DNA of 64,000 nt, from positions 14,272 to 78,271 of the forward strand of contig CAVYCN010000002.1 in NCBI GenBank assembly GCA_963767005.1, read 5' to 3'. The position numbers were made by a program, and so were the translations under genes. Source of the DNA: an uncultured Actinomycetes bacterium. GTDB taxonomy: Bacteria > Actinomycetota > Thermoleophilia > UBA2241. How positions within the stretch are numbered: the first letter of the stretch is position 1; every line of letters starts with the position of its first letter. The notes beneath the pieces are model-generated. The model searched no databases and was not told where the DNA came from. It saw nothing but the letters and a program-made list of their open reading frames with translations. Shown here piece by piece: positions 1-64,000 of the stretch.

Positions 1-80
1 GCCGGGCCGTCGCCTGGATGTCGGCCTCGAGGCCGTCGACGTTCGCAGCGTCGCGCAACGTGTCGTCGCCGGTCGCCATG
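1..80 (-). CDS. 5' end of an unidentified gene running out of the window (N-terminus MATGDDTLRDAANVDGLEADIQATAR...)
   Basis: GGAGGA Shine-Dalgarno 5 nt upstream of ATG at 80-78 on minus strand; open to window edge. Confidence 0.3.
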
Positions 81-222
81 CGGTCCTCCTTCGCCGGAGG
101 GATGGTCGGGGCCGATTCTACCAGCGACCGGGACGGCTCCGGACGGCGCCGCCTGCCGGGCTCCCGCGCCGTACGGTAGACTACCGACGCCGCTCCGCCC
201 CCGCAAAGCGAAAGGTGCCGCC

Positions 223-702
223 GTGGACGATGCCGACCACCCGACTGCCGCGGGCCTCGCCCTGCGCGAGTTCGCGATGGCCGACTACGCGGCCGTCGAC
301 GACCTGTGGCGGCGCTCCGACTTGTGGATGCGGCCCTCCGACCAGCCCGATCGCGTGGCACTCAAGCTGACGCGCGACCCCGACCTGTTCCTCGTGGCCG
401 AGACCGGCGCGCGCCTCGTGGGTGTGGCGCTGGGCGGCTGGGACGGGCGGCGCGCCTACATCTACCATCTGGCGGTCGACCCCGACTGGCGGCGGCGGGG
501 CGTGGCGAGCCGGCTCATGGACGAGCTCGAGGAGCGCTTCCGCGCCAGGGGGGCGCTCAAGGCCAAGCTGCAGATCGTGCAGGGCAACGACGCCTCGACG
601 GCCTTCTTCGGCGCCCGTGGCTACCGGCTCGAGAGCGACTGTCAGCCCTGGGGCCGCGAGCTCGTGCCGGGCGGCGCGCCCGACGACTTCGAGCGCTGCT
701 AG
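223..702 (+). CDS. GNAT family N-acetyltransferase
   Basis: 159 aa; acetyl-CoA binding motif region ...HLAVDPDWRRRGVASRLMDELEE... typical of GNAT fold. Confidence 0.7.
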   Translation: MDDADHPTAAGLALREFAMADYAAVDDLWRRSDLWMRPSDQPDRVALKLTRDPDLFLVAETGARLVGVALGGWDGRRAYIYHLAVDPDWRRRGVASRLMDELEERFRARGALKAKLQIVQGNDASTAFFGARGYRLESDCQPWGRELVPGGAPDDFERC

Positions 703-717
703 GGGAGAGGGGCGACC

Positions 718-1728
718 ATGCATACCGCGATCGTCTACGACCCCCGCTACAGCGAGCACGACACCGGCGAGCACGTCGAGGCGCCCGACCGCGCCGCCGC
801 GATCGTCGCCCACCTCGAGCAGACCGACCTGTGGTCGCGGCTCGAGCTGCTCGCGCCGCGGCCGGCCACGGTCGACGACCTGCTCACGGTGCACACCGCG
901 GCCTACGTCGAGCAGGTGCGCGCCGCCGCCGCCGGCGGCGGCGCCTGGCTCGACCCCGACACCTTCGCCTCGCCGCGCAGCTTCGAGGTGGCGCTGCTCG
1001 CCGCCGGCGGGGCGCTCGAGGTGGCGGCCGCCTGGGAGCGCGGCCTGGTGTCTTTTGCCCTCGTGCGGCCGCCGGGCCATCACGCCATGCCCGACCACGC
1101 CATGGGCTTCTGCCTGTTCGACAACGTCGCGATCCTCGCTCGCCGCCTGCTGGCCGGCGGCCTCGAGCGGGTGCTGATCCTCGACTGGGACGTGCACCAC
1201 GGCAACGGCACGCAGGCCGCCTTCTACGACGACCCCCACGTGCTGTTCGTCTCGCTGCACCAGTGGCCGTTCTTCCCCGGCACCGGCTGGTACTCCGAGA
1301 CGGGCGCGGGCGCCGGCGAGGGTTTCACGGTGAACGTGCCGTTCCCGGCCGGCTCGACCGACGGCGACTACCTGCACGCCTGCGACGCCCTGATCGAGCC
1401 GATCGTCGCGCAGTTCGAGCCGCAGGCCGTGCTGGTGTCGGCCGGCCAGGACATCCACGTCGACGACACGCTCGGCTCGATGCGCGTCACCGAGGCCGGC
1501 TTTGCCGCGCTGGCGGCTCGCGCGGCGGCCATGGCCGCGCCGGCCGACGGGCGCCTCGGCCTGGTGCTCGAGGGCGGCTACAACAAGGTCGCCAGCGCGC
1601 ACGCCGTCGCCGCCGTCCTGCGCGCCCTCGCCGACGGCGCAGCGGAGCCGGTCGGCCCGCCGTCGCCGCACGGCAAGATCGTGGTCGGCAAGGCGATCGA
1701 CACCCAGCGCCGCTACTGGGAGCTGTAG
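718..1728 (+). CDS. histone deacetylase-family (HDAC/AcuC-like) acetyl-lysine or acetoin-utilisation deacetylase
   Basis: 336 aa; PPGHHA..., DWDVHHGNGTQ, GGGY motifs of the arginase/deacetylase fold. Confidence 0.8.
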   Translation: MHTAIVYDPRYSEHDTGEHVEAPDRAAAIVAHLEQTDLWSRLELLAPRPATVDDLLTVHTAAYVEQVRAAAAGGGAWLDPDTFASPRSFEVALLAAGGALEVAAAWERGLVSFALVRPPGHHAMPDHAMGFCLFDNVAILARRLLAGGLERVLILDWDVHHGNGTQAAFYDDPHVLFVSLHQWPFFPGTGWYSETGAGAGEGFTVNVPFPAGSTDGDYLHACDALIEPIVAQFEPQAVLVSAGQDIHVDDTLGSMRVTEAGFAALAARAAAMAAPADGRLGLVLEGGYNKVASAHAVAAVLRALADGAAEPVGPPSPHGKIVVGKAIDTQRRYWEL

Positions 1729-1865
1729 GCGCGTTCTCTGCTCCGACGACGCCGAGCGGCCGCGCAGGGTGTAGCGGGCGGCCGTCGCTGCCGACACACG
1801 AAAGGAAAGGGCCATCGCCCCTAGCCCAGCGCGGGGTCGGTGTGCTACCATGGGCCCACCGGGGG

Positions 1866-1890
1866 GCCGGCTCTGCACGAGCCGGCTTTT
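1866..1890 (+). terminator. intrinsic terminator-like hairpin GCCGGCTC-tgcac-GAGCCGGC followed by TTTT
   Basis: 8-bp perfect stem, 5-nt loop, T4 tract; lies about 10 nt upstream of the AGGAGG RBS of the next ORF. Confidence 0.4.
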
Positions 1891-1911
1891 GTCGTGTAGG
1901 AGGTTGGTAGG

Positions 1912-2265
1912 TTGCCGGTCGAAGAAGCGCTCGAGTGTCATGAGTGCGCTGCCATCTGCGAGAAGGTCGTCTATCCGGCCACCTGTCTCGCGTCGAGCTG
2001 TCGTTATCTGTACGCCTTCAAGGAGCGCGGCCGCACCTACTTCGGCTGCATCGAGAAGGTCTTCCGGCACGAGATCGAGCTCGAGCTGTTCCGTGAGCTC
2101 GAACGCACCAAGGGCGGCTTCGGCGTCGTCAAGATGGCGCGCCAGCCCCTGCAGCAGTGCGCCGTCGCCGTGCAGAGCTGCTACCAGTGCGCCGAAGTGC
2201 CGCTGTGTCGCAACATGTACTTCCGGCGCCGCGACCGTCGCGTCGTCGAGGCGGTCGAAGAGTAG
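1912..2265 (+). CDS. small cysteine-rich hypothetical protein (117 aa, 11 Cys)
   Basis: TTG start 8 nt after AGGAGG; locally lower GC; CxxC-type spacing (CHECAAIC, CAVAVQSCYQC); no family recognised. Confidence 0.5.
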   Translation: MPVEEALECHECAAICEKVVYPATCLASSCRYLYAFKERGRTYFGCIEKVFRHEIELELFRELERTKGGFGVVKMARQPLQQCAVAVQSCYQCAEVPLCRNMYFRRRDRRVVEAVEE

Positions 2266-2449
2266 GCGCGCCGCGCGGTCGCTCGCCGGTCCAGGCGCGC
2301 GACGTAGCCACGCCTGCCTGAGCGGCGACGACGTAGTCGATCGCCGGCACCGGGCGTCCGCTCCCGCCTGTCAGCGACCCGCGCCTGCGGGTATACTTGG
2401 CCATGCGATCCTCCGGGCATCTTCTGCCGGCCGTCGCGTTCCTTTCGTG

Positions 2450-2798
2450 GGGGCGAATCGGTTTCGACATGGAGTGACTCCGGTCGGAGCAGCAAGCCGA
2501 GGTCCGGTGGCCTCGTTAAACTGCCGGAACGAATCACCTGCCGAGAGCAATCTCGCACTGGCTGCCTAAACAGTAGCCACGTCGCCTCTGCCGAGCCTGC
2601 GGGCAGAGATGCGGCGCCGATAGCGGGCTAGGGACCGGCCGGTCCGCTCTGTCCGGCCGCGACCGAAGACGACCAGGGCTGGCGACCCAGATCCGGCCGA
2701 CGCGGAGCTGGCGAGCGAGATGAAATGCGCCGGCTAAGCTTGTAGATACTCCGCCAGGGCCTTCGTGGACGCGGGTTCGAGTCCCGCCGCCTCCACCA
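2450..2798 (+). ncRNA. ssrA: tmRNA (ssrA)
   Basis: 5' GGGGCGAAUCGGUUUCGACAUGGAG... resembles the tmRNA 5' end; 3' end GGACGCGGGUUCGAGUCCCGCCGCCUCCACCA is a T-arm plus CCA; internal tag ORF ...GCC GAG AGC AAU CUC GCA CUG GCU GCC UAA encodes ...AESNLALAA-stop. Confidence 0.85.
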
Positions 2799-2805
2799 CC
2801 TGCCG

Positions 2806-4395
2806 CTACCTCCCGTAGACGGCGAGCGAGTTCGCGATCGCGAGCATCGTCTGCGTGGAGACGTTGCCGCTCACGTGGACGCAGTACCCCCTGCCGAGGC
2901 AGTCGACGAACGAGATGACGTAGAACGGCAGCAGGGTGTGGTCGGAGAACGAGCCTTCGCTGCCGTTCCCGATGGAGGGCTCCTGCAGCACGTAGGCTCG
3001 AAGCCCCTTCATGTGCCCGCCGTGCAGCGCGACGCGGCGCGGCAGCGGCGGCGTGGCGGGAACGGGGAATCCCCCATCCTTGCCGTTCAACTGGCAGACG
3101 TCGAGCTCGAACCACTCGAGGCCGCGGCGATAGAGCTGGTCGACCTCGGGCATGACGGAGAACTGCTGCAGCATCGAGCTGATGCCGGTGCGCGCGTCGG
3201 TCGAGACGCCGCTGAGAACGAATCCGGACGGCACCGACGAGGGCACGAGAGGGGCGAAGCCCGCTGCCGCTACGGCCTGCGGGAGGGTCACCGAGGTGAC
3301 CGTGTTGCCGGGTGCGCTCACGACGCCGGACGGCGCCGGGTTCGGAACGCCGGACGGCAGCGTCGTGAACGTGCTCGCCGGCAGCTCGCCGTCGGTCTTC
3401 AGATCGGTGACGCGCAGACCGATCGTGTATGGGCTCGTCGCGTACGGGAAGCCCTTCACGGCGCTCGCCGGCCCCGGGGACGCATCGAGCACCGTGAGCA
3501 CGATGAGCCCGCTCGCCTGGTCGACGGTGACCGTCTCGCGCAGGACCCTGTAGTAGTCGCTCTTCGGATACCAGAGGCGGCGGAGGTCGATCGTCGCCCG
3601 CCAGGCCGGGCGGCCCTCGTAGCGGCCGGTCTGTACCGTGAGGTCGGCCTGGCCGGCCACAGCGTCCTGCAGGAGCGCCGCCTCCGCCAGGTAGTCGCTG
3701 CAGAAGTACAGCAGGTCGTCTGGCCAGGGCCAGATGGAGTGCACCGGCCAGCGGTGGGCGCTGCCGTGGTCGGTCAGGTGGCCGGCGGCGTCCCAGGCCG
3801 CCCAGCGCGCGGCGAGCGTGCGGGCGTCGTATAGCGAGAGGTAGTGCGTCGGCTGCAGGACCGCCCAGACCCCGTGCGGGCGGTCCGACCGCACGACGGC
3901 CGGGCCCTGCAGGGTTTCGCCGGGCACGATCCCGACCTCGGCCGAGCGCTTGACCAGCGCGATCTCGTAGCGGCTGTCGCCGGCCGCGTCGGCGGCGAAG
4001 CTGCCGCGCCACTCGGCGCTGGCGGGGGCGTGGCCCGGGGCACGGACGGTGACCGTCTCGGCGAAGTCGCCCTGGATACTGGTGATGGCGCGCATGCCGT
4101 AGGCCAGGCGCGCGGCCATGAGCCGGGCGGCGTCGGCGGGCGCCGGCTTCCAGGCGGCTCGGCCGCCGGGCAGACCGACGAGCACGACCGCGACGCAGGC
4201 CGCGACGGCCGCGAGGCCGACCGCGAGCTGGAAGCGGCGGCGCGCCCACAGCGGCGGCCGCCGCAGGGTGGCGAGCGACGGGGCGACCGCGTCGCGCAGA
4301 TGGTCCCAGTAGTCCGCCCCGTGCTCGATCTCCACGGCGTCGAGAAGGCGGCCGATCTGCTCGTCTGAGCGCGGGTCGTCGAGGTGCTCGTTCAT
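2806..4395 (-). CDS. membrane-anchored anti-sigma factor (putative), large extracytoplasmic domain
   Basis: 529 aa; about 60-aa cytoplasmic N-terminus then one TM helix (FQLAVGLAAVAACVAVVLVGL); start overlaps the stop of the ECF sigma gene (4392-4395). Confidence 0.55.
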   Translation of the reverse strand: MNEHLDDPRSDEQIGRLLDAVEIEHGADYWDHLRDAVAPSLATLRRPPLWARRRFQLAVGLAAVAACVAVVLVGLPGGRAAWKPAPADAARLMAARLAYGMRAITSIQGDFAETVTVRAPGHAPASAEWRGSFAADAAGDSRYEIALVKRSAEVGIVPGETLQGPAVVRSDRPHGVWAVLQPTHYLSLYDARTLAARWAAWDAAGHLTDHGSAHRWPVHSIWPWPDDLLYFCSDYLAEAALLQDAVAGQADLTVQTGRYEGRPAWRATIDLRRLWYPKSDYYRVLRETVTVDQASGLIVLTVLDASPGPASAVKGFPYATSPYTIGLRVTDLKTDGELPASTFTTLPSGVPNPAPSGVVSAPGNTVTSVTLPQAVAAAGFAPLVPSSVPSGFVLSGVSTDARTGISSMLQQFSVMPEVDQLYRRGLEWFELDVCQLNGKDGGFPVPATPPLPRRVALHGGHMKGLRAYVLQEPSIGNGSEGSFSDHTLLPFYVISFVDCLGRGYCVHVSGNVSTQTMLAIANSLAVYGR

Positions 4396-5021
4396 GGCCG
4401 CTCCTCGAGTCGGGCTGCCGTGACGGCCCGGCGCAGCGCGGCCCGGCCCTTGAAGAGCCGCGAACCGATCGTGCCGGGGGGGACGCCGATGATCTGGGCG
4501 GCGAGGCGGTAGTCGAGACCCTCCTGGTCGACGAGCACGACTGCGACGCGCTGCTCCGGTGTGAGGCCGGCGAGCAGCCTCTCGACGACGTCGCGCGAGG
4601 CGAGCTCGTCGGCGGGATCGGGAGATGTGGCGACGGTCTCCGGGAGGTCATCGGACGCCACGATCACGAGGTCTCGCCGGCGGCGCAGCAGGTCGACGCA
4701 AGTGTGGTAGGTCGTGCGAGCCAGCCAGGCTCCGAGGGCATCGGGTGCGCGCAGCGTGGGCAGCGCGCGAGCCGCCTTGATCGCGACCTCCTGCAGGGCG
4801 TCGTCCATGAGGTCGCGGTCGCCGAGCAGCGACGAGGCGATCCGCCGCAGGCGGCGGTCGTGACGGCGCAGGATGGTGAGGAAGGCGTCGACGTCGCCGC
4901 GGCGTGCCGCGGCCAGGGTGCGAGGGTCGATCCGCACGCCGCGCCGCAGGTCTTCGGGGTCGTCGGCGTGCACCGCGCCTTCCTCGGCAGGGACATTCGC
5001 AAGCTCGACCCCATCGTGCAC
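4392..5021 (-). CDS. ECF (sigma-70 family, sigma-24-like) RNA polymerase sigma factor
   Basis: region 2 (DALQEVAIKAARAL...) and region 4 HTH (LTPEQRVAVVLVDQEGLDYRLAAQIIGVPPGTIGSRL) motifs. Confidence 0.8.
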   Translation of the reverse strand: MHDGVELANVPAEEGAVHADDPEDLRRGVRIDPRTLAAARRGDVDAFLTILRRHDRRLRRIASSLLGDRDLMDDALQEVAIKAARALPTLRAPDALGAWLARTTYHTCVDLLRRRRDLVIVASDDLPETVATSPDPADELASRDVVERLLAGLTPEQRVAVVLVDQEGLDYRLAAQIIGVPPGTIGSRLFKGRAALRRAVTAARLEERP

Positions 5022-5196
5022 GGCACCCCCCGTATCGTGGTCGTCGGCCGGTCGGCCTCAGGCGGTGCCGGCCTCAGCGGTGCGCATCACAGGAGAAGAC
5101 GCAGGCGGCCCGCCGGTTTCTTCACGCAGGCGCGGCGCGGCCACGGCCGGGAGGGGCAGACGAGCGGACGAGGAGCCGTGGTGCACGACCCTGCGC

Positions 5197-6120
5197 CTAC
5201 GCTCGGGTCGCGCCGCGCCCGCGTGCGCGGGCCATGCGCACGAAGCGGTCGACGAGCTCGTCCATGGGGATGCCGGCGGCGGCCGCTTCTTTGGGGAACA
5301 GGCTCTGATCGGTCATGCCGGGGAACGTGTTCGTCTCCATGAGGTAGAGCTCGCCGGCCGGGTTGAGGATGAAGTCGGCGCGTGAGAGGTCGCGGCAGCC
5401 GCAGAGGCGGTGCGTGAGCACGGCGATATCCTGGGCGGCGCGCTGGCGGTCGGGCGCGATGTGCAGCGGCGGGCAGAGCTCCTGGGTGCGGCCGTTGTAC
5501 TTGTTCTCGTAGTCGAACTCGCCGTCGGGCGGCGGGATGATCTCGATCACCGGCAGGGCTTCGTCGCCGAGCACGCCGACCGTGAGCTCGATGCCGGGGA
5601 TCAGCTCCTCGAGCAGCATCGGCCCGTTGCGGGTGAGGGCGTCGAGCAGCGCCGCCCGATCGACCGCGGCAGGGTCGGTCGCGAGGAAGGTGTCGACCGA
5701 CGAGCCGCCGTCGTTGGGCTTGAGCACGAACGGGGCCTTCGTGAGCCCCGAGCGCCACAGCGTGTCGCCATCGACCATCTCACCTCTGGGCAGCGGCACG
5801 CGGCCGGCCAGGTGCTGCTTGAAGCGCCATTTGTCCATGCAGAGCGCCGACGCGGCCGAGTCGGAGCCGACGAAGGGCACGCCGAGCCGTTCGAGCTCGG
5901 CCTGCAGCGTGCCGTCCTCGCCGCCCTTGCCGTGCAGCGCCGGCACGACGCAGTCGGCGGCACTGATCGCGGCCGCGTGGGGCGCGATGCCGTCGGCGTA
6001 GTCGAACGTCGTGACCTCGTGGCCGCGCCGGCGCAGCGCCCGCTCGATCGCGGCGGCCGAGCGAAAGCAGATCTCGCGCTCGCTCGACGTCCCACCGGTG
6101 AGAACGACGACGTTGCTCAT
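5197..6120 (-). CDS. ddl: D-alanine--D-alanine ligase
   Basis: 307 aa; ATP-grasp motifs (LHGKGGEDGTLQ, ...ELYLMETNTFPGMT); located away from the dcw cluster. Confidence 0.85.
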   Translation of the reverse strand: MSNVVVLTGGTSSEREICFRSAAAIERALRRRGHEVTTFDYADGIAPHAAAISAADCVVPALHGKGGEDGTLQAELERLGVPFVGSDSAASALCMDKWRFKQHLAGRVPLPRGEMVDGDTLWRSGLTKAPFVLKPNDGGSSVDTFLATDPAAVDRAALLDALTRNGPMLLEELIPGIELTVGVLGDEALPVIEIIPPPDGEFDYENKYNGRTQELCPPLHIAPDRQRAAQDIAVLTHRLCGCRDLSRADFILNPAGELYLMETNTFPGMTDQSLFPKEAAAAGIPMDELVDRFVRMARARGRGATRA

Positions 6121-6345
6121 GGCATCACCCTACCTGCCGTCGACAGCGTACGGGCTGAAGTTCTGGATGAGGGGGGCGTCCCCTGCGCAGTGACGGCGCG
6201 GCCGCGTAGCCCTCTCGCCGCCGGGCCGCGACGAGCGCACCGTCGCCTCGATGCCGGGCCATGACGACGCCGTCTCTGGGGCGCCGCCGCTTGCGAATGG
6301 TATCGTTGGCAGATCGTCACGATCCGAGGGGGAGGTCGCACGGGC

Positions 6346-7638
6346 ATGGGCGGGCAGCGTACGGTGGGCATCAACGGCCTTGGCCGCATCGGGAAGCTCG
6401 CGCTCTGGTACGAGCTCGCGCACGACGACGTCGACCGCATCGTGGTGAACGTGGGCCGGCCGGTCGGCACGTCGCTCGACGCCGTCGTGCAGTACATCGC
6501 AAAGGACAGCACCTACGGGCCGCTGCATCGCTACCTGCACGGCCAGTCCGGCGTGCGCGACGTGCGCGTGGTCGACGAGGCGCGCGGCCTGCTCGCCGCC
6601 TACGGCAAGGAGATCGTCGTGCTGCGCGAGGCGCGCGACCCGGCGGCCATCCCGTGGCGCGAGCACGGCGTCGCGCTCGTCGTCGAGTGCACCGGGCGGT
6701 TCCGCGACCCGCAGGCCGAGGCCGACGCCGCCAGGGGCTCGCTGCGCGGCCACCTGACGGCCGGCGCCCGCGCCGTCGTCGTGAGCTCGCCGTTCAAGAA
6801 CAGGCAGGAGGCGCCGCTGCCCGACGATGCCGCCATCCTCATCTCGGGCATCAACGACTGGCAGTTCGACCCGGCCAGGCACCGGCTCGTGTCGGCCGCG
6901 TCGTGCACGACGACCGCCCTCGCCCACATGATGCGCCCCCTGCTCGAGCGCGACCTCACGCGCAACATGCTCACCGCCGGCATGAGCACGGTGCACGCCG
7001 CGACCAACTCGCAGCCGGCGCTCGACGCCGTGCCCGGCGCCGGCGCCAAGGACCTGCGCAAGACGCGCGGCGCCCTGGGCAACGTCGTGCTCACCTCGAC
7101 CAACGCCGCGGCCACGCTCGAGCAGGTCCTGCCCGAGATCGCCCGCGTCGGTTTCATGGCCGACTCGGTGCGCATCCCCACGGCGACCGTGAGCCTCATC
7201 ATCCTGAACGTGACCTTCCAGAACGAGGCCCTGCCCGACGGCGGCGTGGTGGTCGAGCGCGAGGCGATCAATCAGATCTACCGCGAAGCGGCCGCGGGCG
7301 CGGGCCGTGGCCTCGTCGTGTTCAGCGACGAGCAGAACGTGTCGTGCGACATGGTCGGCGAGAACGCCGCCGTGGTGATCGAGGGCGTCGAGACGCACAC
7401 GCGCACCGGCTTCATCGACCTGGTCGTGCCCGAGTGCGAGCCGGTCCAGGAGGGCGTGGCGGTCGCCGGCGGCGGGCCGGCCGCCGGCCGGCCCGCCGCC
7501 GGCGACGATCCCGTGCCGCACCGCACCGTGCGGGTGCCGCTCACTCACGTGAAGATCTTCGGCTGGTACGACAACGAGATGGGCAGCTACACGCAGCGGC
7601 TCGGCGAGCTCACCGCGATGGTCGCCCAGCGCATGTAG
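6346..7638 (+). CDS. glyceraldehyde-3-phosphate dehydrogenase-family protein, atypically long (430 aa)
   Basis: N-terminal INGLGRIGK Rossmann motif, catalytic ASCTTT motif, C-terminal WYDNEMGYS-like motif; about 95 extra residues relative to canonical GAPDH. Confidence 0.65.
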   Translation: MGGQRTVGINGLGRIGKLALWYELAHDDVDRIVVNVGRPVGTSLDAVVQYIAKDSTYGPLHRYLHGQSGVRDVRVVDEARGLLAAYGKEIVVLREARDPAAIPWREHGVALVVECTGRFRDPQAEADAARGSLRGHLTAGARAVVVSSPFKNRQEAPLPDDAAILISGINDWQFDPARHRLVSAASCTTTALAHMMRPLLERDLTRNMLTAGMSTVHAATNSQPALDAVPGAGAKDLRKTRGALGNVVLTSTNAAATLEQVLPEIARVGFMADSVRIPTATVSLIILNVTFQNEALPDGGVVVEREAINQIYREAAAGAGRGLVVFSDEQNVSCDMVGENAAVVIEGVETHTRTGFIDLVVPECEPVQEGVAVAGGGPAAGRPAAGDDPVPHRTVRVPLTHVKIFGWYDNEMGSYTQRLGELTAMVAQRM

Positions 7639-7735
7639 GCGCGCTCGCCCGCGTGGCGCCCGTGCGGGCCGCGCGGGGCTCGGGCTCAGGCAGGGAGTCG
7701 CGGCACGGCGTCAATCGCCCGCGCGGCCGGTATGA

Positions 7736-7764
7736 CGAACGTCACGGCCGATCGATGACGTTCG
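7736..7764 (+). promoter_or_regulatory. perfect 9-bp inverted repeat CGAACGTCA-N11-TGACGTTCG upstream of the ABC transporter operon (candidate operator)
   Basis: seen directly in sequence, about 200 nt upstream of the ATPase start. Confidence 0.3.
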
Positions 7765-7968
7765 GCACTGCCGGCCGCGCCTGGCCGCCGCTACACTGGT
7801 CGGCGAGGCGGATACCACCGCGGTGACAGCCAAGATGCCTCCGCGGGGTGACGACCGTGCGCGGCGTCGCCGGGTATCGTCCTTACTGATCGCACGACAA
7901 TCACCGGGATGCGCCCGCCTTGGGGAGGCGGTGACGCGGCGACCCGGTCATCGAGGGAGGCCAAATCC

Positions 7969-8795
<827 letters not shown>

Positions 8796-8799
<4 letters not shown>

Positions 8800-11348
8800 T
8801 CCGCCTCGCGCTGCGCGACCTGTGGAGCCGCAAGCTGCGTACCGCCCTCACCATGCTGGCGATCGTCCTGGGCGTGGCGATGATCGCCGGCACGTACGTG
8901 ATCACCGACCAGATCAACAACGGCTTCAAGACGATCTTCGAAAAGGCGGCCAAGGGCACCGACGTGAGCATCGCGCGCAAGTCGGCTTTCGGCGGCAACG
9001 ACGTCTTCTCGGCGACCGGCGCGTTGCCGCAGTCGCTGCTCGCTCAGGTGCGGGCCGTGCCCGGCGTGGCGCAGGCCATCGGCACCGTCGGCGCGAGCGG
9101 CGCGGTCGTGATCGACGGCAAGACGGTGACGACCGGCGGCGCGCCGACGCTCGTCTTTTCGACCGAGCCGCCGCCCTTCAGCCAGAGCGTCTACGTGTCA
9201 GGGGCGCGACCGTCGCGCGACGGTACGGTCGGCGTCAACACCAAGCTGGCCGCCGACAAGCACCTGCACGTGGGCGATACGATCGGCCTCGCCACCGAGC
9301 ACGGTGTGCAGCAGGTGACGATCGCCGGCATCTTCAACTTCGGCAACTCGGCCTCGATCGGCGGCGCCACGCTGGTCACGACCACCCAGGCCGACGCCCA
9401 GCGCTGGTACGACCTGACGGGCCGCTTCACCGGCATCGCGGTGGCGGCCGAGCCGGGTGTCACACCCGACACGCTCGCGGCGCGCCTGAAGAAGGCGCTG
9501 CCCGCCTACGCCGACGTCAAGACGTCGGCCCAGGCCGTGGCCGACGACACCAAGGCGATCAGCGACGCCATCGGCACCGTGCTGCGCACCATCCTGCTCG
9601 CCTTCGGCGGCGTCGCCGTGATCGTCGGCGCCTTCATCATCTTCAACGCCTTCTCGATCACCGTGGCCCAGCGCATCCGCGAGTTCGCCATGCTGCGCTC
9701 TCTCGGGGCGACGCGCCGCCAGGTGCTCGCCGGGGTGATCGGCGAGGCCGCGCTGCTCGGCCTCGTCGCCTCGCTCATCGGCATCGGAGCGGGCCTCGGC
9801 ATCGCCAAGGGCATCAACGCCCTCTTCCACGCCGTCGGCGCCGACATCCCCACGTCGGGGATCGCGCTCGCGCCGCGCACCGTCGTCATCTCGCTGGTCG
9901 TCGGCATCGGCGTGGCGCTCGCCGCGGCGCTCGCGCCGGCGCTGCGCGCCACGCGCGTGCCGCCGGTGGCCGCGCTGCACGAGGGCGCGACGCTGCCACC
10001 GTCGCGGGTGAGCCGCTACAGCCCGTTCATCGCGCTCGCGACCGCCCTGCTCGGCGCAGTCGTGCTCGGCGCCGGCATGTTCCTGCACGGACCGGCCACG
10101 AGCCGGCTCGCCGAGATGGGGCTCGGCGCCGTGCTCATCTTCGTGGCCGTCGCCATGGTGGCCAAGTACGTCGTGCGCCCGCTGGCCGCCGTGCTCGGCT
10201 GGCCGGCGGCGAAGCTCGCCGGCAGCGCCGGCCGCCTGGCGCGCGAGAACGCGACACGCAATCCGGCGCGCACGGCCGCCACGGCCGCCGCGCTCATGAT
10301 CGGTCTCGCCGTGGTCGTGTTCGTGGCCGTCTTCGCCCAGGGCTTCAAGACGTCGTTCGTGAGCGCCGTCGACCGCTCGGTCAAGGCCGCCGTCGTGGTC
10401 ACCGATCAGAGCGGCGGTACATTCCCGGCGGCCGCGTTGCCCGCGGTACAGGCCGTGCCGGCGATCGACAAGGCCACGGCCATCACCTCGGCCGAGGTGC
10501 AGGTGAACGGCCACGGCACGGTCGGCATGGTGGGCATCGATCCGGTGACCTTCGCGCCGATGTGGCGTTTTCACTGGCTGAAGGGCGGCTCCGACGAGCT
10601 CGCCGGGCGACTCGCGACCGGCCAGGCGCTGGTCGAGGAACAGTTCGCCACCAAGTACGGCCTCGCGCCCGGCAAGAGCTTCGTCGCGCTCGGCCAGTCG
10701 GGAGCACGGGAGCGCCTCACCGTGGTCGGCGAGTACCGCGATCCGCAGCTGCTCACCGGCTTCACCGTGGCCGAGAGCTCGTACGACCGGCTCGTGCCGG
10801 CGAACCAACGCGATCCGGCCTTCATCATCGCGACGACGAGCGTGGCGCCGGCCATCGCCAAGGCCGCTGTGTCGAGCGCACTGAAGGCGTTCCCGACGGC
10901 CGAGATCCAGACCAAGTCGCAGTACACGGCCTCGCTCAGCAAGCAGGTCGACCAGCTCCTCCTGATGATCTACGCGCTGCTCGCGGTGAGCGTCATCATC
11001 TCGATCTTCGGCATCGTGAACACGCTCGTGCTGTCGGTCTACGAGCGCACCCGCGAGATCGGCATGCTGCGCGCCATCGGCACGACGCGGCGCCAGATGC
11101 GGCGCATCGTGCGCTATGAGAGCGTGATCACCTCGGTGATCGGCGGCATCCTCGGCACCGTGCTGGGCGTGCTCTTCGCCTACGTGGTCACGACCCGGCT
11201 CGCCTCGCAGGGCATCACCTTCTCGGTGCCCTGGGTCCAGCTCGTCGCGTTCCTGATCGTCGCCGCGGTCGTCGGGGTGGTCGCGGCCGTGCTGCCCGCG
11301 TACCGTGCTTCGCGAGTGAGTATCCTCGACGCGATCCACTACGAGTAG
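8796..11348 (+). CDS. ABC transporter permease of the FtsX/MacB family with duplicated FtsX domains (850 aa)
   Basis: ATGA overlap with upstream ATPase; two FtsX-like 4-TM modules each preceded by a large periplasmic domain. Confidence 0.8.
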
Positions 11349-11349
11349 G

Positions 11350-12042
11350 ATGACGCTGCAGACTGCAAGCGGCCGCCGGGGGCGGCCCATGGCTGAACGA
11401 GACGACACACACGAGGGGGGCGACGCCGCGCGCGACCGCGCCGCGGCGCGCGCGGCGCGACTGCGTACGCTCATGCGGGCGACGCGGCCGACGCTGTCGA
11501 CCCCGCAGCCGGATCCGGCGCCGAGCCTGCTCGAGCTGAGCGAACGGCAGCGGCGCAGGACCACGCTCGTGGCCGGCGGCGTGCTCATCGCGGTCGGCGC
11601 CCTGACCTTCGTGCTGCTGCTCGGCGGCGTGTCGGCGTTCAGCCTGGCCATCTTCGTGCCGGGCGTGTTGCTGGTCGCCCTGGCGGTCGGCTGGCGACCG
11701 GTCTACGCCTTCTACCTGGCCGGCCTCGGCCTCGCAGGCTGGGGCGCCGGCGCGATCGTCGACCGGGCGATCGCCTCGCCCATGTTCCTGAGCGCCGTCG
11801 GTCTGGGCTGCGGTCTGGGCTGCGCCTGGCTGATCCGCCGTGTGCAGGCCGGGCGGGCCCACCTGTGGCCGCTGCTCTTCGGCGTCTTCTTCGCCGGCAT
11901 CGGCGTGCTGGCCGGCTTCGATCACCCCCGCGAGGTGATCTGGCACGCCTGGCCGCTGCTGCTCGTCGCGGCGGGCCTCGCCTTCGTGCTGCGCGCCGTG
12001 CTGCCCCCGCGTCGTGGGGTCGGCCGCCCGCCCCGTCTGTAG
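11350..12042 (+). CDS. hypothetical integral membrane protein
   Basis: 230 aa, about 5 hydrophobic helices, starts 2 nt after the permease stop. Confidence 0.5.
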   Translation: MTLQTASGRRGRPMAERDDTHEGGDAARDRAAARAARLRTLMRATRPTLSTPQPDPAPSLLELSERQRRRTTLVAGGVLIAVGALTFVLLLGGVSAFSLAIFVPGVLLVALAVGWRPVYAFYLAGLGLAGWGAGAIVDRAIASPMFLSAVGLGCGLGCAWLIRRVQAGRAHLWPLLFGVFFAGIGVLAGFDHPREVIWHAWPLLLVAAGLAFVLRAVLPPRRGVGRPPRL

Positions 12043-12208
12043 CGCCGTCACGTCGGCCGGGCGTCCCCGCCTGGAGCGTCGTGGGGTCGGCCGGCCCGCG
12101 GCGCGTGGCCGGAGAGCCCCGACCGGAGCCTCGGCCGGAGCGCCTCGGTCTGCATCCTCTTGCAGCGCGAACGCAATTTGGCACGACGGGTTGCACGGGT
12201 CAGAGGCT

Positions 12209-12237
12209 GGAACCGAGCAACGCTCTGGTTCTTTTTG
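12209..12237 (+). terminator. weak intrinsic terminator-like hairpin GGAACCGAG...CTCTGGTTC plus TTTTT
   Basis: T5 tract is rare in this GC context; followed by TTGCGT-N17-TACGAT promoter-like element before the symporter gene. Confidence 0.3.
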
Positions 12238-12301
12238 CGTCGGCGTGGCTGTCCCGATACGATAGCGGCTGCTGGTCCGTCGTCGATCCTCGGGGGAGTC
12301 C

Positions 12302-13861
12302 GTGAGCAAGTACGTCATCCTGGCCGTCTTCGTCGCCGTGCTCGTCGCGGTCGGCGTGTACTCGCGGCGTCGCACCAAGACCGTCGACGACTTCTTCATC
12401 GGCAGTCGCACGGTCGGCCCCTGGCTGTCGGCGTTCGCCTACGGCACGACCTACTTCAGCGCCGTCCTGTTCGTCGGCTACGCCGGCAAGATCGGCTTTG
12501 GCTTCGGGCTCTCGTCGCTCTGGATCGTGGTGGGCAACGCCTTCTTGGGCACGATGGTGGCCTGGTGGCTGCTCGCCGGCCGCACGCGCGTGATGACCGC
12601 CCGCCTGGGCGCCCTCACCATGCCCGAGTTCCTCGGCCGGCGCTACGGGTCGAAGGCCGTGAAGATCGTCGCGGCGCTGCTCATCTTCATCTTCCTCATC
12701 CCGTACTCGGCCTCGGTGTACACCGGCCTGGCCTACCTGTTCGAGAAGGTGTTCGGCATCGACTACACGACGGCGCTCTGGTCGATGGCCGTCCTGACGG
12801 CCGTCTACCTCGTCCTCGGCGGCTACCTCGCCGTGGCGCGCAACGACGCCATCCAGGGGATCGTCATGATCGTCGGCGTGATCGTCATGATCGCCTTCGT
12901 GCTACACGCGAAGGAGGTCGGCGGCCTCGCCCACGGCCTGCGCACCCTGCATCATATGGACCCGGCGCTCACCGCCGTCTGGCCCACCTGGCACATGCAG
13001 GGCAGCGGCTTCACCGCGTTTCTGGGGTCGCCCGGCGTCGAGCTGCTCGGCCTCGTGCTGCTCACCAGCCTCGGGGCCCTGGCGCACCCCAAGATGGTGC
13101 ACAAGTTCTACGCCATGAAGGACGAGGGGGTCGTGCGCCGGGCAATCGTGATCTCGACCTTCTTCGCCTTTCTCATGACCCTGGGCGCCTACTTCACCGG
13201 CTCGCTCAGCCACCTGTTCCCGCAGGTCGCGCCGCTCGCCGCCACGAAGAACTTCGACGCGATCATGCCGACCGTGATCGACGTCGCGCTGCCCTCGACG
13301 CTCGTCGTGATCGTGCTGCTGCTCGTGCTGTCGGCGTCGATGTCGTGTCTCGCGTCGCTCGTCATGGTCTCGGCGTCGGTGATCAGCGTCGACTTCGTGC
13401 GCGACGAGATCAGGCCCGACATGTCGAAGGGCTCGGTCGTCACCCTCATGCGCGTGCTGGTCGTCGTCTTCATCCTGCTGTCGGTGCTCATGGCCCAGGC
13501 GCAGCTCACCATCATCATCACGATGATGGCGATCTCGTGGGGCGTGATCTCGGGGGCGTTCCTGGGGCCTTACATCTGGGGGCTGTTCTGGCGGCGCGTG
13601 GGACTGGCCTCGACCTGGGCCGGCTTCGCGGTCGGCGCCGGCGTCACTCTGCTCGTGGGTTGGCACTACAACTGGAACTCGGCCTACATGCCGGTCATCT
13701 CGAGCATCGCCATGGTGGGCTCGCTGGTCGTCGTGCCGGTGGTCGCGCTCTTCACCAAGCCGGCACCGGCCGAGTGCGTGGCGCGCGCCTTCGGTGACGG
13801 CGAGGCGGCGGTCGTCCTCGACACGCCGGCCGAGCCGGGGCTCGAGCCCGAGGCCGTGTAG
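12302..13861 (+). CDS. sodium:solute symporter family (SSS) transporter
   Basis: 519 aa, about 13 TM helices, SSF-type N-terminus (FFIGSRTVGPWLSAFAYGTTYFSA). Confidence 0.8.
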   Translation: MSKYVILAVFVAVLVAVGVYSRRRTKTVDDFFIGSRTVGPWLSAFAYGTTYFSAVLFVGYAGKIGFGFGLSSLWIVVGNAFLGTMVAWWLLAGRTRVMTARLGALTMPEFLGRRYGSKAVKIVAALLIFIFLIPYSASVYTGLAYLFEKVFGIDYTTALWSMAVLTAVYLVLGGYLAVARNDAIQGIVMIVGVIVMIAFVLHAKEVGGLAHGLRTLHHMDPALTAVWPTWHMQGSGFTAFLGSPGVELLGLVLLTSLGALAHPKMVHKFYAMKDEGVVRRAIVISTFFAFLMTLGAYFTGSLSHLFPQVAPLAATKNFDAIMPTVIDVALPSTLVVIVLLLVLSASMSCLASLVMVSASVISVDFVRDEIRPDMSKGSVVTLMRVLVVVFILLSVLMAQAQLTIIITMMAISWGVISGAFLGPYIWGLFWRRVGLASTWAGFAVGAGVTLLVGWHYNWNSAYMPVISSIAMVGSLVVVPVVALFTKPAPAECVARAFGDGEAAVVLDTPAEPGLEPEAV

Positions 13862-13981
13862 GCCGGTGGCGGTCGCGCCGGTGGTGTCCCCGTCGCGCTT
13901 GCGTCGCGGGGGCGCCGCGGGTCGGGCGGCCACACGCCCGCGGGCGGCGACGCGCGTCGCCCGCTCCGGTACAGTGACGAC

Positions 13982-15106
13982 GTGAGCACGGCGCCGTTCG
14001 AACAGGGTCCGATCCGGCCGCCGAGCGAGGCCTCGAGCCTGCTCGTGCGAGTCGTGCGCAACTGCGGCTGGAACCGCTGCCGGTTCTGCCCCGTGTACAA
14101 GGGCGCGCGGTTCTCGGTGCGGCCGCTCGACGAGGTGCTCGCCGACGTCGCCGCCATGCGGGCCGCGGCCGACGCGCTCGCCGGCGACCCGCTCGCGGCG
14201 CTGCGCGCCGGTGTCGTACCGCCCGAGGCCTGGCAGGTCGCGCTGTTCCTGCGGGCCGGGGCCCGCGCCGTCTTTCTGCAGGACGCCGATCCCTGCGCCG
14301 TGAAGGCCGAGAACCTCGCGCTCGTGATCGAACAGGTCCGCGCGGCGTTCCCGACGGTCGACCGGGTCACGACCTACGGCCGGGCGGCGACGCTCGCGCG
14401 GCGTCGCCCGGCCGACCTCGCCCGGCTCGCGGCCGCGGGCCTCACGCGCGTGCACGTCGGCATGGAGTCGGGCGCCGACGCGGTGCTCGCCCGCGCCGAC
14501 AAGGGCTGCACCGCCGAGCAGCTCGTGACCGCCGGCTGCCAGCTTCTCGACGCCGGCATGGAGCTGTGCTTCTACGTCATGCCGGGTCTCGGCGGCCGCG
14601 ACCTCGCCGGCGAGCACGTCCGCGGCACCGCGGACGTGCTGCGCGCGGTCGCGGCCGCCGCACCGGCGGAGCGCGCGCTGGTCGTGCGCCTGCGCACCAC
14701 CGCGGTCGTGCCCGGCACGCCGCTCGCCTGCGACGAGGCCGAGGGCCGCTTCGCCCTGCCCGACGACGTCGAGGTCGCGGTCGAGCTGCGCGCCCTGCTC
14801 GAGCGGCTCGACGGCGTGCGCCTCGAGCTGCGCTCCGACCACGCGCTCAACCTGATGGCCGGCCTCGAGGGCTCGCTGCCGGCCGATCGTGAGCCTCTGA
14901 TGGGGCTGCTCGACGAGTTCCTCGCGCTGCCGGCTGCTCGGCAGGCCGAGATCGCGCTGGCCGCGCGTCTCGGCGTGGTGGGGCGCCTGCGCGGGTCCGA
15001 CGACCCGAGCCTGGCCGTCGCCGTCGACGAGGGACCGGCGGCAGGCGCCGACGAGGCGCGGGAGCGCCTCGAGGCGGCCAAGCGTCTGCGCTCGCGGTTC
15101 CTCTGA
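13982..15106 (+). CDS. radical SAM-like protein with noncanonical CX4CX2C cluster motif
   Basis: N-terminal IRPPSEASSLLVRVVRNCGWNRCRFCPVYKG; TIM-barrel-like remainder; family not resolved. Confidence 0.5.
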   Translation: MSTAPFEQGPIRPPSEASSLLVRVVRNCGWNRCRFCPVYKGARFSVRPLDEVLADVAAMRAAADALAGDPLAALRAGVVPPEAWQVALFLRAGARAVFLQDADPCAVKAENLALVIEQVRAAFPTVDRVTTYGRAATLARRRPADLARLAAAGLTRVHVGMESGADAVLARADKGCTAEQLVTAGCQLLDAGMELCFYVMPGLGGRDLAGEHVRGTADVLRAVAAAAPAERALVVRLRTTAVVPGTPLACDEAEGRFALPDDVEVAVELRALLERLDGVRLELRSDHALNLMAGLEGSLPADREPLMGLLDEFLALPAARQAEIALAARLGVVGRLRGSDDPSLAVAVDEGPAAGADEARERLEAAKRLRSRFL

Positions 15107-15176
15107 CCGGGGCCGGGGCGTTCGCCCCGACGAGCGCCGGCGCTTCAGCGGCGCCCTCAGACCGCGACCGGCTCGC

Positions 15177-15827
15177 TCAGAAGGCGACCGGGCCGGTCAG
15201 GTATCGCTGGATGGTCGGGCCGACGGCCGCGGCCAGGCTCGCCACATCGGCCGAGGCCAGCGGCTCGACCTTGCCGACGTAGCGCATGAGGGCGAGGCCG
15301 ATGAACTGCGAGCCGACCAGAGTGGCGCGCAGCTCGGCGTCGGGTTGGCCGAGGGCGCGGGCGAGCGGCGCGAAGACCTCTTTGACGAGAAACCGGCGCA
15401 CGAGCTCGGCGGCCTGCTCGTTGCAGACGGCGGAACGCAGCACGGCCAGGAGGACCGGCCGGTTGGTCGGCTCCTCCCAGGCGCCCAGGAAGCGCAGCAC
15501 CACCAGCTCGCCGATGTGCTCGCGGTCGGCGGCAAGGAGCTCGGGCACGAGCGTCGCCGGCGACATCGGCAGCCTGACGGCCGCATCGAAGAGGTGCTCC
15601 TTCGCGCCGAAGTAGTGGTGCACGAGGGCGGGGTCGACGGCGGCGCGCGCGGCGATGGCGCGGATCGTCGCGCCGTCGTAGCCGGCCGCCGCGAACTCGG
15701 CGCGCGCGGCGGCCAGGATCGCGTCACGGGCACCGCTCTCTCCGGGCCGTCGCCCGGTGTGGGCGGGCGCGGCCGGCCGGCTCCCCGCCGGCCGGCTCTT
15801 CGTCGCTTGGTCTTCGCCGTTCACGAC
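15177..15827 (-). CDS. TetR family transcriptional regulator
   Basis: HTH ...RDAILAAARAEFAAAGYDGATIRAIAARAAVDPALVHHYFGAKEHLF; last gene of the efflux operon. Confidence 0.75.
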   Translation of the reverse strand, partial: VVNGEDQATKSRPAGSRPAAPAHTGRRPGESGARDAILAAARAEFAAAGYDGATIRAIAARAAVDPALVHHYFGAKEHLFDAAVRLPMSPATLVPELLAADREHIGELVVLRFLGAWEEPTNRPVLLAVLRSAVCNEQAAELVRRFLVKEVFAPLARALGQPDAELRATLVGSQFIGLALMRYVGKVEPLASADVASLAAAVGPTIQRYLTGPVAF

Positions 15828-17593
15828 GGCTCCTCGCTCGCGGCCTCGGCGCCGTCGTCGAGCTCCCGGCGCTCGGCCCTGCTCAGCTTCTCGTGGCCCT
15901 CGTGCTCGCCGAGCCGGCGGCCCGTGAGCAAGCCGGGCACCGCCGCGAGCAGGGCGGCCAGGGCGGCGACCAGGAAGGGCCACTGGAACGACTTCGCGAT
16001 GTCGTCGCGGTAGATCGCGACGATACCGGCCGTAAGGCGCTGCTGGGCGAGCGCCGCCGGCGAGCCGGCGGGCGCCTGCGGCCCGAGTCCCGCGAGGTTG
16101 CTGCGCAGGGTCGATGCCGCGTCGCCGCCGCCCGACTTCGCGGCCGCGGCGGCGGTCGTCTCGAGCTGGTGGGCGATGCTCGCCCTGGCGGACGCCGGCA
16201 CCTGCTGCTGGGCGTTCACGTAGCGCACGGCGTGGACCGTGGCCGTCTGCGCGTTCAGTGCCACGGTGTGCGAGAAGATCGCGACCAGCACGGCGACGCC
16301 GAGCGTGAAGCCCACCTGGCGCAGCGTGTTGAGCGAGCCCGAGCCGACGCCGCGGACCTGGGGCGGCAGCGAGGCCATCGAGGCGGCCGAGAGGGTGGGC
16401 ATGGCGAAGCCCATGCCGCCGCCGATGAAGGCGATGCGCCACATGATCTGCGGCAGGGTGGAGGTGCCGGTGAGGCGCGACAGCAGGACGAGGCCCACGG
16501 CGAAGAGCGCGGCGCCCAGCACGGCCGGCACGCGCGGCCCGATGCGGTCGACCAGGCGCCCGGCGTTGGGCGCGATCACGAGGGCGATCAGCGGCATGAC
16601 GGTGAGGGCGAGCGCGGCGCGCAGCTCAGAGTAGCCCAGCACGTCGACCATGAAGATCACGACCAGCAGGAACGTGCCGCCCATGGCGACGCCGATGAAC
16701 ATGATGGCGCTGTTGGCCGCCGTGAACGAGCGGATGCGCAGCAGCTCGAGCGGGAACATGGGGTGCTGAGTGCGACGCTCCCACCAGACGAACAGCGGAT
16801 AGCAGGCGACGGCCGCGACGAACAGCGCGATCACGCCCGGCGAGCGCCAGCCCCAGGAGTTGCCCTGTACCAGGGCGAGGGTGAGCAGGAACAGGCCGCC
16901 GGCCGACACGAGGACACCGGGCACATCGATGCCGCCCTCGCTGTGGCCGCGGTGCACCCGGTGCGGGATCACGAGGGCGGCGAAGACTACGGCGGCCACG
17001 CCGATCGGCACGTTCACGAAGAAGATCCACTTCCAGCCGTGCGCGCCGCCGTAGGTCACGAGCAGACCGCCGAGCGTGGGTCCGACCGCCGCGGCGGCCG
17101 TGCCCAGGGCGCCCCACAGGCCGACGGCCATGCCCTGCTGGTGCTTGGGAAACGCGCCCAGCACGATGGCCAGCGACAGCGTGAGCAGGGCGGCGCCGCC
17201 CAGACCCTGTCCGGCGCGGAAGGCGATCAGCCAGCCGATGTTCGGCGAGAGGCCGCAGAGCAGCGAGAACGCGGTGAACGTGACGAGGCCGAAGATGAAG
17301 ACGCGCTTCTGGCCGTAACGGTCGGAGATGCGGCCCATCGACAGGAAGAACGCGGCGAGCACGAGGCTGTAGGCGTTCAGCACCCAGGACACGCTGGTCA
17401 CGTTGGTGCGCAGGTCCTTGATGATGGCCGGGATCGCGATATTGACGATCGTCACGTCGAGCAGCGCCATGAACATGCCGACCGACACGGCGACCAGGAT
17501 CCACCACTTGCGGGGGTGACCGGTGTCGGCGCCCGCGGTCGGCACGGCGAACGCATCGGGGGTGGCGGGGGCAGGTGGTGCGGTCGAGCTCAA
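15821..17593 (-). CDS. MFS transporter, DHA2 (EmrB/QacA) drug-efflux family, 14 TM
   Basis: MFS motifs (GRISDRYGQKRVF...), long C-terminal extension; candidate starts TTG 17593 (4-bp overlap with the upstream stop), GTG 17545 or ATG 17476. Confidence 0.75.
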   Translation of the reverse strand: MSSTAPPAPATPDAFAVPTAGADTGHPRKWWILVAVSVGMFMALLDVTIVNIAIPAIIKDLRTNVTSVSWVLNAYSLVLAAFFLSMGRISDRYGQKRVFIFGLVTFTAFSLLCGLSPNIGWLIAFRAGQGLGGAALLTLSLAIVLGAFPKHQQGMAVGLWGALGTAAAAVGPTLGGLLVTYGGAHGWKWIFFVNVPIGVAAVVFAALVIPHRVHRGHSEGGIDVPGVLVSAGGLFLLTLALVQGNSWGWRSPGVIALFVAAVACYPLFVWWERRTQHPMFPLELLRIRSFTAANSAIMFIGVAMGGTFLLVVIFMVDVLGYSELRAALALTVMPLIALVIAPNAGRLVDRIGPRVPAVLGAALFAVGLVLLSRLTGTSTLPQIMWRIAFIGGGMGFAMPTLSAASMASLPPQVRGVGSGSLNTLRQVGFTLGVAVLVAIFSHTVALNAQTATVHAVRYVNAQQQVPASARASIAHQLETTAAAAAKSGGGDAASTLRSNLAGLGPQAPAGSPAALAQQRLTAGIVAIYRDDIAKSFQWPFLVAALAALLAAVPGLLTGRRLGEHEGHEKLSRAERRELDDGAEAASEEPS

Positions 17594-19596
17594 GCGGTCC
17601 TCCCTGGATCGTCTGTGTGTCGGTCGGTGAGGGGAGTGGCAGGTGATGCCGCGGGTCGGTCCGCGGGCGACGCGGTGACTGCCGCCGTGGAACCGTCGGC
17701 GCTCGCCGGCGCAGCCGCGCTCACGAGCTCCACGAAGGCCTCGTCGAAGCTGGCCGGTACAACCCTCAGATGGGCCGCGACGCGGCGCGCGTCGAGGGCC
17801 GCGGCCACGCGCTCCGCGTCGCCGCCCGCCACGCGAACGCGCCGGCCGGACAAGGCGGTCGGCAGGCCGGCGTCGTCGAGCGCGCGGAAGGCGTCGTCCC
17901 AGCGTTCGGCTTCGACCTCGACGGTGGTGGCGTCGCCGACGATGTCGGCGATCGTGCCGGCGGCGACCACGCGGCCGGCCGCCATGAGGACGAGACGGTC
18001 GCACTGCTCGGCCTCGTCCATGGCGTGCGTCGTGACGAGCACGCCGGCGCCGCCCGCGGCGGCACCCTGGATCGTCTCCCATAGGCGCGCCCGGGCGAGG
18101 GCCGCGACGCCCGACGTGGGTTCGTCGAGCACGAGCAGCTCGGGCCGGTGGGCGAGCGCGGCGGCGAAGGCGAGGCGGCGGCGCAGGCCGAGCGGCAGGT
18201 CGCGCACCAGCGCACCGCCGCGCGCGGCGAGCTCGGCATCGGGTGCGGCGGCGCACTCGTGCGCGGGCGCCGCCGGGTCGGCGAAGGCGCGGCGCGAGAA
18301 GGCCAGGTTCTCGTCGACCGTGAGGTCGTCCCACACGCCCAGGCTCTGGGGGACGTAGCCCAGGCGCAGGCGGCCGGCGCGCGAGGGCGGCGCACCGAAC
18401 AGATCGACCGCGCCCGCGCTGGGCCGCAGCAGGCCGAGCAGGAGGCGGATCAGCGTCGTCTTGCCGGCGCCGTTGGCGCCGAGCAGGCCGACGGTCTCGC
18501 CGGGCCGCACGGTCAGGTCGACGCCGTCGACGGCGACGAAGTCACCGAACCGGCGCGTGACGCCGCGCGTGGCCGCGAGGGCCGTTTCGTCGCCGCGCGT
18601 CGGCAGAGGTGACGTCGGGGCGTGCGGCGCTGCAGCGGCGGTCGCGGCCGCCCCCTCGTTGGACGGTGAGCCGGCGCCGCCGCGCGCCAGAGCGGCGACG
18701 ATGACGGCGTCGGTCAAGTCGGCGGTGACAGGGAGGGCGCCGGCCGGGGCGGCCGGCGCAGTCGCGGCGCGGTCGGGCGCGGCGGGGGGCAGCCAGAGGT
18801 GCAGGTGGCGGCCGCGGGGCCAGGCGGCCCAGCCGCCTGGCCCCGCGGCTGCCACCGTCTCGACGACGCGCCCCGGCAGTCGCGCGACGATCTCGTCGGG
18901 CGTGCCCGCGGCGAGCACGCGACCGTCGTCGAGCACGAGGACGGTCGCGGCTCGTTCGGCCTCGTCGAGGTAGGTGGTCGCCATGACGACGGCGGTGCCC
19001 GCGGCTGCGGCGCCGGCGATCAGCCGCCAGATGTCGGCGCGGCTCACGGGATCGACGCCGGTCGTGGGCTCGTCGAGCACCAGCAGCGCGGGATCGTGCA
19101 CCGCGGCGAGGACGAAGGCGAGCTTCTGGCGCATGCCGCCCGACAGGTGCCCGGCGAGGCGGTCGCGGGCTGCGTCGAGACCGGCGCGGGCGAGCAGCGG
19201 CGCGGCCCGCGTCTCGAGCTGCGCGCCGAGCAGGCCGTAGGCGCCGGCGACGAAGTCGAGGTTCTCGGTCACGGTCAAGTCGTCGTAGGCCCCGGCGCCG
19301 GCCGACACGAAGCCGACGTCGCCGGCCGGCGGCCGCATGACGCGGCCGGCGGCGGGGGCGTGGAGACCGGCGAGCGTGCGCAGCAGGGTCGACTTGCCCG
19401 CGCCGTCGCCGCCGACCACGGCCGTCACCGCGCCGGCCGGAGCGTGCAGCGAGACGCCGGCGAGCGCGACACGGTGGCCGAACCGCACCTCGACGTGGCG
19501 CAGCCCCCAGGCGGGGTCTCCGGCGGTAGCCGGAGCCTCGGCTTGGGGCGCCGCCGGGCCGGCCCCGACCGTATCGATGGTCGGTCCGCCGCTCAC
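17590..19596 (-). CDS. ABC transporter ATP-binding protein with two tandem ATPase domains
   Basis: two Walker A motifs (GGDGAGKST, GANGAGKTT), two signature motifs (LSGGMRQK, LPLGLRRRL); GTGA start/stop overlap with the permease gene. Confidence 0.8.
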   Translation of the reverse strand: MSGGPTIDTVGAGPAAPQAEAPATAGDPAWGLRHVEVRFGHRVALAGVSLHAPAGAVTAVVGGDGAGKSTLLRTLAGLHAPAAGRVMRPPAGDVGFVSAGAGAYDDLTVTENLDFVAGAYGLLGAQLETRAAPLLARAGLDAARDRLAGHLSGGMRQKLAFVLAAVHDPALLVLDEPTTGVDPVSRADIWRLIAGAAAAGTAVVMATTYLDEAERAATVLVLDDGRVLAAGTPDEIVARLPGRVVETVAAAGPGGWAAWPRGRHLHLWLPPAAPDRAATAPAAPAGALPVTADLTDAVIVAALARGGAGSPSNEGAAATAAAAPHAPTSPLPTRGDETALAATRGVTRRFGDFVAVDGVDLTVRPGETVGLLGANGAGKTTLIRLLLGLLRPSAGAVDLFGAPPSRAGRLRLGYVPQSLGVWDDLTVDENLAFSRRAFADPAAPAHECAAAPDAELAARGGALVRDLPLGLRRRLAFAAALAHRPELLVLDEPTSGVAALARARLWETIQGAAAGGAGVLVTTHAMDEAEQCDRLVLMAAGRVVAAGTIADIVGDATTVEVEAERWDDAFRALDDAGLPTALSGRRVRVAGGDAERVAAALDARRVAAHLRVVPASFDEAFVELVSAAAPASADGSTAAVTASPADRPAASPATPLTDRHTDDPGRTA

Positions 19597-20897
19597 GTCG
19601 TCGCGACCCCGCCGCCGGCCGCGGCCGGACCGGCGCCGGCCGGCGGCGCGGGCGGCGCGCCCGGCACGTCGCTGCCGAAGGCCGCGGCGCTCGCCGCCCG
19701 CCCGGCCGGTGCCAGGTCGCGCCGGAAGCGCAGCACCGAGAGGCCGAAGATAGCCAGGCCGAGCACGGCCAGCATGAGCAGCGGGAACCAGAGCGCGCTC
19801 GCCGGTTCGCCGCGCACCATGACGCCGCGGGCGATCTTCACGAAGTAGGTGAGCGGCAGCACGTAGGGGATCCAGCGCACGCCGGCGGCCATCGCGTAGA
19901 TGGGAAAGAAGAGGCCCGACAGCAGGATCTGCGGCAGGAGCGTCATCATGGCGAGCTGGATCGCCTGCCCCTGCGTCTGCGAGATGGTCGAGATCAGCAC
20001 GCCGACCCCGAGGGTGACGAACAGGAAGAGCGCCGCGCCCAGCGCGAAGGTGAGCACCGAGCCGCGGAACGGCACGCCGAACAGCGCCATGCCGACGAGC
20101 ACGATCACGACCATGTCGATGGCCGCGATCACGAGGTAGGGCGCGATCTTGCCGACGAACACCTGCCAGGCCTTGAAGGGCATCACGGCGAGCTGCTCGA
20201 GGGTGCCGGCCTGGCGCTCGCGGACCACGCCGAGGGCGGTCGCGACGGTGCCGACGAAGACGAGGATGATGCCGCAGAGGCCCGGGATCATGATGACCGA
20301 CGTCTTGAGCTCGGGGTTGAAGAGCACCTGGGGTGTCGGGAGCGTCACACCGCCGGCCGTCGTGCCGCTCACCGGCGTGCCGGCGGCCGTGCCTCCCACG
20401 ACGCCGACGATGCCCGTGCTCCCCGACTCCGTGCCGCCGATCTTCGTGGCCTGGCCGCTCAGTGCGGCGGCGCTCGAAGCCTTCAGCTCGGTGAAGGCCG
20501 ACACGGCGGCGCGCGCCGCGAACAGCTCGGTGCCGTCGATCAGGATGGCCGCTCGCCCGGTGGCGGATGCGGGCGTGACGATGGCGACGGTCGCGGTGCC
20601 GTCGCGCAGCGCCGCGCGCGCCTGCGCGAGGCCATCGCCCGGGCGCACCGCCAGCACGTCGAGCTGGCCCGGCAGGTGGGCGGCGACCGGCACGGCCAGC
20701 GGTCCGACGACGACGGTCGGCACGTTCTTCACGTCGAAACTCGCCGCGTAGCCGAACACGACGAGGAACAGGACGGGCAGCATGAACAGCAGGGCGACGG
20801 TGCGGCGGTCGCGGCGTAGCTGGCGGAACTCCTTGACGACGATCGCCCACACGGCCGGCCTCCAATTCCGCCGTCCTGACCGCCGCCGCGGCCGCAC
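19593..20897 (-). CDS. ABC-2 type transporter permease
   Basis: 434 aa; N-terminal TM, large extracytoplasmic loop, then 5 TM ABC-2 module. Confidence 0.75.
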   Translation of the reverse strand: MRPRRRSGRRNWRPAVWAIVVKEFRQLRRDRRTVALLFMLPVLFLVVFGYAASFDVKNVPTVVVGPLAVPVAAHLPGQLDVLAVRPGDGLAQARAALRDGTATVAIVTPASATGRAAILIDGTELFAARAAVSAFTELKASSAAALSGQATKIGGTESGSTGIVGVVGGTAAGTPVSGTTAGGVTLPTPQVLFNPELKTSVIMIPGLCGIILVFVGTVATALGVVRERQAGTLEQLAVMPFKAWQVFVGKIAPYLVIAAIDMVVIVLVGMALFGVPFRGSVLTFALGAALFLFVTLGVGVLISTISQTQGQAIQLAMMTLLPQILLSGLFFPIYAMAAGVRWIPYVLPLTYFVKIARGVMVRGEPASALWFPLLMLAVLGLAIFGLSVLRFRRDLAPAGRAASAAAFGSDVPGAPPAPPAGAGPAAAGGGVATT

Positions 20898-20929
20898 CCG
20901 GGCCCGGTGGCGAAGAACTCAACAGTTGG

Positions 20930-20953
20930 TGAATTCTACGCATGTTGAATTCT
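20930..20953 (+). promoter_or_regulatory. AT-rich divergent promoter region with direct repeat TGAATTCT-N8-TGAATTCT (candidate operator)
   Basis: only AT-rich stretch in the region; lies between the efflux operon start and the GGDEF gene. Confidence 0.3.
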
Positions 20954-21163
20954 CTGTCAACCGTTCGCCACGGGGCTCCGACGCGCCCGCTGGGGGCCGC
21001 GGCGGCGGTGCCGCGGGACATCAAGTTCTGGCCCGCGCTTGTCGACTACCTACATAGGCGCGCGCGGGTGTGTGGGCAGACTGCTCCAGCCGGATGGACG
21101 CTGCGGATCGCGGGGCGATCGGCCGGCACTCGCGCGCGAAACGATCGACGCAGGGATGCCTTC

Positions 21164-24100
21164 ATGGCAGGGAGCAGGCACGACGAGGAGACCGCCGAGC
21201 GGTTCCTCGTCGACGTCGAGCAGGACAAGCTGCGGGCGCAGGCCCTGCTGGCGCTCGTCGATGCCGCCCCCGGGGCCGTCGACGAGCTCGGCGCCGATCG
21301 CGCCCTGCCGCACATCTGCGCCCGCCTGCTGCGCGCCATGGACTGCACGACGGCGGTGCTCTCGCTCGTCGACTTCGGGCACGACACGCTCGAGTCGGTC
21401 GCCGGCTTCGACGTGAGCGGGGTCCGCACCGCGGTGCGCGGCTCGCGCCCGCTGGCCGACGAACCCCTCGCGGCGCGCGTCATCGCCAATCGCGAGCCGC
21501 TCTTCGCCACACCCGACCCCGGCGCCGAGCAGCACCTGCGCAAGGCGCCGGCGGCACCCCTCGAGGGCGGCTGGCTCGCGCTGCCGCTCGTCGTGCACGG
21601 CGAGAGCGTCGGCATGATCGAGCTGCTCGCGGGGCGGCGTGAGCGGCGCTACACGACGGCTGAGCTCGTGCTGGCCCAGGGCGTCTGTGTGACGATCGCC
21701 CAGGCCGTGATCGACTCGCAGCTCTTCGCCGGCTTCCGGCGCGCGCCGGCCGACGCGGCCGTAGCCGGTGGCGTCGTTGCCGGCGAGGCCGGTCCGCGCG
21801 CCGCCGAGCGCACGCTGGCCGACATCGCCCGGCGCCTGGCCGAGGGTCTCGAGGTCGAGCACTGCGACGTGCTGATCCGTCAAGAGACGTCGGGGGCCGT
21901 CAAGGCCGTCGCGCGCTACCGGACCGGCGACGGCGACCGGGACAGGAGCCTCGGCGACGACCAGATCTACGGTCTCGGCGACGTGGGCGCCCGTGCCCGC
22001 GCCGCCGCCGAGCGCCGCATCGCGACGGCCCACGACGACGACCTCGAGCTGCCGGCCGACGAGCGCGCCGAGATGATCGCCCGCGGTCAGCGCGCCGTCC
22101 TGTACGTGCCCATCGTCGCCGACGACGAGGTCGTCGGCTTTCTCTGCGCGATCGAGCGGCGTCACTCGCGGCGCTTCACCAAGGCCGACGAGACCTTCGC
22201 CGCGCGCCTGGCCGACGAGGCCGGCGTCGCGGTGCAGAGCGCCCGCATCATCGACAGCCTCGACTCGCAGAACCGCGAGCAGCGCCTGCTGCTCGAGACC
22301 GGGGCGGCGATCGCGTCGGCCGGCGACCTGCGGGCGACCCTGTCGACGATCACCGAGCGCCTCGTGCAGACCCTCGGCGTGGCCTGGTCGAACGTCTACG
22401 ACTATCACGCCGACACGCAGGAGCTCGAGGTCATCGCCTACTACCAGGTGCCGAACCTGCCGGTCGACCCCGACTGGATCGGGCGGCGCTTCACGAGCAA
22501 GACGTGGCCCGACGGCCTCGCCGCCGTCGCCGCCAAGCGGCTGCAGACCCACTACTACGACTACTCGCGCCTGTCGTTCGAGGACTTCCAGTCGATGGTG
22601 GCCTGGGGCGAGAAGGCGACGCTGTCGGTCCCGCTGATCTACGGCGACGAGGTCTTCGGCGTGCTCGATGTGGCCGAGTCGCGCTACCCGCGACGCTTCA
22701 CGGCCGACGAGGTCCGCCTCGCCGAGGCGATCGGCGCGCAGGCCGCCGTGGCCCTGCACAACGCCCGCGCGATCGACGAGGCCGAGCGGCGCAACGCCGA
22801 CCTGGCGACCCTGCTCGGAGTGGCCGCCACGCTGAGCGCGGCCGACCGTGGGAGTGTGCCGTCGGCCGTCGCGCGCCACCTGCGCGAGGCCCTGGGCACG
22901 GCGACCGCCGAGGTCTACCAGTACGACGCGGCGCGGCGCGCCCTCGATCTGGTCGCCGCCGACGCCGCCGACGCGGCCGCGTCGCTCCTGCCCGAGACGT
23001 GGTCGGACCGCTACCGGCTGGCCGACGACCCCTTGCTCGGGCGCTGCATCGACGAACGTCGAGTGACGGCCGTACAGGCCGACGACCCCGGGTTGCCCGG
23101 GCCGACCGTGGCCGGTCTCGAGCGCCGCTGCGACGCCGGCGAGCTCTGGGTGCCGATGGTCTACCAGGACGAGGTCCTCGGCCTACTCACGGCCACCGAG
23201 ACGTCGGCCGGCCGGTGCTTCACAAGCGACGAGCTGGAGCTCGCCGGGGGCATCGCCGCTCAGGGCGCGGCCGCGTTGCAGAACGTGCGCGCCTACGAAC
23301 GCCTCGAACGCGAGCGCGCCGCCCTCGCCATCCTCAACCAGCGGCTGTCGGCCTTCGTCGAGCTGTCGGGCCAGATGCGCGGCCTGCTGTCTGAGGAGCG
23401 GCTGCTCGACCTGCTCGGCCGCGTGCTGCACGAGACCCTCGGCTTCAATCAGTGGGTGATCTACCTGCACGAGCCCGACCAGGAGCGCTTCGTCGTGGCC
23501 AAGTCGTTCGGCGGCACGCCCGAGATCGACGAGCACTACCAGCAGACGCCGATCCCGGCACGGGTGATCGCGGGTCTGCTCGACGGGGCGCGGACCATCT
23601 CGCAGTCGCACTTCGTCGACCACCTCCTCCACACCTGGACGGCCGAGGAGAACTACTACCTGCCCGGCGAGGAGCTCGTCGGGGAGCGGCCCGAGGGCGA
23701 GTGGAACCAGTTCGACTCGCTCTTCGTGCCGATGCTCGGCCAGAAGGGCCAGGTGATCGGCTACATCGAGGCGTACGACCCGATCGACCGCCAGCGTCCG
23801 ACCGACGAGGTCGTGCGCCTGATCGAGGTGTTCGCCAGCAAGGCGGCCAGCAACATCGAGCTGCAGCGGGCCTACGGCGAGCTCGAGCAGCAGTCGCGCA
23901 CCGACGGTCTCACCGCCCTCTACAACCACCGCTACTTCCAGGAGCGCCTGGCGTCGGAGATCGCCCGCGCGCAGCGCTTCGAGAAGCCGCTCGCCCTGCT
24001 CATGATCGACGTCGACAACTTCAAGGAGTTCAACGACGCCTTCGGCCACCCCCAGGGCGACCGTCTGCTCAAGTCGCTCGCCGACCTGCTCCTCGCCCAG

Positions 24101-24445
24101 ACCCGGGCCCAGGTCGACGTGGTGGCGCGCTACGGCGGCGAGGAGTTCGTCGTGCTGCTGCTCGAGACAGCCCCCGGCGACGCCGCCGCGGCGGCCGAAC
24201 GCCTGCAGGACCTGGTCGAGGGGCGCCGGCCGGCGGTGGCCGTCGCCGAGGCGATCCGCGAGGCGACCCAGGCGCAGATGTTCGACACCGCCGGCGGCAA
24301 GGCGGCCGGCGTCACGGTCAGCGTCGGCGTCGCCACGTTCCCCGATCACGCATCGACCGCCGACCAACTCGTCGCCAACGCCGACAAGGCGCTCTACCTG
24401 GCCAAGCGCCTGGGCAAGAACCGCACCTGCGTGTATCGTCAGTAG
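21164..24445 (+). CDS. multi-GAF domain diguanylate cyclase (GGDEF)
   Basis: about 1090 aa; at least 5 GAF-like repeats then a C-terminal GGDEF domain (RYGGEEF, LYLAKRLGKNR). Confidence 0.8.
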   Translation: MAGSRHDEETAERFLVDVEQDKLRAQALLALVDAAPGAVDELGADRALPHICARLLRAMDCTTAVLSLVDFGHDTLESVAGFDVSGVRTAVRGSRPLADEPLAARVIANREPLFATPDPGAEQHLRKAPAAPLEGGWLALPLVVHGESVGMIELLAGRRERRYTTAELVLAQGVCVTIAQAVIDSQLFAGFRRAPADAAVAGGVVAGEAGPRAAERTLADIARRLAEGLEVEHCDVLIRQETSGAVKAVARYRTGDGDRDRSLGDDQIYGLGDVGARARAAAERRIATAHDDDLELPADERAEMIARGQRAVLYVPIVADDEVVGFLCAIERRHSRRFTKADETFAARLADEAGVAVQSARIIDSLDSQNREQRLLLETGAAIASAGDLRATLSTITERLVQTLGVAWSNVYDYHADTQELEVIAYYQVPNLPVDPDWIGRRFTSKTWPDGLAAVAAKRLQTHYYDYSRLSFEDFQSMVAWGEKATLSVPLIYGDEVFGVLDVAESRYPRRFTADEVRLAEAIGAQAAVALHNARAIDEAERRNADLATLLGVAATLSAADRGSVPSAVARHLREALGTATAEVYQYDAARRALDLVAADAADAAASLLPETWSDRYRLADDPLLGRCIDERRVTAVQADDPGLPGPTVAGLERRCDAGELWVPMVYQDEVLGLLTATETSAGRCFTSDELELAGGIAAQGAAALQNVRAYERLERERAALAILNQRLSAFVELSGQMRGLLSEERLLDLLGRVLHETLGFNQWVIYLHEPDQERFVVAKSFGGTPEIDEHYQQTPIPARVIAGLLDGARTISQSHFVDHLLHTWTAEENYYLPGEELVGERPEGEWNQFDSLFVPMLGQKGQVIGYIEAYDPIDRQRPTDEVVRLIEVFASKAASNIELQRAYGELEQQSRTDGLTALYNHRYFQERLASEIARAQRFEKPLALLMIDVDNFKEFNDAFGHPQGDRLLKSLADLLLAQTRAQVDVVARYGGEEFVVLLLETAPGDAAAAAERLQDLVEGRRPAVAVAEAIREATQAQMFDTAGGKAAGVTVSVGVATFPDHASTADQLVANADKALYLAKRLGKNRTCVYRQ

Positions 24446-24455
24446 CCCGCCGGCC

Positions 24456-25256
24456 GTGGCGACCAGAGGAGCGCACGTGGAGCAGCTTGCCGTCGAGACC
24501 ATCCTCGCCGAGCTTGCCGCGCAGGGTAGCGAAGCCGATCGCGCCGGCATGGCGCGCTACGGCATCCGGGTCGACGCGGCGGTCGGTGTCTCGGTGACCG
24601 TGCTGCGTCGCTTCGCCAAGCGGCTCGGGCGCGATCACGAGCTCGCCCTGGCCCTCTGGCGCTCCGGCGTGCACGAGGCCAGGCTGCTGGCCGCCTTCGT
24701 CGACGAGCCCGCCAGGGTCGACCCGGCGCAGATGGACCGCTGGGCGGCCGAGTTCGACTCGTGGGACGTCTGCGACGAGGTCACGACCGACCTGTTCGAC
24801 CAGACCGCGTACGCCTGGGCCAAGGCGGCCGAGTGGGCGCGACGGCCCGAGGAGTTCGTCAAGCGGGCCGGCTTTGCCATGATGGCCGGCCTTGCCGTGC
24901 ACGACAGGACCGCCGCCGACGACGCCTTCAGCGCGCTCTTCCCGCTCGTCGAGCGCGGCGCGTTCGACGAGCGCAACTTCGTGAAGAAGGCCGTGAGCTG
25001 GGCGCTGCGCAACATCGGCAAGCGCGACGCGGCGCTGCACGCGGCCGCGCTTTCGTGCGCGGAGCGCATCCGCGCCGCCGCCGACGAGCGCGCCGGCGGA
25101 CCGCGCGGCGGCGACGCCGCCGCGCGCGCGGCGCGCTGGGTGGCAAACGACGTGACGCGCGAGCTGCGCTCGCCGAAGGTGCTCGCCCGGCTCGCGGGGA
25201 AGAGGGAGCGGGCGGGCAGGGGCTCGTCAGAGCCGCCGCCGCCCGCCGCCCCTTGA
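24456..25256 (+). CDS. DNA alkylation repair enzyme (AlkD/HEAT-repeat family)
   Basis: 266 aa; ...WDVCDEVTTDLF...FVKKAVSWALRNIGKR pattern of the AlkC/AlkD-like family. Confidence 0.6.
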   Translation: MATRGAHVEQLAVETILAELAAQGSEADRAGMARYGIRVDAAVGVSVTVLRRFAKRLGRDHELALALWRSGVHEARLLAAFVDEPARVDPAQMDRWAAEFDSWDVCDEVTTDLFDQTAYAWAKAAEWARRPEEFVKRAGFAMMAGLAVHDRTAADDAFSALFPLVERGAFDERNFVKKAVSWALRNIGKRDAALHAAALSCAERIRAAADERAGGPRGGDAAARAARWVANDVTRELRSPKVLARLAGKRERAGRGSSEPPPPAAP

Positions 25257-25350
25257 CCGCGGGCGTAAGCTGAGAGCTGCAACGGGAGCGGCCCCGGCTC
25301 GTGGCCGGCGCGCTCCGCGTCCGGCAGCCCCCACTGAGACGGACGGCCGC

Positions 25351-28005
25351 ATGTCCGACCAGACACCCGTGATGGTCCCGATCGAGCCGCGCTACCCGCG
25401 TCTGCTCGGCCTCATGCGCTGGTTCCAGCGCCACGCGGCGCTGACCGTCGCGGCGGCGGCGGCCCTGATGGCCGCCGTCTTCTTCTTCGACATGCACACC
25501 TCGTCGGGCTGGATCGCCGGCGGTTTCTACCTCATCCCGCTGGCGTTCATCGCGCTGACGCTGCGGCGCCGCACGATCGTCGTCGCCGGGATCGTGGCGG
25601 TGGCGCTCAGCATCCTCGTGATGGCGACCCAGCACACGTTCACGAGCCCGCAACACCTGGTCTATCTGTACCTGCTGATCGCCGCGAGCGGCGGTCTCGT
25701 GCTGCTGTCCGACCTGCTCGCCCAGCTCGACGAGGTCTCGAGCCGGGCCATGACGCGCGCCCGCCTGGCGCAGGCCGAGGCCGACGTCGTCAGCCAGTCG
25801 AGCGGGCGCCGCGAGCCGGGCGACCTCGTCGAGGGCGCGCTGCGGCGCATCGCCGCCGAGCTCGAGGCGAGCGTCGGCGTCGCCTTCTTCGTGCGCGACG
25901 GTCACTGGTGCGGCGAGGCCGCCCTGCGCCAGGGTGCGGCGCTTGCTCCGGACGCGCTGCGCTACCCGTACGACTCGCTCATGCTCCTGCGTCACGCTCT
26001 CGAGCAAGACGAGGTGCTCGCCGTGCCCGACGTGACCGCCTGGTTCGCGGAGCGCGGGCTCACGCCGGCGCCGTACGTGCGGACCCTCGAGCTCGCGAAC
26101 GTGTTGATCGTGCCGCTGCGGGCGCTCGGTGTCGCCCTCGGCGCGATGGTCTTCAGCCGGCCGCCGGACACGCCGCCCTACACCGGGGAGCTGGTGCGCT
26201 TCGCCGGCAGCGTCGGCGGCCACGTGGCCGTCGCCGTCGAGAACGCCCGCCTCGTGGCCGAGCTCGACGCCAAGCAGCGCGGCCTGTCGCTCGTCGTCGA
26301 GTCGAGCCTCGACTTCGCCGCGAGCCTCGAGCCCCGCAAGGTGATCGAGTCCGTCGTCGAACGGCTGGTCGCCCTGCTCGAGGTGAGCGCCTGCGACATC
26401 CACGTGCTCGAGGCCGAGCGCGGCGCCGTGCGCACGGTGGTGAGCTACGAGCACGGCCACTTCGAGTTCGGCGACGTGATCGGCCGGCTGTGGTCGCTCG
26501 CCGAGTACCCCGTGACCGGGCGGGTCGTCGCCGAGGGACGCCCGGTGGTGGTGCTGTCGCCCGACGATCCCGGGCTCTCGGACAGCGAGCGCCGGCTGCT
26601 GGCGCGCAACGGCAAGGTCAGCCAGCTCGACGTGCCCCTGAAGGCGCGCGACCGCGTGGTCGGCGTGGTCGAGCTGTTCGACGACAAGCCGCACGACTAC
26701 TCGCCCGAAGAGATCGAGCTCGTCGAGGCCATCTGCCAGTTCGCCGCCCTGGCCCTCGACAACGCCCACCTCTACGACTCCCAGCGCGAGATCGCCGGCC
26801 GCCTCGAGCGCCTCGCGACCCAGCTGCAGACCTTGCAGGCCGTCTCGCTCAGGCTGGCCCGCCTGCGCGACGAGCCCGCCGTGATGCGCGAGGTGCTCGA
26901 GTCGGGGGCCGACCTGCTCGCAGCCGACGTCGCCGCCTACGCGGTGCGCGACGGTGATGTGGTGGCGGTCAGGGCCTTCCACGACCGCGACGGCTTCTCG
27001 GCGCCCGACGCGGCCGCCGCCGAGAAGCTCGTCGCCGTGCTGCGCGAGGTCACGCCCGACCTCGGCGGGCTCGAGATCGGCGACGGCGTGGCCCAGCAGG
27101 CGATGGCCGATCGCGCCTTCGTGCGGGGGCGGGCGTTGATCGTGCCGGTCAGGCGACAGCGGTCCGACGCCCTCGCCGCGCTCGTCTTCGAGCGCTCCCG
27201 GGCGGACTCGTTCAGCGACGACGACGGTCGCCTCGCGACGACCATGGCGGCCCAGCTCGCGCTCACCCTGCGCAACGTGCGCGCCTTCCAGCGCGAGCAC
27301 GAGATCGCCGAGACGTTCCAGCAGGCGTTGCTCGTGCAGCCGCCGCTGCTGGCCGGGGCCGAGATCGGCGTGCGCTACCAGGCGGCGACGCGCGCGGCCC
27401 GCGTCGGCGGCGACTTCTACGACATCCTGCAGCTCGCCCCCGGCCGCGTGCTGATCGCCGTGGGCGACGTCTGCGGCCGCGGGCTGCAGGCCGCGGTCGA
27501 GACCGCCCTGCTGCGCTACACGCTGCGCGCCTACGCTCAGGAGAGCTCCCCGGGCGAGGCCCTGTCGCGGCTGAACGCGGCGCTCATCGCCCAAGACCCT
27601 GAGATGCCCTTCGCCACCATCGTCCTGGCCCTGCTCGACGTGCGCCGTCGCACGCTCGACTACGCCGTCGCCGGCCACCCGCGGCCGCTCGTGCTGGTCG
27701 GCCGCCGCCGGCTCCCCATCCCCCAGACCGGGGGGTTCCCCGTCTGCATGTTCGAGGGCGAGGCCTACCCGACCAACCGCTGCGTGCTGCCCGAGGACGC
27801 GACCCTCGTCTTCTACACCGATGGGTTGACCGAGGCCCGCCGCGCCGGCCGCATGCTCGGCGAACGGGGTCTGCGCGAGACGATACGGCGTCACCTGGGC
27901 GAGCCGGCTCAGCAGCTCGCCGAGTCGCTCCTGGGCAGGGCGGCGCGCTTTGCCGGGGGCAGCGCCGACGACGACATGGCGGTCGTGGTCGTCAAGCTGC
28001 CCTGA
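25351..28005 (+). CDS. membrane-anchored GAF-domain PP2C-type serine phosphatase (SpoIIE/RsbU family)
   Basis: 884 aa; 4 N-terminal TM helices, two or more GAF domains, C-terminal PP2C (GDFYDIL...VGDVCGRG...FYTDGLTEA). Confidence 0.75.
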   Translation: MSDQTPVMVPIEPRYPRLLGLMRWFQRHAALTVAAAAALMAAVFFFDMHTSSGWIAGGFYLIPLAFIALTLRRRTIVVAGIVAVALSILVMATQHTFTSPQHLVYLYLLIAASGGLVLLSDLLAQLDEVSSRAMTRARLAQAEADVVSQSSGRREPGDLVEGALRRIAAELEASVGVAFFVRDGHWCGEAALRQGAALAPDALRYPYDSLMLLRHALEQDEVLAVPDVTAWFAERGLTPAPYVRTLELANVLIVPLRALGVALGAMVFSRPPDTPPYTGELVRFAGSVGGHVAVAVENARLVAELDAKQRGLSLVVESSLDFAASLEPRKVIESVVERLVALLEVSACDIHVLEAERGAVRTVVSYEHGHFEFGDVIGRLWSLAEYPVTGRVVAEGRPVVVLSPDDPGLSDSERRLLARNGKVSQLDVPLKARDRVVGVVELFDDKPHDYSPEEIELVEAICQFAALALDNAHLYDSQREIAGRLERLATQLQTLQAVSLRLARLRDEPAVMREVLESGADLLAADVAAYAVRDGDVVAVRAFHDRDGFSAPDAAAAEKLVAVLREVTPDLGGLEIGDGVAQQAMADRAFVRGRALIVPVRRQRSDALAALVFERSRADSFSDDDGRLATTMAAQLALTLRNVRAFQREHEIAETFQQALLVQPPLLAGAEIGVRYQAATRAARVGGDFYDILQLAPGRVLIAVGDVCGRGLQAAVETALLRYTLRAYAQESSPGEALSRLNAALIAQDPEMPFATIVLALLDVRRRTLDYAVAGHPRPLVLVGRRRLPIPQTGGFPVCMFEGEAYPTNRCVLPEDATLVFYTDGLTEARRAGRMLGERGLRETIRRHLGEPAQQLAESLLGRAARFAGGSADDDMAVVVVKLP

Positions 28006-28008
28006 GGC

Positions 28009-29154
28009 CTACATGCCGACGGCGCCCGGCGCCGGCCGCGCGGCCCGGCCGGTCTGCACGTAGCTCACGATGCCGGTGCGGTCGACGAAGCCGATCAGGC
28101 GGCCGTCCTGGACCACCGCCAGGTAGTCCGCGTCGCTCGTGGCGAGGCGGTGGAAGGCGGCGGCGGCCGGCTCGTCGGGGCCGATCGTCTCCAGACGGGC
28201 GTGGGGTGTCATGGCATCGCGCACCTGGTCGACACCCCACGCGCTCTCGTCGGTGCGCTGCAGGTCCGACAAGCAGATCATGCCGGCCAGGACGCCGGCG
28301 CCGTCGAGCACCGGCAGGCAGCGCGCGTTGAACGGGGCGAAGTACCCGTTGACGGCCTGACGCAGGGTGACATCTTCGGGGATGCCGGTCGGCGGCACGG
28401 TCATCACCCGGCCGACCGGCACGCCGGCCAGGCTACCCTCGGCGCGGCTCTGGCGCACGGCCATCTGCGAGGCCTGCACCACGAACCAGCCGATGAAGGC
28501 CAGCCAGACGACGCTGACGTAGGCGTCGAGGCCGGTGTGGAACCCGACGAGCGAGGCCAGGCCCAGGGCGATCATGCCGTAGCCGACGGCGAGGCCGGCA
28601 CGCGCAGCCCAGCGGGTCGCTTTGACCGTGTCGCGGGTCAACCACCAGAGGCCGGCGTGCAGCACCTTGCTGCCGTCGAGCGGGAAGCCCGGCAGCATGT
28701 TGAAGACGGCGAGCGCCACGTTGATGAAGCCGAGGTACACGAGCATGGCCTCGGCCACGCTCGAGGCCGGCGCCACCCGGGCGCCGAGCACGCAGGCCAC
28801 GCCGATGACGAGACTCGAGAGCGGGCCGACGCCGGCGAGGACCGCCTCGCGTCCAGGACTCGTCGCCTCGGACTCGATGGTCGAGACGCCGCCCAGCAGC
28901 CAGAGCGTGATGCCGCGCACCTCGATGCCCTGGGCGCGGGCCACGAACGAGTGAGCGAGCTCGTGCGCGAGCACCGACGCGAAGAACAGCAGTGAGCTCA
29001 GGACGGCGACCGTCCAGAGGGTCGCCGTCGACCATGGCTCATAGCGGAACGATGTCCCCACCGTCCAGGTCACGAGCACGAAGATCAACAGCCAGCTCGG
29101 CGACACGCTGATGTCGATGCCGAACAGGCGCGCTATCTTGAAGCCGGACCCCAT
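28009..29154 (-). CDS. site-2 protease family (M50) zinc metalloprotease with tandem CBS domains
   Basis: HELAHSF and NMLPGFPLDG motifs, 6 TM, C-terminal CBS pair. Confidence 0.75.
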   Translation of the reverse strand: MGSGFKIARLFGIDISVSPSWLLIFVLVTWTVGTSFRYEPWSTATLWTVAVLSSLLFFASVLAHELAHSFVARAQGIEVRGITLWLLGGVSTIESEATSPGREAVLAGVGPLSSLVIGVACVLGARVAPASSVAEAMLVYLGFINVALAVFNMLPGFPLDGSKVLHAGLWWLTRDTVKATRWAARAGLAVGYGMIALGLASLVGFHTGLDAYVSVVWLAFIGWFVVQASQMAVRQSRAEGSLAGVPVGRVMTVPPTGIPEDVTLRQAVNGYFAPFNARCLPVLDGAGVLAGMICLSDLQRTDESAWGVDQVRDAMTPHARLETIGPDEPAAAAFHRLATSDADYLAVVQDGRLIGFVDRTGIVSYVQTGRAARPAPGAVGM

Positions 29155-29273
29155 GGTCCTCCTTGTTCGGGGCTCACCCCGGTTGTTCCCCCCGCGCCGA
29201 CCGCCCGAACGACGGCCACGGGCAGGGGCCGGGCGGCGGTGCGGGCCGGCGGCGAGCTGCGGCCGCGGGACGC

Positions 29274-30587
29274 TCAGCCGCCGAGCTCGACGACCGTGTC
29301 GATGCCGTCGGCCACGGCCAGCACGCGGGCCCCGGGGCCGCGCACGCGGCGCGCCGCCGCGACGGCCTCGTCGATCGACTCAAAAGCGAGCAGGCCGCAG
29401 CCCTCGACGAGGTCGGGATCGCGCGCGCCGACAACGCCGACCCGGTACGTCGTCATGAGCTTGGCGACCATGTAGGCGCGCTGGCCGCCGGGGCCGAGCG
29501 GCTCGACGCAGCCGCGGGCGACCAGGTCCATCGGCCGCCTGGTCTCGGCCAGGAGCGCGCCGAAGTTGACCTCGCCGGGGCCGTCGCCGACGCCGAGCGG
29601 CAGCTCGGCGCAGAACGCGATCAGGCCGCCCGGCACGAGCACCGGCCGGGCCGACAGGCCGACATAGGTGGCGGCTCGCGAGGCCTGGTAGAGGCTGCGG
29701 TCCTTGGGCTCCGGCACGCCGGCGACCACCAGGTCGAACGGCGCGTCGTGGCGCCTCACCCAGGTGTCCCCGTGGTCGGCAACGAGGCGGCGCTGGGCGG
29801 CGGCGGGGTCGCCGGCGGCCACGCCGGCGACCCCGCCGCCGCCGTCCACGACGACGTTCAGCGCGAAGCGCAGGGCGGTGGCGGCGGCGATCTCGCGCAG
29901 CGCCTCCTGGAACGGGTTGCCGTCGAGCCGGCAGAGACGCACCTCGGGGCGGTCGAGGAACACGGGGTGGTGGGTCCAGGCGATCGTCTCGCGGCCGGCG
30001 CAGCCGACCGCCACCGCCTTCACGCCGCCTGAGAAGCCGGCGTAGAGGTGGGGCTCGACGATGCCGACCGCCACCACGAGGTCGGCGCCCGCGACCGCCT
30101 CTTCGATCACGATGGGGCCGCGGCCGGCGACCTCGCCCAGCGGCACGTTGCGCGGGCTCATGCCCTGGGCGTCGACCACACGCAGGCGCCGGGCGACGCC
30201 GGCGCCGACGAGGGTCTCGCGCTCGGCCGGGGTCGTCGTGCGGTGCAGCCCGCAGCCGATCACGACGCGGATGCGCTCGTCGCTCACCCCGGCCTGCGAG
30301 AGGCGCTCCAGCAGGGGCGGCAGGAGGGCCGCCACGGGGCAGCCACGGCTCGAGTCGGGCACCACGACGGCGACCTCGCGGGCGCCGGCGGCGAGGGCGG
30401 CGAGGGGTGGCGCCTGGATGGGCGCGTCGAGCGCCGCGGCCACCGCCGCCGGCAGGTCGCCGACCGCGGTCAGGAGCGCCGGTGGGTCGAAGGCGCAGGC
30501 CGCCGTCGCCGGCAGGCAGCGCCGGCCGGCCACCACCCAGGGGGCGCCGGCGAGGCCGTCCGCGCCGGGCGGCGGTGCGACGCTCAT
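29274..30587 (-). CDS. LarA-family (lactate racemase / DUF2088-type, nickel-pincer-nucleotide-dependent 2-hydroxyacid racemase-like) protein
   Basis: 438 aa; ...VEPHLYAGFSGGVKAVAVGC... matches the LarA HxxAGFSGGxK cofactor-tethering region as I recall it; ATGA overlap with the upstream mini-ORF. Confidence 0.65.
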   Translation of the reverse strand: MSVAPPPGADGLAGAPWVVAGRRCLPATAACAFDPPALLTAVGDLPAAVAAALDAPIQAPPLAALAAGAREVAVVVPDSSRGCPVAALLPPLLERLSQAGVSDERIRVVIGCGLHRTTTPAERETLVGAGVARRLRVVDAQGMSPRNVPLGEVAGRGPIVIEEAVAGADLVVAVGIVEPHLYAGFSGGVKAVAVGCAGRETIAWTHHPVFLDRPEVRLCRLDGNPFQEALREIAAATALRFALNVVVDGGGGVAGVAAGDPAAAQRRLVADHGDTWVRRHDAPFDLVVAGVPEPKDRSLYQASRAATYVGLSARPVLVPGGLIAFCAELPLGVGDGPGEVNFGALLAETRRPMDLVARGCVEPLGPGGQRAYMVAKLMTTYRVGVVGARDPDLVEGCGLLAFESIDEAVAAARRVRGPGARVLAVADGIDTVVELGG

Positions 30588-30799
30588 GGCTCCGCCCGGC
30601 GCTGGGGCGGGCAGACCCAGAAGGCGACGAGCGCGGCGATCGCGCCCAGGGGCGGGAAGATCACGGCCAGCAGGAAGCCCCAGACGACCCAGGCCAGACG
30701 CGAGCGGCCGGTGCGCCGGGCGGTGCGCTGGCCGACGTAGAGGCAGACCGGGAGCTGGGCGGCGAACAGGAGCTGGGTGGCCATGGTCGAGAGGTGCAT
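30584..30799 (-). CDS. PLDc_N-like small membrane protein (71 aa)
   Basis: ...RLAWVVWGFLLAVIFPPLGAIAALVAFWV... fits the PLDc_N consensus (KxxWLlxIlxxPxlGxixY); start 3 nt after the regulator stop, stop overlaps the LarA-like start. Confidence 0.45.
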   Translation of the reverse strand: MHLSTMATQLLFAAQLPVCLYVGQRTARRTGRSRLAWVVWGFLLAVIFPPLGAIAALVAFWVCPPQRRAEP

Positions 30800-30801
30800 G
30801 G

Positions 30802-33045
30802 CTACGTGTATCGCCGCAGCAGCCGGGCGACGAGGTCGCGCAGCGCGGCGACCGCCGGTTCGGGGGCGAGCGGCACGGCCGCGCCGGCGAAGTGCAGGAG
30901 CTCGTGGGTGAGCCAGCGCTCGTCGACGTAGGGTTGGGTCGCCAGGCAGGCGCCGCCCGGAACGGGTACCGCGGGCCCGCGCTCGGCCACGTAGCGTGCG
31001 ACGTCGGGCGCGTACCAGACGAGCGCGCTGCGCGGCGCGTGGCGGGCTGCGCTGCGCACGCCCTCGCGGCGGTAGAGCTCGACCTCGACCTCGGGGCGCG
31101 GCGCGAAGCGCTCGCCGCGCAGCGCCGCCCGCTTGGTGGTGGCGATCCGGAAGGTGCGCGTGCCTTGCGAGCGCCGGCACCAGGCGACGTAGTACCACTC
31201 GCCCCGGGTGCGCACCAGCAGGTACGGCTCAACCGTCCGCGTCGTGGTCGTGCCGCTGCCCTCCGACCAGTACTCGATGTCGAGCAGACGGTGCTCGCCG
31301 ACGGCCGCGCTCACCGCGTCGAGGATCGGCTCGGCGGTGGGCAGCCGCTCGCCGGCGGCGACCGACGACGGCGCCGCGTGACGGGCGCGGCGCAGCTTCT
31401 GCGCCGCGCTGCGCAGCGCGGCGCCGTGCTCGATCGGGAGCTGCCCGCCGAGCACCTCGACGGCCAGCAGCAGCGTGTCGACCTGTAGCGGCGACAGGCG
31501 GGCCGGCCGCGCGAACGCCGAGCTCGCCACGTCGCAGGTGACGACCAGGTCCGGCCCCTTGACCTCGGCCCACACGAGGGTGCCCTCGCCGCCGAAGTTG
31601 ACGAGGTTGAGGAGCCGCACGTCGGCGCGCAGCTCGGCCGGCGTGGTGTCGAGCCGGGCGCAGAGCTCGGCGACGGGCACGGGCGTCTCGTCGGCGCCGC
31701 CGGCCGCCCGGCAGACGTCGTGCAAATAGGTGAGCAGCGTGGTCAGGCGGGTGAAGCGGTCGGCTTCGACCTGCCAGTCGTCGGCGCCGCCGGCCGGTGC
31801 CGAGTCGGCGCGGGGAGTGGGCGAGCTGGCGGGCTCGTCGAGCCCGGCGGCGGCGAGCAGCGCGGCGGCGCGGCCGGCCTCGAGCGGCGGCCGCTCGAGC
31901 CGCCCGGCCAGGCGGCCGAGCTGGGCGCGCAGCTCGGCGCGCAGCGCCGGCGGCTCGACGAGCTCGGCCGCCGCCCCCATCGAGAGCACCCACTCGATGA
32001 GCTGCTGAGCCGAGTCGTAGGCGGTCGAGAACAGGATGTCGGTCTCGTCGCCGGCGCCGCCCGTGCCCGCATCACCGCCGTCGCCGCCCGCCCCGGAGCC
32101 GTCACTGCCGCCCGTGCCGGCGTCGCGGCCACCCTCGCCGGCGTTCAGGCGCGCGTCGTCGCCGGCCGGCGCGATCGTGCCGCAGCGCGCGAAGTGGGCC
32201 TCGACCCACCAGGCCATGCCGGCCGCCACGCGCACGACGGCGTGGCCGACCGGCTCGCCGAGCTGCCAGGGCGGGCGGTCGAGGTAGCGGTCGATCGAGA
32301 AGTCGAGCGGCGCGCCGAAGTCGTGCGGCGCGCGCGTCGCGAAGGTCACGCGCGAGCGCAGGCGCGACAACCGGAAGGTGCGGATCGCCGTGCGCAAGTG
32401 GCAGAAGCCGACGAGGTACCACTCGTCGCCGACGAGCAGCAGGCCGTACGGGTCGACCGTGCGCTCGCGCTCCTCGTCGCGGCCGATCGAGTAGTAGAGG
32501 AAGGTCACCGTCTTGCCGGCGGCGACTGCCTGTTGCAGCTTGGGCAGGGCGCCGGCGGCGCGGCGCGCCTCGCGCTCGGGTAGCACGCTGATCGGTGTGG
32601 GGGCGGCCGGCGCGAGCAGCTCGGGCCGGCCGTGGGTCAGGCTGAGCAGGGCGAGGCGCAGCGGCTCGCTGTAGGCGAAGCGGTCCTCGAGCACGAACAG
32701 GCAGGCGGCGAGCGCCGAGAGCTCGGCCGGTGTGAGCTCGATGGCCGGCAGGTAGTAGGCCGACGCCGGCAGCGAGTAGAGCTCGGCCTCGCCACCCTCG
32801 CCGCCATCGGCGGCGATCGCGATGCCCAGGGCGGTGAGCTCGGCGCGGTCCTCGTAGAAGCGCCGCTTGAAGGCGTCGTCGCTCATGAGCGCATAGCCTT
32901 CGACGCGACGACGGATCTCGGCCGCGGTGGCGGGCCGCCCCGGGCGCGAGAGCAGGAAGGCGACGAGCGACAGCCGCCGGATCAGCTTGTCGGCGTCCTT
33001 CGAGAAGCCCTCCTCGCGGGGCGCGCCGCCCTGTCCGGGGCTCAC
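30802..33045 (-). CDS. pafBC: fused PafB/PafC-like transcriptional regulator (two HTH-WYL modules in one 747-aa polypeptide)
   Basis: module 1 HTH (DKLIRRLSLVAFLLSRPGRPATAAEIRRRVEGY) plus WYL (WYLVGFCHLRTAIRTFRLSRL); Gly/Asp-rich linker; module 2 (RFTRLTTLLTYLHDV...GGEGTLVWAEV) plus WYL (WYYVAWCRRSQGTRTFRIATT); GTG start overlaps the GNAT stop (GTGA). Confidence 0.7.
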   Translation of the reverse strand: MSPGQGGAPREEGFSKDADKLIRRLSLVAFLLSRPGRPATAAEIRRRVEGYALMSDDAFKRRFYEDRAELTALGIAIAADGGEGGEAELYSLPASAYYLPAIELTPAELSALAACLFVLEDRFAYSEPLRLALLSLTHGRPELLAPAAPTPISVLPEREARRAAGALPKLQQAVAAGKTVTFLYYSIGRDEERERTVDPYGLLLVGDEWYLVGFCHLRTAIRTFRLSRLRSRVTFATRAPHDFGAPLDFSIDRYLDRPPWQLGEPVGHAVVRVAAGMAWWVEAHFARCGTIAPAGDDARLNAGEGGRDAGTGGSDGSGAGGDGGDAGTGGAGDETDILFSTAYDSAQQLIEWVLSMGAAAELVEPPALRAELRAQLGRLAGRLERPPLEAGRAAALLAAAGLDEPASSPTPRADSAPAGGADDWQVEADRFTRLTTLLTYLHDVCRAAGGADETPVPVAELCARLDTTPAELRADVRLLNLVNFGGEGTLVWAEVKGPDLVVTCDVASSAFARPARLSPLQVDTLLLAVEVLGGQLPIEHGAALRSAAQKLRRARHAAPSSVAAGERLPTAEPILDAVSAAVGEHRLLDIEYWSEGSGTTTTRTVEPYLLVRTRGEWYYVAWCRRSQGTRTFRIATTKRAALRGERFAPRPEVEVELYRREGVRSAARHAPRSALVWYAPDVARYVAERGPAVPVPGGACLATQPYVDERWLTHELLHFAGAAVPLAPEPAVAALRDLVARLLRRYT

Positions 33046-33392
33046 GGCGCGGCGCCGAGGTCGAGGGCGAGCAGCGTGCGGTACTCGTCGGCGAAGCCAC
33101 GCCTGGCATAGAAGCCGCTGAGACCGTGGCTGAGCTCGCCGTCGGGCGTGACGGTGACGAGCAGCGCCTGGCAGCCCCGCTGCCGGGACCAGCGGGTCAC
33201 GGCGCCGATGAGGGCGCCGGCGATCCCGTGGCCGCGCGCGGCCGGCACCACATAGAGGTCCTCGAGCTCGGCCGAGCGGGTGTACTCGACCGAGGCGGTC
33301 CAGGCGGCGGTGGCGATGCCGACCGCCCGGCGGGCGCCGCCGTCCTCGCGAAAGGCAAGGACGGCGGCGCAGTGCACCGGGTCGGCCAGCAT
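33042..33392 (-). CDS. GNAT family N-acetyltransferase (annotated from first in-frame ATG; N-terminal region appears frame-disrupted)
   Basis: motif A LEDLYVVPAARGHGIAGALI; a good GNAT N-terminus continues upstream in the same frame without a canonical start, while the RBS-linked ATG at 33514 is in the +1 frame. Confidence 0.5.
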   Translation of the reverse strand: MLADPVHCAAVLAFREDGGARRAVGIATAAWTASVEYTRSAELEDLYVVPAARGHGIAGALIGAVTRWSRQRGCQALLVTVTPDGELSHGLSGFYARRGFADEYRTLLALDLGAAP

Positions 33393-33572
33393 CTCGGCGA
33401 GGCCGCGGCGCTGGGCGTCGGGCGGCGTCGTGAAGCCCTCCTCGCTGAAGAAGCGGCGCAGGAGGTCGACTGCGACCTCGACGGTCGCCTCGCCGACCGG
33501 TTCGATGACGACATCGGTCGTCGTGACCTCCTTCGGCTGTCCGCCGCCGGCCCGCCGGCGCGTCCGGCGTCG

Positions 33573-35030
33573 CTAGACGGCCTGGCGCTCGGCCGCGGCG
33601 ATGATCGCGTCGAACTCGCGGCCGAGGTCGTCGGGAAAGCCGATCGGCTCGGCCGCCAGGATCTCGCGCACCTTGTCCTGCGCCTTTTCGACCGTGCTCT
33701 TGCCGCCGGCCGCCTTCCAGGCCTCGTAGTTGCCCGTCTCGCCGAGCTTGGCCTGCCAGAGCTCGCGCACGTGCTTGCGGGTGTGCCCGTCGAACAGGTA
33801 GTTGCCGTTGAAGCCCATCTTGACGATAAGGTCGCGGGCGATCGTCTCGTCGGTCACCTCGACGCCGCGCAGCATGCGCTTGACCATGCCGAGGATCTCG
33901 TCGTCGACCACCATGTTCTCGAGGCACAGGATGCGCGAGCCGTCGAGCAGGCCGGTGCCGAACGTCACGTCGGCGCCGTTGGCGTAGGCCATGAACATGG
34001 CGAGCGCGTTCTCGTAGGCGCTCTGGATACCGGGCTCCTTGGCCGTGGTCGCACCGGCGCCGTACCAGGCCGGCACGCCGTAGAAGTCGGCCATGTGGCC
34101 CTGCACGGCGCGGATCAGGATGGCTTCGGGCGAGTTGCTCGCGTAGGCCCCGCTCCCCATGTACATCGCGGTCGGGCCGCCGCCGTGGATGACCGGCGCG
34201 CCCGGGCTGGCGAGCTGTACGAGCGTCGCGCCGCTCACGAACTCGGCGTTGTTCACGACGGCCGATCCAGCGATCGTGATGGGGCCGGTCGCGCCGAGGA
34301 TCGGCATGGGGTAGAAGCTGATCGGGATACCGGCGTCGGCGAGGGTGAGGGCGAGGTCCATGCCGAAGCGCTCCTGGTGGAGCGGGCTCACCGTGCAGAT
34401 GATGGCGGTGAAGGTCGGCCGCAGGCGCAGCTCGTCGCGGCCGCCGGCGAGGGCGACGCCCATCTCGATCAGGCTGCGCGCCTCCCAGTCCTCCTTGATA
34501 GAGACGACGATGCTGTGCTTGGCCGAGTTGCGCACGCAGGCGTCGAACTCGTGCAGCACGCGGCTCTGGATGGGGCAGTCCTGGGCCGAGACGACCGCGC
34601 TCGTCGCACTCACATTGTCGAGCGCCTGGACGACGCGGGCGCAGTTCTCGAGGTCTTCCTTGCGCGAGGGCCGTACCACGCCGGTGACCGGGTCGCGGTA
34701 GGACACGCCGCAGCCGTCGGACGAGATGTAGATGTGCTCGCCGTCGAGCGGCAGGTCGTACTCGGGCGTGCGGCCGCCCAGGGTGAACTCGTGCGGCACG
34801 CTGGCGAGCGCCCGCTCGACGACCGCGCCCGGGATCTTCGCGACCGAGGTCTCCCGGTCGACCGTGGCGCCGTGCTCCTCGAGCACGTCGAGCGCCCGCT
34901 GCGAGAAGAACATGACGCCGACGTTCTCGATCACGTCGAGCGTCGCCTCGTGGATCTGACGGATCTCGGCGGCGTCGAGGAGATCGAGCTTGACGCGCTT
35001 GCCGACATAGCAGCCGTCTGCGTAGGTCAT
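33573..35030 (-). CDS. MttB-superfamily methyltransferase (trimethylamine methyltransferase family, non-pyrrolysine type)
   Basis: 485 aa; collinear similarity to MttB/MtgB as I remember it (e.g. PTFTAIICTVSPLHQERFGMDLAL..., ...MGFNGNYLFDGHTRKHV...); no in-frame amber. Confidence 0.8.
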   Translation of the reverse strand: MTYADGCYVGKRVKLDLLDAAEIRQIHEATLDVIENVGVMFFSQRALDVLEEHGATVDRETSVAKIPGAVVERALASVPHEFTLGGRTPEYDLPLDGEHIYISSDGCGVSYRDPVTGVVRPSRKEDLENCARVVQALDNVSATSAVVSAQDCPIQSRVLHEFDACVRNSAKHSIVVSIKEDWEARSLIEMGVALAGGRDELRLRPTFTAIICTVSPLHQERFGMDLALTLADAGIPISFYPMPILGATGPITIAGSAVVNNAEFVSGATLVQLASPGAPVIHGGGPTAMYMGSGAYASNSPEAILIRAVQGHMADFYGVPAWYGAGATTAKEPGIQSAYENALAMFMAYANGADVTFGTGLLDGSRILCLENMVVDDEILGMVKRMLRGVEVTDETIARDLIVKMGFNGNYLFDGHTRKHVRELWQAKLGETGNYEAWKAAGGKSTVEKAQDKVREILAAEPIGFPDDLGREFDAIIAAAERQAV

Positions 35031-35271
35031 GGTGGTCGGTCCTTTCGGCGTGAAGGGGTGCGCGACGGGAGCGCTCGCGGCCGCCAGGCCCGGGCTCCCG
35101 CGCGTCCGACGGGACGGATGGTCCTACGCGGCGGGGTGGTCGCGCGCCGCCGACTTGAGGCGAGTCCGCGTCAAGAGCGCTCCTTCAGCTGGTGCCGGCC
35201 GCCCCGCTCCCTTCGCGGGGAGCGCCAGAAAGGTGTCGCCGACTGCCCAGAGTCTACATCGCCGCGAGCCG

Positions 35272-36717
35272 TCACTGGGCCGCCGCGGCGATGATCGCGT
35301 CGAACTCGCGGCCGAGGCCGGCGGGAAACTCGGGCACCGGTGCGGCGAGCAGCTCCTCGACCCGGGCGTGGGCCACGTCGGCCGTGCCGCGCGCGCCGGC
35401 CGTCTTCCAGGCCTCGTAGGTGCCGGTCTCGCCCAGCCTGGCCTGCCAGAGCTCGCGCACGTGCTTGCGGGTGTGGGAATCGAACAGGTAGTCGCCCTTG
35501 AAGCCCATCCGGGCGATGAGGTCGACGGCCAGGTGCTCGCGGTCGACCGTCACGCCCTGCAGCAGGCGGCTCACCATGCCGAAGACCTCGTCGGCCACGA
35601 CGAGTTCCTCGAGCGACATCTGCGTGACCGAGTCGAGCAGGCCGGCCCCGAACAGAAAATCGGCGCCGGCGAACAGCTCGAGCATGAGCCCGAGTGTGTT
35701 CTCGTAGGCCGCCTGCACGCCGGGCTCCTTGCCCTTCGTGCCGCCCCAGCCCAGGCCGGCGGGCATGCCGTAGAAGGCCGCCATCTGGCCCTGCACGGCG
35801 CGCAGCAGGAGCGCCTCGGGCACGTTGGCGAAGTAGGCTCCGGTGCGCATGAACAGGGCGGTCGGTCCGCCGGCGTGGATGAGCTTGGCGCCGGGGTGCG
35901 CGAGCTGGATCGCGGTGATGGCGCCCAGGATCTCGGCGTTGTTGACGACCGCGGTGCCGGCCGGCGTCACCGGCGCCGTCGCGCCCAGGATCGGCATGGG
36001 GTAGAGCATCATCGGGATGCCGGCCTCGGCGAGGGTGAAGGCGAGGTCCATGCCGAAGCGCTCCTGGTGCAGCGGGCTTACCGTGCACAGGATGACCGAG
36101 AAGGTGGGGCGCTCGTCGAGCTCGCGGGCGCCGCCGGCGACCGCCTCGGCCATGCGGATCAGGCTGCGCGCCTCCCAGTCCTCTTTGAGTGAGACGACGA
36201 TGGTGTGCTTGGCCGACGAGCGCATGCAGGCGTCGAACTCGTGCAGCACGCGCGTCTCGACCGGGCTGTCCTGGGCCGACACGAGGGCCGACGTGGCTGA
36301 GATGTTGTCGAGCCCCTGCACCACGCGGGCCGCCGCCGCGACGTCGGCCTTGGTCGAGGGCCGCACCGAGCCGTCGTGCTCGCGCACGAACGTGGCGCAG
36401 CCGTCGGAGGTGATGTAGGCGTGCTCGCCGTCGAGCGGCAGGTCGTACTCGGGGGTGCGGCCGCCGAGCGTGAAGCGCCGCGGCAGGGTGGCCAGGGCCC
36501 GCTCGACCACCTCGGGCGGCAGCTTGGCGACCGTGGTCTCGTAGTCGACCTCGGCGCCGGCCTCGGCCAGCACGTCGAGGGCGCGCTTCGAGTAGTAGAC
36601 GCAGCCGACCTCGTGCAGGATGTCGAGCGAGGTCTCGTGGATGCGGCGCACCTCGTCTGGCGAGACGATCTGGAGCGGCCGGCGCGAGCCGACGCGGCGG
36701 GTATCGGCGTGGGTCAC
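35272..36717 (-). CDS. MttB-superfamily methyltransferase, tandem paralog (about 70% identity to the upstream copy)
   Basis: 481 aa; AAGGAGA RBS plus GTG start; same conserved blocks as the first copy. Confidence 0.8.
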   Translation of the reverse strand: MTHADTRRVGSRRPLQIVSPDEVRRIHETSLDILHEVGCVYYSKRALDVLAEAGAEVDYETTVAKLPPEVVERALATLPRRFTLGGRTPEYDLPLDGEHAYITSDGCATFVREHDGSVRPSTKADVAAAARVVQGLDNISATSALVSAQDSPVETRVLHEFDACMRSSAKHTIVVSLKEDWEARSLIRMAEAVAGGARELDERPTFSVILCTVSPLHQERFGMDLAFTLAEAGIPMMLYPMPILGATAPVTPAGTAVVNNAEILGAITAIQLAHPGAKLIHAGGPTALFMRTGAYFANVPEALLLRAVQGQMAAFYGMPAGLGWGGTKGKEPGVQAAYENTLGLMLELFAGADFLFGAGLLDSVTQMSLEELVVADEVFGMVSRLLQGVTVDREHLAVDLIARMGFKGDYLFDSHTRKHVRELWQARLGETGTYEAWKTAGARGTADVAHARVEELLAAPVPEFPAGLGREFDAIIAAAAQ

Positions 36718-37829
36718 GGGTTCTCCTTGCGGTCGGGACGGACGACGGCGCCGGCGCTTGCCGGCGTACGGGTGACGAAGCGGCGGGAGACGAACGGCGA
36801 GGTCACGGCGCGCACGAGGGCGTCGTAGTCGACGGCGAAGGCAACGGTGTCGCCCGGGCGCAGCTCGCGCGGCGTGACGAGCACGGCCACGTCGCTCGTC
36901 ATGCCGGCGACCCAGGCCCCGTCGAGCAGCGGCCGCAGGCCACCGGGCTCGCAGTCGCGCCGGCCGAGGGCGATCAGCGTGTACCAGGCGTCGTGGTCGG
37001 GCAGCGCCGTGTCGGGGGTGTGGCCGAACGCGTCGCGGCCGGCGGGGCCGACCGGCGCCGGCGGCTTGCGCGACGACTCGAGCACGGTCGCGGTGAGCAC
37101 GGGGTCGAAGCGTTCGAGGCCGGCGAGCGTCTCGCCCGAGACGAAATCGTAGCCGTAGAGGAGCCCGCCGCCGGCGCGCAGCTCGGTGCGAAACCGCGGC
37201 GTGAAGTCGTCGAGGCAGCTGAGGCAGACGGTCCCGCCGACGGACAGCAGCGGAGCGTCGAGGTCGGCGGCGTCGGCGACCGTGGCCAGGACGTCCTCGG
37301 CCGCGCGCAGCAGCGCGACGCTGGGGAGCTGGCCCGACAGGCAGGCGAAGTTCACGGCGATGCCGCCGAGGGCGGTGCCGGGCAGGCCGGCGAGGCGGCT
37401 CGCCGCCTCGCCGGCCTGCCCGGGCAGCACGCCCTCGCGGCGATCGCCGAGGTCGACGGTGAGCAGCAGCTCGATCGGCAGGCCTGGCGCGTGGCGGCCG
37501 AGCTCCTCGGCCGTGCCCGGGTCGCACAGCAGGATTCGTTCGGCGACCTGGGCCGCCGTCACGACGTCGTGGGGTCCGGGGGCGCGCAGCAGCGTGAGCG
37601 GCACGAGGGCGTGAGCGGCGAGCCGCACCAGCGCGGGCAGGCGCGAGTCGGCGAGGCCGGTGCAGCCGGCCTCGAGCATCGCCTGCCCGACGGCCGGCTC
37701 GCCGTCGACGGCCTTGGTCACGCCGACGAGCTCGATGCCGCGGGCGAGCAGGCGCGCGGCGAGGCTGCCCGTAGCGGCCGCGATGGCGTCGAGGTCGAAG
37801 GTCAGCTCAGGTTCCGTGGCGGTCCTGCG
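36714..37829 (-). CDS. alanine-racemase-fold (fold-type III PLP, YhfX-like) protein; start codon unresolved
   Basis: LTFDLDAIAAATG...ELVGVTKAVDG (candidate PLP lysine) N-terminal barrel; stop overlaps the MttB paralog start; no ATG/GTG/TTG near the expected N-terminus (the nearest GTG at 37928 would add a poly-Arg leader). Confidence 0.5.
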   Translation of the reverse strand, partial: RRTATEPELTFDLDAIAAATGSLAARLLARGIELVGVTKAVDGEPAVGQAMLEAGCTGLADSRLPALVRLAAHALVPLTLLRAPGPHDVVTAAQVAERILLCDPGTAEELGRHAPGLPIELLLTVDLGDRREGVLPGQAGEAASRLAGLPGTALGGIAVNFACLSGQLPSVALLRAAEDVLATVADAADLDAPLLSVGGTVCLSCLDDFTPRFRTELRAGGGLLYGYDFVSGETLAGLERFDPVLTATVLESSRKPPAPVGPAGRDAFGHTPDTALPDHDAWYTLIALGRRDCEPGGLRPLLDGAWVAGMTSDVAVLVTPRELRPGDTVAFAVDYDALVRAVTSPFVSRRFVTRTPASAGAVVRPDRKENP

Positions 37830-37928
37830 GTCGCGGAAACGCCGGCGGCGGCGCCGCCGGCGGGGACAGTATAATCGGACGGCGACGACGCCCCCAAATC
37901 GGGCCCAACGGTCTCGGCCGGACGGCAC

Positions 37929-39437
37929 GTGCGGCACGACACGACGAGGCAGGTGACGAGCGAGATGACCCAGCCCGACGGCGACAGCTCCGCACGAGGT
38001 GCTCACCTCGCGCTCGACGGCGACCTCACCGAGCGGGACGGCCACCTCGTGCTCGACGGGGTCGACCTCGTCGAGCTCGCTCGCACCAACCCGACGCCGT
38101 TCTTCGTGTACTCGCCGCGGCGCATCCGCTGGAACGTGAGCAGCCTCGTGAACGCCTTCACCCGGCGTCACCTCGACACCGAGGTGTTCTTCGCCAGCAA
38201 GGCCTGCTCGAACCTCTGGTTCCTGGGCGAGGTGCGGCGTGCCGGCGTGAACGTCGAGGTGAACTCGGGCGGCGAGCTCTGGAAGGCGCAGCGTGCCGGC
38301 TTTGCCGGCCGCCAGATCGTGTTCAACGGCGTCGCCAAGACCCGCGACGAGATCGCCGCCGCGTTGCGCGCCGGCGTGCGCGGCTTGACCGTCGACTCGC
38401 TGTTCGAGCTCGAACGCATCGCCGAGGTCGCCGCCGAGCTCGGCCTTGCGGCGCCGGTCGACCTGCGCATCGACGTCGACGTGCCGACGCTCACACACCC
38501 CGGCCTCGTGACGGCCCACGGGGGCAAGGCCGGCATCGACTGGGACGACGCGCTCGACGCCTTCGCCTACGCGGCCGGCCACCGGGGGCTCGAGCCGCGC
38601 GGCCTCCACCTGCACATCGGCTCGCAGATCACGGCGGTCGAGCCCTACCGCACGGCGGTCGAGAAGGCGCTCGACCTGATCGACGCGGTCGAGGCGAGCG
38701 GCGTGCGGCTCGAGCGGCTCAACACGGGCGGCGGTTTTGCCGTGCCGTACCGTGACCGGCCGGTCTGCGAGCCGGTCGACTACTTCTGCGCGCCGCTCAC
38801 GATCGACGACTACGCCGAGGCCGTCTGCGAGCCGGTGGAGCGTCGCCGGCCCGGCTTCAAGCTCCTGCTCGAGCCGGGCCGCTTCATCGCCGGCTCCACC
38901 GCGCTGCTCGTGACGACGGTCGAGAGCGCCAAGGTGAAGGGTCGCCGCGATGAGACCGGGCGGCGCGTCGGCGACGAGCGCTGGCTCACGATCGACGCCG
39001 GCTTCAACACGCTGCTCGAGCACACCAACTACCGCTGGTACTATCGCACGAGGGTGGCCAGCAGGGCGGGCGAGCCGGCCGACACGCCGTTCCGCCTGGC
39101 CGGGCCGCTGTGCGACGGTGGCGACGTGTTCGCCGGCGACGACGACACGCCGTACCGGCTCCTACCGGCCGCCACCGCGCCGGGCGACGTCGTCGTCTTC
39201 TTCGACGCGGGCGCCTACACCCTCGAGATGATGAACCCCTACAACGCCCGTCCGCAGGCGGCGGCGTTCGCCGTCGAGCGCGGGGCGGCGCGTCTCATCC
39301 GCCGGGCGGACAGCCTCGAGGACCTCGTCGCCCACGACGTGCCGCTCCGGCGCTCGGGCGCGGTCCGCGGCAAGCCGGGCGCGGCGCGTGGCAAGCGGGG
39401 TGCGAAGGCCTCGCCCCAGGTCGCCGACCCGGCCTGA
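37929..39437 (+). CDS. Orn/DAP/Arg decarboxylase family 2 (LysA/ODC-like fold-type III PLP decarboxylase) with Lys/Arg-rich C-terminal tail
   Basis: FASKAC (PLP lysine), HIGSQI, GGGF, CDGGD motifs; alternative ATG at 37966; TATAAT at 37869-37874 upstream. Confidence 0.75.
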   Translation: MRHDTTRQVTSEMTQPDGDSSARGAHLALDGDLTERDGHLVLDGVDLVELARTNPTPFFVYSPRRIRWNVSSLVNAFTRRHLDTEVFFASKACSNLWFLGEVRRAGVNVEVNSGGELWKAQRAGFAGRQIVFNGVAKTRDEIAAALRAGVRGLTVDSLFELERIAEVAAELGLAAPVDLRIDVDVPTLTHPGLVTAHGGKAGIDWDDALDAFAYAAGHRGLEPRGLHLHIGSQITAVEPYRTAVEKALDLIDAVEASGVRLERLNTGGGFAVPYRDRPVCEPVDYFCAPLTIDDYAEAVCEPVERRRPGFKLLLEPGRFIAGSTALLVTTVESAKVKGRRDETGRRVGDERWLTIDAGFNTLLEHTNYRWYYRTRVASRAGEPADTPFRLAGPLCDGGDVFAGDDDTPYRLLPAATAPGDVVVFFDAGAYTLEMMNPYNARPQAAAFAVERGAARLIRRADSLEDLVAHDVPLRRSGAVRGKPGAARGKRGAKASPQVADPA

Positions 39438-39545
39438 CCCGCCGCGCCGGCGTCGTGTGCCGGGCGCCTGACGAGCGCACCGGCCCGGCCATCTCCTTCA
39501 CGAGGCGACGCTCGGCGACACTTGACTGTGCCGGGCGCGACTCGG

Positions 39546-40718
39546 TCAGACGGGCCGCGCGAGAACGCGCTCGGTGGTCGGTGCGACGGTGATCCGCAGG
39601 GCGACGTCGCAGTAGACCCGGGTGTTGGGCAGCGCGCGACGGTGGAGCTGCGCGGGCTGCGCGAACGTCGCGGCAGGCATGCTCACGTCGGCGCCGGCTC
39701 GCCGCCAGGCCGACACGAGCTCGTCTCGGCGCTCGCGCGAGGGCGCGAGCGCGATCAGGGACCGCCAGTTCGGACACGCGCCGACGCCGTCGGCACCCGC
39801 GCCGAGCACGGTGAGGCCGGCGGCCGTCAGACGCTCAGAGATCGCGGCCGCCAGATCGCGGCGACGGGCGACGACGTCGGCGAGCTCGGTCAGGGCGCGG
39901 GCACCGGCCGCGGCCGCCGCTTCGTCGATGCGATAACCGTTGACCATGCCGTCGGCGCAGTCGTGCGAGAAGCACTCGTCGTCGGTGGCGATCACGGTCG
40001 AGCGGAGCGCGGTCAGGTGACGCTCGAGCTGCTCGGAGGCGGTCGAGACGAGCCCTCCCGAGGAGGGGCCGTCGCCGAAGGCGAACACGGCCAGCGCACC
40101 AGCGCCACCCACCGAGCGACCGTCGACGGTCGCCCCGAGCGCGGCCCGGCAGTCCTCGATGAGCGTGACGCCGCGGTCGTCGGCGACGCGCTGCAGGCCG
40201 TCGGTGAGCGCCGGATAGCCGGCCTCGTGCACGGTGAGGACGGCGCGCGTGTCCGGCCCGACGAGGCGGTTGGCGTCGGCGGCTTCGAGGAACGGGCGGT
40301 CGGGCGCTTCGATGTCGGCGAAGACGGGCCGCCCCCCGGCAAGGATGACCAGGTTGGCGGTCGCCGCCGGCGAGACGGCGGGCAGGATGACCTCGCCGCC
40401 GTCGCTCGCGTCGACTGCGAGCAGGGCCAGGTGCAGGCCGGCCGAGCCGCCGGCGACGGGCACGACGCGACGCCCCAGGAAGGCCTCGGCGGCGTCCTGC
40501 AGCCGCATGGCCGCCTGTCCCTGGGTGAGCCAGCCCGACTTGAGGGCGCCGGCCGCGAGGTCGTCGGCGCCCGACTCGACGTCGTCGCCGGCCCGTCTGC
40601 GTGGGAACCGCACTACCTTGTCGTCGCCGGAGTCCACACTGACCGTCCCCTCGGAATGAGCCTGAAGTCCGCGCACGGACTGCGTACCCGTTCTCGCTGG
40701 AAACAAGGCGTACGACAC
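39546..40718 (-). CDS. DegT/DnrJ/EryC1/StrS-family aminotransferase homolog
   Basis: N-terminal ...LKSGWLTQGQ... and VPVAGGSAGLHLAL motifs; the region expected to hold the Schiff-base lysine reads FAFGDGPSSGG, so the lysine may be missing; alternative GTG start about 35 codons downstream. Confidence 0.7.
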   Translation of the reverse strand: MSYALFPARTGTQSVRGLQAHSEGTVSVDSGDDKVVRFPRRRAGDDVESGADDLAAGALKSGWLTQGQAAMRLQDAAEAFLGRRVVPVAGGSAGLHLALLAVDASDGGEVILPAVSPAATANLVILAGGRPVFADIEAPDRPFLEAADANRLVGPDTRAVLTVHEAGYPALTDGLQRVADDRGVTLIEDCRAALGATVDGRSVGGAGALAVFAFGDGPSSGGLVSTASEQLERHLTALRSTVIATDDECFSHDCADGMVNGYRIDEAAAAAGARALTELADVVARRRDLAAAISERLTAAGLTVLGAGADGVGACPNWRSLIALAPSRERRDELVSAWRRAGADVSMPAATFAQPAQLHRRALPNTRVYCDVALRITVAPTTERVLARPV

Positions 40719-40745
40719 CGTAGCCCTGGCGAGGCGTGATCGGCG

Positions 40746-40781
40746 GACGGCGGGGCCGGCCTTGAGGCCGGCCCCGCCGTC
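40746..40781 (-). terminator. 16-bp perfect stem-loop GACGGCGGGGCCGGCC-ttga-GGCCGGCCCCGCCGTC immediately downstream of the amidase-domain gene (no U-tract)
   Basis: seen in sequence between two minus-strand genes. Confidence 0.3.
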
Positions 40782-40796
40782 CGCACGCGGCGATCT

Positions 40797-42017
40797 TCAG
40801 ATGACGATACTAGCGCGCGTGTGCACGAACCGATAGTGGGTGGATGAGGTGCCGAGCTTCCAGTAGACGTGGTAGTGGTCGGTGGTGTGGGCATCGACCA
40901 CCCTCTGGCCGGCGCTGTTGGTGCCGACGAGCTCGGCGACGTGGTCCCAGGTGCCGTCGCCCGTCCAGTCGTAGTAGATGAAGTCGCCGGCGGAGAGGTC
41001 GGAGACGGTGGACACGACGTCGGTGTAGCGCAGGTTCCAGGCGCCTTGCTGGTTGGCCACCGCGATCCAGGCGTGGCTGTAGGTGTCGTTTCCGGGCGAG
41101 CTCGTGCCGGACTTGTCGTACCACCAGCCCGAGGAGTAGGTGTCGCCGAACTGTGGGTAGCCGCCGGCGTACATGACCTGGGAGCCGAAGTTGGCGCAGT
41201 CGCTGCTGAAGCTCACGTAGGTCGGGTTGTACGAGAGGGCGTAGCGGTCGGCGTAGGCCTTGGCCGCGCCGCGGTCGTAGCTGAGCTTGGCGACGTAGCC
41301 CGGCGCGGCGCCGGCGGGCGCCGCGCCCGCGGACGCGGTCGCCGGGGCCGTGGCGTACGGGGGCATGGCCACGGCGGCCGGCCGGACCGCGGCCGCGGCG
41401 GTCTTCTCGAGGCCGCGAGCGGCGCTGTCGACGACGGAGCGGGGAGCGCCGGCGGCCTGCAGGAGGCGCGGCGTGAGGTCGGAGGTGTAGCGGTCGGCGG
41501 CGACGAGCCAGCGGCCGGCGCGGCGGACGAGGATTACGACGTGATCGATGCCGTCGCCCTCGGTGTCGGTGCGACCGTCGGCCGCGGTCCAGGCGACGAT
41601 CGTCACGGCGCGAGCGGCGACGACGGCCGTGCGGCCGTCGGCCGACAGCCGCACCCGGCCGACGGCGACGCGGCACGACACGCCGGTGACGCGGTGCCCG
41701 AGCTGAGCGGCCAGGCGCCGTCCGCCGCTCGCGAGCAGCAGTTCGCGAGCGGCGACCGGCGCGCCCGGCAGGCAGCGAGCGGCCAGGGCGTGACCGGCGG
41801 CCGGTGCGAGCAGGCAGCGGGCGCGCAGCCGCAGGTAGGCGGTCGCGGCGCCGGCCGGACCGCCGGTCGCGGCGGCGGGCTGCGTCGCCCGCGTCGCACA
41901 GCCGCCGCCTGCCCCGGCGGCAGCCACCGGGGCAGGCCCGGCGGCGACCGGCGCGGCCGCGAGCGGCAGCGCGAGCAGCGCGAGCAGCGCTGCGCGCGGT
42001 CGAGGGAGGTGGAGCAT
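40797..42017 (-). CDS. secreted protein with C-terminal putative amidase (Amidase_6/CHAP-like) domain
   Basis: signal peptide MLHLPRPRAALLALLALPLAAAPVAA; C-terminal ...ANFGSQVMYAGGYPQFG...WDHVAELVG...HYHVYWK. Confidence 0.55.
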   Translation of the reverse strand: MLHLPRPRAALLALLALPLAAAPVAAGPAPVAAAGAGGGCATRATQPAAATGGPAGAATAYLRLRARCLLAPAAGHALAARCLPGAPVAARELLLASGGRRLAAQLGHRVTGVSCRVAVGRVRLSADGRTAVVAARAVTIVAWTAADGRTDTEGDGIDHVVILVRRAGRWLVAADRYTSDLTPRLLQAAGAPRSVVDSAARGLEKTAAAAVRPAAVAMPPYATAPATASAGAAPAGAAPGYVAKLSYDRGAAKAYADRYALSYNPTYVSFSSDCANFGSQVMYAGGYPQFGDTYSSGWWYDKSGTSSPGNDTYSHAWIAVANQQGAWNLRYTDVVSTVSDLSAGDFIYYDWTGDGTWDHVAELVGTNSAGQRVVDAHTTDHYHVYWKLGTSSTHYRFVHTRASIVI

Positions 42018-42040
42018 GGGGGACCCCCTTTCGGGTCGGG

Positions 42041-42589
42041 TTACGGGCTCGTGGTGACGGCTGTGATCAGCCAGTCCCCCGCGCTTCGCACCCTCCCCAG
42101 GGTGAAGAAGAGCGTCGTGCGGCCGCTCGGCAGCGGCGCGCCGCGTCGTGTGAACAGGCGCACGGTCGCGACGATCGTGATGGCGTCGGGGCCGGGCCCT
42201 CCCCGGACCCGAGCCGAGATGAGGTCGATATGGCGGATGCCGGCGAGCTCGCGGCACGGCCGGCAGCGCGGCCGGGCCAGCAGACGCCGGGCGTCGGCGA
42301 AGCGATGACGGTCGACGAAGCGCACCAGACGTGCCACCGTGCAGGCCGCGAGCAGGCGCGCGGCGATGGGCGTCGTGGCCGCCGGCGGGGGCGCCGGCGA
42401 GGCGCTGCCGGCGAGGGGTGACGGGGTCGCGGCCGGCGACCGCGACCCCGCCACCGTGACGCCGCCGGCGGGCGCCGGCGTGACGGGTGCCGTCCGACCG
42501 CAGGCCGCCCAGACCGCGACCACCGCGAGCGCGGCCGCCGCCACGGCGAGCCGGCGGGCGATGCGGGTGCGGTGGGAGCGCGACGTCAT
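42041..42589 (-). CDS. hypothetical secreted/lipoprotein (183 aa)
   Basis: N-terminal hydrophobic segment ending AVWAACG (lipobox-like), Pro/Ala-rich linker. Confidence 0.4.
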   Translation of the reverse strand: MTSRSHRTRIARRLAVAAAALAVVAVWAACGRTAPVTPAPAGGVTVAGSRSPAATPSPLAGSASPAPPPAATTPIAARLLAACTVARLVRFVDRHRFADARRLLARPRCRPCRELAGIRHIDLISARVRGGPGPDAITIVATVRLFTRRGAPLPSGRTTLFFTLGRVRSAGDWLITAVTTSP

Positions 42590-42695
42590 GGCCTGATGCT
42601 GCGCGGCGGCCGCCCCGGCCTCAAGGATGACGACAGCCACTCGGCGGTGACGTTGTCGTCGCGGCCGCCGGGCCGCCTGTGACACAATCGCCGGC

Positions 42696-43184
42696 GTGAC
42701 CGGCGAGCCCCCCGACCTGCCCGATCTGCTCGGCGACCACCCGTCGCTCGGCCTCGTGCTGCGCCGCGACCTGGTGCGTGGCCTGCGCGCCGGCCTGGCG
42801 ACCTTCTGGAGCCTGGCCAAGGCGATGATCCCGGCCTACGCCCTGGCGCTCGTCCTCGAGAAGCTCGGCGCGGTGCGCGCGATCGCCCACGTCGCCCAGC
42901 CGGTGATGTCGCTGGTCGGCCTGCCGGGCTCGGCGGCCGTGCCGCTCGTGCTGGGCTGGGTGCTCAACGTCTATGCCGCCGTCGGCGCCATGACGGCGCT
43001 CCACCTGGACGCGCGCCAGATCACGGTGCTCGCCCTGGCCGTGCTGATCGGCCACAACCTGCTGGTCGAGGGCGCCGTGCTGCGCCGCGCCGGCATGAGC
43101 GGCGTCGGCTTCGGCGTCCTGCGCGCGGTCAGCGGCCTCGCCGCCGCCGGCCTCGCCAACCTGCTCATGAAGGCGCTGTCGTGA
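42696..43184 (+). CDS. nucleoside-recognition (Gate) domain membrane protein, SpmA-like
   Basis: 162 aa, 4 TM; paired with the following gene via ATGA overlap. Confidence 0.55.
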   Translation: MTGEPPDLPDLLGDHPSLGLVLRRDLVRGLRAGLATFWSLAKAMIPAYALALVLEKLGAVRAIAHVAQPVMSLVGLPGSAAVPLVLGWVLNVYAAVGAMTALHLDARQITVLALAVLIGHNLLVEGAVLRRAGMSGVGFGVLRAVSGLAAAGLANLLMKALS

Positions 43185-43672
43185 GTGCGCTGCTGTCGGA
43201 GTTCCTGCGCGGCTCGTTCAGCCTGCTGTGGCGCGTCTTCGTCATCGTCGTGCCGATCATGGTCGTGCTCGAGCTCTTCGAGGGCTCGCGGCCCTTCCGC
43301 GTGGTCGTGCGACTCTGGGCGCGCGTCATGGCGCCGCTCGGCATGACCGACGAGATCGCCACCCCGACGCTGGTCGGCTTTCTGTTCGGCATCGCCTACG
43401 GCGGCGGCGTCATCATCCGCGAGACCGCCCGTCACAGCCTGCCGCGCCGGCAACTGTTCCTCATGAGCGTCTTCCTGAGCGAGGTGCACGCCATCTTCGA
43501 GGACTCGCTCGTGCTCATCGCCGTCGGCGCGTCGGCCGTGTGGGTGGTCGGCTTTCGCCTGGTCTGGGCCGCCGCGCTGACCGCGCTCCTGGGCGCGGGC
43601 GCGGCCGCCGTCGCGCGCCGCCGCGGCGGCGCGCGGCCGGACCGGCGCGAAGGCGAGCCGGGGAGCGAATGA
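43181..43672 (+). CDS. nucleoside-recognition (Gate) domain membrane protein, SpmB-like
   Basis: 163 aa, 4 TM. Confidence 0.55.
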   Translation: MSALLSEFLRGSFSLLWRVFVIVVPIMVVLELFEGSRPFRVVVRLWARVMAPLGMTDEIATPTLVGFLFGIAYGGGVIIRETARHSLPRRQLFLMSVFLSEVHAIFEDSLVLIAVGASAVWVVGFRLVWAAALTALLGAGAAAVARRRGGARPDRREGEPGSE

Positions 43673-43699
43673 AGCGCTTGCGACAGGGGTATTGTTGAC

Positions 43700-43730
43700 A
43701 AGTCTTATCGGTTTCCGCTACCAATCAGAT
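43700..43730 (+). promoter_or_regulatory. sigma70-like promoter TTGACA-N18-TACCAA in an AT-richer island upstream of the Rrf2 gene
   Basis: perfect -35 hexamer; likely also carries the Rrf2 autoregulatory site. Confidence 0.35.
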
Positions 43731-43792
43731 GACTGCGCGCACCGGGTCCGCCCGGGACCGCTGCCGCGGCAGGCGACGACGAGCGAGCGACG

Positions 43793-44236
43793 ATGAACAT
43801 CTCCGCCAAGAGCAAGTACGCGGTGCGCGCGCTGGTCGAGCTGGCCGAGCGTACGCAGGGCCAGCCCGGCCAGCTCGTCCGGCTCACCGACGTGGCCAAG
43901 GCGCGCAGCATCCCGCTGCAGTTCCTCGAGCAGCTCTTCGCCGGGCTGCGCCGGGCCGGCATCGTCAAGAGCCGGCGCGGCGCGAGCGGCGGCTTCGTGT
44001 TCGCGCGTCCGCCCGGCCAGGTCACGGTGCTCGACGTGGTCGAGACCCTCGACGGGCTCGTCTCGCCGGCGATCTGTACGCAGGGCGAGTGCGAGCGCAT
44101 CGAGGAGTGTGGCGCGGCGGCGGTGTGGCTCGAGGCCAAGGAGGCGCTCGAGCAGGTGCTGCGTCAGACGACGATCGCCGACCTCGCCGAGCGCGAGCTC
44201 GCCCGCGCCCCCCACGAAGCCATGTACTACATCTGA
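43793..44236 (+). CDS. Rrf2 family transcriptional regulator (IscR/CymR-like)
   Basis: N-terminal w[21 protein letters not shown]..., GxxGGF motif, 3 Cys ([12 protein letters not shown]). Confidence 0.8.
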
Positions 44237-44255
44237 CAGCCAGCCGGAGGACCGT

Positions 44256-45209
44256 GTGAAGATCGCAGACGACATCACCCAGTTGATCGGCGCTACGCCG
44301 CTCGTGCACCTGCGCGCCCTCTCGGAGCGCAGCGGCGCCACCATCGTCGGCAAGCTCGAGTCGTTCAACCCGGGTGGCAGCGTCAAGGACCGCATCGGCC
44401 TGTCGATGATCGAGGCGGCCGAGCGCGCCGGCATGATCGCGCCGGGTCGCACGACGATCGTCGAGCCGACCAGCGGCAACGCCGGCATCGCCCTGGCCAT
44501 GGTCACCGCCGCGCGCGGGTATCGCCTGATCATCACCATGCCGGAGACCTTCAGCGTCGAACGTCGTACGCTGCTACGCGCGTACGGTGCCAAGCTCGTG
44601 CTCACGCCCGGTCCCGAGGGCATGCGCGGCGCGATCGAGCGCGCCGCCGAGGTCGTCGCCGAGACGCCCGACAGCTTCATGCCGCAGCAGTTCGAGAACC
44701 CGGCCAACCCCGCGATCCACCACGACGCGACCGGCGACGAGATCTGGCGCGACACCGAGGGCGCCGTCGACGTCTTCGTGGCCGGCATCGGCACCGGCGG
44801 CACCATCACCGGCGTGGGTCGGCTCCTCAAGGAGCGCAAGCCCGCGGTCAGGGTCGTAGGGGTCGAACCCATCGAGTCGACCGTCCTGGCCGGAGGGCAG
44901 CCGGGGCCGCACCGCATCCAGGGTATCGGCGCCGGCTTCGTGCCCGCCGTGCTCGACACCGCGGTCTACGACGAGGTGCTCGCCGTGACCGGCGAGCAGG
45001 CGTTCGAGACGGCGCGCGCCCTGGCGGCCGGCGAGGGCCTCCTCGTCGGCATCTCTGCCGGCGCGAACGCGTTCGTCGCCGCCGAGGTCGGTGCCCGACC
45101 GGAGAACGCGGGCAAGCTCATCGTCACCATCCTGTGCGACACCGGCGAGCGCTACCTGTCGACCACCCTGTTCGCCGAGCAGAGCGCCTCGGCGATGATC
45201 GGCGGCTGA
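44256..45209 (+). CDS. cysK: cysteine synthase A (O-acetylserine sulfhydrylase)
   Basis: PLP-binding lysine motif [28 protein letters not shown]; GGAGG RBS plus GTG. Confidence 0.85.
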
Positions 45210-46084
45210 TGGCCGACGCCGTGCACGAAGGCGCCGTGGGCGCCTCGCTGATCGCCGCCGTCGGCGCGCTGCTCGAGCCGCTCGAGCGGGCGCTGCGGCC
45301 GCTCGAGCACGTCTGCGTCGCCTTCTCCGGCGGCGTCGACTCGAGCGTCGTGCTGGCGGTCGCCGTGCGCGTGCTCGGAGCGTCGCGGGTGCTCGCCTTT
45401 ACGGCCGTGTCCGAGACCTACCGCGACGACGAGCTCGTGGCGGCCCGCGCCCTCGCGGACTCGCTCGGCGTGCGTCACCTCACCTGGCAGACCCGCGAGC
45501 TCGACGACCCGCGCTTCGTGGCCAACACGCGCGATCGCTGCTACGCGTGCAAGGCGACGCTGCTCGAGGCCATGGAGCGGGCGGCGGCCGAGGCCGGTGC
45601 GACCGCCCTGGTCGACGGCGCCAACCGCGACGACCTGGGCGACGAGCGCCCCGGCATGCGGGCCGCCGCCGAGCGCGGCGTACGGCACCCGCTGATCGAG
45701 GCCGGGCTCGGCAAGGCGGCCGTGCGCACCCTCGCCCGTGCCCTCGACCTGCCGGTCTGGAGCAAGCCCGCCGAAGCCTGTCTGGCCTCGCGCGTCGCGT
45801 ATGGCGAGGCCGTCACGGCCGACAAGCTGCGTCAGGTGGCGGCGGCCGAGGACGTGCTGCGCGAGCTCGGTCTGGGCCCTGAGCTGCGCGTCCGTCACCA
45901 CGGCGACGTCGCCCGTGTCGAGGTGCCGGCCGAGCAGGTCGAGCGCGCCGCCGGCGCCGAGGTGCGGACGGCCGTCGACCGCCGCCTGCGGGCGCTCGGC
46001 TTCACGTACGTCGCCCTCGACCTGCAGGGCTTTCGCTCGGGCAGCATGAACGAAGCCCCACGACCCGAAAGGAGCGCCCCGTGA
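45208..46084 (+). CDS. LarE-type PP-loop ATP pyrophosphatase (TIGR00268 family sulfur transferase)
   Basis: PP-loop AFSGGVDSS; CxxC (DRCYACKA) plus downstream EACLASRV Cys aligned with the LarE active-site loop; ATGA overlap with cysK stop and GTGA overlap with cysE start. Confidence 0.7.
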
Positions 46085-46884
46085 ACCGCCCGCTCGCCAC
46101 GATGGCCGATGCCGCCGAGGGCGCGTGGTGCGCCGTGCGGGGCGGCCGGCTGCGGCACTTCGTGGCGCGCATGCGCCGCGACGTGCAGGCCGTCAAGGAG
46201 CGCGATCCGGCGGCCACCAGTTCGTTCGAGATCGTCACCTCGTACTCGGGTCTGCACGCCCTCTGGCTGCACCGCGTCGCCCATCCTCTGTACCGCTGCG
46301 GTGTGCCGATCGTGCCGCGCTGGCTCTCGCAGTTCAACCGGTTCCTGACCGGCATCGAGATCCACCCCGGGGCGCAGGTCGGCGAGGGCTTCTTCATCGA
46401 CCACGGCTCGGGTGTCGTGATCGGCGAGACCACCGAGATCGGCGACAACGTCACCCTCTACCAGGGCGTCACCCTCGGCGGCACAGGCAAGGAGCACGGC
46501 AAGCGCCACCCCACGCTCGGCGACAACATCGTGGTGGGCTCGGGAGCGAGCGTGCTCGGCTCGATCAGGATCGGCGACAACGCCAAGATCGGCTCGGGCA
46601 GCGTGGTCGTGCACGACGTGCCGGCCAACGCCACCGTGGTCGGCAACCCGGGTCACCCGGTGGTGGTCGACGGTCAGCGCGTCGGCATCCCCGACATCGA
46701 CTACACCCACCTGCCCGACCCGGTGGCCGAGGCGCTCAAGTGCGTCGTCGATCGCATCATCGCCCTCGAGCAGGAGCTCGACGAGATCGACCCGGCGCGC
46801 AAGGATCGCCGCCGCTCGCGCATTGCCGTCAACCAGGCGACCCTCGACCGCCTGCTGCACTTCAGCGACGGGGCCGGGATCTAG
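46081..46884 (+). CDS. cysE: serine O-acetyltransferase
   Basis: left-handed beta-helix hexapeptide repeats, DHGSGVVIGETTEIGDNV... Confidence 0.85.
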   Translation: MNRPLATMADAAEGAWCAVRGGRLRHFVARMRRDVQAVKERDPAATSSFEIVTSYSGLHALWLHRVAHPLYRCGVPIVPRWLSQFNRFLTGIEIHPGAQVGEGFFIDHGSGVVIGETTEIGDNVTLYQGVTLGGTGKEHGKRHPTLGDNIVVGSGASVLGSIRIGDNAKIGSGSVVVHDVPANATVVGNPGHPVVVDGQRVGIPDIDYTHLPDPVAEALKCVVDRIIALEQELDEIDPARKDRRRSRIAVNQATLDRLLHFSDGAGI

Positions 46885-46971
46885 CCGGCGCACCCGCCGC
46901 GCGCCGGCCGGGGGCCGTGGTGGGTATGCTACTATCGCCGCATCAGCAAGCAGAGGGAGAGTGACCTCGCC

Positions 46972-47280
46972 GTGAGCCACGTCCGACGTCTTGTCCTCGA
47001 CGTCCTCAAACCCCACATGCCGACCATGCTCAACCTGGCCGACAAGCTCGGCGACCTCGAAGGCATCGCCGGCGTCGACATCACGCTCTTCGAGATCGAC
47101 AACAAGGTCGAGAACATCAAGATTACCCTCGAGGGCAGCGACATCGACTACCAGGAGGTCGCCGAGGTCATCCAGGATTCCGGCGGCAGCATCCACTCCA
47201 TCGACAAGGTGTCCACCGGCCGCCAGCTCATCGACGAGGCCGAGACACCTCAGGACGCCGGCGCCCGCTGGATGCGGTGA
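46972..47280 (+). CDS. DUF211 family protein
   Basis: VRRLVLDVLKPH...GVDITLFEID...IKITLEG.DIDY...GGSIHSIDKV. Confidence 0.6.
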   Translation: MSHVRRLVLDVLKPHMPTMLNLADKLGDLEGIAGVDITLFEIDNKVENIKITLEGSDIDYQEVAEVIQDSGGSIHSIDKVSTGRQLIDEAETPQDAGARWMR

Positions 47281-47302
47281 CCGCCGCCTCGTCGCGTAGC
47301 AG

Positions 47303-47923
47303 GTGAGCCCCATGACGGCCTCCGGTCCGGCGGGCTGGCTGCGCCGCACGGTCGCCACCCTGCGCCACTACCACCACCTCGCCGAGGTGGGCGAGATCGC
47401 CCGCCGCTACTTCGCCATGAACGCCTTCGACGGCGTGCTCACGACGCTCGGCGTGCTGGTCGGCAGCTCCATCGCCCACGTGCGCTCGGCCCACCAGGTC
47501 ATCGCCGTCGGGCTGGGCGCAGCCGTGGCGATGGGCGTCTCGGGCTTCTACGGCTCGTACCTGATCGAGCGCGCCGAGCGCGACCGCTCGTTGCGCGAGC
47601 TCGAGGACGTCACCCTCTCGAGCCTAGAGGACTCCGATATCGCGGCGGCCTCGACCTATGCCACCATCGTCATCGCTCTGGTCGACGGCGTGTCGCCCTT
47701 CCTCGCCGCGCTGCTCGTGCTGCTGCCGTTCCTCGGCGGCTTCATGGGCATCCACGCCGCCTACGTGACCGGCGTCGCGATCGCCTTCGTCGAGCTCTTC
47801 CTGCTCGGGCTGTTCCTGGGCCGCGTGTCGCGCCAGCGTCTCGTGTGGTCGGGCGTCAAGCTCGCCGTGGCCGGCGTGCTGTGCATCGCCCTGAGCGCCC
47901 TGCTCGACTACGGCCTGCGGTGA
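47303..47923 (+). CDS. VIT1/CCC1 family (putative Fe/Mn) transporter
   Basis: ...MNAFDGVLTTLGVLVGS... and 4-5 TM helices. Confidence 0.7.
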   Translation: MSPMTASGPAGWLRRTVATLRHYHHLAEVGEIARRYFAMNAFDGVLTTLGVLVGSSIAHVRSAHQVIAVGLGAAVAMGVSGFYGSYLIERAERDRSLRELEDVTLSSLEDSDIAAASTYATIVIALVDGVSPFLAALLVLLPFLGGFMGIHAAYVTGVAIAFVELFLLGLFLGRVSRQRLVWSGVKLAVAGVLCIALSALLDYGLR

Positions 47924-47930
47924 GCCGCCG

Positions 47931-50270
47931 ATGAGCGGCACCGATCGCGAGGCGCGCGCGGCGCGCTCGGCCGTGGCCGAGGCGCTCCTGCGTGGCCTGA
48001 ACGAGCCGCAGCGCGAGGCCGTCGAGCATTTCGAGGGGCCGCTCCTCATCCTGGCCGGCGCCGGCTCGGGCAAGACGCGCGTGCTCGCCCACCGTGTCGC
48101 CTACCTCATCAAGGTGCGCCGCGTGCGTCCCGACGAGGTACTCGCCATCACCTTCACGAACAAGGCGGCGGGCGAGATGCGCGAGCGCATCGGCGCCCTG
48201 GTCGGCCCGATGGTGCGCGTCATGTGGGTGTCGACCTTCCACTCCATGTGCGCCCGCATCCTGCGGCGCGAGGCCGAACGGCTCGGCTACCGGCCGGGCT
48301 TTTCGATCTACGACGCGGACGACGCCAAGCGCCTGGTCAAGCGCTGCCTGGCCGAGCTCGACCTCGACGACAAGCGCTTCACGCCCGACGCCGTGGCCCG
48401 GGTCATCTCCGACGCCAAGAACCGCCTGCAGGACCCGGTCGCCTTCCGCGAGCAGCTCGGCCGCGGCCATTTCAACCGCGCGACGGCCGATGTCTACGAG
48501 CTCTACGAGAAGAAGCTCGTGGAGATGAGCGCCATGGACTTCGACGACCTGCTCATGAAGATGGTGAACCTGCTCGAGATCTGTCCCGACCGCCTCGAAC
48601 ACTATCGCCGCACGTTCCGCTTCATCACGGTCGACGAGTATCAGGACACGAACCACGCTCAGTACCGCATCGCCAACCTTCTGGCCGGCGAGCGCGGCAA
48701 CCTGGCGGTCGTCGGCGACGACGACCAGTCGATCTACTCGTGGCGCGGCGCCGACATCCGCAACATCCTCGAGTTCGAGCGCGACCACCCCGACGCCAAG
48801 GTGATCCGCCTCGAGCAGAACTACCGCTCGACGACGAGCATCCTCGACGTGGCCAACGCCGTGGTGTCGAACAACCGCCGGCGCAAGGGCAAGCGGCTGT
48901 GGACCGCGCGCGGCACCGGCCGGCCGGTGCGCGTGGCCGAGGTCGCCGACGAGCACGCCGAGGCGCGTTTCGTGGCAAGCGAGGTGCGCCGCGTGCTCGA
49001 CGAGGGCGTCGGGGGCGAGGGGCAGGGCGACGCCCTGCCCCTCGCCCCGCGCGACATCGCCGTGCTCTACCGCACGAACGCCCAGTCGCGCGTGCTCGAG
49101 GAGGAGTTCGGGCGCTACGCGATCGCCTACCAGGTCATCGGCGGCACCCGCTTCTACGAGCGCGCCGAGGTGAAGGACGCGCTCGCCTACCTCGCCGTGG
49201 TCGCCAACCCGGCCGACGAGCAGCGGTTGCTGCGCATCGTGAACACGCCGCGCCGCGGCCTGGGCCAGACGACGATGGCGCGCCTGCAGAACGAGGCCCT
49301 GACGACGGGAGAGACCCTGTGGAGCGTGATCGAGCGCGCCGACGACGTGCCGGGGCTGACGGCGGCCGCGCAGGTCTCGCTCGCGTCGCTGCGCGCGCTG
49401 ATCGACACCTGGCGCGCGCTCTCGCCGCAGCTCACCTCGGTGGCCGCCTTCGTGCGCCGCGTGCTCGACGAGAGCGGCTACTCGGCCATGCTCGCGGCTC
49501 AGAACACGCTCGAGGCCGAGGGTCGCGTCGAGAACCTCGAGGAGCTCGTCGGCGTGGCGGCCGAATACGACCAGCGCACCGAGGAGCGCACGCTCGACGG
49601 CTTTCTGCAGGAGATCTCGCTGTACTCCGACGTCGACGCCATGGCCGACACCAGCGAGCTCATCACCTTCATGACGCTGCACAACGCCAAGGGCCTCGAG
49701 TTTCCCGTCGTGTTCATCACCGGCATGGAGGAGGGGGTGTTCCCGCACCAGCGTGCGCTCGACGAGCAGAACCTCGAGGAGGAGCGCCGCCTGGCGTACG
49801 TCGGCATCACCCGCGCCATGGACCGGCTCTACCTGCTCCACGCGCGCGCCCGCACCCTGTGGGGCGGCAGCATGTACGGCCTGCCCTCGCGCTTTCTGAC
49901 CGAGATCCCTGCCGACCTCGTCGAGGTCACTCGCGAGGCCGGGCCCGCCTACGGTGGCGGCTGGTCGGGCGGCGGCGCACGTCGCGGCCGGGAGCGGGGC
50001 GGCTGGAGCGACCGCGACGAGTGGCGTGAGCGCGACGACGAGGGCATCGCCGGTTCGGGACGGCGCATCACGGGCCTGGAGGACAGGTCGGCGGGCGCCG
50101 TGGTCGAGCAGTTCTTCGCGCCCGGCGACCGGGTGCTGCACGCCACGCTCGGCGAGGGCACCGTGACGGCCGCCGAGGAGAGCGGCATCATCGTGGTGCG
50201 CTTCGAGAACGACGGCTCGGAGCGTCGGCTGATGGCGACCATCGCGCCGCTGCGCAAGCTGCGCGCCTGA
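47931..50270 (+). CDS. pcrA: ATP-dependent DNA helicase PcrA/UvrD
   Basis: Walker A AGAGSGKTRVL, helicase motifs II-VI, about 100-aa C-terminal extension. Confidence 0.85.
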   Translation: MSGTDREARAARSAVAEALLRGLNEPQREAVEHFEGPLLILAGAGSGKTRVLAHRVAYLIKVRRVRPDEVLAITFTNKAAGEMRERIGALVGPMVRVMWVSTFHSMCARILRREAERLGYRPGFSIYDADDAKRLVKRCLAELDLDDKRFTPDAVARVISDAKNRLQDPVAFREQLGRGHFNRATADVYELYEKKLVEMSAMDFDDLLMKMVNLLEICPDRLEHYRRTFRFITVDEYQDTNHAQYRIANLLAGERGNLAVVGDDDQSIYSWRGADIRNILEFERDHPDAKVIRLEQNYRSTTSILDVANAVVSNNRRRKGKRLWTARGTGRPVRVAEVADEHAEARFVASEVRRVLDEGVGGEGQGDALPLAPRDIAVLYRTNAQSRVLEEEFGRYAIAYQVIGGTRFYERAEVKDALAYLAVVANPADEQRLLRIVNTPRRGLGQTTMARLQNEALTTGETLWSVIERADDVPGLTAAAQVSLASLRALIDTWRALSPQLTSVAAFVRRVLDESGYSAMLAAQNTLEAEGRVENLEELVGVAAEYDQRTEERTLDGFLQEISLYSDVDAMADTSELITFMTLHNAKGLEFPVVFITGMEEGVFPHQRALDEQNLEEERRLAYVGITRAMDRLYLLHARARTLWGGSMYGLPSRFLTEIPADLVEVTREAGPAYGGGWSGGGARRGRERGGWSDRDEWRERDDEGIAGSGRRITGLEDRSAGAVVEQFFAPGDRVLHATLGEGTVTAAEESGIIVVRFENDGSERRLMATIAPLRKLRA

Positions 50271-50305
50271 CCGAGAGCCGCAGCCGCGCGGCGTTTCGGC
50301 GCGCG

Positions 50306-50932
50306 TCAGGGGCCGCTGCCGGCGTCGTAGACCAGCCAGCGTCCGCCGGCGTGCCGCAGGCACATGAAGACCAGGGTCTCGCCGTCGTTCCAAGCCGACA
50401 CTGAGCTCGGCCGGATGTCGATCGTCATGGTGAACTCGAGCGTGGTGAGCGCCGGCGGCGCGGGGTCGACCTGACGCACGTACGACACGACGCGCGCGCG
50501 CTCGATGCCGAAATAGGCGGCGGCGCGGCCGCCGCGGACGGCGGCGGCGCAGGTGGAGTCGGACGTGACCACCGCGAGCAGCCCGGCGTAGCGGTGCTCG
50601 TCGATCAGCCGCCAGTAGCGCGTCGCCGCGCGCAGCGCACCGGCGGGGACGGGGCCCGACGTGACGACGGCGCCGGGCGCGGGCGCGGTGGCGCCGGCGC
50701 CGGGCGCGCCGGGCGACGTGACGCCCGGCGTGGGGGAGGCGACCACGAGGTTCGCCGGCGAGCCGCAGGCGGCGAGCCACGTGGCGGGGGCGCAGGCTGC
50801 GAGGGCGGCCGCCGCAACGACGGCCGCCGCGAGCGCGACGCTGGCGACGCCGGCGCCGCGTGCGCGGCGCCGGCGCGTAAGCACGGCGCCGCGGCCGCGG
50901 TACGGCGCCGGTGCTGGAGATGCCTTGCTCAT
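50306..50932 (-). CDS. hypothetical lipoprotein
   Basis: GGAGGA RBS plus ATG; signal peptide with LAAC lipobox. Confidence 0.45.
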   Translation of the reverse strand: MSKASPAPAPYRGRGAVLTRRRRARGAGVASVALAAAVVAAAALAACAPATWLAACGSPANLVVASPTPGVTSPGAPGAGATAPAPGAVVTSGPVPAGALRAATRYWRLIDEHRYAGLLAVVTSDSTCAAAVRGGRAAAYFGIERARVVSYVRQVDPAPPALTTLEFTMTIDIRPSSVSAWNDGETLVFMCLRHAGGRWLVYDAGSGP

Positions 50933-51130
50933 GCGGTCCTCCCGGGGACGGTCGGGCGATGCGCCAAACCCCACCACAGCGGCCCCGCGCTGTACAGGAT
51001 GACAATGTCCGGCCCGCGCGCTTGCTGCGCGTCCTGCGCCGCAGAATGTTCGATTGTGTTGGCCGCTGTGAGCGGAAAGCGTGCGGCGCTCGTCGTCGAG
51101 CTGGGAGACAAACGAAAATAAATGCACGAT

Positions 51131-51160
51131 TGACCACACATTCGCGCAGGGCTACAATGT
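51131..51160 (+). promoter_or_regulatory. sigma70-like promoter TTGACC-N17-TACAAT
   Basis: AT-rich block AAACGAAAATAAATG immediately upstream; about 430 nt before the next CDS. Confidence 0.4.
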
Positions 51161-51324
51161 GGGTCGTCGAGCACGCTTGGCTGTCGGCCCCGTCGCGGTG
51201 AGCGCGGGACGATCGAAGCGCGCGAGCGGCGGACGCGAGTGGGATGTACTCGTACGACGCGGTTGCTTGCAGGATCTGTGCGAGCAGGATGTTCACGCGT
51301 CCGCCGAGCGCGATCGTCGCCCGG

Positions 51325-51480
51325 GACCACCCGGGACTGCGGCGCGCCGACGCGAAAGAGTCCGCGGCAAGACTCGTTCTCCCCCCGAACGAGCCGAGCC
51401 CCCCTCGGGCCGCGGATGTCACGAGGGCCGGGGCCGGAGGCGCACCAGCGCCGACCCCCCGGCCCTCGTCTTGTTCCACG
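51325..51480 (+). ncRNA. candidate structured sRNA/leader with two C-rich hairpin loops (6C-RNA-like) ending in a 13-bp terminator-like stem
   Basis: CCCGGG-acca-CCCGGG hairpin; CCGCGG...CCGCGG outer stem enclosing CGTTC-uCCCCCC-GAACG and CCGAG-CCCCC-CTCGG; then ACGAGGGCCGGGG-N22-CCCCGGCCCTCGT plus CUUGUU. Confidence 0.3.
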
Positions 51481-51596
51481 ATCCCAGCGCCGGCGCCCGG
51501 CCCGCGGCGTAGTAGAGTTGCGCTGCGCCCACCCCGGGCCACGCGCGTGGGCCACTCCGTCGCCCGCACGCCGCAAACGACCAGGAGGGTCCGTTC

Positions 51597-52373
51597 ATGG
51601 CAGTCGAGGTCAGTCGCGACGGCGCCGTCGCCGTCGTCACGGTCGCTCGTCCCGAGGTGCTGAACGCGCTGAACTCGGCGACCAACGAGGAGCTGCTGCG
51701 CGTCGCCGGCGACCTCGGCCGCGACCACGAGGTCCGCGCCGTCGTTCTGACCGGCGCCGGCGACAAGGCCTTCGTGGCCGGCGCCGACATCAAGGAGTTC
51801 CGCGGCATGAGCCCCGAGGAGGCGCGCCAGTCGTCGTGGCTCGGGCGCCAGGCGATGGCCGCGATCGGGGCCGCCCCGCAGCCCTGGATCGCCGCCGTCA
51901 ACGGCTTCGCCCTGGGCGGCGGCTGCGAGCTCGCCCTCGCCTGCGACATCCGCTTCGCCGCCGAGAACGCCCGCTTCGGGCAGCCCGAGGTCACCCTCGG
52001 CATCACGCCGGGCTGGGGCGGCACCCAGCGTCTGCCGCGCGAGGTCGGCAACGGCTGGGCCTCGTACCTGTGCCTGAGCGGCCGCCTGATCGACGCGGCT
52101 GAGGCGCTGCGCATCGGCCTCGTGCAGCGCGTGGTCGCGCGCGACGAGCTCATGCCGGCGGCGCTCGAGCTGGCCGCCGAGATCGCCGCGCGGCCGCCGC
52201 TCGCCGTGCGCTACATCAAGTCGCAGATCCACTACGCCCTGAGCGTCGACATCGAGGCCGGTCACGAGATCGAGCGCGACCTCTTCGCCCTGACGTTCGC
52301 CAGCGAGGATCGCGCCGAGGGCATGGACGCCTTCCTCGAGAAGCGCGCGCCGCGCGGGTTCGAAGGCCGTTAG
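51597..52373 (+). CDS. enoyl-CoA hydratase/isomerase (crotonase family)
   Basis: ALNSAT...AVNGFALGGGCELALACDIRFAAENARFGQPEVTLGI. Confidence 0.85.
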   Translation: MAVEVSRDGAVAVVTVARPEVLNALNSATNEELLRVAGDLGRDHEVRAVVLTGAGDKAFVAGADIKEFRGMSPEEARQSSWLGRQAMAAIGAAPQPWIAAVNGFALGGGCELALACDIRFAAENARFGQPEVTLGITPGWGGTQRLPREVGNGWASYLCLSGRLIDAAEALRIGLVQRVVARDELMPAALELAAEIAARPPLAVRYIKSQIHYALSVDIEAGHEIERDLFALTFASEDRAEGMDAFLEKRAPRGFEGR

Positions 52374-52452
52374 GCCGTCGAGCGACTGCGTCGTCGCCGC
52401 TCGGTCAGGCGTCAGGTCGTCGTCGCTCAGTCAAACGTGACGGTGTCGCCGC

Positions 52453-53367
52453 TCAGGCGCCCGTCGCCCGCCGCAGGCGGCGCAGGACCTCGGCGATGCC
52501 GGGCGTCGCGGCGACCCAGACGTCGGCCTCGTCTCTCACCTGGGGCGGCGTCTCGTCGGTGAGGGCGGCGACGGCCAGGCCGCGGCGTCCCTCGCGCGCG
52601 CGCGCCCAGTCGTGCACGGCGCCGAAGCCGTGGCAGTCGGTCAGGTCGTCGCCGAGGAACAGCGCCACGCCGACCGGGCGGCCCGAGCTTTCGGTGCCCG
52701 CCAGGAGCGACAGCACGGCGGTGCCCTTGTCGACGGGCTCGGGCGGGCGCAGCTCCACGAGGCGGTGGCCGGTCGTTACCGCGAGACCGAGCTCGCGCGC
52801 CGGCGCGAGGATCCGCTCCTCGAGGACGGCGAGCGTGGCCGCGGGATCGGACGCGCGGCGATAGTGGAGGTCGAGCACCGGCCCCTTGTTCTCGACGACG
52901 AGGCCGAGGCGCGCGGCGTCGAGCTCGCCCAGGCGGCCGGCCATGAGCTGCACCGCGTCGACGTAGGGCTCGGCCGACGGGTCGCGCGCGATGGTGCCGT
53001 CGGCGGAGAGGACGTCGAAGCCGTGCAGGCCCACGTAGGCGGCCCCGTCGACGTCGACCATGGCGCGCGCCTGGCGTACGTCGCGCCCGGTGACGAAGGC
53101 GAGCAGCGCCAGTCGTGGCACGAGCGCGGCCAGCGTCGCGCGGAACGCCGCCGGCACCACGGCCGCGTAGGGATCGGCGACGATGGGGGAGACGGTGCCG
53201 TCGACGTCGCAGAAGAGGGCCGTCGCGCGTGGCGTGAGGGCGACGGCGTCGAGCGCGGCGGCGAGTGCCTCGCCGCCGCACAGGATCGCGCCGTCGCCCC
53301 CGCGCCGCGCGTCTCGGCCGCGGCGCGGGCCGTCGGCCTGCTGCGCGTCGCCGCCCCGCCCGTCCAT
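52453..53367 (-). CDS. otsB: trehalose-6-phosphate phosphatase-like HAD hydrolase
   Basis: HAD motifs I (FCDVDGTV), III (K), IV (GDDLTD); N-terminal start uncertain. Confidence 0.6.
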   Translation of the reverse strand: MDGRGGDAQQADGPRRGRDARRGGDGAILCGGEALAAALDAVALTPRATALFCDVDGTVSPIVADPYAAVVPAAFRATLAALVPRLALLAFVTGRDVRQARAMVDVDGAAYVGLHGFDVLSADGTIARDPSAEPYVDAVQLMAGRLGELDAARLGLVVENKGPVLDLHYRRASDPAATLAVLEERILAPARELGLAVTTGHRLVELRPPEPVDKGTAVLSLLAGTESSGRPVGVALFLGDDLTDCHGFGAVHDWARAREGRRGLAVAALTDETPPQVRDEADVWVAATPGIAEVLRRLRRATGA

Positions 53368-53485
53368 GCATCCAGCCTACCCGAACCGGCGGCGCTCGTC
53401 GCGGGCGCCGCCCGTCACCGGGGTTTGTCTTGCCTTTCGGGCATGGAGTAAGGTTCTCGCGTTGGCGGCGATAGCCGGGGGAGGC

Positions 53486-54208
53486 ATGGCGGACACGACA
53501 GGTTCGGACGCAAGCGGGTCGACGGCGCCGCGTGGCGCCGGGTCGGCCGACAACCTGCGGCAGGGCCAGGGGGCCGACCCCTATCTCAAGTCCATGCTCC
53601 TCGGCCTGATCGAGGACAGCTACCTGCACACCGGCAGCTTCACGCAGTTCGCCGCCGAGATCCTCCAGGTGATCGCCTACGCGGCGACCGTGCCGGTGGC
53701 CTTCACCGAGGGCTTCCTGCGGGCCTACCTGTCGATCGACCGCATCGAGGAGACCTCCGAGGGCCGCATCAAGATCGTCCCCAAGGCGGGCGCGAGCGAA
53801 GAGGACTGGATCAGGGACGTCGACGAGATCACCGCCCAGGTCGATCCGAGCGCCGTGTTCAACCCGGTCGTGCGGTCCAAGCTGACCGCGGTGCACGAGG
53901 CCTCGAGCAAGGTCATGAAGTACGACCTGAACACGCTGACGAGCATGGACGACGACCAGCTCATGGACGTGCTGCGCCAGATGCAGCACGAATCCGAGGA
54001 GCTCGAAAAGCAGGAGCCCGAGGCGGCCACGACCGACTCGTCGCGCGACTACATCAGGGCGCGGCTCGACACCATCCGTAGGAACGTCCGCGCCTTCCAG
54101 GCGCAGCAGCGCGCCAAGTCGGGCGCGGGCGACGGGCCCGGCGAGCCCGGCCCGGCGGACGCAGGCAAGGTCGGCGACGGGCCGGGCGCCGACGGCACAC
54201 CCTCGTAG
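53486..54208 (+). CDS. hypothetical acidic protein (240 aa), locally lower GC
   Basis: GGGGGAGG RBS plus ATG; no family recognised; Gly/Pro/Asp-rich termini. Confidence 0.45.
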   Translation: MADTTGSDASGSTAPRGAGSADNLRQGQGADPYLKSMLLGLIEDSYLHTGSFTQFAAEILQVIAYAATVPVAFTEGFLRAYLSIDRIEETSEGRIKIVPKAGASEEDWIRDVDEITAQVDPSAVFNPVVRSKLTAVHEASSKVMKYDLNTLTSMDDDQLMDVLRQMQHESEELEKQEPEAATTDSSRDYIRARLDTIRRNVRAFQAQQRAKSGAGDGPGEPGPADAGKVGDGPGADGTPS

Positions 54209-54267
54209 CGGTCGGGGCCGACGGGAGGGCACGCGCGCCCTCCGCCGCGGCCGACCGGGACAGGCGG

Positions 54268-55188
54268 GTGAGAGTGGAGAGGTTCTCCGACAGGCTGGCC
54301 GCGAGCATCCTGCGCCGGCGTAGCGTGGTCTGCGTCGGCATCGACCCCGACCTCGCGCGGCTGCCCGACGACCTGCGTGCCGCCTGGGCGGCCCGCGTCG
54401 GCGAGCTCGGCGAGGCGGGCGCGGCGGCGGCCTGCTGCGCCGACTTCGCGACCGGCCTGATCGACGCGGTCGCCGAGCTGGCCGCCTGCGTCAAGCCGCA
54501 GGCCGCTTTCTTCGAACAGTACGGGGCGCCCGGCTGGGAGGCCCTGCGCCGCGTCGTGGCCTGCGCCCACGAGCACGACCTGCCGGTCATCCTGGACGTG
54601 AAGCGCGCCGACATCGGCTCGACCTCGACCGCCTACGCGGCCGCCTGCTTCGGCGGGGCGCCGTCGCTGGCCGGCGCGCCGCTGCCCGGCCTCGACGCCG
54701 ACGCCGTAACCGTCAATCCGTACCTCGGGGCCGACGGCCTCACGCCGTTCGTCGAGCGCTGTGACGAGGGTCGCGGAGTGTTCGTGCTGACGCGCACGAG
54801 CAACCCCGGCGGCGTCGAGCTGCAGGAGCGCGACTGCGAGGGGCGGCCGCTCTACCTGCGGGTGGCCGACATGATCGCCCGTCTCGGCGCCGCGCGGCTC
54901 GGCGCGCACGGGTACAGCGACGTCGGCGCGGTGGCCGGCGCCACCGCGCCGGAGCCGCTTGCCGCCGTGCGCGCGGCTTTGCCGCACGCCTTTCTGCTCG
55001 TCCCCGGGTTCGGGGCACAGGGCGCCGGGCCCGAAGCGCTGGCCGGCCTCGCGTCGGGCGAGGCGGCCGGTTTCGTGGTGAATGCGTCACGGTCGATCAT
55101 CTACGCGTGGCGGGAGCGCGGCGGCGACTATCGCAGCGCCGCCGCCGCGGCGGCGGCCGAGATGCGTGACGCGATCGGGGGGCTCTGA
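54268..55188 (+). CDS. pyrF: orotidine-5'-phosphate decarboxylase (type 2, long form)
   Basis: ILDVKRADIGST motif; about 300 aa form typical of actinobacteria. Confidence 0.8.
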   Translation: MRVERFSDRLAASILRRRSVVCVGIDPDLARLPDDLRAAWAARVGELGEAGAAAACCADFATGLIDAVAELAACVKPQAAFFEQYGAPGWEALRRVVACAHEHDLPVILDVKRADIGSTSTAYAAACFGGAPSLAGAPLPGLDADAVTVNPYLGADGLTPFVERCDEGRGVFVLTRTSNPGGVELQERDCEGRPLYLRVADMIARLGAARLGAHGYSDVGAVAGATAPEPLAAVRAALPHAFLLVPGFGAQGAGPEALAGLASGEAAGFVVNASRSIIYAWRERGGDYRSAAAAAAAEMRDAIGGL

Positions 55189-55829
55189 TGAACGACGAGA
55201 CGAACGGACGGGACCGGCACGACCCCGAGGCGACGGGCCCGCTCTGGCCGCTGCCCGACGATCCCGCGGCCGACGACGACCGCACACGGCGGGCGCGCGG
55301 CGTTCCGTCCGCGGAGGAACTCACGGCGGTCGGCGCCGCTCGCGGTCGGGCGCCCGACGGCGCCGAGACGGTCGTGCTGTCGCAGCAATCGACTCGCCGC
55401 GCGACCGCCGAGCCCACGCGCGTGGCCGCCGACGGCGCTCGCGACTGGCTCGACGAGACTCGGATCGATGCGCCGCCGCCGGTGGCGCCCAGGCGGCGCG
55501 CCGGGCGCCCGCGGGCGCCGCGCCGCGGTCCGGCCTGGCCGCGCATCCTGGCGCCGGTCGTGCTCCTGGTCGCCGTGCTCGCCGTCGTCACGATCGGCGT
55601 GCACACCGGCATGCTCGGTCACAAGCCGGCGAGCAGCCCTTCGCCGACCACCGTCGCCACCCACAAGGCCGCGTCGAAGTACGTCTACTACCACGTGCGC
55701 AAGGGCGACACGGTCTCGACGATCGCCGCCAAGTACGGCATCTCCGTCGAGCGGCTCATGACCCTCAATCCCAAGGCCTCGACCACGATCGTCGTGGGCC
55801 AACGGCTGAAGGTGCCCAGGCTGCAGTGA
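55188..55829 (+). CDS. LysM domain membrane protein
   Basis: single TM (ILAPVVLLVAVLAVVTI) and C-terminal LysM (YVYYHVRKGDTVSTIAAKYGISVERLMTLNP). Confidence 0.7.
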   Translation: MNDETNGRDRHDPEATGPLWPLPDDPAADDDRTRRARGVPSAEELTAVGAARGRAPDGAETVVLSQQSTRRATAEPTRVAADGARDWLDETRIDAPPPVAPRRRAGRPRAPRRGPAWPRILAPVVLLVAVLAVVTIGVHTGMLGHKPASSPSPTTVATHKAASKYVYYHVRKGDTVSTIAAKYGISVERLMTLNPKASTTIVVGQRLKVPRLQ

Positions 55830-56059
55830 CCGGCTGACGGCGCGCCTCGCGCCGCGGTCTCACCCGTTTGAGCGGCCGCGCGCCCGCGGCCTTCACCCGC
55901 CCGAGCACGGCACGCACGGCCGGCACTGGCCGCGCGTCACGCCGTCACGCGACGCCTGCTCATCGGCGTCCCCGACGACCTCGTTTCCATCCGTTGCCGA
56001 CCCGCCGCTGCGCGTGCATCGCGGCGGATCGACGTCGCGGTGGGGCTGGGGGCTCAAGA

Positions 56060-56115
56060 GTGGGGAGTAATGGCCGATAAGTATTGCAAAGTGGGGAATG
56101 GTGGGTTAGAGTGGC
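56060..56115 (+). promoter_or_regulatory. Pmra promoter TTGCAA-N17-TAGAGT embedded in GTGGG direct repeats (MraZ-box-like)
   Basis: GTGGG at 56060, 56091, 56101 (10-bp phasing for the last two), GTGGC at 56111; -35 at 56084-56089, -10 at 56107-56112. Confidence 0.4.
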
Positions 56116-56119
56116 GGCC

Positions 56120-56560
56120 ATGCAGCGCTCGGTGCTTCTGGGGGAGTTCGATTTCACGCTCGACGCGAAGAACCGCGTCGCCATCCCCGCACGCCTGCGG
56201 CCCGTCTTTGCCGAGGGCGTCTTTCTCACCCGTGGCTTCGATCGCTGTCTCGCCGCCTTTCCGCCCGAGGAGTGGGACCGTTTCGTCGCCGATCAGACAG
56301 GGGACCTGCCGGCGATGAGCGAGAAGGGCAGAGAGGTCCGGCGCTTCCTCTTCGCCGCCGCCACCTTCGACGAGCTCGACCGTCAGGGGCGCATCACCGT
56401 GCCGGGGAACCTGCTGGGGTTCGCCGGGATCTCGAAGGACGTGACGATCATCGGCATGCACGACCACCTTGAGATCTGGGAGCGCGGGGCGTGGGCGAAG
56501 TACCGCAAGCAGATGGAGGAGGGGGCCGATGCTGCCGCAGACCAACTTGCACGTCAGTGA
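56120..56560 (+). CDS. mraZ: transcriptional regulator MraZ
   Basis: duplicated DxxxR/MraZ fold motifs (LDAKNRVAIP, LDRQGRITVP). Confidence 0.85.
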   Translation: MQRSVLLGEFDFTLDAKNRVAIPARLRPVFAEGVFLTRGFDRCLAAFPPEEWDRFVADQTGDLPAMSEKGREVRRFLFAAATFDELDRQGRITVPGNLLGFAGISKDVTIIGMHDHLEIWERGAWAKYRKQMEEGADAAADQLARQ

Positions 56561-57500
56561 GTATGAGATGGCGCTGGCTCACATACCGGTCCTGCTCGAT
56601 GAGCTCGTGGACCTGCTCGAGCCGGCGCCCGGCGAGACCGCGATCGACGCCACCTTCGGCGCCGGCGGCCACGCTGCCGCCGTGGCGGCTCGCCTTGGCG
56701 CGGACGGCCTGCTGATCGCCTGCGACCGCGACCCGTCGGTCGCCGACTACGTCCGCGACGTCGCCGCCGAGGCTCCTTGCCGCACCGAGTTCTACCACGG
56801 CGACTTCGCCGACGTGCTGGCCGCGCGGCCCGACGCCTCGGCCGACATCGTGTATCTCGACCTCGGCGTGTCGTCGATGCAGCTCGACCGCCGCGAGCGC
56901 GGCTTCTCGTACGCCTGGGACGCGCCGCTCGACATGCGCATGGACCCCTCGCAGGGCGTGACCGCGCGCGACCTCGTGAACGAGCTCACCGTCCAGGAGC
57001 TCACCGACGTCTTCCGCCGCTACGGCGAGGAGCGCTACGCGGTCGAGATCGCGCGCCGCATCGACCGGCAGCGGGCCCTGCAGCCGTTCGAGAGCACCGG
57101 CCAGCTCGTCGACGCGATCAAGTGCGCGATCCCGACGCCGGCCCGCTTCGGCGCCGGCAACCCGGCGCGCCGCGTCTTCCAGGCGCTGCGCATCAAGGTC
57201 AACAACGAGCTCGAGTCGCTGGCGCGCGGCCTGGAAGAGGCCTATCGGGTGCTGCGCCCGGGCGGCCGCCTCGCCGCGATCTCGTTCCACTCGCTCGAGG
57301 ACCGCACGGTCAAGGAGTTCTTCAAGGGACACGCCGCCGGCTGCATCTGCCCGCCGGGCCTGCCGGTGTGCGTCTGCGGTCACGAGCCGACGATGCGCGT
57401 CCTCACGCGCCGGCCGGTCACGCCGCGCGCACGCGAGATCGACACCAACCCGCGCGCGAAGGCGGCCAAGCTGCGCGCGGCGGTCAAGCTAGGGGCCTGA
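56527..57500 (+). CDS. rsmH: 16S rRNA (cytosine1402-N4)-methyltransferase
   Basis: SAM-binding IDATFGAGGHA, DLGVSSMQLD, RRVFQALRI motifs. Confidence 0.85.
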
Positions 57501-57501
57501 G

Positions 57502-57921
57502 ATGGCGCCCGCCGGTGCGTCGGCGCGCGCCCTGCCGGCGCCCGACAGGCGTGAGATCGAGCGCCCCCCGGCGCGCCCGCAGCGCCGCCCGGAGCGGGCG
57601 CCGTCGCGCGCCACCCGCCTCAGCCATCGCTCGCTCACCACGCGGCTCATCGTCTTCGGCGTGCTCGTCGCCGCACTCGGCGCCGGTCGCGTCGCGCTCA
57701 GCTTCGCGGTGGTGCAGAAGAACCTGGCGACCGACACGGTCGCCGGTCAGGTGCGGGTGGTGCAGGCCCGCAACCAGCAGCTCTCCGAGGAAGCGGCCAC
57801 CCTGTCGTCGGCCCTCACCGTGCGCAACCTGGCTCAGAAGAAGTACCACCTGATCGTCGCTCCCGACGTGCAGTTCATCATGCTGCACGCGCACCACCCG
57901 GCGACCCACACGAGGCCCTAG
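57502..57921 (+). CDS. ftsL: cell division protein FtsL-like
   Basis: 139 aa, single TM then coiled-coil, in the canonical dcw position. Confidence 0.6.
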   Translation: MAPAGASARALPAPDRREIERPPARPQRRPERAPSRATRLSHRSLTTRLIVFGVLVAALGAGRVALSFAVVQKNLATDTVAGQVRVVQARNQQLSEEAATLSSALTVRNLAQKKYHLIVAPDVQFIMLHAHHPATHTRP

Positions 57922-59673
57922 GTGCCGGCCGGCGAGCGGCGCGGCGGCGGGCCGGGCAGCGGCGCCCGCGGCGGCGCGCGCCGACCGGCCCGTCGCCGCG
58001 CCGCTCGCGATGCCGCGAGCGTGCGCCGCACCCTCGACGGCCGCGTGCGGCTGCTGCGCATCGGTTTCGTCGTCGCCTTCCTTCTGATCGGAGGCAAGGC
58101 CGTCGCCCTCACCGTGAGCGACGGCCACCTCGCCGCGATCGCCCGCGAGCAGCAGGTGCGCACCATCGCCCTGCCGGCCCACCGCGGCGCCATCGTCGAC
58201 CGCAACGGCGTCGACCTGGCCGTCGCGCGTACGGCCAAGACGGTCTACGCCACGCCGTACATGCTGGCCGACCCGCTCACTGCCGCCAGGGAGCTCGCGG
58301 CGGCCCTCAAGCTCAAGTGGCGCCCCATCTACCGGGCCATCGACCACCCCAGGAGCGGCTTCGCCTACGTCGCTCGGCAGGCCGACCCCGCGCTCGCCGA
58401 CAGGGCCACGGCGCTTGCCCTGCCGGGTGTCGGCAGCTACGTCGAGGAGAAGCGGGTCTACCCGCTGGACTCGGCGGCCGCGCAGGTGGTCGGCTACGCC
58501 GGGACCGACGGACACGGCCTCGCCGGCATGGAGTACCGCTACGACCGCGAGCTGGCCGGCAAAGCGGGCCGGCAGGTCGTGATCGAGGACCCCGCCGGCC
58601 AGGCGCTGCGCACCATCCAGTCGGTGTCGCCGGTGTCGGGGAAGGACGTGCGCCTGACGATCGACAGCGGCATCCAGCTCGTCGCCGACAGCGTCCTCGC
58701 CACCACCGTGCGCCAGTTTCACGCCAAGGGCGGCACGGCGATCGTCGAGAACCCGAAGACCGGCGAGATCTACGCCCTCTCCAACGTGCCGCTGCTCAAC
58801 GCCAATCACTTCGGCAGCGCGCCCCGCGACCAGGGTAACCAGGCGGTGATCTACACCTATGAGCCCGGCTCGACCTTCAAGATGGTGACGGTCGCCGGCG
58901 CCCTGTCGGACGGCGTCGTCGCGCCCGGCACCTCGTTCCTGCTGCCGCCGGCGCTCAAGGTCGGCGACCGCGTCATCCACGACGCCGAGACGCGCGGCAC
59001 CGAGCGCATGACGGTACGCAAGATCCTCGAGGTGTCGAGCAACATCGGCGCCGTCACGATCGGCGAGCAGCTCGGCAAGGACCGCCTGCTCGACTGGATC
59101 GACCGCTTCGGCTTCGGCCGGCTCACCGGCATCGACTTCCCGGGCGAGGTGCCCGGCTTCGTCCTGCCCGCCGACAAATGGTGGTCCTCGACGATCGGCA
59201 ACGTGCCGATGGGACAGGGGATCTCGGTCACGCCCATCCAGATGGTCGCCGCCTACGGCGCGATCGCCAACGGCGGCGTCATGATGACGCCGCACCTGAC
59301 CGCCCAGGTCGGCACGCATGTGATCAGGCCCGCGACGGGGCGCCGCGTGGTGTCGGCCGCGGTGGCGGCCGAGCTGCGCGCGATGCTCTCCGACGTCGTC
59401 GCCGACGGCACCGGCGTCAAGGCGCAGATCCCCGGCTACAAGGTGGCCGGCAAGACGGGCACCGCCCAGAAGGCGCTGGCGAACGGGCTCGGCTACTCCA
59501 AGGTGAACTACGTCGCTTCGTTCATCGGCATGGTGCCGGCCCGCGACCCGCAGCTCGTCGTGGCCGTGGTGGTCGACGAGCCGCGGCCCGACTACTGGGG
59601 CGGCGACGTGGCGGCGCCGGCCTTTCGCCAGATCGCAAGCTATGCCCTGCAGCGCCTCGAGATCGCGCCGTGA
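57922..59673 (+). CDS. ftsI: penicillin-binding protein (FtsI-type transpeptidase)
   Basis: PBP dimerisation domain plus transpeptidase motifs STFK, SSN, KTGT. Confidence 0.85.
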   Translation: MPAGERRGGGPGSGARGGARRPARRRAARDAASVRRTLDGRVRLLRIGFVVAFLLIGGKAVALTVSDGHLAAIAREQQVRTIALPAHRGAIVDRNGVDLAVARTAKTVYATPYMLADPLTAARELAAALKLKWRPIYRAIDHPRSGFAYVARQADPALADRATALALPGVGSYVEEKRVYPLDSAAAQVVGYAGTDGHGLAGMEYRYDRELAGKAGRQVVIEDPAGQALRTIQSVSPVSGKDVRLTIDSGIQLVADSVLATTVRQFHAKGGTAIVENPKTGEIYALSNVPLLNANHFGSAPRDQGNQAVIYTYEPGSTFKMVTVAGALSDGVVAPGTSFLLPPALKVGDRVIHDAETRGTERMTVRKILEVSSNIGAVTIGEQLGKDRLLDWIDRFGFGRLTGIDFPGEVPGFVLPADKWWSSTIGNVPMGQGISVTPIQMVAAYGAIANGGVMMTPHLTAQVGTHVIRPATGRRVVSAAVAAELRAMLSDVVADGTGVKAQIPGYKVAGKTGTAQKALANGLGYSKVNYVASFIGMVPARDPQLVVAVVVDEPRPDYWGGDVAAPAFRQIASYALQRLEIAP

Positions 59674-59697
59674 GCACGGCCGGCCGGTCTGATACCA

Positions 59698-61242
59698 TTG
59701 GCCGGCATGGACCTCGCCGCTCTCGTCGCCGTTCTTGACCAGTCCCGCGTCAACGGCGACCCCCACGTCGAGATCGGATCGCTCTCGAGCGACACGCGCG
59801 ACGTCGCACCCGGGTCGCTCTTCTTCTGCGTCCCCGGACTCAAGGCCGACGGCCACGACTACGCGCCGCAGGCGGTGACCGCCGGAGCCGTCGCGCTCGT
59901 CTGCGAGCGGCCGCTCGCGCTGCCGGTGCCCCAGATCGTGGTGGCGAGCGCGCGCCGCGCCATGGCGCTCATGGCGGCGCGGTTCTGCGGCGACCCCACG
60001 CGCGCGCTGCGCGTGGCCGGCATCACCGGCACCAACGGCAAGACGACCACGGCCCATCTGCTGGCCGGCGTCTTCGCCGCCGCCGGCCTGCGGCCGGCGC
60101 TGCTCGGCACCGTCGCCAACCGCATCGCCGGCGTCGAACGCCCGGCCCGGCTCACCACGCCCGACTCGCTCGAGCTGCAGCGCCTGTTCGGCGAGATGGT
60201 CGACGGTGGCGACCGGTCGTGCGTCATGGAGGTCTCGTCGCATGCCCTCGCCCTCGACCGCACGACCGGCATCAGCTTCGCCGCCGTCGTGTTCACCAAC
60301 CTCTCGCGCGACCATCTCGACTTCCACCCGTCGCTCGACGCCTACTTTGCCGCCAAGCGCACGCTCTTCCTGCCCGACGAGCGCCGTCGCGAGGGCGCCG
60401 TCGCCGTGGTGAACGCCGGCGACGAGCACGGCCGGCGTCTGATCGCCGACTGCCGGCCGCTCTACGGCGACGACCTCTGGACATATGCGCTCGAGGATGA
60501 CGGCGGCGCCGAGGGAGAGGTCGACTGCGCGGCAGCCGACCTCGCCCTCGGCGCCGCCGGCTCGACCTTCAGGCTGCGCGCGCCTCGCCTCGGACTCGAC
60601 GAGGTGTTCACCATCGCGCTGCCGGCGCGCTTCAACGTAGCCAACGCCCTGACCGCCGCGACCGCCGCCCTCGCCATGGGCCTGCCCCTCACGGCGGTGC
60701 GCGAGGGGCTGAGCGGCGCCCGCGTCGTGCCGGGGCGCGTCGAGCCCGTCGATGCCGGTCAGCCCTTCAGCGTGCTCGTCGACTACTCGCACACTCCCGA
60801 CTCGCTTGAGAACGTGCTGCGGGCCGTGCGAGCCGTCACCGGCGGCCGCCTGCTCACCGTGTTCGGCTGCGGCGGCGACCGCGACCGCGGCAAGCGGCCG
60901 CTCATGGGCGCGGTCGCCGCCGGCCTCGCCGACCTCGCCGTGCTCACCTCCGACAACCCGCGCGGCGAAGACCCCCTGGCGATCATCGCCGAGGTCATGA
61001 CCGGCGTGCCGGCCGCGGCCGCCGGCCGGGTGCTGATCGAGCCCGACCGGCGCGCGGCGATCCGCCGCGCCCTCGCCGCGGCGCGCGCCGGCGACGCCGT
61101 CGTGATCGCCGGCAAGGGGCACGAGACCTACCAGATACTGGGGCCGCGCACGATCCACTTCGACGACCGCGAGGTGGCCACCGAGGAGCTCACCGCGCTC
61201 GGCTACGGCGCCGGCGCCGCGGCCGCGGAGGGTCGATCGTGA
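59698..61242 (+). CDS. murE: UDP-N-acetylmuramoyl-L-alanyl-D-glutamate--2,6-diaminopimelate ligase
   Basis: GITGTNGKTTT P-loop, DNPR motif (meso-DAP specificity). Confidence 0.85.
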   Translation: MAGMDLAALVAVLDQSRVNGDPHVEIGSLSSDTRDVAPGSLFFCVPGLKADGHDYAPQAVTAGAVALVCERPLALPVPQIVVASARRAMALMAARFCGDPTRALRVAGITGTNGKTTTAHLLAGVFAAAGLRPALLGTVANRIAGVERPARLTTPDSLELQRLFGEMVDGGDRSCVMEVSSHALALDRTTGISFAAVVFTNLSRDHLDFHPSLDAYFAAKRTLFLPDERRREGAVAVVNAGDEHGRRLIADCRPLYGDDLWTYALEDDGGAEGEVDCAAADLALGAAGSTFRLRAPRLGLDEVFTIALPARFNVANALTAATAALAMGLPLTAVREGLSGARVVPGRVEPVDAGQPFSVLVDYSHTPDSLENVLRAVRAVTGGRLLTVFGCGGDRDRGKRPLMGAVAAGLADLAVLTSDNPRGEDPLAIIAEVMTGVPAAAAGRVLIEPDRRAAIRRALAAARAGDAVVIAGKGHETYQILGPRTIHFDDREVATEELTALGYGAGAAAAEGRS

Positions 61243-62639
61243 TCGGCCTGACGCTCGACGAGGTCGCGGCCGCCTGCGGCGGCCGCCTCGAGACGCGCGA
61301 CTCCCTGGCCGTGGCCACCGGCGTGGCGATCGACAGCCGCGAGGTGAAGCCCGGCGACCTGTTCGTCGGGCTGCCCGGCGAGAACTGCGACGGCGGCGAC
61401 TTCGCCGCCGTCGCCCTGGCCGCCGGCGCCGTCGCCGCGGTCGTCACTCCGCGTGCCGCCGGCGCGCTGCGGGCCGGCACGTCGCGCGTCGTGGTCGACG
61501 ACACGGGCCGCGCGCTGCGTGCCCTGGCCGCCGCGGTGCGGCGCCGTTCGGGGGCCGCGGTCGTGGCCATCACCGGCAGCGTCGGCAAGACCTCGACCAA
61601 GGACATCCTCGCCGCACTGCTCGCACCGGTGGGGCGCGTGGTGGCCACGAGCGGCAACCACAACAACGAGATCGGCGTGCCGCTCACCGTCTTCGAGCTC
61701 GACCGCAGCACCGAGGTGCTCGTCTGCGAGCTCGCCATGCGCGGCCGTGGCCAGATCGCCGAGCTCGCCGCCATCGTCAGGCCCGACGTCGGCGTGATCA
61801 CCAACATCGCCCCGGTCCACCTCGAGCTCATGGGCACCATCGAGGAGGTCGCCGCCGCCAAGGCCGAGCTCATCGCCGAGGTGGGCAAGGGCGCGCTCGT
61901 GGTGCCGTCCGACGAGGCCCTGCTCGAGCCCCATCTGCGCTACCACACGGGGCGGCTCGTCACCTTCGGCGGCGAGAGCGGCAACGTGACCGTCGCCGAA
62001 GCCGAGGTCCGCGGCCACGGCACCCACGCCCTGATCGACGCATTCGGGCGGCGCGCCGCCTTCGACTTCAACTTCAGCGGCGGCCACTACCTGCAGGACG
62101 CCCTCGCGGCGATCGGCGCCTTCATCGCCCTCGGCTACAACCTCGAGGACGCCAAGAAGGGCGCCGCTGCGGTCGAGTTCTCGGCGCTGCGCGGCCGTGT
62201 GACCGAGCTGCCCGGCGGCGGCTTGCTGCTGAACGACGCCTACAACGCCAGCCCGCTGTCGATGAAGGCCGCGATCGACCATCTCTGCGCGCTGGCCGGC
62301 GAGCGGCCGCTCGTGGCCGTGCTGGGCGACATGTTCGAGCTCGGCTCCGGGGCGGTCGCCTTTCACCGCGACATCGGCCGGTACGCCGCCGAGCACGGCG
62401 TCCGTGTGATCGCCGTCGGCGAGCTCGCCCGCGCCTATGTCGCCGACGCCGCGACCGGCGACTGGTACGGCACGGTCGAAGAGCTGCTGGCGGCGCTGCC
62501 GGGGGCGGTCGCCTCCGGCAGCGCCGTCCTCGTCAAAGCCTCGCGTGCCGCCCGCCTCGAGCGCGTCGCCGACGCCATCCAGGCTCCGCCCGCGGCCCCC
62601 GCGACGCCCGCGGCCCCCGCCGCTCCCGAGGCGTCCTGA
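61239..62639 (+). CDS. murF: UDP-N-acetylmuramoyl-tripeptide--D-alanyl-D-alanine ligase
   Basis: ITGSVGKTSTKD P-loop; GTGA overlap with murE. Confidence 0.85.
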   Translation: MIGLTLDEVAAACGGRLETRDSLAVATGVAIDSREVKPGDLFVGLPGENCDGGDFAAVALAAGAVAAVVTPRAAGALRAGTSRVVVDDTGRALRALAAAVRRRSGAAVVAITGSVGKTSTKDILAALLAPVGRVVATSGNHNNEIGVPLTVFELDRSTEVLVCELAMRGRGQIAELAAIVRPDVGVITNIAPVHLELMGTIEEVAAAKAELIAEVGKGALVVPSDEALLEPHLRYHTGRLVTFGGESGNVTVAEAEVRGHGTHALIDAFGRRAAFDFNFSGGHYLQDALAAIGAFIALGYNLEDAKKGAAAVEFSALRGRVTELPGGGLLLNDAYNASPLSMKAAIDHLCALAGERPLVAVLGDMFELGSGAVAFHRDIGRYAAEHGVRVIAVGELARAYVADAATGDWYGTVEELLAALPGAVASGSAVLVKASRAARLERVADAIQAPPAAPATPAAPAAPEAS

Positions 62640-63625
62640 TGTTCACCGCCCTCGCCGCCGGCATCACGTCGATGGTCGTCATCCTGGTCGTCGGGCCCTG
62701 GTTCATCGAGTGGCTGCGCCGCAACGAGTTCGGCCAGACGATCCGCGAGGAGGGGCCCGAGGGGCACAAGACCAAGGAGGGCACGCCGACCATGGGCGGC
62801 GTGCTCATCTGGCTCGCGGTGCTCGTGCCGTTCTTCATCTTCAGCCAGCTCTCGGTCGCCTCGTTCTCGGTGCTCGTCATCGCCCTCGGCTGCGCCTTGA
62901 TCGGCTTCGCCGACGACTGGATGAAGATCATCAAGGGGCGCTCGCTGGGGCTCTCGGCGCGCTGGAAGCTGCTGCTGCAGCTCGCCCTCGGTCTGCTCGC
63001 CGGCTTCATCGCCCTGCACTTCGCCGGACTCACGACGAGCGTCACCATCCCCTTCTCGCACGCCCAGTGGCACCTCGGCACGGTCGGCTTCTACGCGCTC
63101 GTCTTCCTCGTGATCGCCTCGGCCAGCAACACGGTCAACCTGACCGACGGCCTCGACGGCCTGGCCGCCGGCAGCGCGGCCATCGTGCTGCTCGCCTACG
63201 CCGGCATCGCCTTCATCATCGGTCGCCACGAGCCCGACCCCGGCATCCTCGACCTCTCCGTGCTGTCGACCTGCATCGTCGGCGCCTGTCTGGGCTTTCT
63301 GTGGTTCAACACCTTCCCCGCCGACGTCTTCATGGGCGACACCGGCTCGCTCGGCCTGGGCGGCGCGATCGCCGGCCTCGCGATCCTCACGCGCACCGAG
63401 CTCCTGCTCATCGCCGTCGGGGGCATCTTCGTGATCGAGGGTCTGTCGGTGATCCTCCAGGTCGCGTCGTTCAAGCTCACCGGCCGGCGCATCTTCCTGA
63501 TGGCGCCGCTCCACCACCACTTCGAGCTGCTGAACTGGTCGGAGACCAAGGTGATCGTGCGCTTCTGGATCGTCACGGCGATCCTCGCCGGCCTCGGTTT
63601 CGCGATCTACTACGCGACGTTCTGA
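62639..63625 (+). CDS. mraY: phospho-N-acetylmuramoyl-pentapeptide transferase
   Basis: 10 TM; NLTDGLDGLA and HHHFE motifs; ATGA overlap with murF. Confidence 0.9.
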   Translation: MFTALAAGITSMVVILVVGPWFIEWLRRNEFGQTIREEGPEGHKTKEGTPTMGGVLIWLAVLVPFFIFSQLSVASFSVLVIALGCALIGFADDWMKIIKGRSLGLSARWKLLLQLALGLLAGFIALHFAGLTTSVTIPFSHAQWHLGTVGFYALVFLVIASASNTVNLTDGLDGLAAGSAAIVLLAYAGIAFIIGRHEPDPGILDLSVLSTCIVGACLGFLWFNTFPADVFMGDTGSLGLGGAIAGLAILTRTELLLIAVGGIFVIEGLSVILQVASFKLTGRRIFLMAPLHHHFELLNWSETKVIVRFWIVTAILAGLGFAIYYATF

Positions 63626-63886
63626 CGGCGGGCTCCGCCGCGATGCCTCAAGCACGACTCGACCCCGCCGCCGCGCGCCTTCGCGGCGGCGCCCGGCTCG
63701 ACTGGACCGCCGTCGTGCCTGACCTCGAGGAAGGGTCGAGGGGGACCCTCAAGTGACACGAGAGACTGTCTCGACCACAGGTCGAGGCCGGCGCTGCAGG
63801 GTTCGGCCCCGCGGGCCCGGAACAGCGAAGAAGAGGTCCGGACGACGCGGTCACGCGCGGCGTCCGGCCGACGGGAAGGAAGGACA

Positions 63887-64000
63887 GTGACCGGCAGCGC
63901 CATCGACGCTCGCGCCATCGCCGTGATCGGGCTGGGCCGATCGGGCCTCGCCGCCGCGCTGCTCGCGCGGCGCGAGCTGCCCGGCGCGACGCTCACCGTG
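63887..64000 (+). CDS. murD: UDP-N-acetylmuramoylalanine--D-glutamate ligase, 5' end only
   Basis: GGAAGG RBS plus GTG; N-terminal Rossmann IAVIGLGRSGLAAALL. Confidence 0.7.
   Translation, partial: MTGSAIDARAIAVIGLGRSGLAAALLARRELPGATLTV

Follow-up and report, generated by a model that had tools for sequence, protein, structure and literature searches.

A natural PafBC fusion precedes a LarA homologue in a conserved gene arrangement of an uncultured Thermoleophilia lineage

The window analysed here is a stretch of 64,000 nucleotides from an uncultured member of the Thermoleophilia. Four co-directional ORFs lie in it, all on the minus strand and at the places proposed by a first-pass annotation: a gene for a GNAT acetyltransferase (33042..33512), a gene for a PafBC-like regulator made as a single chain of 747 aa (30802..33045), a small ORF of 71 aa (30584..30799) and a gene for a LarA homologue of 437 aa (29274..30587). 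An S2P/CBS gene, again on the minus strand (28009..29154), is located 119 nt downstream of LarA and has its own Shine-Dalgarno sequence. The PafBC, small-ORF, LarA and S2P genes have identical coordinates in the public annotation of this DNA.

Both four-base junctions that had been reported are present in the sequence. The GTGA at 33042-33045 joins the GNAT stop codon (TGA, 33044-33042) with the start codon of the regulator (GTG, 33045-33043), and the ATGA at 30587-30584 is shared by the stop of the small ORF and the start of LarA. Between the PafBC stop and the small-ORF start, the gap given as 3 nt is in fact 2 nt (30801-30800). Four-base overlaps are common in high-GC genomes. The tight packing observed here exceeds chance, since the same junctions are found again in relatives: PafBC and the small ORF share 4 bp in 34 of 55 loci and lie at most 5 nt apart in 12 more, and of the 52 loci that allowed the LarA start to be placed, 44 have a 4-bp overlap between the small ORF and LarA.

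The GNAT gene was assigned to the right family (Pfam Acetyltransf_1, E 3.4e-12). Its start cannot lie at 33530, as had been assumed, because the codon at 33530-33528 reads GAG. Translation and the list of ORFs contain no in-frame ATG, GTG or TTG between the upstream stop and the ATG at 33392, so that the gene has no canonical start codon at its full length. The GTG start of an orthologue (L003) aligns with a GTC at 33512-33510 in the window. This mutated start leaves either a non-canonical start or a product of 116 aa, the latter corresponding to the truncated public call from the first in-frame ATG (33392); the acetyltransferase domain is present. GNAT is found immediately upstream of PafBC in 9 of 70 genome loci, exclusively where PafBC is at least 69% identical. 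It is an accessory neighbour of a subclade and no core part of the operon. From the coupled operon of four genes envisaged at first, the packing, the common strand and the gene positions are retained, and the membership of GNAT is restricted to this subclade.

A similar restriction applies at the other end. Pfam supports the S2P/CBS assignment with a Peptidase_M50 domain and two CBS domains. LarA is followed by this gene within 500 nt in 41 of 59 loci from genomes and in 23 of 48 from metagenomes; it is a frequent neighbour but a dispensable, accessory one outside the core, and its suggested inclusion in the unit is not supported.

The 747-aa protein contains two WYL domains (Pfam, E 3e-43), two WCX domains and HTH_PafC (PF19187, residues 454-553, 38.6 bits versus a cut-off of 32). 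When the PDB was searched with its sequence, PafBC (6sj9) was the best match (2.7e-23), followed by Mycobacterium smegmatis PafC and PafB (7p5x); M. smegmatis PafC (7p5x_AX) aligned to residues 456-746. The AlphaFold2 model displays two wHTH-WYL-WCX modules, and Foldseek with this model again placed 6sj9 on top, co-linear over the whole length (758 alignment columns, E 1.4e-28, approximately 20% identity), DriD structures being the next-best fold matches after PafBC. The PafB-like half (wHTH-WYL-WCX) comprises approximately residues 1-404 and the PafC-like half (HTH_PafC-WYL-WCX) approximately residues 429-747. The protein is a PafB-PafC fusion, and all these approaches agree with the order, PafB then PafC, that had been deduced earlier. 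Natural PafBC fusions have already been published, so that the fusion itself is not new. Homologues are numerous (862 at E <= 1e-10), and the best 120 of these 862 are mostly full-length, with 685-775 aa.

The Gly/Asp-rich stretch, previously regarded as the linker of the two halves, is located elsewhere. It covers approximately residues 296-335 (32041..32160, minus strand) and, according to the alignment, Pfam and AlphaFold2, lies within the first WCX. Positions 30-76 of the Pfam WCX profile pick up again at residue 334, past the stretch, and residues 298-333 have pLDDT below 50 between strands 289-293 and 337-343. No more than 4 of the 19 homologues aligned contain it; the window protein and its closest relatives have it. 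The stretch is an insertion in the first WCX, disordered in the model, and not the inter-half linker. The linker corresponds to approximately residues 405-428 (31762..31833, minus strand), a block of variable length and sequence that is the gap-rich, least conserved part of the alignment, with pLDDT below 50 in the AlphaFold2 model.

The WYL domain of the PafB-like half carries the sequence FRLSR, whose five residues are identical to the PafB part of Arthrobacter aurescens PafBC in the PDB search alignment. R225, R228 and Y210 of this domain are invariant in 19 homologues. In M. smegmatis, the arginine pair and the tyrosine of the PafB WYL are needed for ssDNA binding and the arginine pair of PafC is dispensable for it (PMC11804915). 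Judged by the motif and not by direct alignment, R225/R228 probably correspond to R211/R214 of M. smegmatis. The WYL of the PafC-like half reads FRIATT: R633 is kept, and an invariant threonine, T636, occupies the expected position of the second arginine.

Membership of the downstream protein in the LarA family, as first proposed, is well founded. Lar_N is matched with E 2e-43 (148 bits), LarA_C reaches 23.0 bits, just below the cut-off of 25, and PDB alignments span residues 43-428 and 49-434, the best match being 9eia (2.9e-44). In NCBIfam, LarAH6 malate racemase scores best (245 bits, cut-off 500), and the top equivalog scores for the characterised groups (LarA, LarAH5, LarAH6, LarAH10 and others) all stay far below their cut-offs (245 with 500, 228 with 462, 204 with 460 and 164 with 540). 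By these scores, the protein appears to represent an uncharacterised subgroup that fits no named LarAH group modelled in NCBIfam. D72, R75, H108, H174, K184, H200, Y294 and Q295 of Lactiplantibacillus plantarum LarA are kept in the window LarA and K298 is replaced by Arg; all these positions are invariant in 18 homologues. H108, H174, K184 and H200 align with H115, H180, K190 and H206 of the window protein. In the L. plantarum enzyme, His108 and His174 are catalytic, Lys184 tethers the cofactor and His200 is the Ni ligand. Judged by this comparison, every catalytic and cofactor-binding residue is kept and the active site is intact, and the enzyme presumably racemises or epimerises some 2-hydroxyacid with the nickel-pincer cofactor.

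The window also contains larE, encoding the sulfur transferase of nickel-pincer cofactor synthesis (45209..46084, plus strand; TIGR00268, 319.5 bits versus a cut-off of 150). It is situated 14.5 kb from LarA, tightly between cysK and a cysE-like gene, and its translation includes the PP-loop SGGVDS and three Cys. The presence of larE bears on whether LarA can receive its cofactor. Neither larB nor larC turned up among the ORFs scanned in the window.

The 71-aa protein possesses two hydrophobic stretches and, read by eye, looks like a two-helix membrane protein of an unnamed family. The PLDc_N label (PF13396) given to it had to be abandoned: the window protein matches no Pfam family even when E up to 10 is allowed, and for 17 orthologues, which together match 30 families with E up to 1, PLDc_N is absent among the 25 of these listed. 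An ORF is kept at this position in relatives, with C19, P49 and G52 invariant and Q15 and W37 nearly so; the conserved residues lie in a common basic loop followed by LNWL..GF....P..G.

PafBC and LarA are linked in both directions. In related genomes, LarA is located downstream of PafBC in 62 of 65 loci; conversely, in metagenomes 54 of 54 loci of this LarA subfamily have PafBC upstream. This bears out the conserved neighbourhood of PafBC, small ORF and LarA that had been expected. Three genomes with PafBC (L032, L033 and L038) cleanly lack both LarA and the small ORF. The linkage survives the absence of the upstream MttB genes (L030, L059, L076) as well as the loss of the small ORF (L023, L030, L077), in which case LarA directly follows PafBC. 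Flanking genes vary, MttB being absent or 1-4 kb away, S2P absent and GNAT gained or lost, yet PafBC, small ORF and LarA stay contiguous. The LarA subfamily is discrete, as identity of cluster representatives falls from 52% to 42%, and four of the nearest outgroup homologues, with identities of at most 42%, lie among other genes, none of which codes for a WYL protein. A 1684-aa LarA-containing protein (P0276) was considered as a possible PafBC-LarA fusion and rejected, as it is a frameshift-ridden call running through GNAT, PafBC, small ORF and LarA.

Gene order is conserved in related loci over approximately 12 kb, including genes on the opposite strand (GAF-SpoIIE, AlkD-like). The scan of the genome collection used two very specific peptide patterns and for this reason returned this lineage alone, with no cultured Thermoleophilia or other actinobacteria. 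Since all loci originate from one uncultured Thermoleophilia lineage with conserved gene order, a functional link between regulator and enzyme is something that we infer. A full-text search, together with a keyword search in LarA-superfamily and PafBC papers, retrieved no WYL/PafBC regulator linked to LarA. Within these sources the linkage looks new, in line with the original supposition.

In most relatives, a promoter-like hexamer and a hairpin immediately precede the first gene of the unit, suggesting that it is transcribed as a whole. For the GGTAGCAT element, which looks like a promoter in relatives, there is no match upstream of the window operon, and the number of hits in the window is at chance level. 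A scan of 27.9-38.2 kb with the sigma-70 consensus revealed no promoter-like sites, and the single terminator-like site in the scanned region is on the plus strand (29146-29159). RNAalifold returned no consensus for the upstream hairpins because MAFFT misaligned the stems around loops of variable length; the stems were consequently analysed one sequence at a time. No Rfam family matches the hairpin, and a conserved sequence resembling an operator was not found.

In mycobacteria, the LexA-independent response to DNA damage has PafBC as its master activator, and the Pup-proteasome system is the partner usually encoded with it. As previously stated, the window regulator is not next to pafA or proteasome genes: Pup-ligase and proteasome domains were found neither in the 64-kb window nor within 10 kb in six relatives, the window ORFs having been scanned with Pfam except for those of the dcw cluster at 56-64 kb, identified by translation only. 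A RecA-NDp motif, suspected near the operon, was searched for with the consensus TGTCRGTG-N8-TANNNT. Even with 1 mismatch allowed, it is absent from the window; related loci totalling 2.1 Mb contain no exact match and two one-mismatch matches with canonical 8-nt spacing. This consensus is mycobacterial, and recA and uvr promoters of this genome lie outside the data searched.

On this basis we favour, with a probability of about 0.55, an operon specific to the lineage, in which the first conserved gene codes for a PafBC-type transcription factor and is coupled to those for the small protein and an intact LarA homologue. By homology, the mode of action of the single-chain regulator is most likely that of mycobacterial PafBC: single-stranded DNA arising from DNA damage would occupy the WYL/WCX groove of the PafB-like half, and its binding would release the two dissimilar winged-helix domains, which would then bring RNA polymerase to the target promoters. 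The regulator gene appears to be translationally coupled to the genes for the small protein and LarA, and we therefore propose that all three would be made from one mRNA. Several observations weigh against this explanation: the conserved gene order of a single lineage, the three genomes that keep PafBC without LarA and the small ORF, the lack of pafA and proteasome genes nearby and of a RecA-NDp motif, threonine in place of arginine in the PafC-like WYL, the window without the promoter-like element of its relatives, and larB and larC not found in the window.

Alternatively, the fused WYL protein might be a local regulator of the small-protein/LarA module, resembling SiwR, with a ligand other than damage-derived ssDNA (for example a nucleotide-like metabolite or the product of LarA) and with no global DNA-damage regulon. 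The one-to-one association of PafBC with a discrete LarA subfamily, which holds in both directions, would suit such a regulator, as would the missing pafA/proteasome context and RecA-NDp motif and the loss of one of two conserved arginines in the PafC-like WYL. WYL regulators whose targets are their neighbouring genes, or which respond to other ligands such as c-di-GMP, are also documented (PMC10693628, PMC11880434). On the contrary, the ssDNA-binding residues of the PafB-like WYL are kept and the whole protein is co-linear with a genuine PafBC. Moreover, three genomes retain the regulator without LarA, although a regulator deprived of its only target would be expected to be lost too, and no operator-like sequence is conserved. 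We consider a purely local role unlikely.

It is likewise doubtful that PafBC and LarA have no functional connection and owe their proximity to common descent in a chromosomal region that rearranges slowly, their compactness being typical of high-GC genomes. Conservation of approximately 12 kb of gene order on both strands in one lineage means that the adjacency alone could be inherited; retention of PafBC after LarA loss and the commonness of four-base overlaps in such genomes fit this explanation. Inheritance alone accounts less readily for three genes that remain contiguous with conserved overlaps between varying flanks, for PafBC upstream of every one of the 54 LarA orthologues, and for the hexamer and hairpin preceding the first gene in most relatives. 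If only inherited gene order is involved, the locus is ordinary. If the coupling is functional, it would point either to an additional, new output of the response to damage or to a ligand class new for WYL domains, and it would offer a starting point for the role of an uncharacterised LarA subgroup.

A more far-reaching version, in which PafBC, the small protein and LarA form one functional module, seems quite improbable at present. The regulator would then sense the substrate, product or cofactor of the nickel-pincer enzyme through its divergent PafC-like WYL, or isomerisation of a 2-hydroxyacid would be an integral output of the DNA-damage response in this lineage; it would be the first WYL regulator tied to nickel-pincer biochemistry. 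It is very improbable that the unit serves anti-phage defence, its WYL regulator being combined with LarA, the small protein or S2P as effector. WYL regulators often flank defence systems (PMC9122601), and generic WYL models of PADLOC match the regulator, but GNAT, the small protein, LarA and S2P have no counterpart among the PADLOC models, the locus occupies a conserved chromosomal neighbourhood and no variable island, and the metabolic active site of LarA is intact. The idea of LarA as a recruited effector finds no support in PADLOC.

Compared with known systems, the regulator resembles the natural fusion of A. aurescens (6SJ9) in its tandem wHTH-WYL-WCX modules, B then C, in one chain with a short disordered linker. 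With both 6SJ9 and M. smegmatis PafB/PafC (7P5X, 9FND) it shares the PafC-type HTH in the second half and the FRxxR pair in the PafB-like WYL. It differs from these proteins in its low identity (approximately 20% to 6SJ9), in threonine replacing the second arginine of the PafC-like WYL and in the 40-residue Gly/Asp insertion in WCX-1. Its surroundings differ as well: without pafA/Pup-proteasome genes beside it or a RecA-NDp motif nearby, it has the genes for a small putative membrane protein and LarA downstream, whereas mycobacterial pafC is followed by tatA/tatC. The whole lineage has PafBC coupled to a nickel-pincer enzyme instead of the Pup-proteasome. SiwR (M. smegmatis) and DriD (Caulobacter crescentus), WYL activators of genotoxic-stress genes, have the same wHTH-WYL-WCX organization and respond to genotoxic stress or ssDNA, SiwR controlling adjacent genes. 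Unlike the window regulator, both are single-module homodimers instead of a fused heterodimer and have no LarA partner. The LarA homologue has the two-domain fold of L. plantarum LarA (5HUQ), of LarAH6/LarAH5 malate racemases and of the broad-spectrum LarA 9EIA over its full length, and larE is found in the same genome region. It departs from the L. plantarum enzyme by Arg for K298 and Val for R183, and is at most 42% identical to any homologue outside its own lineage. Unlike characterised LarA loci, where a permease, dehydrogenase or larBCE would be met, its constant upstream partner is a transcription factor.

The regulator gene, the small ORF and the LarA gene on the minus strand of the window (30802-33045, 30584-30799 and 29274-30587, respectively) stay neighbours across their lineage, with few exceptions. 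Six look-ups of PafBC homologues with 56-100% identity found the three genes consecutive in 6/6 cases. A PafBC profile run against 185,579 species genomes retrieved 78 loci, every one from this lineage. Of the 65 with enough downstream sequence, 62 have LarA after PafBC (59 by scripted count plus three with split LarA matches), and the three exceptions (L032, L033, L038) carry clean deletions. In the reverse scan, a LarA profile detected 80 metagenome loci, and PafBC is the gene upstream of LarA in all 54 that have at least 700 nt of upstream sequence. The overlap of PafBC with the small ORF is 4 bp in 34/55 loci, and a further 12 have at most 5 nt between the two; a 4-bp overlap also links the small ORF to LarA in 44/52 loci with placeable LarA start. 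The small ORF is absent from three loci, where LarA directly follows PafBC. The conserved neighbourhood on which the first-pass annotation depended is borne out for these three genes.

The trio is contiguous while its flanks vary. The GNAT gene, previously counted as the first member, lies directly upstream in only 9/70 loci, all from a subclade with PafBC at least 69% identical to that of the window; its membership holds there and fails in the remaining loci. Similarly, the M50 site-2 protease gene with CBS domains (S2P; 28009-29154, minus strand, 119 nt past LarA), suggested as a possible member, follows LarA in 41/59 genome and 23/48 metagenome loci and is absent from this position in the rest. 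Upstream MttB is missing from some loci and 1-4 kb away in others. In four of the closest outgroup homologues of LarA, the neighbours are Ddl-like ATP-grasp ligases, an Ldh_2 dehydrogenase or otherwise unrelated genes, with a WYL gene beside none of them. About 12 kb of gene order is conserved too, including the opposite-strand GAF-SpoIIE phosphatase and AlkD-like repair genes, so shared descent contributes to the linkage pattern. A PafBC-LarA adjacency that is inherited and has no functional meaning would agree with this shared order, and the contiguity of the trio amid varying flanks speaks for the other side; we consider such an explanation unlikely. In the window, the AlkD-like DNA_alkylation gene (24456-25256, plus strand) and the GAF-SpoIIE (PP2C) gene (25351-28005, plus strand) are convergent with the operon, facing its S2P end, both within the lineage-conserved neighbourhood. 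Nearness of a DNA-repair gene to a regulator of PafBC type may carry meaning or may be incidental.

Codon-position G+C analysis and the ORF list place the unit in a longer minus-strand gene run. It is headed by an ornithine-racemase-like Ala_racemase_N protein (about 36714-37860), followed by two MttB-family methyltransferases (35272 to about 36720 and 33573-35030), GNAT, the PafBC-like gene, the 71-aa ORF, LarA and S2P. The MttB genes are paralogues, about 63% identical to each other; no stop interrupts either scanned translation, which presumably makes them members of the non-pyrrolysine kind. In most relatives, they and the Ala_racemase_N gene (together 33573-37860 in the window) immediately precede the unit. 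The DNA is chromosomal, with 73% G+C and a dcw (cell-division and cell-wall) cluster recognised from ORF translations at 56-64 kb. Rfam detects a tmRNA gene at 2449-2798 (plus strand; 146.7 bits, gathering score 47), despite which ARAGORN reported neither tRNA nor tmRNA over the window. Long contigs encoding an identical PafBC-like protein occur in soil metagenome assemblies. Taxon-labelled relatives are uncultured Thermoleophilia or Actinomycetota MAGs, with one exception, labelled Deltaproteobacteria and probably mis-binned.

Both overlap junctions are as first read (GTGA at 33045-33042, ATGA at 30587-30584). Between the stop of PafBC and the small ORF lie 2 nt rather than the 3 given earlier. 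For GNAT, the start had been placed at 33530, where the codon is GAG: past the MttB stop the reading frame stays open, with its earliest ATG, GTG or TTG at 33392. In L003, a relative with 87% identity, GNAT starts with GTG, which aligns to GTC at 33512-33510 (minus strand) of the window; GNAT is here therefore truncated or uses a non-canonical start. The public gene call comprises 116 aa. Next to this GTC (33510-33515, minus strand), an out-of-frame ATG has arisen at 33514 by a C-to-T change and opens a 105-aa ORF of non-protein-like composition; the sequence is the same in L001 and L002, two other assemblies of the same population. Another public call, P0276 (1684 aa), was rejected as a giant protein, being an artefactual, frameshift-ridden read through GNAT, PafBC, small ORF and LarA, where the sequence is GC-rich and stop codons are scarce.

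The 747-aa regulator contains, according to Pfam, two WYL and two WCX domains and a PafC-type HTH (residues 454-553). Its closest solved structure by sequence is 6SJ9, a natural PafB-PafC fusion of Arthrobacter aurescens, followed by Mycobacterium smegmatis PafC and PafB. An AlphaFold2 model built on 19 homologues (mean pLDDT 68, pTM 0.44) displays two wHTH-WYL-WCX modules, and Foldseek likewise ranks 6SJ9 first, over the whole chain (E 1.4e-28), before M. smegmatis PafBC, DriD, CapW and BrxR. TM-scores are low (0.24-0.27), as expected with uncertain domain packing, so only domain content and order were used from the model. The earlier identification as a fused PafBC is in agreement with these data. 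On the contrary, the Gly/Asp-rich stretch, taken for the linker of the halves, separates two strands of the first WCX domain, is found in only 4/19 homologues and is modelled as disordered; the real linker, a variable one, spans about residues 405-428.

The PafB-like WYL carries FRLSR, identical in all five residues to the A. aurescens PafB part in an alignment to the PDB sequence, and its R225 and R228 are invariant among the 19 homologues. In M. smegmatis, two PafB arginines are essential for ssDNA binding, and the PafC pair is dispensable (PMC11804915). From the FRLSR motif we infer that R225 and R228 correspond to the PafB pair. The PafC-like WYL reads FRIATT, with threonine in place of the second arginine. 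A dedicated local regulator responding to a ligand other than ssDNA would have to accommodate the invariant PafB-type arginines, and seems improbable.

Search for the mycobacterial RecA-NDp promoter consensus (tTGTCRgtg-N8-TAnnnT), suggested as an upstream check by the first-pass annotation, gave no occurrence in the window, and the 2.1 Mb of related loci contain no exact copy. In most relatives, a -10-like TANNNT hexamer (commonest forms GGTAGCAT and GTAAGCT) stands ahead of PafBC or GNAT, whichever opens the unit. Immediately behind the hexamer comes a GC-rich hairpin (10-18 bp), and a Shine-Dalgarno sequence then leads to the start codon. The element lies about 35-90 nt upstream of this start in loci L007-L086 (for example L040:9918-9983, L020:9939-9998 and L016:9433-9468). 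Hairpin sequence varies between subclades with pairing kept (median z-score -3.6 against shuffles): 50/55 distinct sequences form at least 10 pairs, with several pair types at every stem position. Rfam holds no family matching it. Since the stem directly follows the hexamer in 40/55, part of it may precede the transcription start. This arrangement suggests that the unit in relatives is served by a promoter of its own, with structure in the 5' region. The element is missing in the window and its closest relatives, where GNAT begins about 40-60 nt past the MttB stop and transcription of mttB may run on into the unit.

A counterpart of the 71-aa ORF with two hydrophobic stretches occurs at the same position across the lineage, and its product, read by eye, would be a two-helix membrane protein. 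Cys19, Pro49 and Gly52 are invariant, and a common basic loop precedes LNWL..GF....P..G. The PLDc_N label given to it previously has to be dropped, as Pfam found no family, PLDc_N included, in the window protein or 16 orthologues.

LarA-family membership of the 437-aa protein is confirmed by a strong Lar_N match and by alignment of solved LarA structures along the entire protein. Residues matching Lactiplantibacillus plantarum LarA D72, R75, H108, H174, K184, H200, Y294 and Q295, to which the LarA literature assigns functional roles, are kept, and K298 is replaced by Arg; all, this Arg included, are invariant in 18 homologues. NCBIfam scores fall far under every characterised LarAH model. Among 1.84 billion cluster representatives, its own lineage accounts for few entries (at least 52% identity), and the next homologue has 42%, with scores dropping from 372 to 280 bits; the protein thus belongs to a discrete, uncharacterised subgroup. 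A larE gene at 45209-46084 (plus strand; 319 bits, cut-off 150) supports a potentially working nickel-pincer cofactor pathway; neither larB nor larC is among the scanned ORFs of the 64-kb window. With a PP-loop and three cysteines (CYAC plus ACLASR), the encoded protein resembles the [4Fe-4S]-dependent rather than the sacrificial single-Cys type. Its gene stands in a plus-strand group (43793-46884) of an Rrf2 regulator, cysK, larE and a cysE-like gene, the last three with stop/start overlaps (cysK end 45209, cysE-like start 46081). Such a setting among cysteine-synthesis genes is unusual.

PADLOC lends no support to a defence module, which is very improbable. We favour, at a probability of roughly 55%, a PafBC-type ssDNA-sensing activator of the lineage, encoded on one mRNA with the small membrane protein and a catalytically active enzyme of LarA type.

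The PafBC fusion in itself is already known, natural fusions being described for Kocuria rhizophila, Thermobifida fusca and A. aurescens in PMC6789036. The claim that WYL-LarA coupling is undescribed holds within the literature covered: neither a full-text literature search nor keyword searches in LarA-superfamily and PafBC papers found any WYL/PafBC-LarA link. The nearest outgroup LarAs (L167:3192-6525 and L168:5001-7450; identity to the LarA of the window 42% and 38%) are directly followed by a D-Ala-D-Ala-ligase-like ATP-grasp gene, an arrangement which recalls the role of L. plantarum LarA in providing D-lactate for D-Ala-D-Lac cell-wall precursors. The parts are members of known families; the operon is a new, lineage-restricted variant.

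Follow-up and report, generated by a model that had tools for sequence, protein, structure and literature searches.

A racemase-coupled MttB operon of uncultured Thermoleophilia hints at an unrecognized methylated basic amino acid as substrate

Non-pyrrolysine MttB homologs number in the thousands, and the few substrates of such enzymes that are known to us are all simple betaines, from anaerobes or marine bacteria. Two genes of this kind lie beside genes for PLP-fold enzymes in an uncultured member of the Thermoleophilia, and the locus raises the question of what the encoded methyltransferases act on. All genes of the cluster were located in the window, that is, the whole stretch of 64,000 nt that was analyzed (Table 1), and a third-position GC content of 0.89 to 0.96 backs their coding frames. 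A sequence-only reading of this DNA had described two tandem non-pyrrolysine MttB paralogs, a fold-III PLP gene whose stop overlaps the start of MttB2, and a decarboxylase-fold gene transcribed divergently from that PLP gene and convergently with a DegT homolog. This layout was borne out, and the profile searches that the reading had proposed gave matches to PF06253, Ala_racemase_N, the Orn/DAP/Arg-decarboxylase fold, and PF01041; the identity between the two MttB proteins, put at about 70%, was measured as 64% over 480 amino acids. Values of dN/dS indicate purifying selection on all of the genes.

Table 1. Coordinates of the features in the 64,000-nt window
Feature	Position	Strand	Basis
MttB1, non-pyrrolysine MttB-superfamily methyltransferase homolog	33573..35030	-	PF06253, E 9e-87
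MttB2, non-pyrrolysine MttB-superfamily methyltransferase homolog	35272..36717	-	PF06253, E 1e-86
OrnR-family (Cys/Lys type) fold-III PLP racemase homolog	36714..~37823	-	Pfam Ala_racemase_N, E 4e-15
DokD-like D-ornithine/D-lysine decarboxylase homolog	37929..39437	+	Orn/DAP/Arg-decarboxylase fold; closest structure 6n2h
DegT/DnrJ/EryC1-family homolog without Schiff-base lysine	39546..40718	-	PF01041, E 4e-49, 168 bits
GNAT acetyltransferase, downstream of MttB1	33042..33524	-	Pfam Acetyltransf_1
Micro-ORF, 16 codons, putative leader peptide	35124..35174	-	Conserved peptide and Shine-Dalgarno sequence
GC-rich hairpin, putative terminator/attenuator	35061..35104	-	Folding; between micro-ORF and MttB1 ribosome-binding site
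Racemase-decarboxylase divergent intergenic region	37824..37928	.	TATAAT at 37870-37875 (+)

The gene order in the operon is OrnR-family racemase, MttB2, the micro-ORF with the hairpin, and MttB1, with the decarboxylase gene divergent. Read directly, the TGA stop codon of the racemase gene and the GTG start codon of the MttB2 gene overlap as GTGA, with AAGGAG upstream, which supports cotranscription. The racemase start probably lies somewhere in 37823 to 37874, and the 407-amino-acid gene call in the database is probably too long. In the divergent intergenic region, the TATAAT hexamer, also read directly, precedes the decarboxylase start by about 54 nt; a consensus promoter scan of this region gave no match satisfying the two-hexamer rule.

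Both MttB proteins are clear members of PF06253, with scores of 291.5 and 291.0 bits (cutoff, 25) that cover profile positions 28 to 479 of 500. The best-scoring solved relative of MttB1 is the pyrrolysine-dependent MttB of Methanosarcina, which goes with MttC and MtbA (PDB 7xcl; full-length alignment, E 3e-63), and residues 10 to 482 also align with MtgB (9yce/2qne; E 1e-61). A pyrrolysine-type trimethylamine methyltransferase was nevertheless rejected for both proteins because they score below the 525-bit equivalog cutoff of TIGR02369 (MttB1, 418 bits; MttB2, 383 bits) and because neither gene contains an in-frame UAG, unlike Methanosarcina MttB. The column that holds pyrrolysine in M. barkeri MttB is occupied here by Ala in MttB1 and Gly in MttB2, as it is in 59 of 60 MttB1 orthologs and in all 56 MttB2 orthologs, respectively. 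In their PF06253 membership, TIM-barrel family, and lack of pyrrolysine, the two proteins resemble the known non-pyrrolysine systems, namely, MtgB/MtgC/MtgA of Desulfitobacterium hafniense, MtgBCD of Ruegeria pomeroyi, and MtcB, MtpB, MtyB, and MthB of Eubacterium limosum. Membership in this family predicts corrinoid-methylating activity on a methylamine substrate.

That substrate appears to differ from glycine betaine, which MtgB binds through Y97, R312, H348, and F356 (PMC13080624). None of these four residues is kept in the alignment of the clade: the Y97 column contains Gly or Cys, the R312 column contains an invariant Trp in MttB1 and Gly in MttB2, the H348 column contains a gap or Gly, and the F356 column contains Ser in MttB1 and Val or Ser in MttB2. 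The two paralogs thus have distinct pocket residues, and their invariant active-site-loop residues are distinct as well. A 12-sequence alignment of the clade shows Cys107 and Cys165 to be invariant; neither has a counterpart in M. barkeri MttB. Among the 1,471 clusters (50% identity; E ≤1e-30) that a search for MttB homologs yielded, the clade stands apart, since no representative of another cluster exceeds 42% identity to it, and it is about 30% identical to pyrrolysine-type MttB and about 29 to 30% identical to MtgB. Unlike the MtgB systems, this separate clade is coupled to a PLP racemase. The MttB of the single-copy loci L054 and L065 clusters with MttB1, which by this sequence grouping is the paralog type retained where a genome has one copy. 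Values of dN/dS are 0.16 to 0.20 for MttB1 and 0.08 to 0.23 for MttB2.

The sequence-only reading had made much of a missing corrinoid partner, and indeed none is nearby. A Pfam scan of the approximately 55 genes of the window revealed no B12-binding, MtrH, URO-D, or pterin-binding gene and no mttC, mtbA, ramA, or pyl gene near the MttB pair, and no gene of these types lies in the 10 kb beyond either window end on the source contig (about 84 kb in total), where a corrinoid protein/MT2 pair would have spoken against the reading. In 74 genomes, no gene for a B12-binding, MtrH, or MetH-domain protein was found within 10 kb on either side of the pair, and across 77 loci of the lineage (1.40 Mb in all), searches whose positive controls worked detected neither a corrinoid protein nor an MT2 or activase. 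As an anomaly, however, this absence does not hold up: R. pomeroyi, an aerobe, carries its mtgB genes apart from mtgC and mtgD (PMC12478193), so methyltransferase genes without an adjoining corrinoid-protein gene, as seen here, are not anomalous in themselves. The nearest outgroup MttBs are located in canonical corrinoid clusters; one (P0243) adjoins a polar-amino-acid ABC transporter, a class-III aminotransferase, and a corrinoid protein, and another (P0247) has a corrinoid protein and MtrH adjacent.

The racemase is a distant member of the OrnR family, with ornithine or another basic or methylated amino acid as its predicted substrate. Its best NCBIfam match is the ornithine racemase Orr (NF040742, racem_Orr), at 138 bits against a cutoff of 480, and a full-length alignment with Salmonella OrnR shows 30% identity. 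The hallmarks of OrnR are the PLP lysine K36, the PLP arginines R129 and R220, N161 replacing the stacking His, and the catalytic C164 (PMC13397332). All five have aligned counterparts in the racemase in a pairwise alignment, and the motifs GVTK (K36) and NF[AG]CL (N161 and C164) are invariant across 52 orthologs. Housekeeping alr was rejected because no NCBIfam alr model matches and the OrnR Cys/Lys pair is present. The dN/dS values are 0.21 to 0.38.

The decarboxylase, in turn, is closest to Salmonella DokD. It is 38.7% identical to this protein and scores 311 bits with the DokD structure 6n2h versus 148 to 205 bits with true diaminopimelate (DAP) decarboxylase structures and 147 to 148 bits with Mycobacterium tuberculosis LysA. 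In TmDAPDC, R285 and E315 bind the distal L-centre of meso-DAP (PMC8277567), and from the published residue numbers, we mapped these residues to the Arg of the DAP decarboxylase motif RPxxY and the Glu of CESGD. In the decarboxylase studied here, RPxxY is replaced by LLEH (LSDS in DokD), with Glu where DAP decarboxylases have the distal-carboxylate Arg, and CESGD is replaced by CDGGD, the same as in DokD; both LLEH and CDGGD are conserved in 50 orthologs. The protein passes the lysA model TIGR01048 (328.6 bits; cutoff, 297.9), and automated annotation therefore probably names it lysA, while it falls below the cutoff of the DokD model NF052544 (362 versus 700 bits). Despite the TIGR01048 pass, lysA was rejected because the RPxxY Arg and CESGD are lost and DokD is closer; a lysA-passing decarboxylase without the DAP-binding residues is an annotation pitfall. 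[quoted passage not shown] As judged from sequence, the locus described here likewise combines a fold-III racemase of the Cys/Lys type with a fold-III decarboxylase that is D-specific and stereoinverting, and this decarboxylase, like DokD, has CDGGD and, at the position of the DAP decarboxylase arginine, an acidic residue. It differs in that the proteins are only 30% (racemase) and 39% (decarboxylase) identical to their Salmonella counterparts and fall below the respective NCBIfam cutoffs, that the two genes are divergent and permeases are absent, and that the racemase gene is translationally coupled to two MttB genes. The OrnR-DokD pair is hence already known from Salmonella; the new element is the combination with MttB genes.

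Only uncultured Thermoleophilia carry the cluster, which we found in 74 genome loci and 22 metagenome contigs. The racemase-MttB pairing alone is near universal among its parts: an OrnR-family gene adjoins the MttB genes in 69 of 71 loci and is absent or displaced away in the other 2, whereas the decarboxylase gene is present in 55 of 64 loci and missing in 9. In 4 of the 69 loci, the adjacent racemase is a type-2 paralog of 30 to 34% identity that keeps all five hallmarks, and the pairing has therefore been retained even where the racemase itself was displaced. Of 47 genomes, 43 retain the GTGA overlap, and most have a spacer of 10 to 21 nt between MttB2 and MttB1. Adjacency alone is nonetheless weak evidence and partly phylogenetic inertia, because the entire neighborhood of 30 kb is syntenic throughout the lineage; almost all of the 74 loci share a collinear block that runs from CysK to a DNA-alkylation-repair gene. 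Outside the lineage, homologs of the OrnR family have no MttB neighbors.

The view of three PLP enzymes as a unit has to be given up, given the 9 loci without a decarboxylase gene and the nature of the DegT homolog. As had been suspected, the latter lacks the Schiff-base lysine: in an alignment with ArnB, the Lys188 segment (HAIKN) corresponds to a 4-residue deletion (FAFGD....GPSSGG), and the same lysine-less motif is found in 8 of 8 orthologs (dN/dS, 0.27 to 0.32). The gene is limited to the closest subclade and missing from most related genomes, and it is probably peripheral and not part of the pathway. The GNAT gene is also found only in the closest subclade, with eight orthologs. Over 162 amino acids in a single frame, its product is 80% identical to the ortholog in L061. 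No canonical start codon precedes the ATG at 33392, yet the open frame extends, with conservation, to about 33524, and AAGGAGG lies at 33528 to 33534.

Between the two MttB genes lies a micro-ORF that encodes LTRTRLKSAARDHPAA (consensus, M-K-x-x-RLKS[SA]ARDHP-x-x) and is preceded by an AAGGAG Shine-Dalgarno sequence. It is present in 13 genome loci, in one copy per genome, and it is likewise present in 22 of the 22 metagenome contigs that a degenerate DNA pattern retrieved, each time between MttB2 and MttB1. In its 10-codon core, variable sites fall at codon positions 1, 2, and 3 in 2, 0, and 8 cases, respectively. A hairpin is predicted at the equivalent place in all 11 sequences that were folded, with Z-scores of only -0.4 to -3.0 and, because of indels, no consensus fold; in relatives, the U-tract after the hairpin can pair with the MttB1 Shine-Dalgarno sequence (GAAAGGAG). 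Metabolite-sensing leader peptides include SpeFL upstream of speF and TnaC upstream of tnaA. Like these, the micro-ORF is short, has a conserved peptide sequence, and is followed by a terminator-like hairpin and a gene of amine or amino acid metabolism. Unlike them, it is located inside an operon between two genes, not at the operon 5' end, and it has no sequence similarity to either peptide except for a D-H-(R)-P resemblance to the TnaC C terminus. By this analogy, micro-ORF and hairpin are a candidate new leader-peptide control element, with putative stalling and termination.

Within this analysis, the MttB clade is the first with a built-in hint to its substrate class: the coupling to an OrnR-type enzyme and the adjoining DokD-type decarboxylase point to methylated basic amino acids, which gives a short, testable list of candidate substrates. 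We therefore tentatively favor, as a reading that is possible rather than probable, a module for the catabolism of a side-chain-methylated basic amino acid, with the corrinoid protein elsewhere and a leader attenuator. The substrate would be a basic amino acid whose alpha-amino group is free and whose side-chain nitrogen is methylated and probably quaternary; the candidates that suggest themselves are N-epsilon-trimethyllysine and N-delta-trimethylornithine. In such a scheme, the MttB enzymes would transfer a methyl group to Co(I) of a corrinoid protein whose gene would lie at another site in the genome, an arrangement known from R. pomeroyi; inversion at the alpha-carbon would fall to the racemase, and release of the diamine to the D-specific decarboxylase. 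In the subclade of the window, the micro-ORF and hairpin may control MttB1 expression as a leader-peptide attenuator. It counts against this pathway that the known non-pyrrolysine MttB enzymes, as far as we are aware, remove just a single methyl from their quaternary amine, which would leave a product other than plain ornithine or lysine; additional demethylase genes are missing from the vicinity, and no transporter for a methylated basic amino acid is evident at the locus.

It is conceivable, if doubtful, that the locus combines two unrelated functions, a stand-alone route from L-ornithine via D-ornithine to putrescine and MttB demethylation of an unrelated quaternary amine osmolyte, with adjacency reflecting only local synteny and shared transcription. 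The collinear block would be expected to look as it does, the MttB pair persists in the loci that lost the decarboxylase or the racemase, OrnR-family genes elsewhere manage without MttB neighbors, and the Salmonella module works without MttB; against this stand the conserved 4-nt stop/start overlap, the four genomes that swapped the racemase for a distant paralog at the same position beside MttB, and the absence of the Salmonella permeases. That the PLP genes represent nothing more than housekeeping alr and lysA, next to the MttB genes by chance, is barely credible; the TIGR01048 score of the decarboxylase speaks for it, while the lost RPxxY arginine, CDGGD in place of CESGD, the far higher score with DokD than with M. 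tuberculosis LysA, and, for the racemase, the OrnR Cys/Lys pair without an alr-model match speak against it.

An unlikely alternative is the biosynthetic direction, in which the product is a diamino compound that is D-configured, N-methylated, or both (for example, a compatible solute, a polyamine derivative, or a component of the cell envelope) and MttB runs in reverse, from methyl-corrinoid to amine. The MtgB reaction is reportedly reversible in vitro (work credited to Ticak et al., 2014), but we know of no MttB-family enzyme that acts biosynthetically in vivo. The surroundings, with an amidase-domain protein, the DegT homolog, the GNAT, and a dcw cluster region, would suit such a role, as would the view of the OrnR authors that the Salmonella OrnR-DokD route is likely biosynthetic (PMC13397332); yet DegT and GNAT are restricted to one subclade, and no ligase or export gene is conserved alongside the core. 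Very unlikely, too, is that the paralogs form a self-contained methyl-transfer pair or perform different chemistry for which a dedicated corrinoid protein is unnecessary. The lack of B12-binding, MtrH, and MetH-domain genes near MttB in the 74 genomes and in the 84 kb of source contig, the distinct loop residues of the paralogs, and the clade-invariant Cys107 and Cys165 agree with this idea, but the closest outgroups are found in canonical corrinoid systems, a corrinoid partner encoded at another site has precedent in aerobes and the search here covered the loci, and L054 and L065 have one MttB each. Its boldest version, which we regard as a long shot, would be a racemase-fed MttB pair that needs no dedicated corrinoid protein, with a D-ornithine/D-lysine-type substrate or cofactor and an RLKSxARDHP nascent-peptide sensor tuning the second enzyme; if true, such a pair would add to the MttB superfamily a new mode of action, one used by aerobic soil bacteria.

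Metagenomes from peat and soil commonly contain this lineage, and one close relative is the metagenome-assembled genome bog_752, which, from its name, we take to be a member of the genus Bog-752. In a study of Stordalen Mire, this genus was among the most active mtxB expressers (PMC10805028).

The five genes named in the sequence-only reading are all real and have the boundaries proposed for them, and their arrangement had been described correctly. The stop codon of the fold-III PLP gene lies inside the GTG start of MttB2, where the overlapping TGA is read as ccGTGAcc with AAGGAG 8 nt upstream; the decarboxylase-fold gene is divergent from the fold-III gene, and the DegT homolog is convergent with the decarboxylase gene. 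Both methyltransferase genes belong to the MttB family, as had been proposed, but they are 64% identical to each other rather than about 70%.

The fold-III gene had been labelled YhfX-like; judged by its sequence, it is instead a member of the OrnR ornithine racemase family. A 2025 study of OrnR described a Lys/Cys catalytic pair (K36 and C164), as opposed to the Lys/Tyr pair of alanine racemase, and reported that N161 stands where the stacking histidine would be and that PLP is bound by R129 and R220 (PMC13397332). The racemase homolog of the window is 30% identical to Salmonella OrnR over its full length, all five hallmark residues align, and the motifs GVTK and NF[AG]CL do not vary among 52 orthologs. 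The decarboxylase homolog scores 328.6 bits against the NCBIfam lysA equivalog model, above the cut-off of 297.9, and would therefore probably be named a diaminopimelate decarboxylase by automated annotation. This is an annotation trap, as the protein is DokD-like and lacks the diaminopimelate distal-site arginine. Its best solved relative is the Salmonella D-ornithine/D-lysine decarboxylase DokD (311 bits, 38.7% identity), and true LysA proteins reach at most 205 bits (147-148 bits for Mycobacterium tuberculosis LysA). In the Thermotoga diaminopimelate decarboxylase, diaminopimelate is bound at its distal carboxylate by R249 and R285 and at its amino group by E315 (PMC8277567). By our own mapping, R285 is the Arg of RPxxY and E315 the Glu of CESGD; the two sites read LLEH and CDGGD in the window's decarboxylase and in 50 orthologs, and LSDS and CDGGD in DokD. 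The DokD-type scores, LLEH, and CDGGD rule out LysA even though the lysA cut-off is passed, and the possibility that the PLP genes are housekeeping lysA and alr, which would have made them independent of the cluster, is contradicted by this residue-level and similarity evidence. The two PLP genes thus read as an OrnR-like plus DokD-like pair, a combination with a precedent in a small Salmonella operon. PDB entry 10li, labelled a diaminopimelate decarboxylase, gives an alignment almost identical to that of DokD.

The suspected loss of the Schiff-base lysine from the DegT homolog was borne out by alignment with ArnB, which places a four-residue deletion exactly at Lys188. Since the lysine is also missing in all eight orthologs and a dN/dS of 0.27 to 0.32 indicates purifying selection, the loss is a retained feature and not an error, and the protein may be a pseudo-enzyme or may have changed its function. 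The DegT gene lies downstream of an Amidase_6 gene.

MttB relatives were sought among 1.84 billion cluster representatives, and paralogs were grouped by identity clustering. The whole MttB clade falls into one cluster; the next representatives are at most 42% identical, and identity to both Pyl-MttB and the glycine betaine methyltransferase MtgB is about 30%. Glycine betaine is bound in MtgB by Y97, R312, H348, and F356 (PMC13080624), and in the alignment none of these four residues is kept in the clade: the R312 position is an invariant Trp in MttB1 and Gly in MttB2, and the F356 position is Ser in MttB1 and Val or Ser in MttB2. At the pyrrolysine column, MttB1 has Ala and MttB2 has Gly. Of all genes in the cluster, these two are under the tightest constraint (dN/dS, 0.08 to 0.23). 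Two of the nearest outgroups sit in canonical corrinoid systems, the second with a corrinoid protein and MtrH adjacent. The nearest, P0243 (41% identical), lies on the JGI metagenome contigs L083/L084 in a dense methylamine island, which contains amber-split Pyl-type mttB and mtbB, three non-Pyl MttB homologs (one fused to a tRNA_edit domain), a corrinoid protein, a polar-amino-acid ABC transporter, and a class-III aminotransferase. A third MttB homolog, only distantly related (29 to 36% identical), is present in many related genomes beside a DNA-alkylation-repair (PF08713) gene; the tandem pair is about 8 kb away, and here too no corrinoid gene is nearby. In the window, the PF08713 gene is present and the third MttB absent.

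The absence of a local corrinoid partner held up. The queries run against the window and against 77 lineage loci (1.40 Mb) were the B12, pterin, and homocysteine domains of E. coli MetH, two corrinoid proteins of the MtxC type, one MtrH, and the B12-binding motif DxHxxG..SxL..GG, and none matched a partner. As a positive control, the MtxC queries recovered the B12 domain of MetH at about 1e-29. No B12-binding, MtrH, URO-D, or pterin-binding gene is encoded in the window or in the 10 kb past either end, and no partner is encoded within 10 kb in any lineage genome examined. A conventional betaine demethylation locus, with its corrinoid gene just outside the window, was thereby rejected. In the aerobic bacterium Ruegeria pomeroyi, MtgC and MtgD are not linked to MtgB1 and MtgB2 and double in methionine synthesis (PMC12478193), and hence local absence is no proof of corrinoid independence. 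The missing gene is therefore less remarkable than first thought, and the coupling to a racemase and the micro-ORF described below are more so.

All close homologs of MttB1 belong to uncultured Actinomycetota and Thermoleophilia. When one genome per species was scanned, 74 loci were recovered, labelled as Thermoleophilia, Actinomycetes, or Actinomycetota MAGs except for two whose proteobacterial labels probably reflect binning errors; the genome collection returned this Thermoleophilia clade only, so that no distant contexts were visible. The main rival to a common pathway holds that the MttB pair merely neighbours the OrnR/DokD module and has a separate function. Adjacency alone is weak evidence against this, because the entire neighbourhood is collinear across the 74 loci: CysK, Rrf2, two Gate-domain proteins, Amidase_6, (DegT), decarboxylase, racemase, MttB2, MttB1, (GNAT), PafBC-like, LarA-like, M50 protease, SpoIIE phosphatase, and DNA-alkylation repair, with DegT and GNAT confined to the window's own subclade. 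Stronger evidence of linkage comes from finer features. The 4-nt overlap of the racemase gene with MttB2 persists in 43 of 47 genomes, and most have 10 to 21 nt between MttB2 and MttB1. An orthologous racemase is present in 65 of the 71 loci having enough upstream DNA, an OrnR-family paralog with all hallmarks (30 to 34% identical) in four more (three in the same slot and one inverted), and no adjacent OrnR-family gene in two; the decarboxylase was found in 55 of 64 loci. A second-type racemase, 30 to 34% identical to that of the window and 36 to 40% to Salmonella OrnR, stands in for the usual racemase in five genomes, either in the racemase slot (L038, L048, and L049) or inverted in the decarboxylase slot (L031 and L074), where it takes the place of the decarboxylase as well. 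In two genomes there is only one MttB, which is of the MttB1 type. These gene-presence counts tolerate fragments in loci from Microflora Danica (MFD) MAGs, in many of which tblastn finds genes in several same-strand pieces (L016, L018, L037, L038, L063, L070, L071, L074, L076, and others), consistent with frameshift errors of long-read assembly.

A plasmid collection yielded 18 OrnR-family matches (23 to 31% identity), and in the three contexts inspected, on replicons from other phyla (Phaeobacter, Ruegeria, and Shinella), there was no MttB neighbour; likewise, a literature search on MttB in Actinobacteria or Streptomyces turned up no description of the present cluster. The joining of racemase and MttB genes is peculiar to the Thermoleophilia lineage. 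The novelty lies in the union of a known racemase/decarboxylase pair with an isolated MttB subfamily, a combination restricted to one uncultured lineage. The identities of the components are well supported, and from them we infer an integrated racemase-decarboxylase-MttB pathway. A substrate fitting all three enzyme types would offer the PLP racemase and decarboxylase a free alpha-amino acid group, the acidic distal site of the decarboxylase a cationic distal group to bind, and the MttB enzymes a methylated nitrogen; N-epsilon-trimethyllysine and N-delta-trimethylornithine would each combine these properties. Trimethylornithine lipids have been reported from peat-bog planctomycetes, and many MAGs of this clade come from that kind of habitat, which makes trimethylornithine a lead to the substrate and not a test of it.

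The MttB2-MttB1 spacer measures 72 to 347 nt in the window's subclade (241 nt in the window itself) and contains a 16-codon micro-ORF with the consensus MKxxRLKS[SA]ARDHPxx. In 13 loci its core, RLKS[SA]ARDHP, has a single copy per genome, and a degenerate DNA pattern for the core matched 22 metagenome contigs, in every case between MttB2 and MttB1 of this clade. The variable sites of the ten core codons number 2, 0, and 8 at codon positions 1, 2, and 3, a clear coding signature. Single-sequence folds predict a hairpin after the micro-ORF stop in every genome folded, followed in several by a U-tract capable of pairing with the MttB1 Shine-Dalgarno sequence. The z-scores of the hairpin are modest against the GC-rich background, and because hairpin lengths differ through indels, no consensus fold of the spacer from micro-ORF to MttB1 was obtained. 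Such an arrangement points to a possible leader-peptide attenuator. No cobalamin or other riboswitch was detected in the cluster at gathering or E<=1 thresholds, where only chance hairpin matches appeared, and a sigma-70 promoter scan gave no match.

Features of the window and, in the last row, of related loci
Feature	Position	Strand	Remarks
tmRNA gene	2449-2798	+	Rfam RF00023, 146.7 bits, full length
DNA-alkylation-repair gene	24456-25256		PF08713
LarA-family nickel-pincer racemase homolog	29274-30500	-	under all NCBIfam LarA-subfamily cut-offs
Fused PafB/PafC-like regulator	30802-32940	-	two WYL and WCX domains plus HTH_PafC, about 700 aa
GNAT gene	33042 to about 33524	-	downstream of MttB1; conserved open frame, AAGGAGG ribosome-binding site
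MttB1	33573-35030	-	PF06253, E 9e-87
GC-rich hairpin	about 35061-35104	-	about 15-20 nt past micro-ORF stop
16-codon micro-ORF	35124-35174	-	between MttB2 and MttB1; TTG start, AAGGAG upstream; encodes LTRTRLKSAARDHPAA
MttB2	35272-36717	-	PF06253, E 1e-86
OrnR-family racemase homolog	36714 to about 37823	-
Near-perfect palindrome	37379-37422		within racemase coding region
DokD-like decarboxylase homolog	37929-39437	+
DegT homolog	39546-40718	-
Apparent sulfur/cysteine cluster	43793-46884	+	Rrf2 regulator, CysK, PP-loop ATPase-like, serine-acetyltransferase-like hexapeptide protein
DUF211 and VIT1-family genes	46972-47923		next after sulfur/cysteine cluster
dcw cell-division cluster	right end of window		mraW, ftsI, murE, murF, mraY
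Third MttB	18904-20433 of L001/L010		also in L014, L016-L019, L024, L030, L031, L033, L034, L037, L046, L053, L068-L071, L074, L075

The window is core chromosome. Its G+C content of 73% makes ORF lists rich in spurious frames; coding frames were chosen by third-position GC, and the map rests on Pfam searches of about 55 genes. The PafB/PafC-like regulator and the LarA homolog come after the operon in nearly all genomes. In the sulfur/cysteine cluster, CysK exceeds the TIGR01139 cut-off, and the PP-loop ATPase-like protein belongs to the ThiF family in relatives. The first ATG, GTG, or TTG of the GNAT gene occurs only at 33392, from where the ORF listing gives 116 aa; a frameshift is ruled out by the single conserved open frame, which has no canonical start codon, and the gene may use a non-canonical start. 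The palindrome within the racemase gene matches miRNA-precursor hairpin models equally on both strands with scores far below gathering and is probably a chance or structural hairpin.

Follow-up and report, generated by a model that had tools for sequence, protein, structure and literature searches.

The 64,000-nucleotide stretch of thermoleophilial DNA analysed here (the window) encodes a full-length LarE, a PP-loop ATP-dependent sulfur insertase, between the cysteine-synthesis genes cysK and cysE and behind an Rrf2-family regulator. Its cysteine pattern places it in the [4Fe-4S] (CXXC-C) class of the family, and we consider it probable that this Fe-S class enzyme serves P2TMN synthesis and is made together with the enzymes of cysteine synthesis. 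The enzyme is an ordinary LarE family member; what is new is its genomic context, and we found no published description of a cysK-larE linkage.

The operon is present as the preliminary description had it, with four tightly packed genes on the forward strand: the Rrf2-family gene (43793-44236, 147 aa), cysK (44256-45209, 317 aa), larE (45209-46084, 291 aa) and cysE (46081-46884, 267 aa). A 19-nt gap with a ribosome-binding site separates the first two, the GTG start of cysK being preceded by GGAGGA, and the following junctions are overlaps of 1 nt (cysK/larE) and 4 nt (larE/cysE). Thus, larE does overlap both neighbours, as had been claimed, and its stop codon (46082-46084) meets the GTG of cysE (46081-46083) in the GTGA that had been read there. 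The junction with cysK, however, is TGATG and not ATGA: the cysK stop TGA (45207-45209) and the larE ATG (45209-45211) have one base in common, so that the start of larE moves from the 45208 given earlier to 45209. An alternative in-frame ATG start for cysE lies at 46102. CysK, an O-acetylserine sulfhydrylase (cysteine synthase A), scored 446.4 bits with TIGR01139 (cut-off 350.95) and matched PF00291 over its full length; it passed this cysK cut-off and not that for cysM. CysE, a serine O-acetyltransferase with a C-terminal -GI, scored 237.1 bits with TIGR01172 (cut-off 210.65). Further downstream on the same strand are a DUF211 gene (46972-47280; PF02680, 118 bits) and a gene for a VIT1/TIGR00267-family membrane protein (47303-47923; PF01988, 41 bits; TIGR00267, 104 bits, below the cut-off of 156.95). 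A terminator scan found no forward-strand terminator-like sites between cysE and these two genes, which are conserved downstream neighbours and may share a transcription unit with cysE.

The assignment to LarE rather than to the QueC, TilS or NAD synthetase clades, proposed from the sequence at the outset, is borne out. The NCBIfam LarE model TIGR00268 gave 319.9 bits against a cut-off of 150, with residues 23-281 covering positions 4-259 of the 259 in the model. The closest solved relative is the Lactobacillus plantarum LarE (PDB 5udq and others; E 1e-52 over residues 24-283, 184 bits, 38-40% identity), and PDB 8cnz aligned with an E of 5e-18 and 69 bits. In line with these data, all 50 PDB matches listed by Foldseek for an AlphaFold model of the protein (pLDDT 86.1, pTM 0.82) were LarE chains, the best with an E of 4e-24 and the listed chains with TM-scores of 0.68-0.89 (query- or target-normalised; 0.75-0.89 when target-normalised). 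The PP-loop SGGVDSS picked out in the preliminary description occupies residues 40-46 (codons 45326-45346), and its SGGVDS (residues 40-45) aligns with SGGIDS of L. plantarum LarE. Of its residues, S40, G42, D44 and S45 are the same in all of the 71 LarE homologs whose contexts were classified, a conservation that is partly a product of selection since the pattern used to fish for loci contained the PP-loop motif. The P2CMN phosphate-binding residues S180, R212 and R214 of L. plantarum LarE correspond in the alignment to S194, R227 and R229, and the C-terminal GFRSGxMN is likewise common to both. A fourth cysteine of the window protein, C36, is invariant among close relatives. Membership of another PP-loop clade (NAD synthetase, QueC, TilS, or the tRNA thiolases MnmA, TtuA and ThiI), which would fit the Pfam result of weak PP-loop matches alone (Asn_synthase 41.8, NAD_synthase 33.9 and QueC 21.1 bits), is effectively refuted by the family scores, the solved-structure alignment and the fold matches, as those Pfam matches are confined to the N-terminal residues 25-99 and the NCBIfam NadE, QueC and MnmA models reached at most 36 bits, far under their own cut-offs.

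The three cysteines were earlier taken for those of a [4Fe-4S]-type LarE as opposed to a sacrificial one, and the alignments agree. The CxxC (DRCYACK, C111 and C114, codons 45539-45550) aligns with NRCYNCK of 8cnz, and C191 (EACLASR, codon 45779-45781), the predicted third cluster ligand, with the cysteine of DTCMATR in the same entry. Although much more distant in sequence, 8cnz therefore has a cysteine opposite each member of the triad; deposited, like 8cp3 and 8cp4, as ‘NAD_synthase domain-containing protein’, it is with them what we take to be the [4Fe-4S] LarE of Methanococcus maripaludis. For M. maripaludis, LarE has been described as a [4Fe-4S] enzyme (PMC8961635). In L. plantarum LarE, the residues opposite the CXXC are the W97-A100 stretch, with W97 and A100 at the cysteine positions; C191 falls one residue past Cys176, whose own position is taken by Ala190. 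A third cysteine shifted by one residue from Cys176 marks the [4Fe-4S] CXXC-C class, which includes most LarE homologs (Chatterjee et al. 2022, PMC9283937), so that the enzyme itself is not unusual. C111, C114, C191, R195, R227 and R229 are conserved at 100%, and S194 at about 95%, in 20 cysK/cysE-linked and 25 larB/larC-linked homologs alike, and none of the active-site positions sets the two groups apart.

These features also bear on whether the enzyme could be a sacrificial, single-turnover LarE of the L. plantarum type, as its best-scoring solved relative and the TIGR00268 name (‘ATP-dependent sacrificial sulfur transferase LarE’) would have it. The L. plantarum enzyme lacks a CXXC and gives up the sulfur of Cys176, whereas the window LarE has alanine at that position together with three cluster-type cysteines, and the absence of the sacrificial cysteine places it in the [4Fe-4S] class. 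The triad-bearing LarE of Thermotoga maritima binds its [4Fe-4S] cluster through C92, C95 and C172, turns over catalytically with IscS and cysteine, and retains all of its cysteine sulfur atoms (PMC9283937); a sacrificial mechanism here is thus scarcely credible. Compared through that published description and PDB 8cnz rather than by direct alignment, the T. maritima and window enzymes are alike in family, PP-loop, CXXC-C triad with the third cysteine one past the Cys176 position, and conserved Ser/Arg/Arg binding the P2CMN phosphate. The same chemistry would be expected of both, namely adenylation, after which a [4Fe-5S] state would donate a non-core sulfide. Their settings differ: L. plantarum larE belongs to a larA-E operon and the cysteine desulfurase genes of T. 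maritima are distant from larE (PMC9283937), whereas the window larE sits inside a cysteine-synthesis operon behind an Rrf2 gene.

The product of that Rrf2 gene has three clustered cysteines (C-x4-C-x5-C), which are kept in the cysK/larE-linked Rrf2 proteins of Thermoleophilia, Geobacter-type, deltaproteobacterial and Bacteroidota loci. It passed only the Rrf2 superfamily model (TIGR00738, 123.7 bits; PF02082, 117.6 bits). CymR and IscR were rejected as identities, both equivalog cut-offs having been failed (NF047409, 98.8 against 195; TIGR02010, 87.1 against 207.55), and the protein is better described as a predicted Fe-S type Rrf2. At 43695-43709, on the forward strand and 84 nt upstream of the Rrf2 start codon, lies a conserved promoter/operator-like element, TTGACAAGTCTTATC. 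The upstream regions of 11 Thermoleophilia loci have the block TTGACnnGnnTTATC in common, and its version in locus L011 is a perfect palindrome, CTAAAGTTGAC-N7-GTCAACTTTAG. The pattern matched once in the window against 0.08 matches expected, but a single match also turned up in 8 of 100 shuffles; a generic sigma-70 scan found no promoter at 43695-43709. We take the element to be a putative Rrf2 operator. The adjacency of Rrf2 and larE persists in loci without cysK, such as L011 and L047.

The synteny foreseen in the preliminary description is conserved in relatives, and more widely than was guessed there. The order Rrf2-cysK-(moeB/thiF)-larE-cysE holds throughout Thermoleophilia, as does cysE-DUF211-VIT1-uvrD/pcrA. 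In the loci compared, which were fished with motifs from the window LarE and reduced to the 80 most similar so that the frequencies are biased, an upstream cysK accompanies larE in 9 of the 11 Thermoleophilia-like loci that could be evaluated and in 7 of the 53 from other phyla (immediately adjacent in 4 of these), and cysE directly follows larE in 13 of 13 Thermoleophilia-like GTDB loci. This recurrence in every Thermoleophilia-like relative sampled, together with the cysK-larE pair in other phyla, indicates that the arrangement is not due to chance. An ordinary larE gene might still have come to lie in the cys operon by historical accident, without any bearing on function or regulation, given that the whole 20-kb neighbourhood (Gate-Gate, Rrf2, cysK, larE, cysE, DUF211, VIT1, uvrD) is syntenic class-wide and that conservation confined to Thermoleophilia could reflect slow rearrangement. 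However, the cysK-larE pair recurs in Binatia, in Geobacter-type and other deltaproteobacterial MAGs and in Bacteroidota, and a Chloroflexota MAG has a 58-aa cysK remnant directly upstream of larE. By a rough estimate, the chance of a given gene lying within 8 kb of another is about 1%, and at least four independent lineages bring it to about 1e-3 or less. The cys-larE genes moreover have overlapping start and stop codons, and Rrf2 stays next to larE even where cysK is missing, all of which makes such an accident very unlikely.

On the reading that we prefer, the LarE would carry a [4Fe-4S] cluster on C111, C114 and C191 with one iron left free; sulfide bound to this iron would displace AMP, and two rounds would yield the bis-thiocarboxylate P2TMN. 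The larE gene would be translationally coupled between cysK and cysE, in an operon headed by the three-Cys Rrf2 and probably autoregulated through the element at 43695-43709. With a shared operon and Rrf2 control, we propose, this Fe-S enzyme, a consumer of sulfur, is produced alongside the enzymes for cysteine, its ultimate sulfur donor. Sulfur might reach the cluster directly as sulfide, or start from cysteine and pass through a desulfurase or relay whose genes lie elsewhere. Gene context suggests cysteine or persulfide as the source, and the seven other LarE loci with an adjacent cysteine desulfurase count as support for cysteine as the donor. The only biochemical evidence for the donor of an Fe-S LarE comes from E. 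coli IscS and cysteine in vitro (PMC9283937). General co-regulation of sulfur-incorporating enzymes would also fit this context, which does not prove a specific CysK-LarE partnership.

A predicted user of the product is encoded in the window. The LarA-like protein that had been placed some 15 kb upstream is the product of a reverse-strand gene at 29274-30587, 14.6 kb upstream (437 aa; Lar_N, 148 bits), and resembles NPN-dependent 2-hydroxyacid racemases/epimerases. It falls under every NCBIfam cut-off for LarA-homolog equivalogs (best 245 against 500). In a comparison with PDB 5huq it keeps the equivalents of D72, R75, H108, H174, K184 and H200, and it is the likely user of the NPN cofactor. 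Two further loci (L018 and L103) have a LarA-like gene about 6 kb from the cys-larE cluster. As stated before, larB and larC are absent from the window, and this now extends to 10 kb beyond each end: Pfam and NCBIfam models found neither in the gene calls of 718-53367, precomputed Pfam matches (L089, L090) revealed none in the rest of the window or the 10-kb flanks, and tblastn with 23 LarB and 19 LarC queries found no match in the full 84 kb. Neither gene stands beside any cysK-linked larE in the compared loci or beside the LarA-like genes of relatives; by count, larB or larC is nearby in 0 of 13 Thermoleophilia-like loci as against 23 of 56 others. NPN biosynthesis in the source genome is therefore unproven.

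This disjunction between cysK-linked and larB/larC-linked loci, with the lack of both genes within 84 kb, speaks for the view that the LarE-family enzyme has been recruited to sulfur assimilation or relay instead of nickel-pincer cofactor synthesis. It could then thiocarboxylate another carboxylate, for example that of a ThiS-like carrier, a CysK Gly-Gly C-terminus or a small molecule, or else deliver sulfide to CysK on its Fe-S cluster. The larE genes of several relatives do lie inside sulfur-relay clusters. In Gaiellales, genes for TusA, a ThiS-like carrier, MoeB and a JAB protease are next to larE, with the complete set in L024 and L084; elsewhere larE is accompanied by MoeB, TusA, DsrE/F-like proteins and JAB (L077), by HcyBio, MnmA and a ThiI-like protein (L048 and L062) or by a sulfite reductase (L064), and a ThiF/MoeB gene is present in L007, L008, L012-L014, L018, L021 and L103. 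In the window itself, tblastn for ThiF, ThiS-like carrier, TusA and JAB gave no match. The CysK of several relatives ends in Gly-Gly, but this tail is missing from about half of Thermoleophilia CysKs and from those of all other phyla. Furthermore, cysK-linked and larB/larC-linked homologs do not differ in the residues that bind the mononucleotide phosphate or at any other conserved active-site position, the cysK-linked LarEs do not group as a single diverged clade, and in three genomes a LarA homolog that retains its cofactor-binding residues lies near the cluster. Recruitment away from the nickel cofactor is therefore unlikely, and P2TMN synthesis remains the reading that we favour.

Two known systems offer parallels for the sulfur route. 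Mycobacterium tuberculosis makes cysteine in a thiocarboxylate-dependent manner through CysO-CysM-Mec-MoeZ, a pathway in which we know of no LarE. The Gaiellales-type operon has the same list of parts (a CysK/CysM-type enzyme, a ThiS-like carrier, which has residues past its Gly-Gly, an E1 and a JAB protease), whereas the window operon has only cysK and cysE in common with it. In the TtuA-TtuB-TtuC system for tRNA 2-thiouridine in Thermus thermophilus, TtuA is, like the window LarE, a PP-loop enzyme; its [4Fe-4S] cluster is held by three cysteines, and the free iron takes sulfur from the thiocarboxylate of a ubiquitin-like carrier made by a MoeB/ThiF-type E1 (PMC8584467). Unlike LarE, TtuA belongs to another PP-loop clade and acts on tRNA, and the window has no carrier, E1 or JAB genes; the resemblance of the Gaiellales genes to Ttu parts is a lead on the sulfur route and makes no claim of membership. 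By this analogy, in Thermoleophilia and several other phyla an Fe-S LarE might be fed by a dedicated, co-encoded sulfur route and not by a housekeeping cysteine desulfurase, its free cluster iron accepting sulfur from a CysK-derived species or a protein thiocarboxylate, as that of TtuA does from TtuB, an idea that we regard as rather doubtful. Such routes may be CysE and CysK in the window, a MoeB-type E1 in sister lineages and the TusA/ThiS-like carrier/MoeB/JAB relay in Gaiellales. In a stronger version, such a LarE may have an additional function in sulfur assimilation that does not depend on the nickel cofactor.

For annotation, the name ‘sacrificial sulfur transferase’ misleads for this enzyme and for most of its family. 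With this locus, the likely users of the nickel-pincer cofactor come to include uncultured soil Thermoleophilia, and its three-Cys Rrf2 points to a possible tie between nickel-cofactor synthesis and sulfur or Fe-S status. The placement of larE in a cys operon hints at the source of sulfur for Fe-S LarE: across phyla, larE recurs beside genes for cysteine synthesis, cysteine desulfurase or sulfur-carrier relays, and these neighbours are testable donor candidates.

The window, part of a 223-kb metagenome contig (ENA ERZ25039473 contig_23411), has a G+C content of 73%, and close relatives carry Thermoleophilia or Actinomycetes MAG labels. As reported in the preliminary description, it contains four tightly packed genes on the + strand: an Rrf2 regulator gene (43793-44236), for which only the Rrf2 superfamily model passed; cysK (44256-45209), which has a GTG start behind GGAGGA and scores 446 bits against a curated equivalog cut-off of 351; the larE gene for the PP-loop protein X (45209-46084, TIGR00268); and cysE (46081-46884), with 237 bits against a curated equivalog cut-off of 211. 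At the X/cysE boundary the GTGA overlap noted earlier was confirmed. The cysK/X junction, in contrast, reads TGATG rather than ATGA: a single base belongs to both the cysK stop codon and the start codon of X, which places the first base of X at 45209 and not at 45208.

The proposal that X is a LarE, and not a member of another PP-loop clade, held up well. The NCBIfam LarE model TIGR00268 matches the protein end to end with 319.9 bits (cut-off 150), whereas other PP-loop models, NAD synthetase, QueC and MnmA among them, reach at most 36 bits, over no more than the nucleotide-binding N-terminal portion. The best-matching solved structure is Lactobacillus plantarum LarE (E 1e-52, X residues 24-283), followed by 8cnz (E 5e-18), which we take to be the iron-sulfur LarE of M. 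maripaludis. When the AlphaFold model of X (pLDDT 86) was compared with the PDB, all 50 matches listed were LarE chains, with target-normalised TM-scores of 0.75-0.89.

The SGGVDSS, DRCYACK and EACLASR motifs noted earlier are all found in X, and the earlier view that its three-cysteine arrangement is typical of [4Fe-4S] LarE proteins was right, as judged both by alignment and from the literature (PMC9283937). The sacrificial Cys176 of L. plantarum LarE aligns with Ala190 of X, one residue short of C191, and C111 and C114 of X align with W97 and A100 of that protein. 8cnz has a cysteine opposite each of the three cysteines of X. The M. maripaludis LarE is a [4Fe-4S] enzyme (PMC8961635). In T. 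maritima LarE, which shows the identical CXXC-C pattern with its third cysteine one residue off the L. plantarum Cys176, turnover is catalytic with IscS and cysteine, probably via a [4Fe-5S] state (Chatterjee et al., PMC9283937). Because most LarE homologs carry CXXC-C (PMC9283937), the triad is the family rule and X is no exception. Judged by its sequence, X is assigned to the [4Fe-4S] class and is in itself unremarkable within an already characterised family. A fourth cysteine, Cys36 (45314-45316), lies four residues ahead of the PP-loop (HVCVAFSGG); it is invariant in 14 close relatives and falls under the conservation threshold when compared with wider LarE homologs.

The genomic context was compared by a GTDB scan (one genome per species) whose query was X aligned with 13 homologs and which yielded the best 80 LarE loci from many phyla, a sample biased to X-like sequences in which percentages are merely indicative; loci were annotated by tblastn, open-reading-frame clustering and Pfam/NCBIfam spot checks. 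Close relatives (81% and 75% identity) retain the order Gate-Gate-Rrf2-cysK-larE-cysE-DUF211-VIT1-uvrD, and the cys-larE order is kept across the Thermoleophilia-like loci sampled, with cysE downstream of larE in 13 of 13 and cysK upstream in 9 of the 11 with enough flank. Neither larB nor larC, the other genes of nickel-pincer cofactor synthesis, lies within 8 kb in any of the 13. In two loci (L011, L047) Rrf2 sits directly against larE, without cysK. Relatives at ~64% identity have a 261-aa MoeB/ThiF-type E1 gene inserted between cysK and larE; the relatives' ThiF genes score 266-370 bits on MoeB/ThiF/UbaA models against 55-62 bits for TcdA, which rules out TcdA/CsdL. Furthermore, two Gaiellales-type loci (L024, L084) read Rrf2-cysK-TusA-ThiS-like carrier-MoeB-JAB-larE-cysE, and their ThiS-like carrier has a GGG with a short extension behind it.

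Several features of individual loci deserve mention. CysK ends in Gly-Gly (…AMIGG, …AMTGG, …EDGG, …ENGG, …HAGG) in seven Thermoleophilia loci, namely the window (45198-45209), L006, L009, L010, L012, L014 and L018, and in the last three a MoeB/ThiF gene follows directly 3' of cysK. This tail is missing from six further Thermoleophilia-like loci and from every other phylum compared; it resembles that of a sulfur carrier, yet is not consistently conserved, and its reading as a carrier-like tail was rejected. At L047, positions 7482-8801 encode a single 439-aa ORF with an Rrf2 domain (residues 3-131) and a LarE PP-loop domain, which is either a regulator-enzyme fusion or the product of a stop codon lost in long-read assembly. 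In two long-read metagenome contigs, L007 (6607-7185) and L008 (6160-7102), cysK is called as truncated or split genes, which probably reflects assembly indel errors rather than pseudogenes. One ERZ assembly, ERZ25039519, carries two different larE loci; sample accessions cannot tie contigs to one genome.

In other phyla, larB and/or larC adjoin larE in 23 of 56 evaluable loci and a cysteine desulfurase does so in 7. Linkage to cysK recurs there: of 53 evaluable loci, seven carry cysK upstream of larE, and all seven lack larB and larC in the vicinity. These comprise two Binatia loci with cysK directly 5' of larE (L032, L046), a gapless Rrf2-cysK-larE in Geobacter (L054), cysK-larE-sulfite reductase in a deltaproteobacterial MAG (L064), Rrf2-cysK-HcyBio-NIL/ferredoxin-MnmA-larE-ThiI-like in two further deltaproteobacterial MAGs (L048, L062), and a Bacteroidota locus with cysK, Rrf2 and larE together with a cysteine desulfurase (L059). 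The sulfur-incorporation cluster of L048 and L062 is long (~3300-10500); its HcyBio stands for sulfide-dependent homocysteine synthesis, its ThiI-like PP-loop protein has an NFACT-R_2 domain, and it also encodes an FtrD-like protein. In a Chloroflexota MAG (L077), MoeB, TusA, two DsrE/F-like genes, a small ORF without Pfam match and JAB precede a 58-aa ORF (7771-7947) directly 5' of larE, which joins the N-terminal 23 and C-terminal ~35 residues of CysK and is what a deletion has left of an earlier cysK-larE pair. Since the chance of one given gene lying within 8 kb of another is only ~1% (a rough estimate), the recurrence of cysK-larE in at least four distinct lineages is unlikely to be an accident.

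The idea of a diverged cysK-linked LarE subfamily was rejected. Compared column by column, 20 cysK/cysE-linked and 25 larB/larC-linked LarEs show no group-specific residues at functional positions; both groups share every strongly conserved position, namely the PP-loop, C111, C114, K115, C191, S194, R195, R227, R229 and the C-terminal GFRSGSMNE, and differ only conservatively (e.g. V/I at position 172). In addition, a neighbour-joining tree places the cysK-linked LarEs at several separate points among the larBC-linked ones; crude and star-like, the tree is taken to show no more than that they do not form one diverged clade. The shared conserved positions, together with the lack of a single clade, argue that X would do the same job as other iron-sulfur LarEs, and that gene location is what varies.

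A candidate user of the cofactor is encoded nearby. The LarA-like gene noticed upstream of the operon was confirmed (29274-30587, - strand; Lar_N 148 bits). Its product keeps equivalents of D72, R75, the catalytic H108/H174, K184 (which tethers the cofactor) and H200 (a nickel ligand) of L. plantarum LarA (5huq), and scores under every curated LarA-subfamily cut-off. In two other genomes (L018, L103) a LarA-like homolog lies ~6 kb from the cys-larE cluster. The reported lack of larB and larC in the window was also confirmed, and extends to the 10 kb past each end. Here lies the chief weakness of the case for cofactor use, and it favours a reading of X as a LarE-family enzyme that serves sulfur assimilation without the nickel cofactor, which we consider improbable. 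The LarA-like protein, used as query against metagenomes, picked up 32 loci, none with larB or larC close by; with an Anaerolineae LarC as query, all homologs obtained were Chloroflexota-type proteins, which is uninformative on Thermoleophilia. We conclude with reasonable confidence that the most likely product of X, a [4Fe-4S]-class LarE, is the dithiocarboxylate from which the nickel-pincer cofactor of the neighbouring LarA homolog is made.

A 747-aa protein (30802-33045) combines WCX domains, two WYL domains and an HTH of the PafC type, and so resembles a fused PafB-PafC regulator; its gene adjoins the LarA-like gene and a 71-aa ORF (30584-30799) that matches no family. Two MttB-superfamily methyltransferase genes stand in tandem on the - strand (33573-35030 and 35272-36717) and are followed, up to 39437, by Ala_racemase_N-like, Orn/DAP/Arg decarboxylase, DegT aminotransferase and Amidase_6 genes; in relatives, this block (33573-39437) keeps its synteny with the cys-larE cluster.

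The Rrf2 protein has three cysteines (C-x4-C-x5-C), and their conservation in cysK/larE-linked Rrf2 proteins of several phyla points to a putative Fe-S sensing type, not a CymR type. Upstream of its gene, the Thermoleophilia loci have in common a block, TTGACnnGnnTTATC, which is a perfect palindrome with 11-bp arms in L011 and could represent a promoter-overlapping operator for autoregulation; it has one match in the window (43695-43709) against 0.08 expected, yet 8 of 100 shuffles also matched. Directly 5' of the Rrf2 gene, two overlapping genes (42696-43672) encode small 'Gate' (nucleoside-recognition/FeoB-gate-like) membrane proteins, a pair syntenic in most relatives. The leader held no riboswitch or known RNA (Rfam, E up to 0.1), and a sigma-70 scan found no generic promoter. 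The only two terminator-like matches are on the opposite strand, and the + strand has none from cysE to the DUF211-VIT1 genes; given no known RNA element and no such + strand site, the transcription unit may run on downstream. Genes for a DUF211 protein and a VIT1/TIGR00267-family membrane protein (46972-47923) lie between cysE and uvrD/pcrA, an order kept in all Thermoleophilia loci, and may work as a pair in metal (Fe/Mn) transport and share a transcript with the cys-larE genes.

That larE is conserved as part of operons for cysteine synthesis and sulfur relay, behind a three-cysteine Rrf2 regulator, appears to be new: full-text literature searches found no description of a LarE-cysteine synthase linkage, and one paper just names larE, cysK and cysE among Thi4 neighbours. 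Such a setting supports the view that LarE draws its sulfur from cysteine. Finally, analogy with TtuA-TtuB-TtuC (PMC8584467) suggests that in some lineages a carrier-protein thiocarboxylate may feed LarE.
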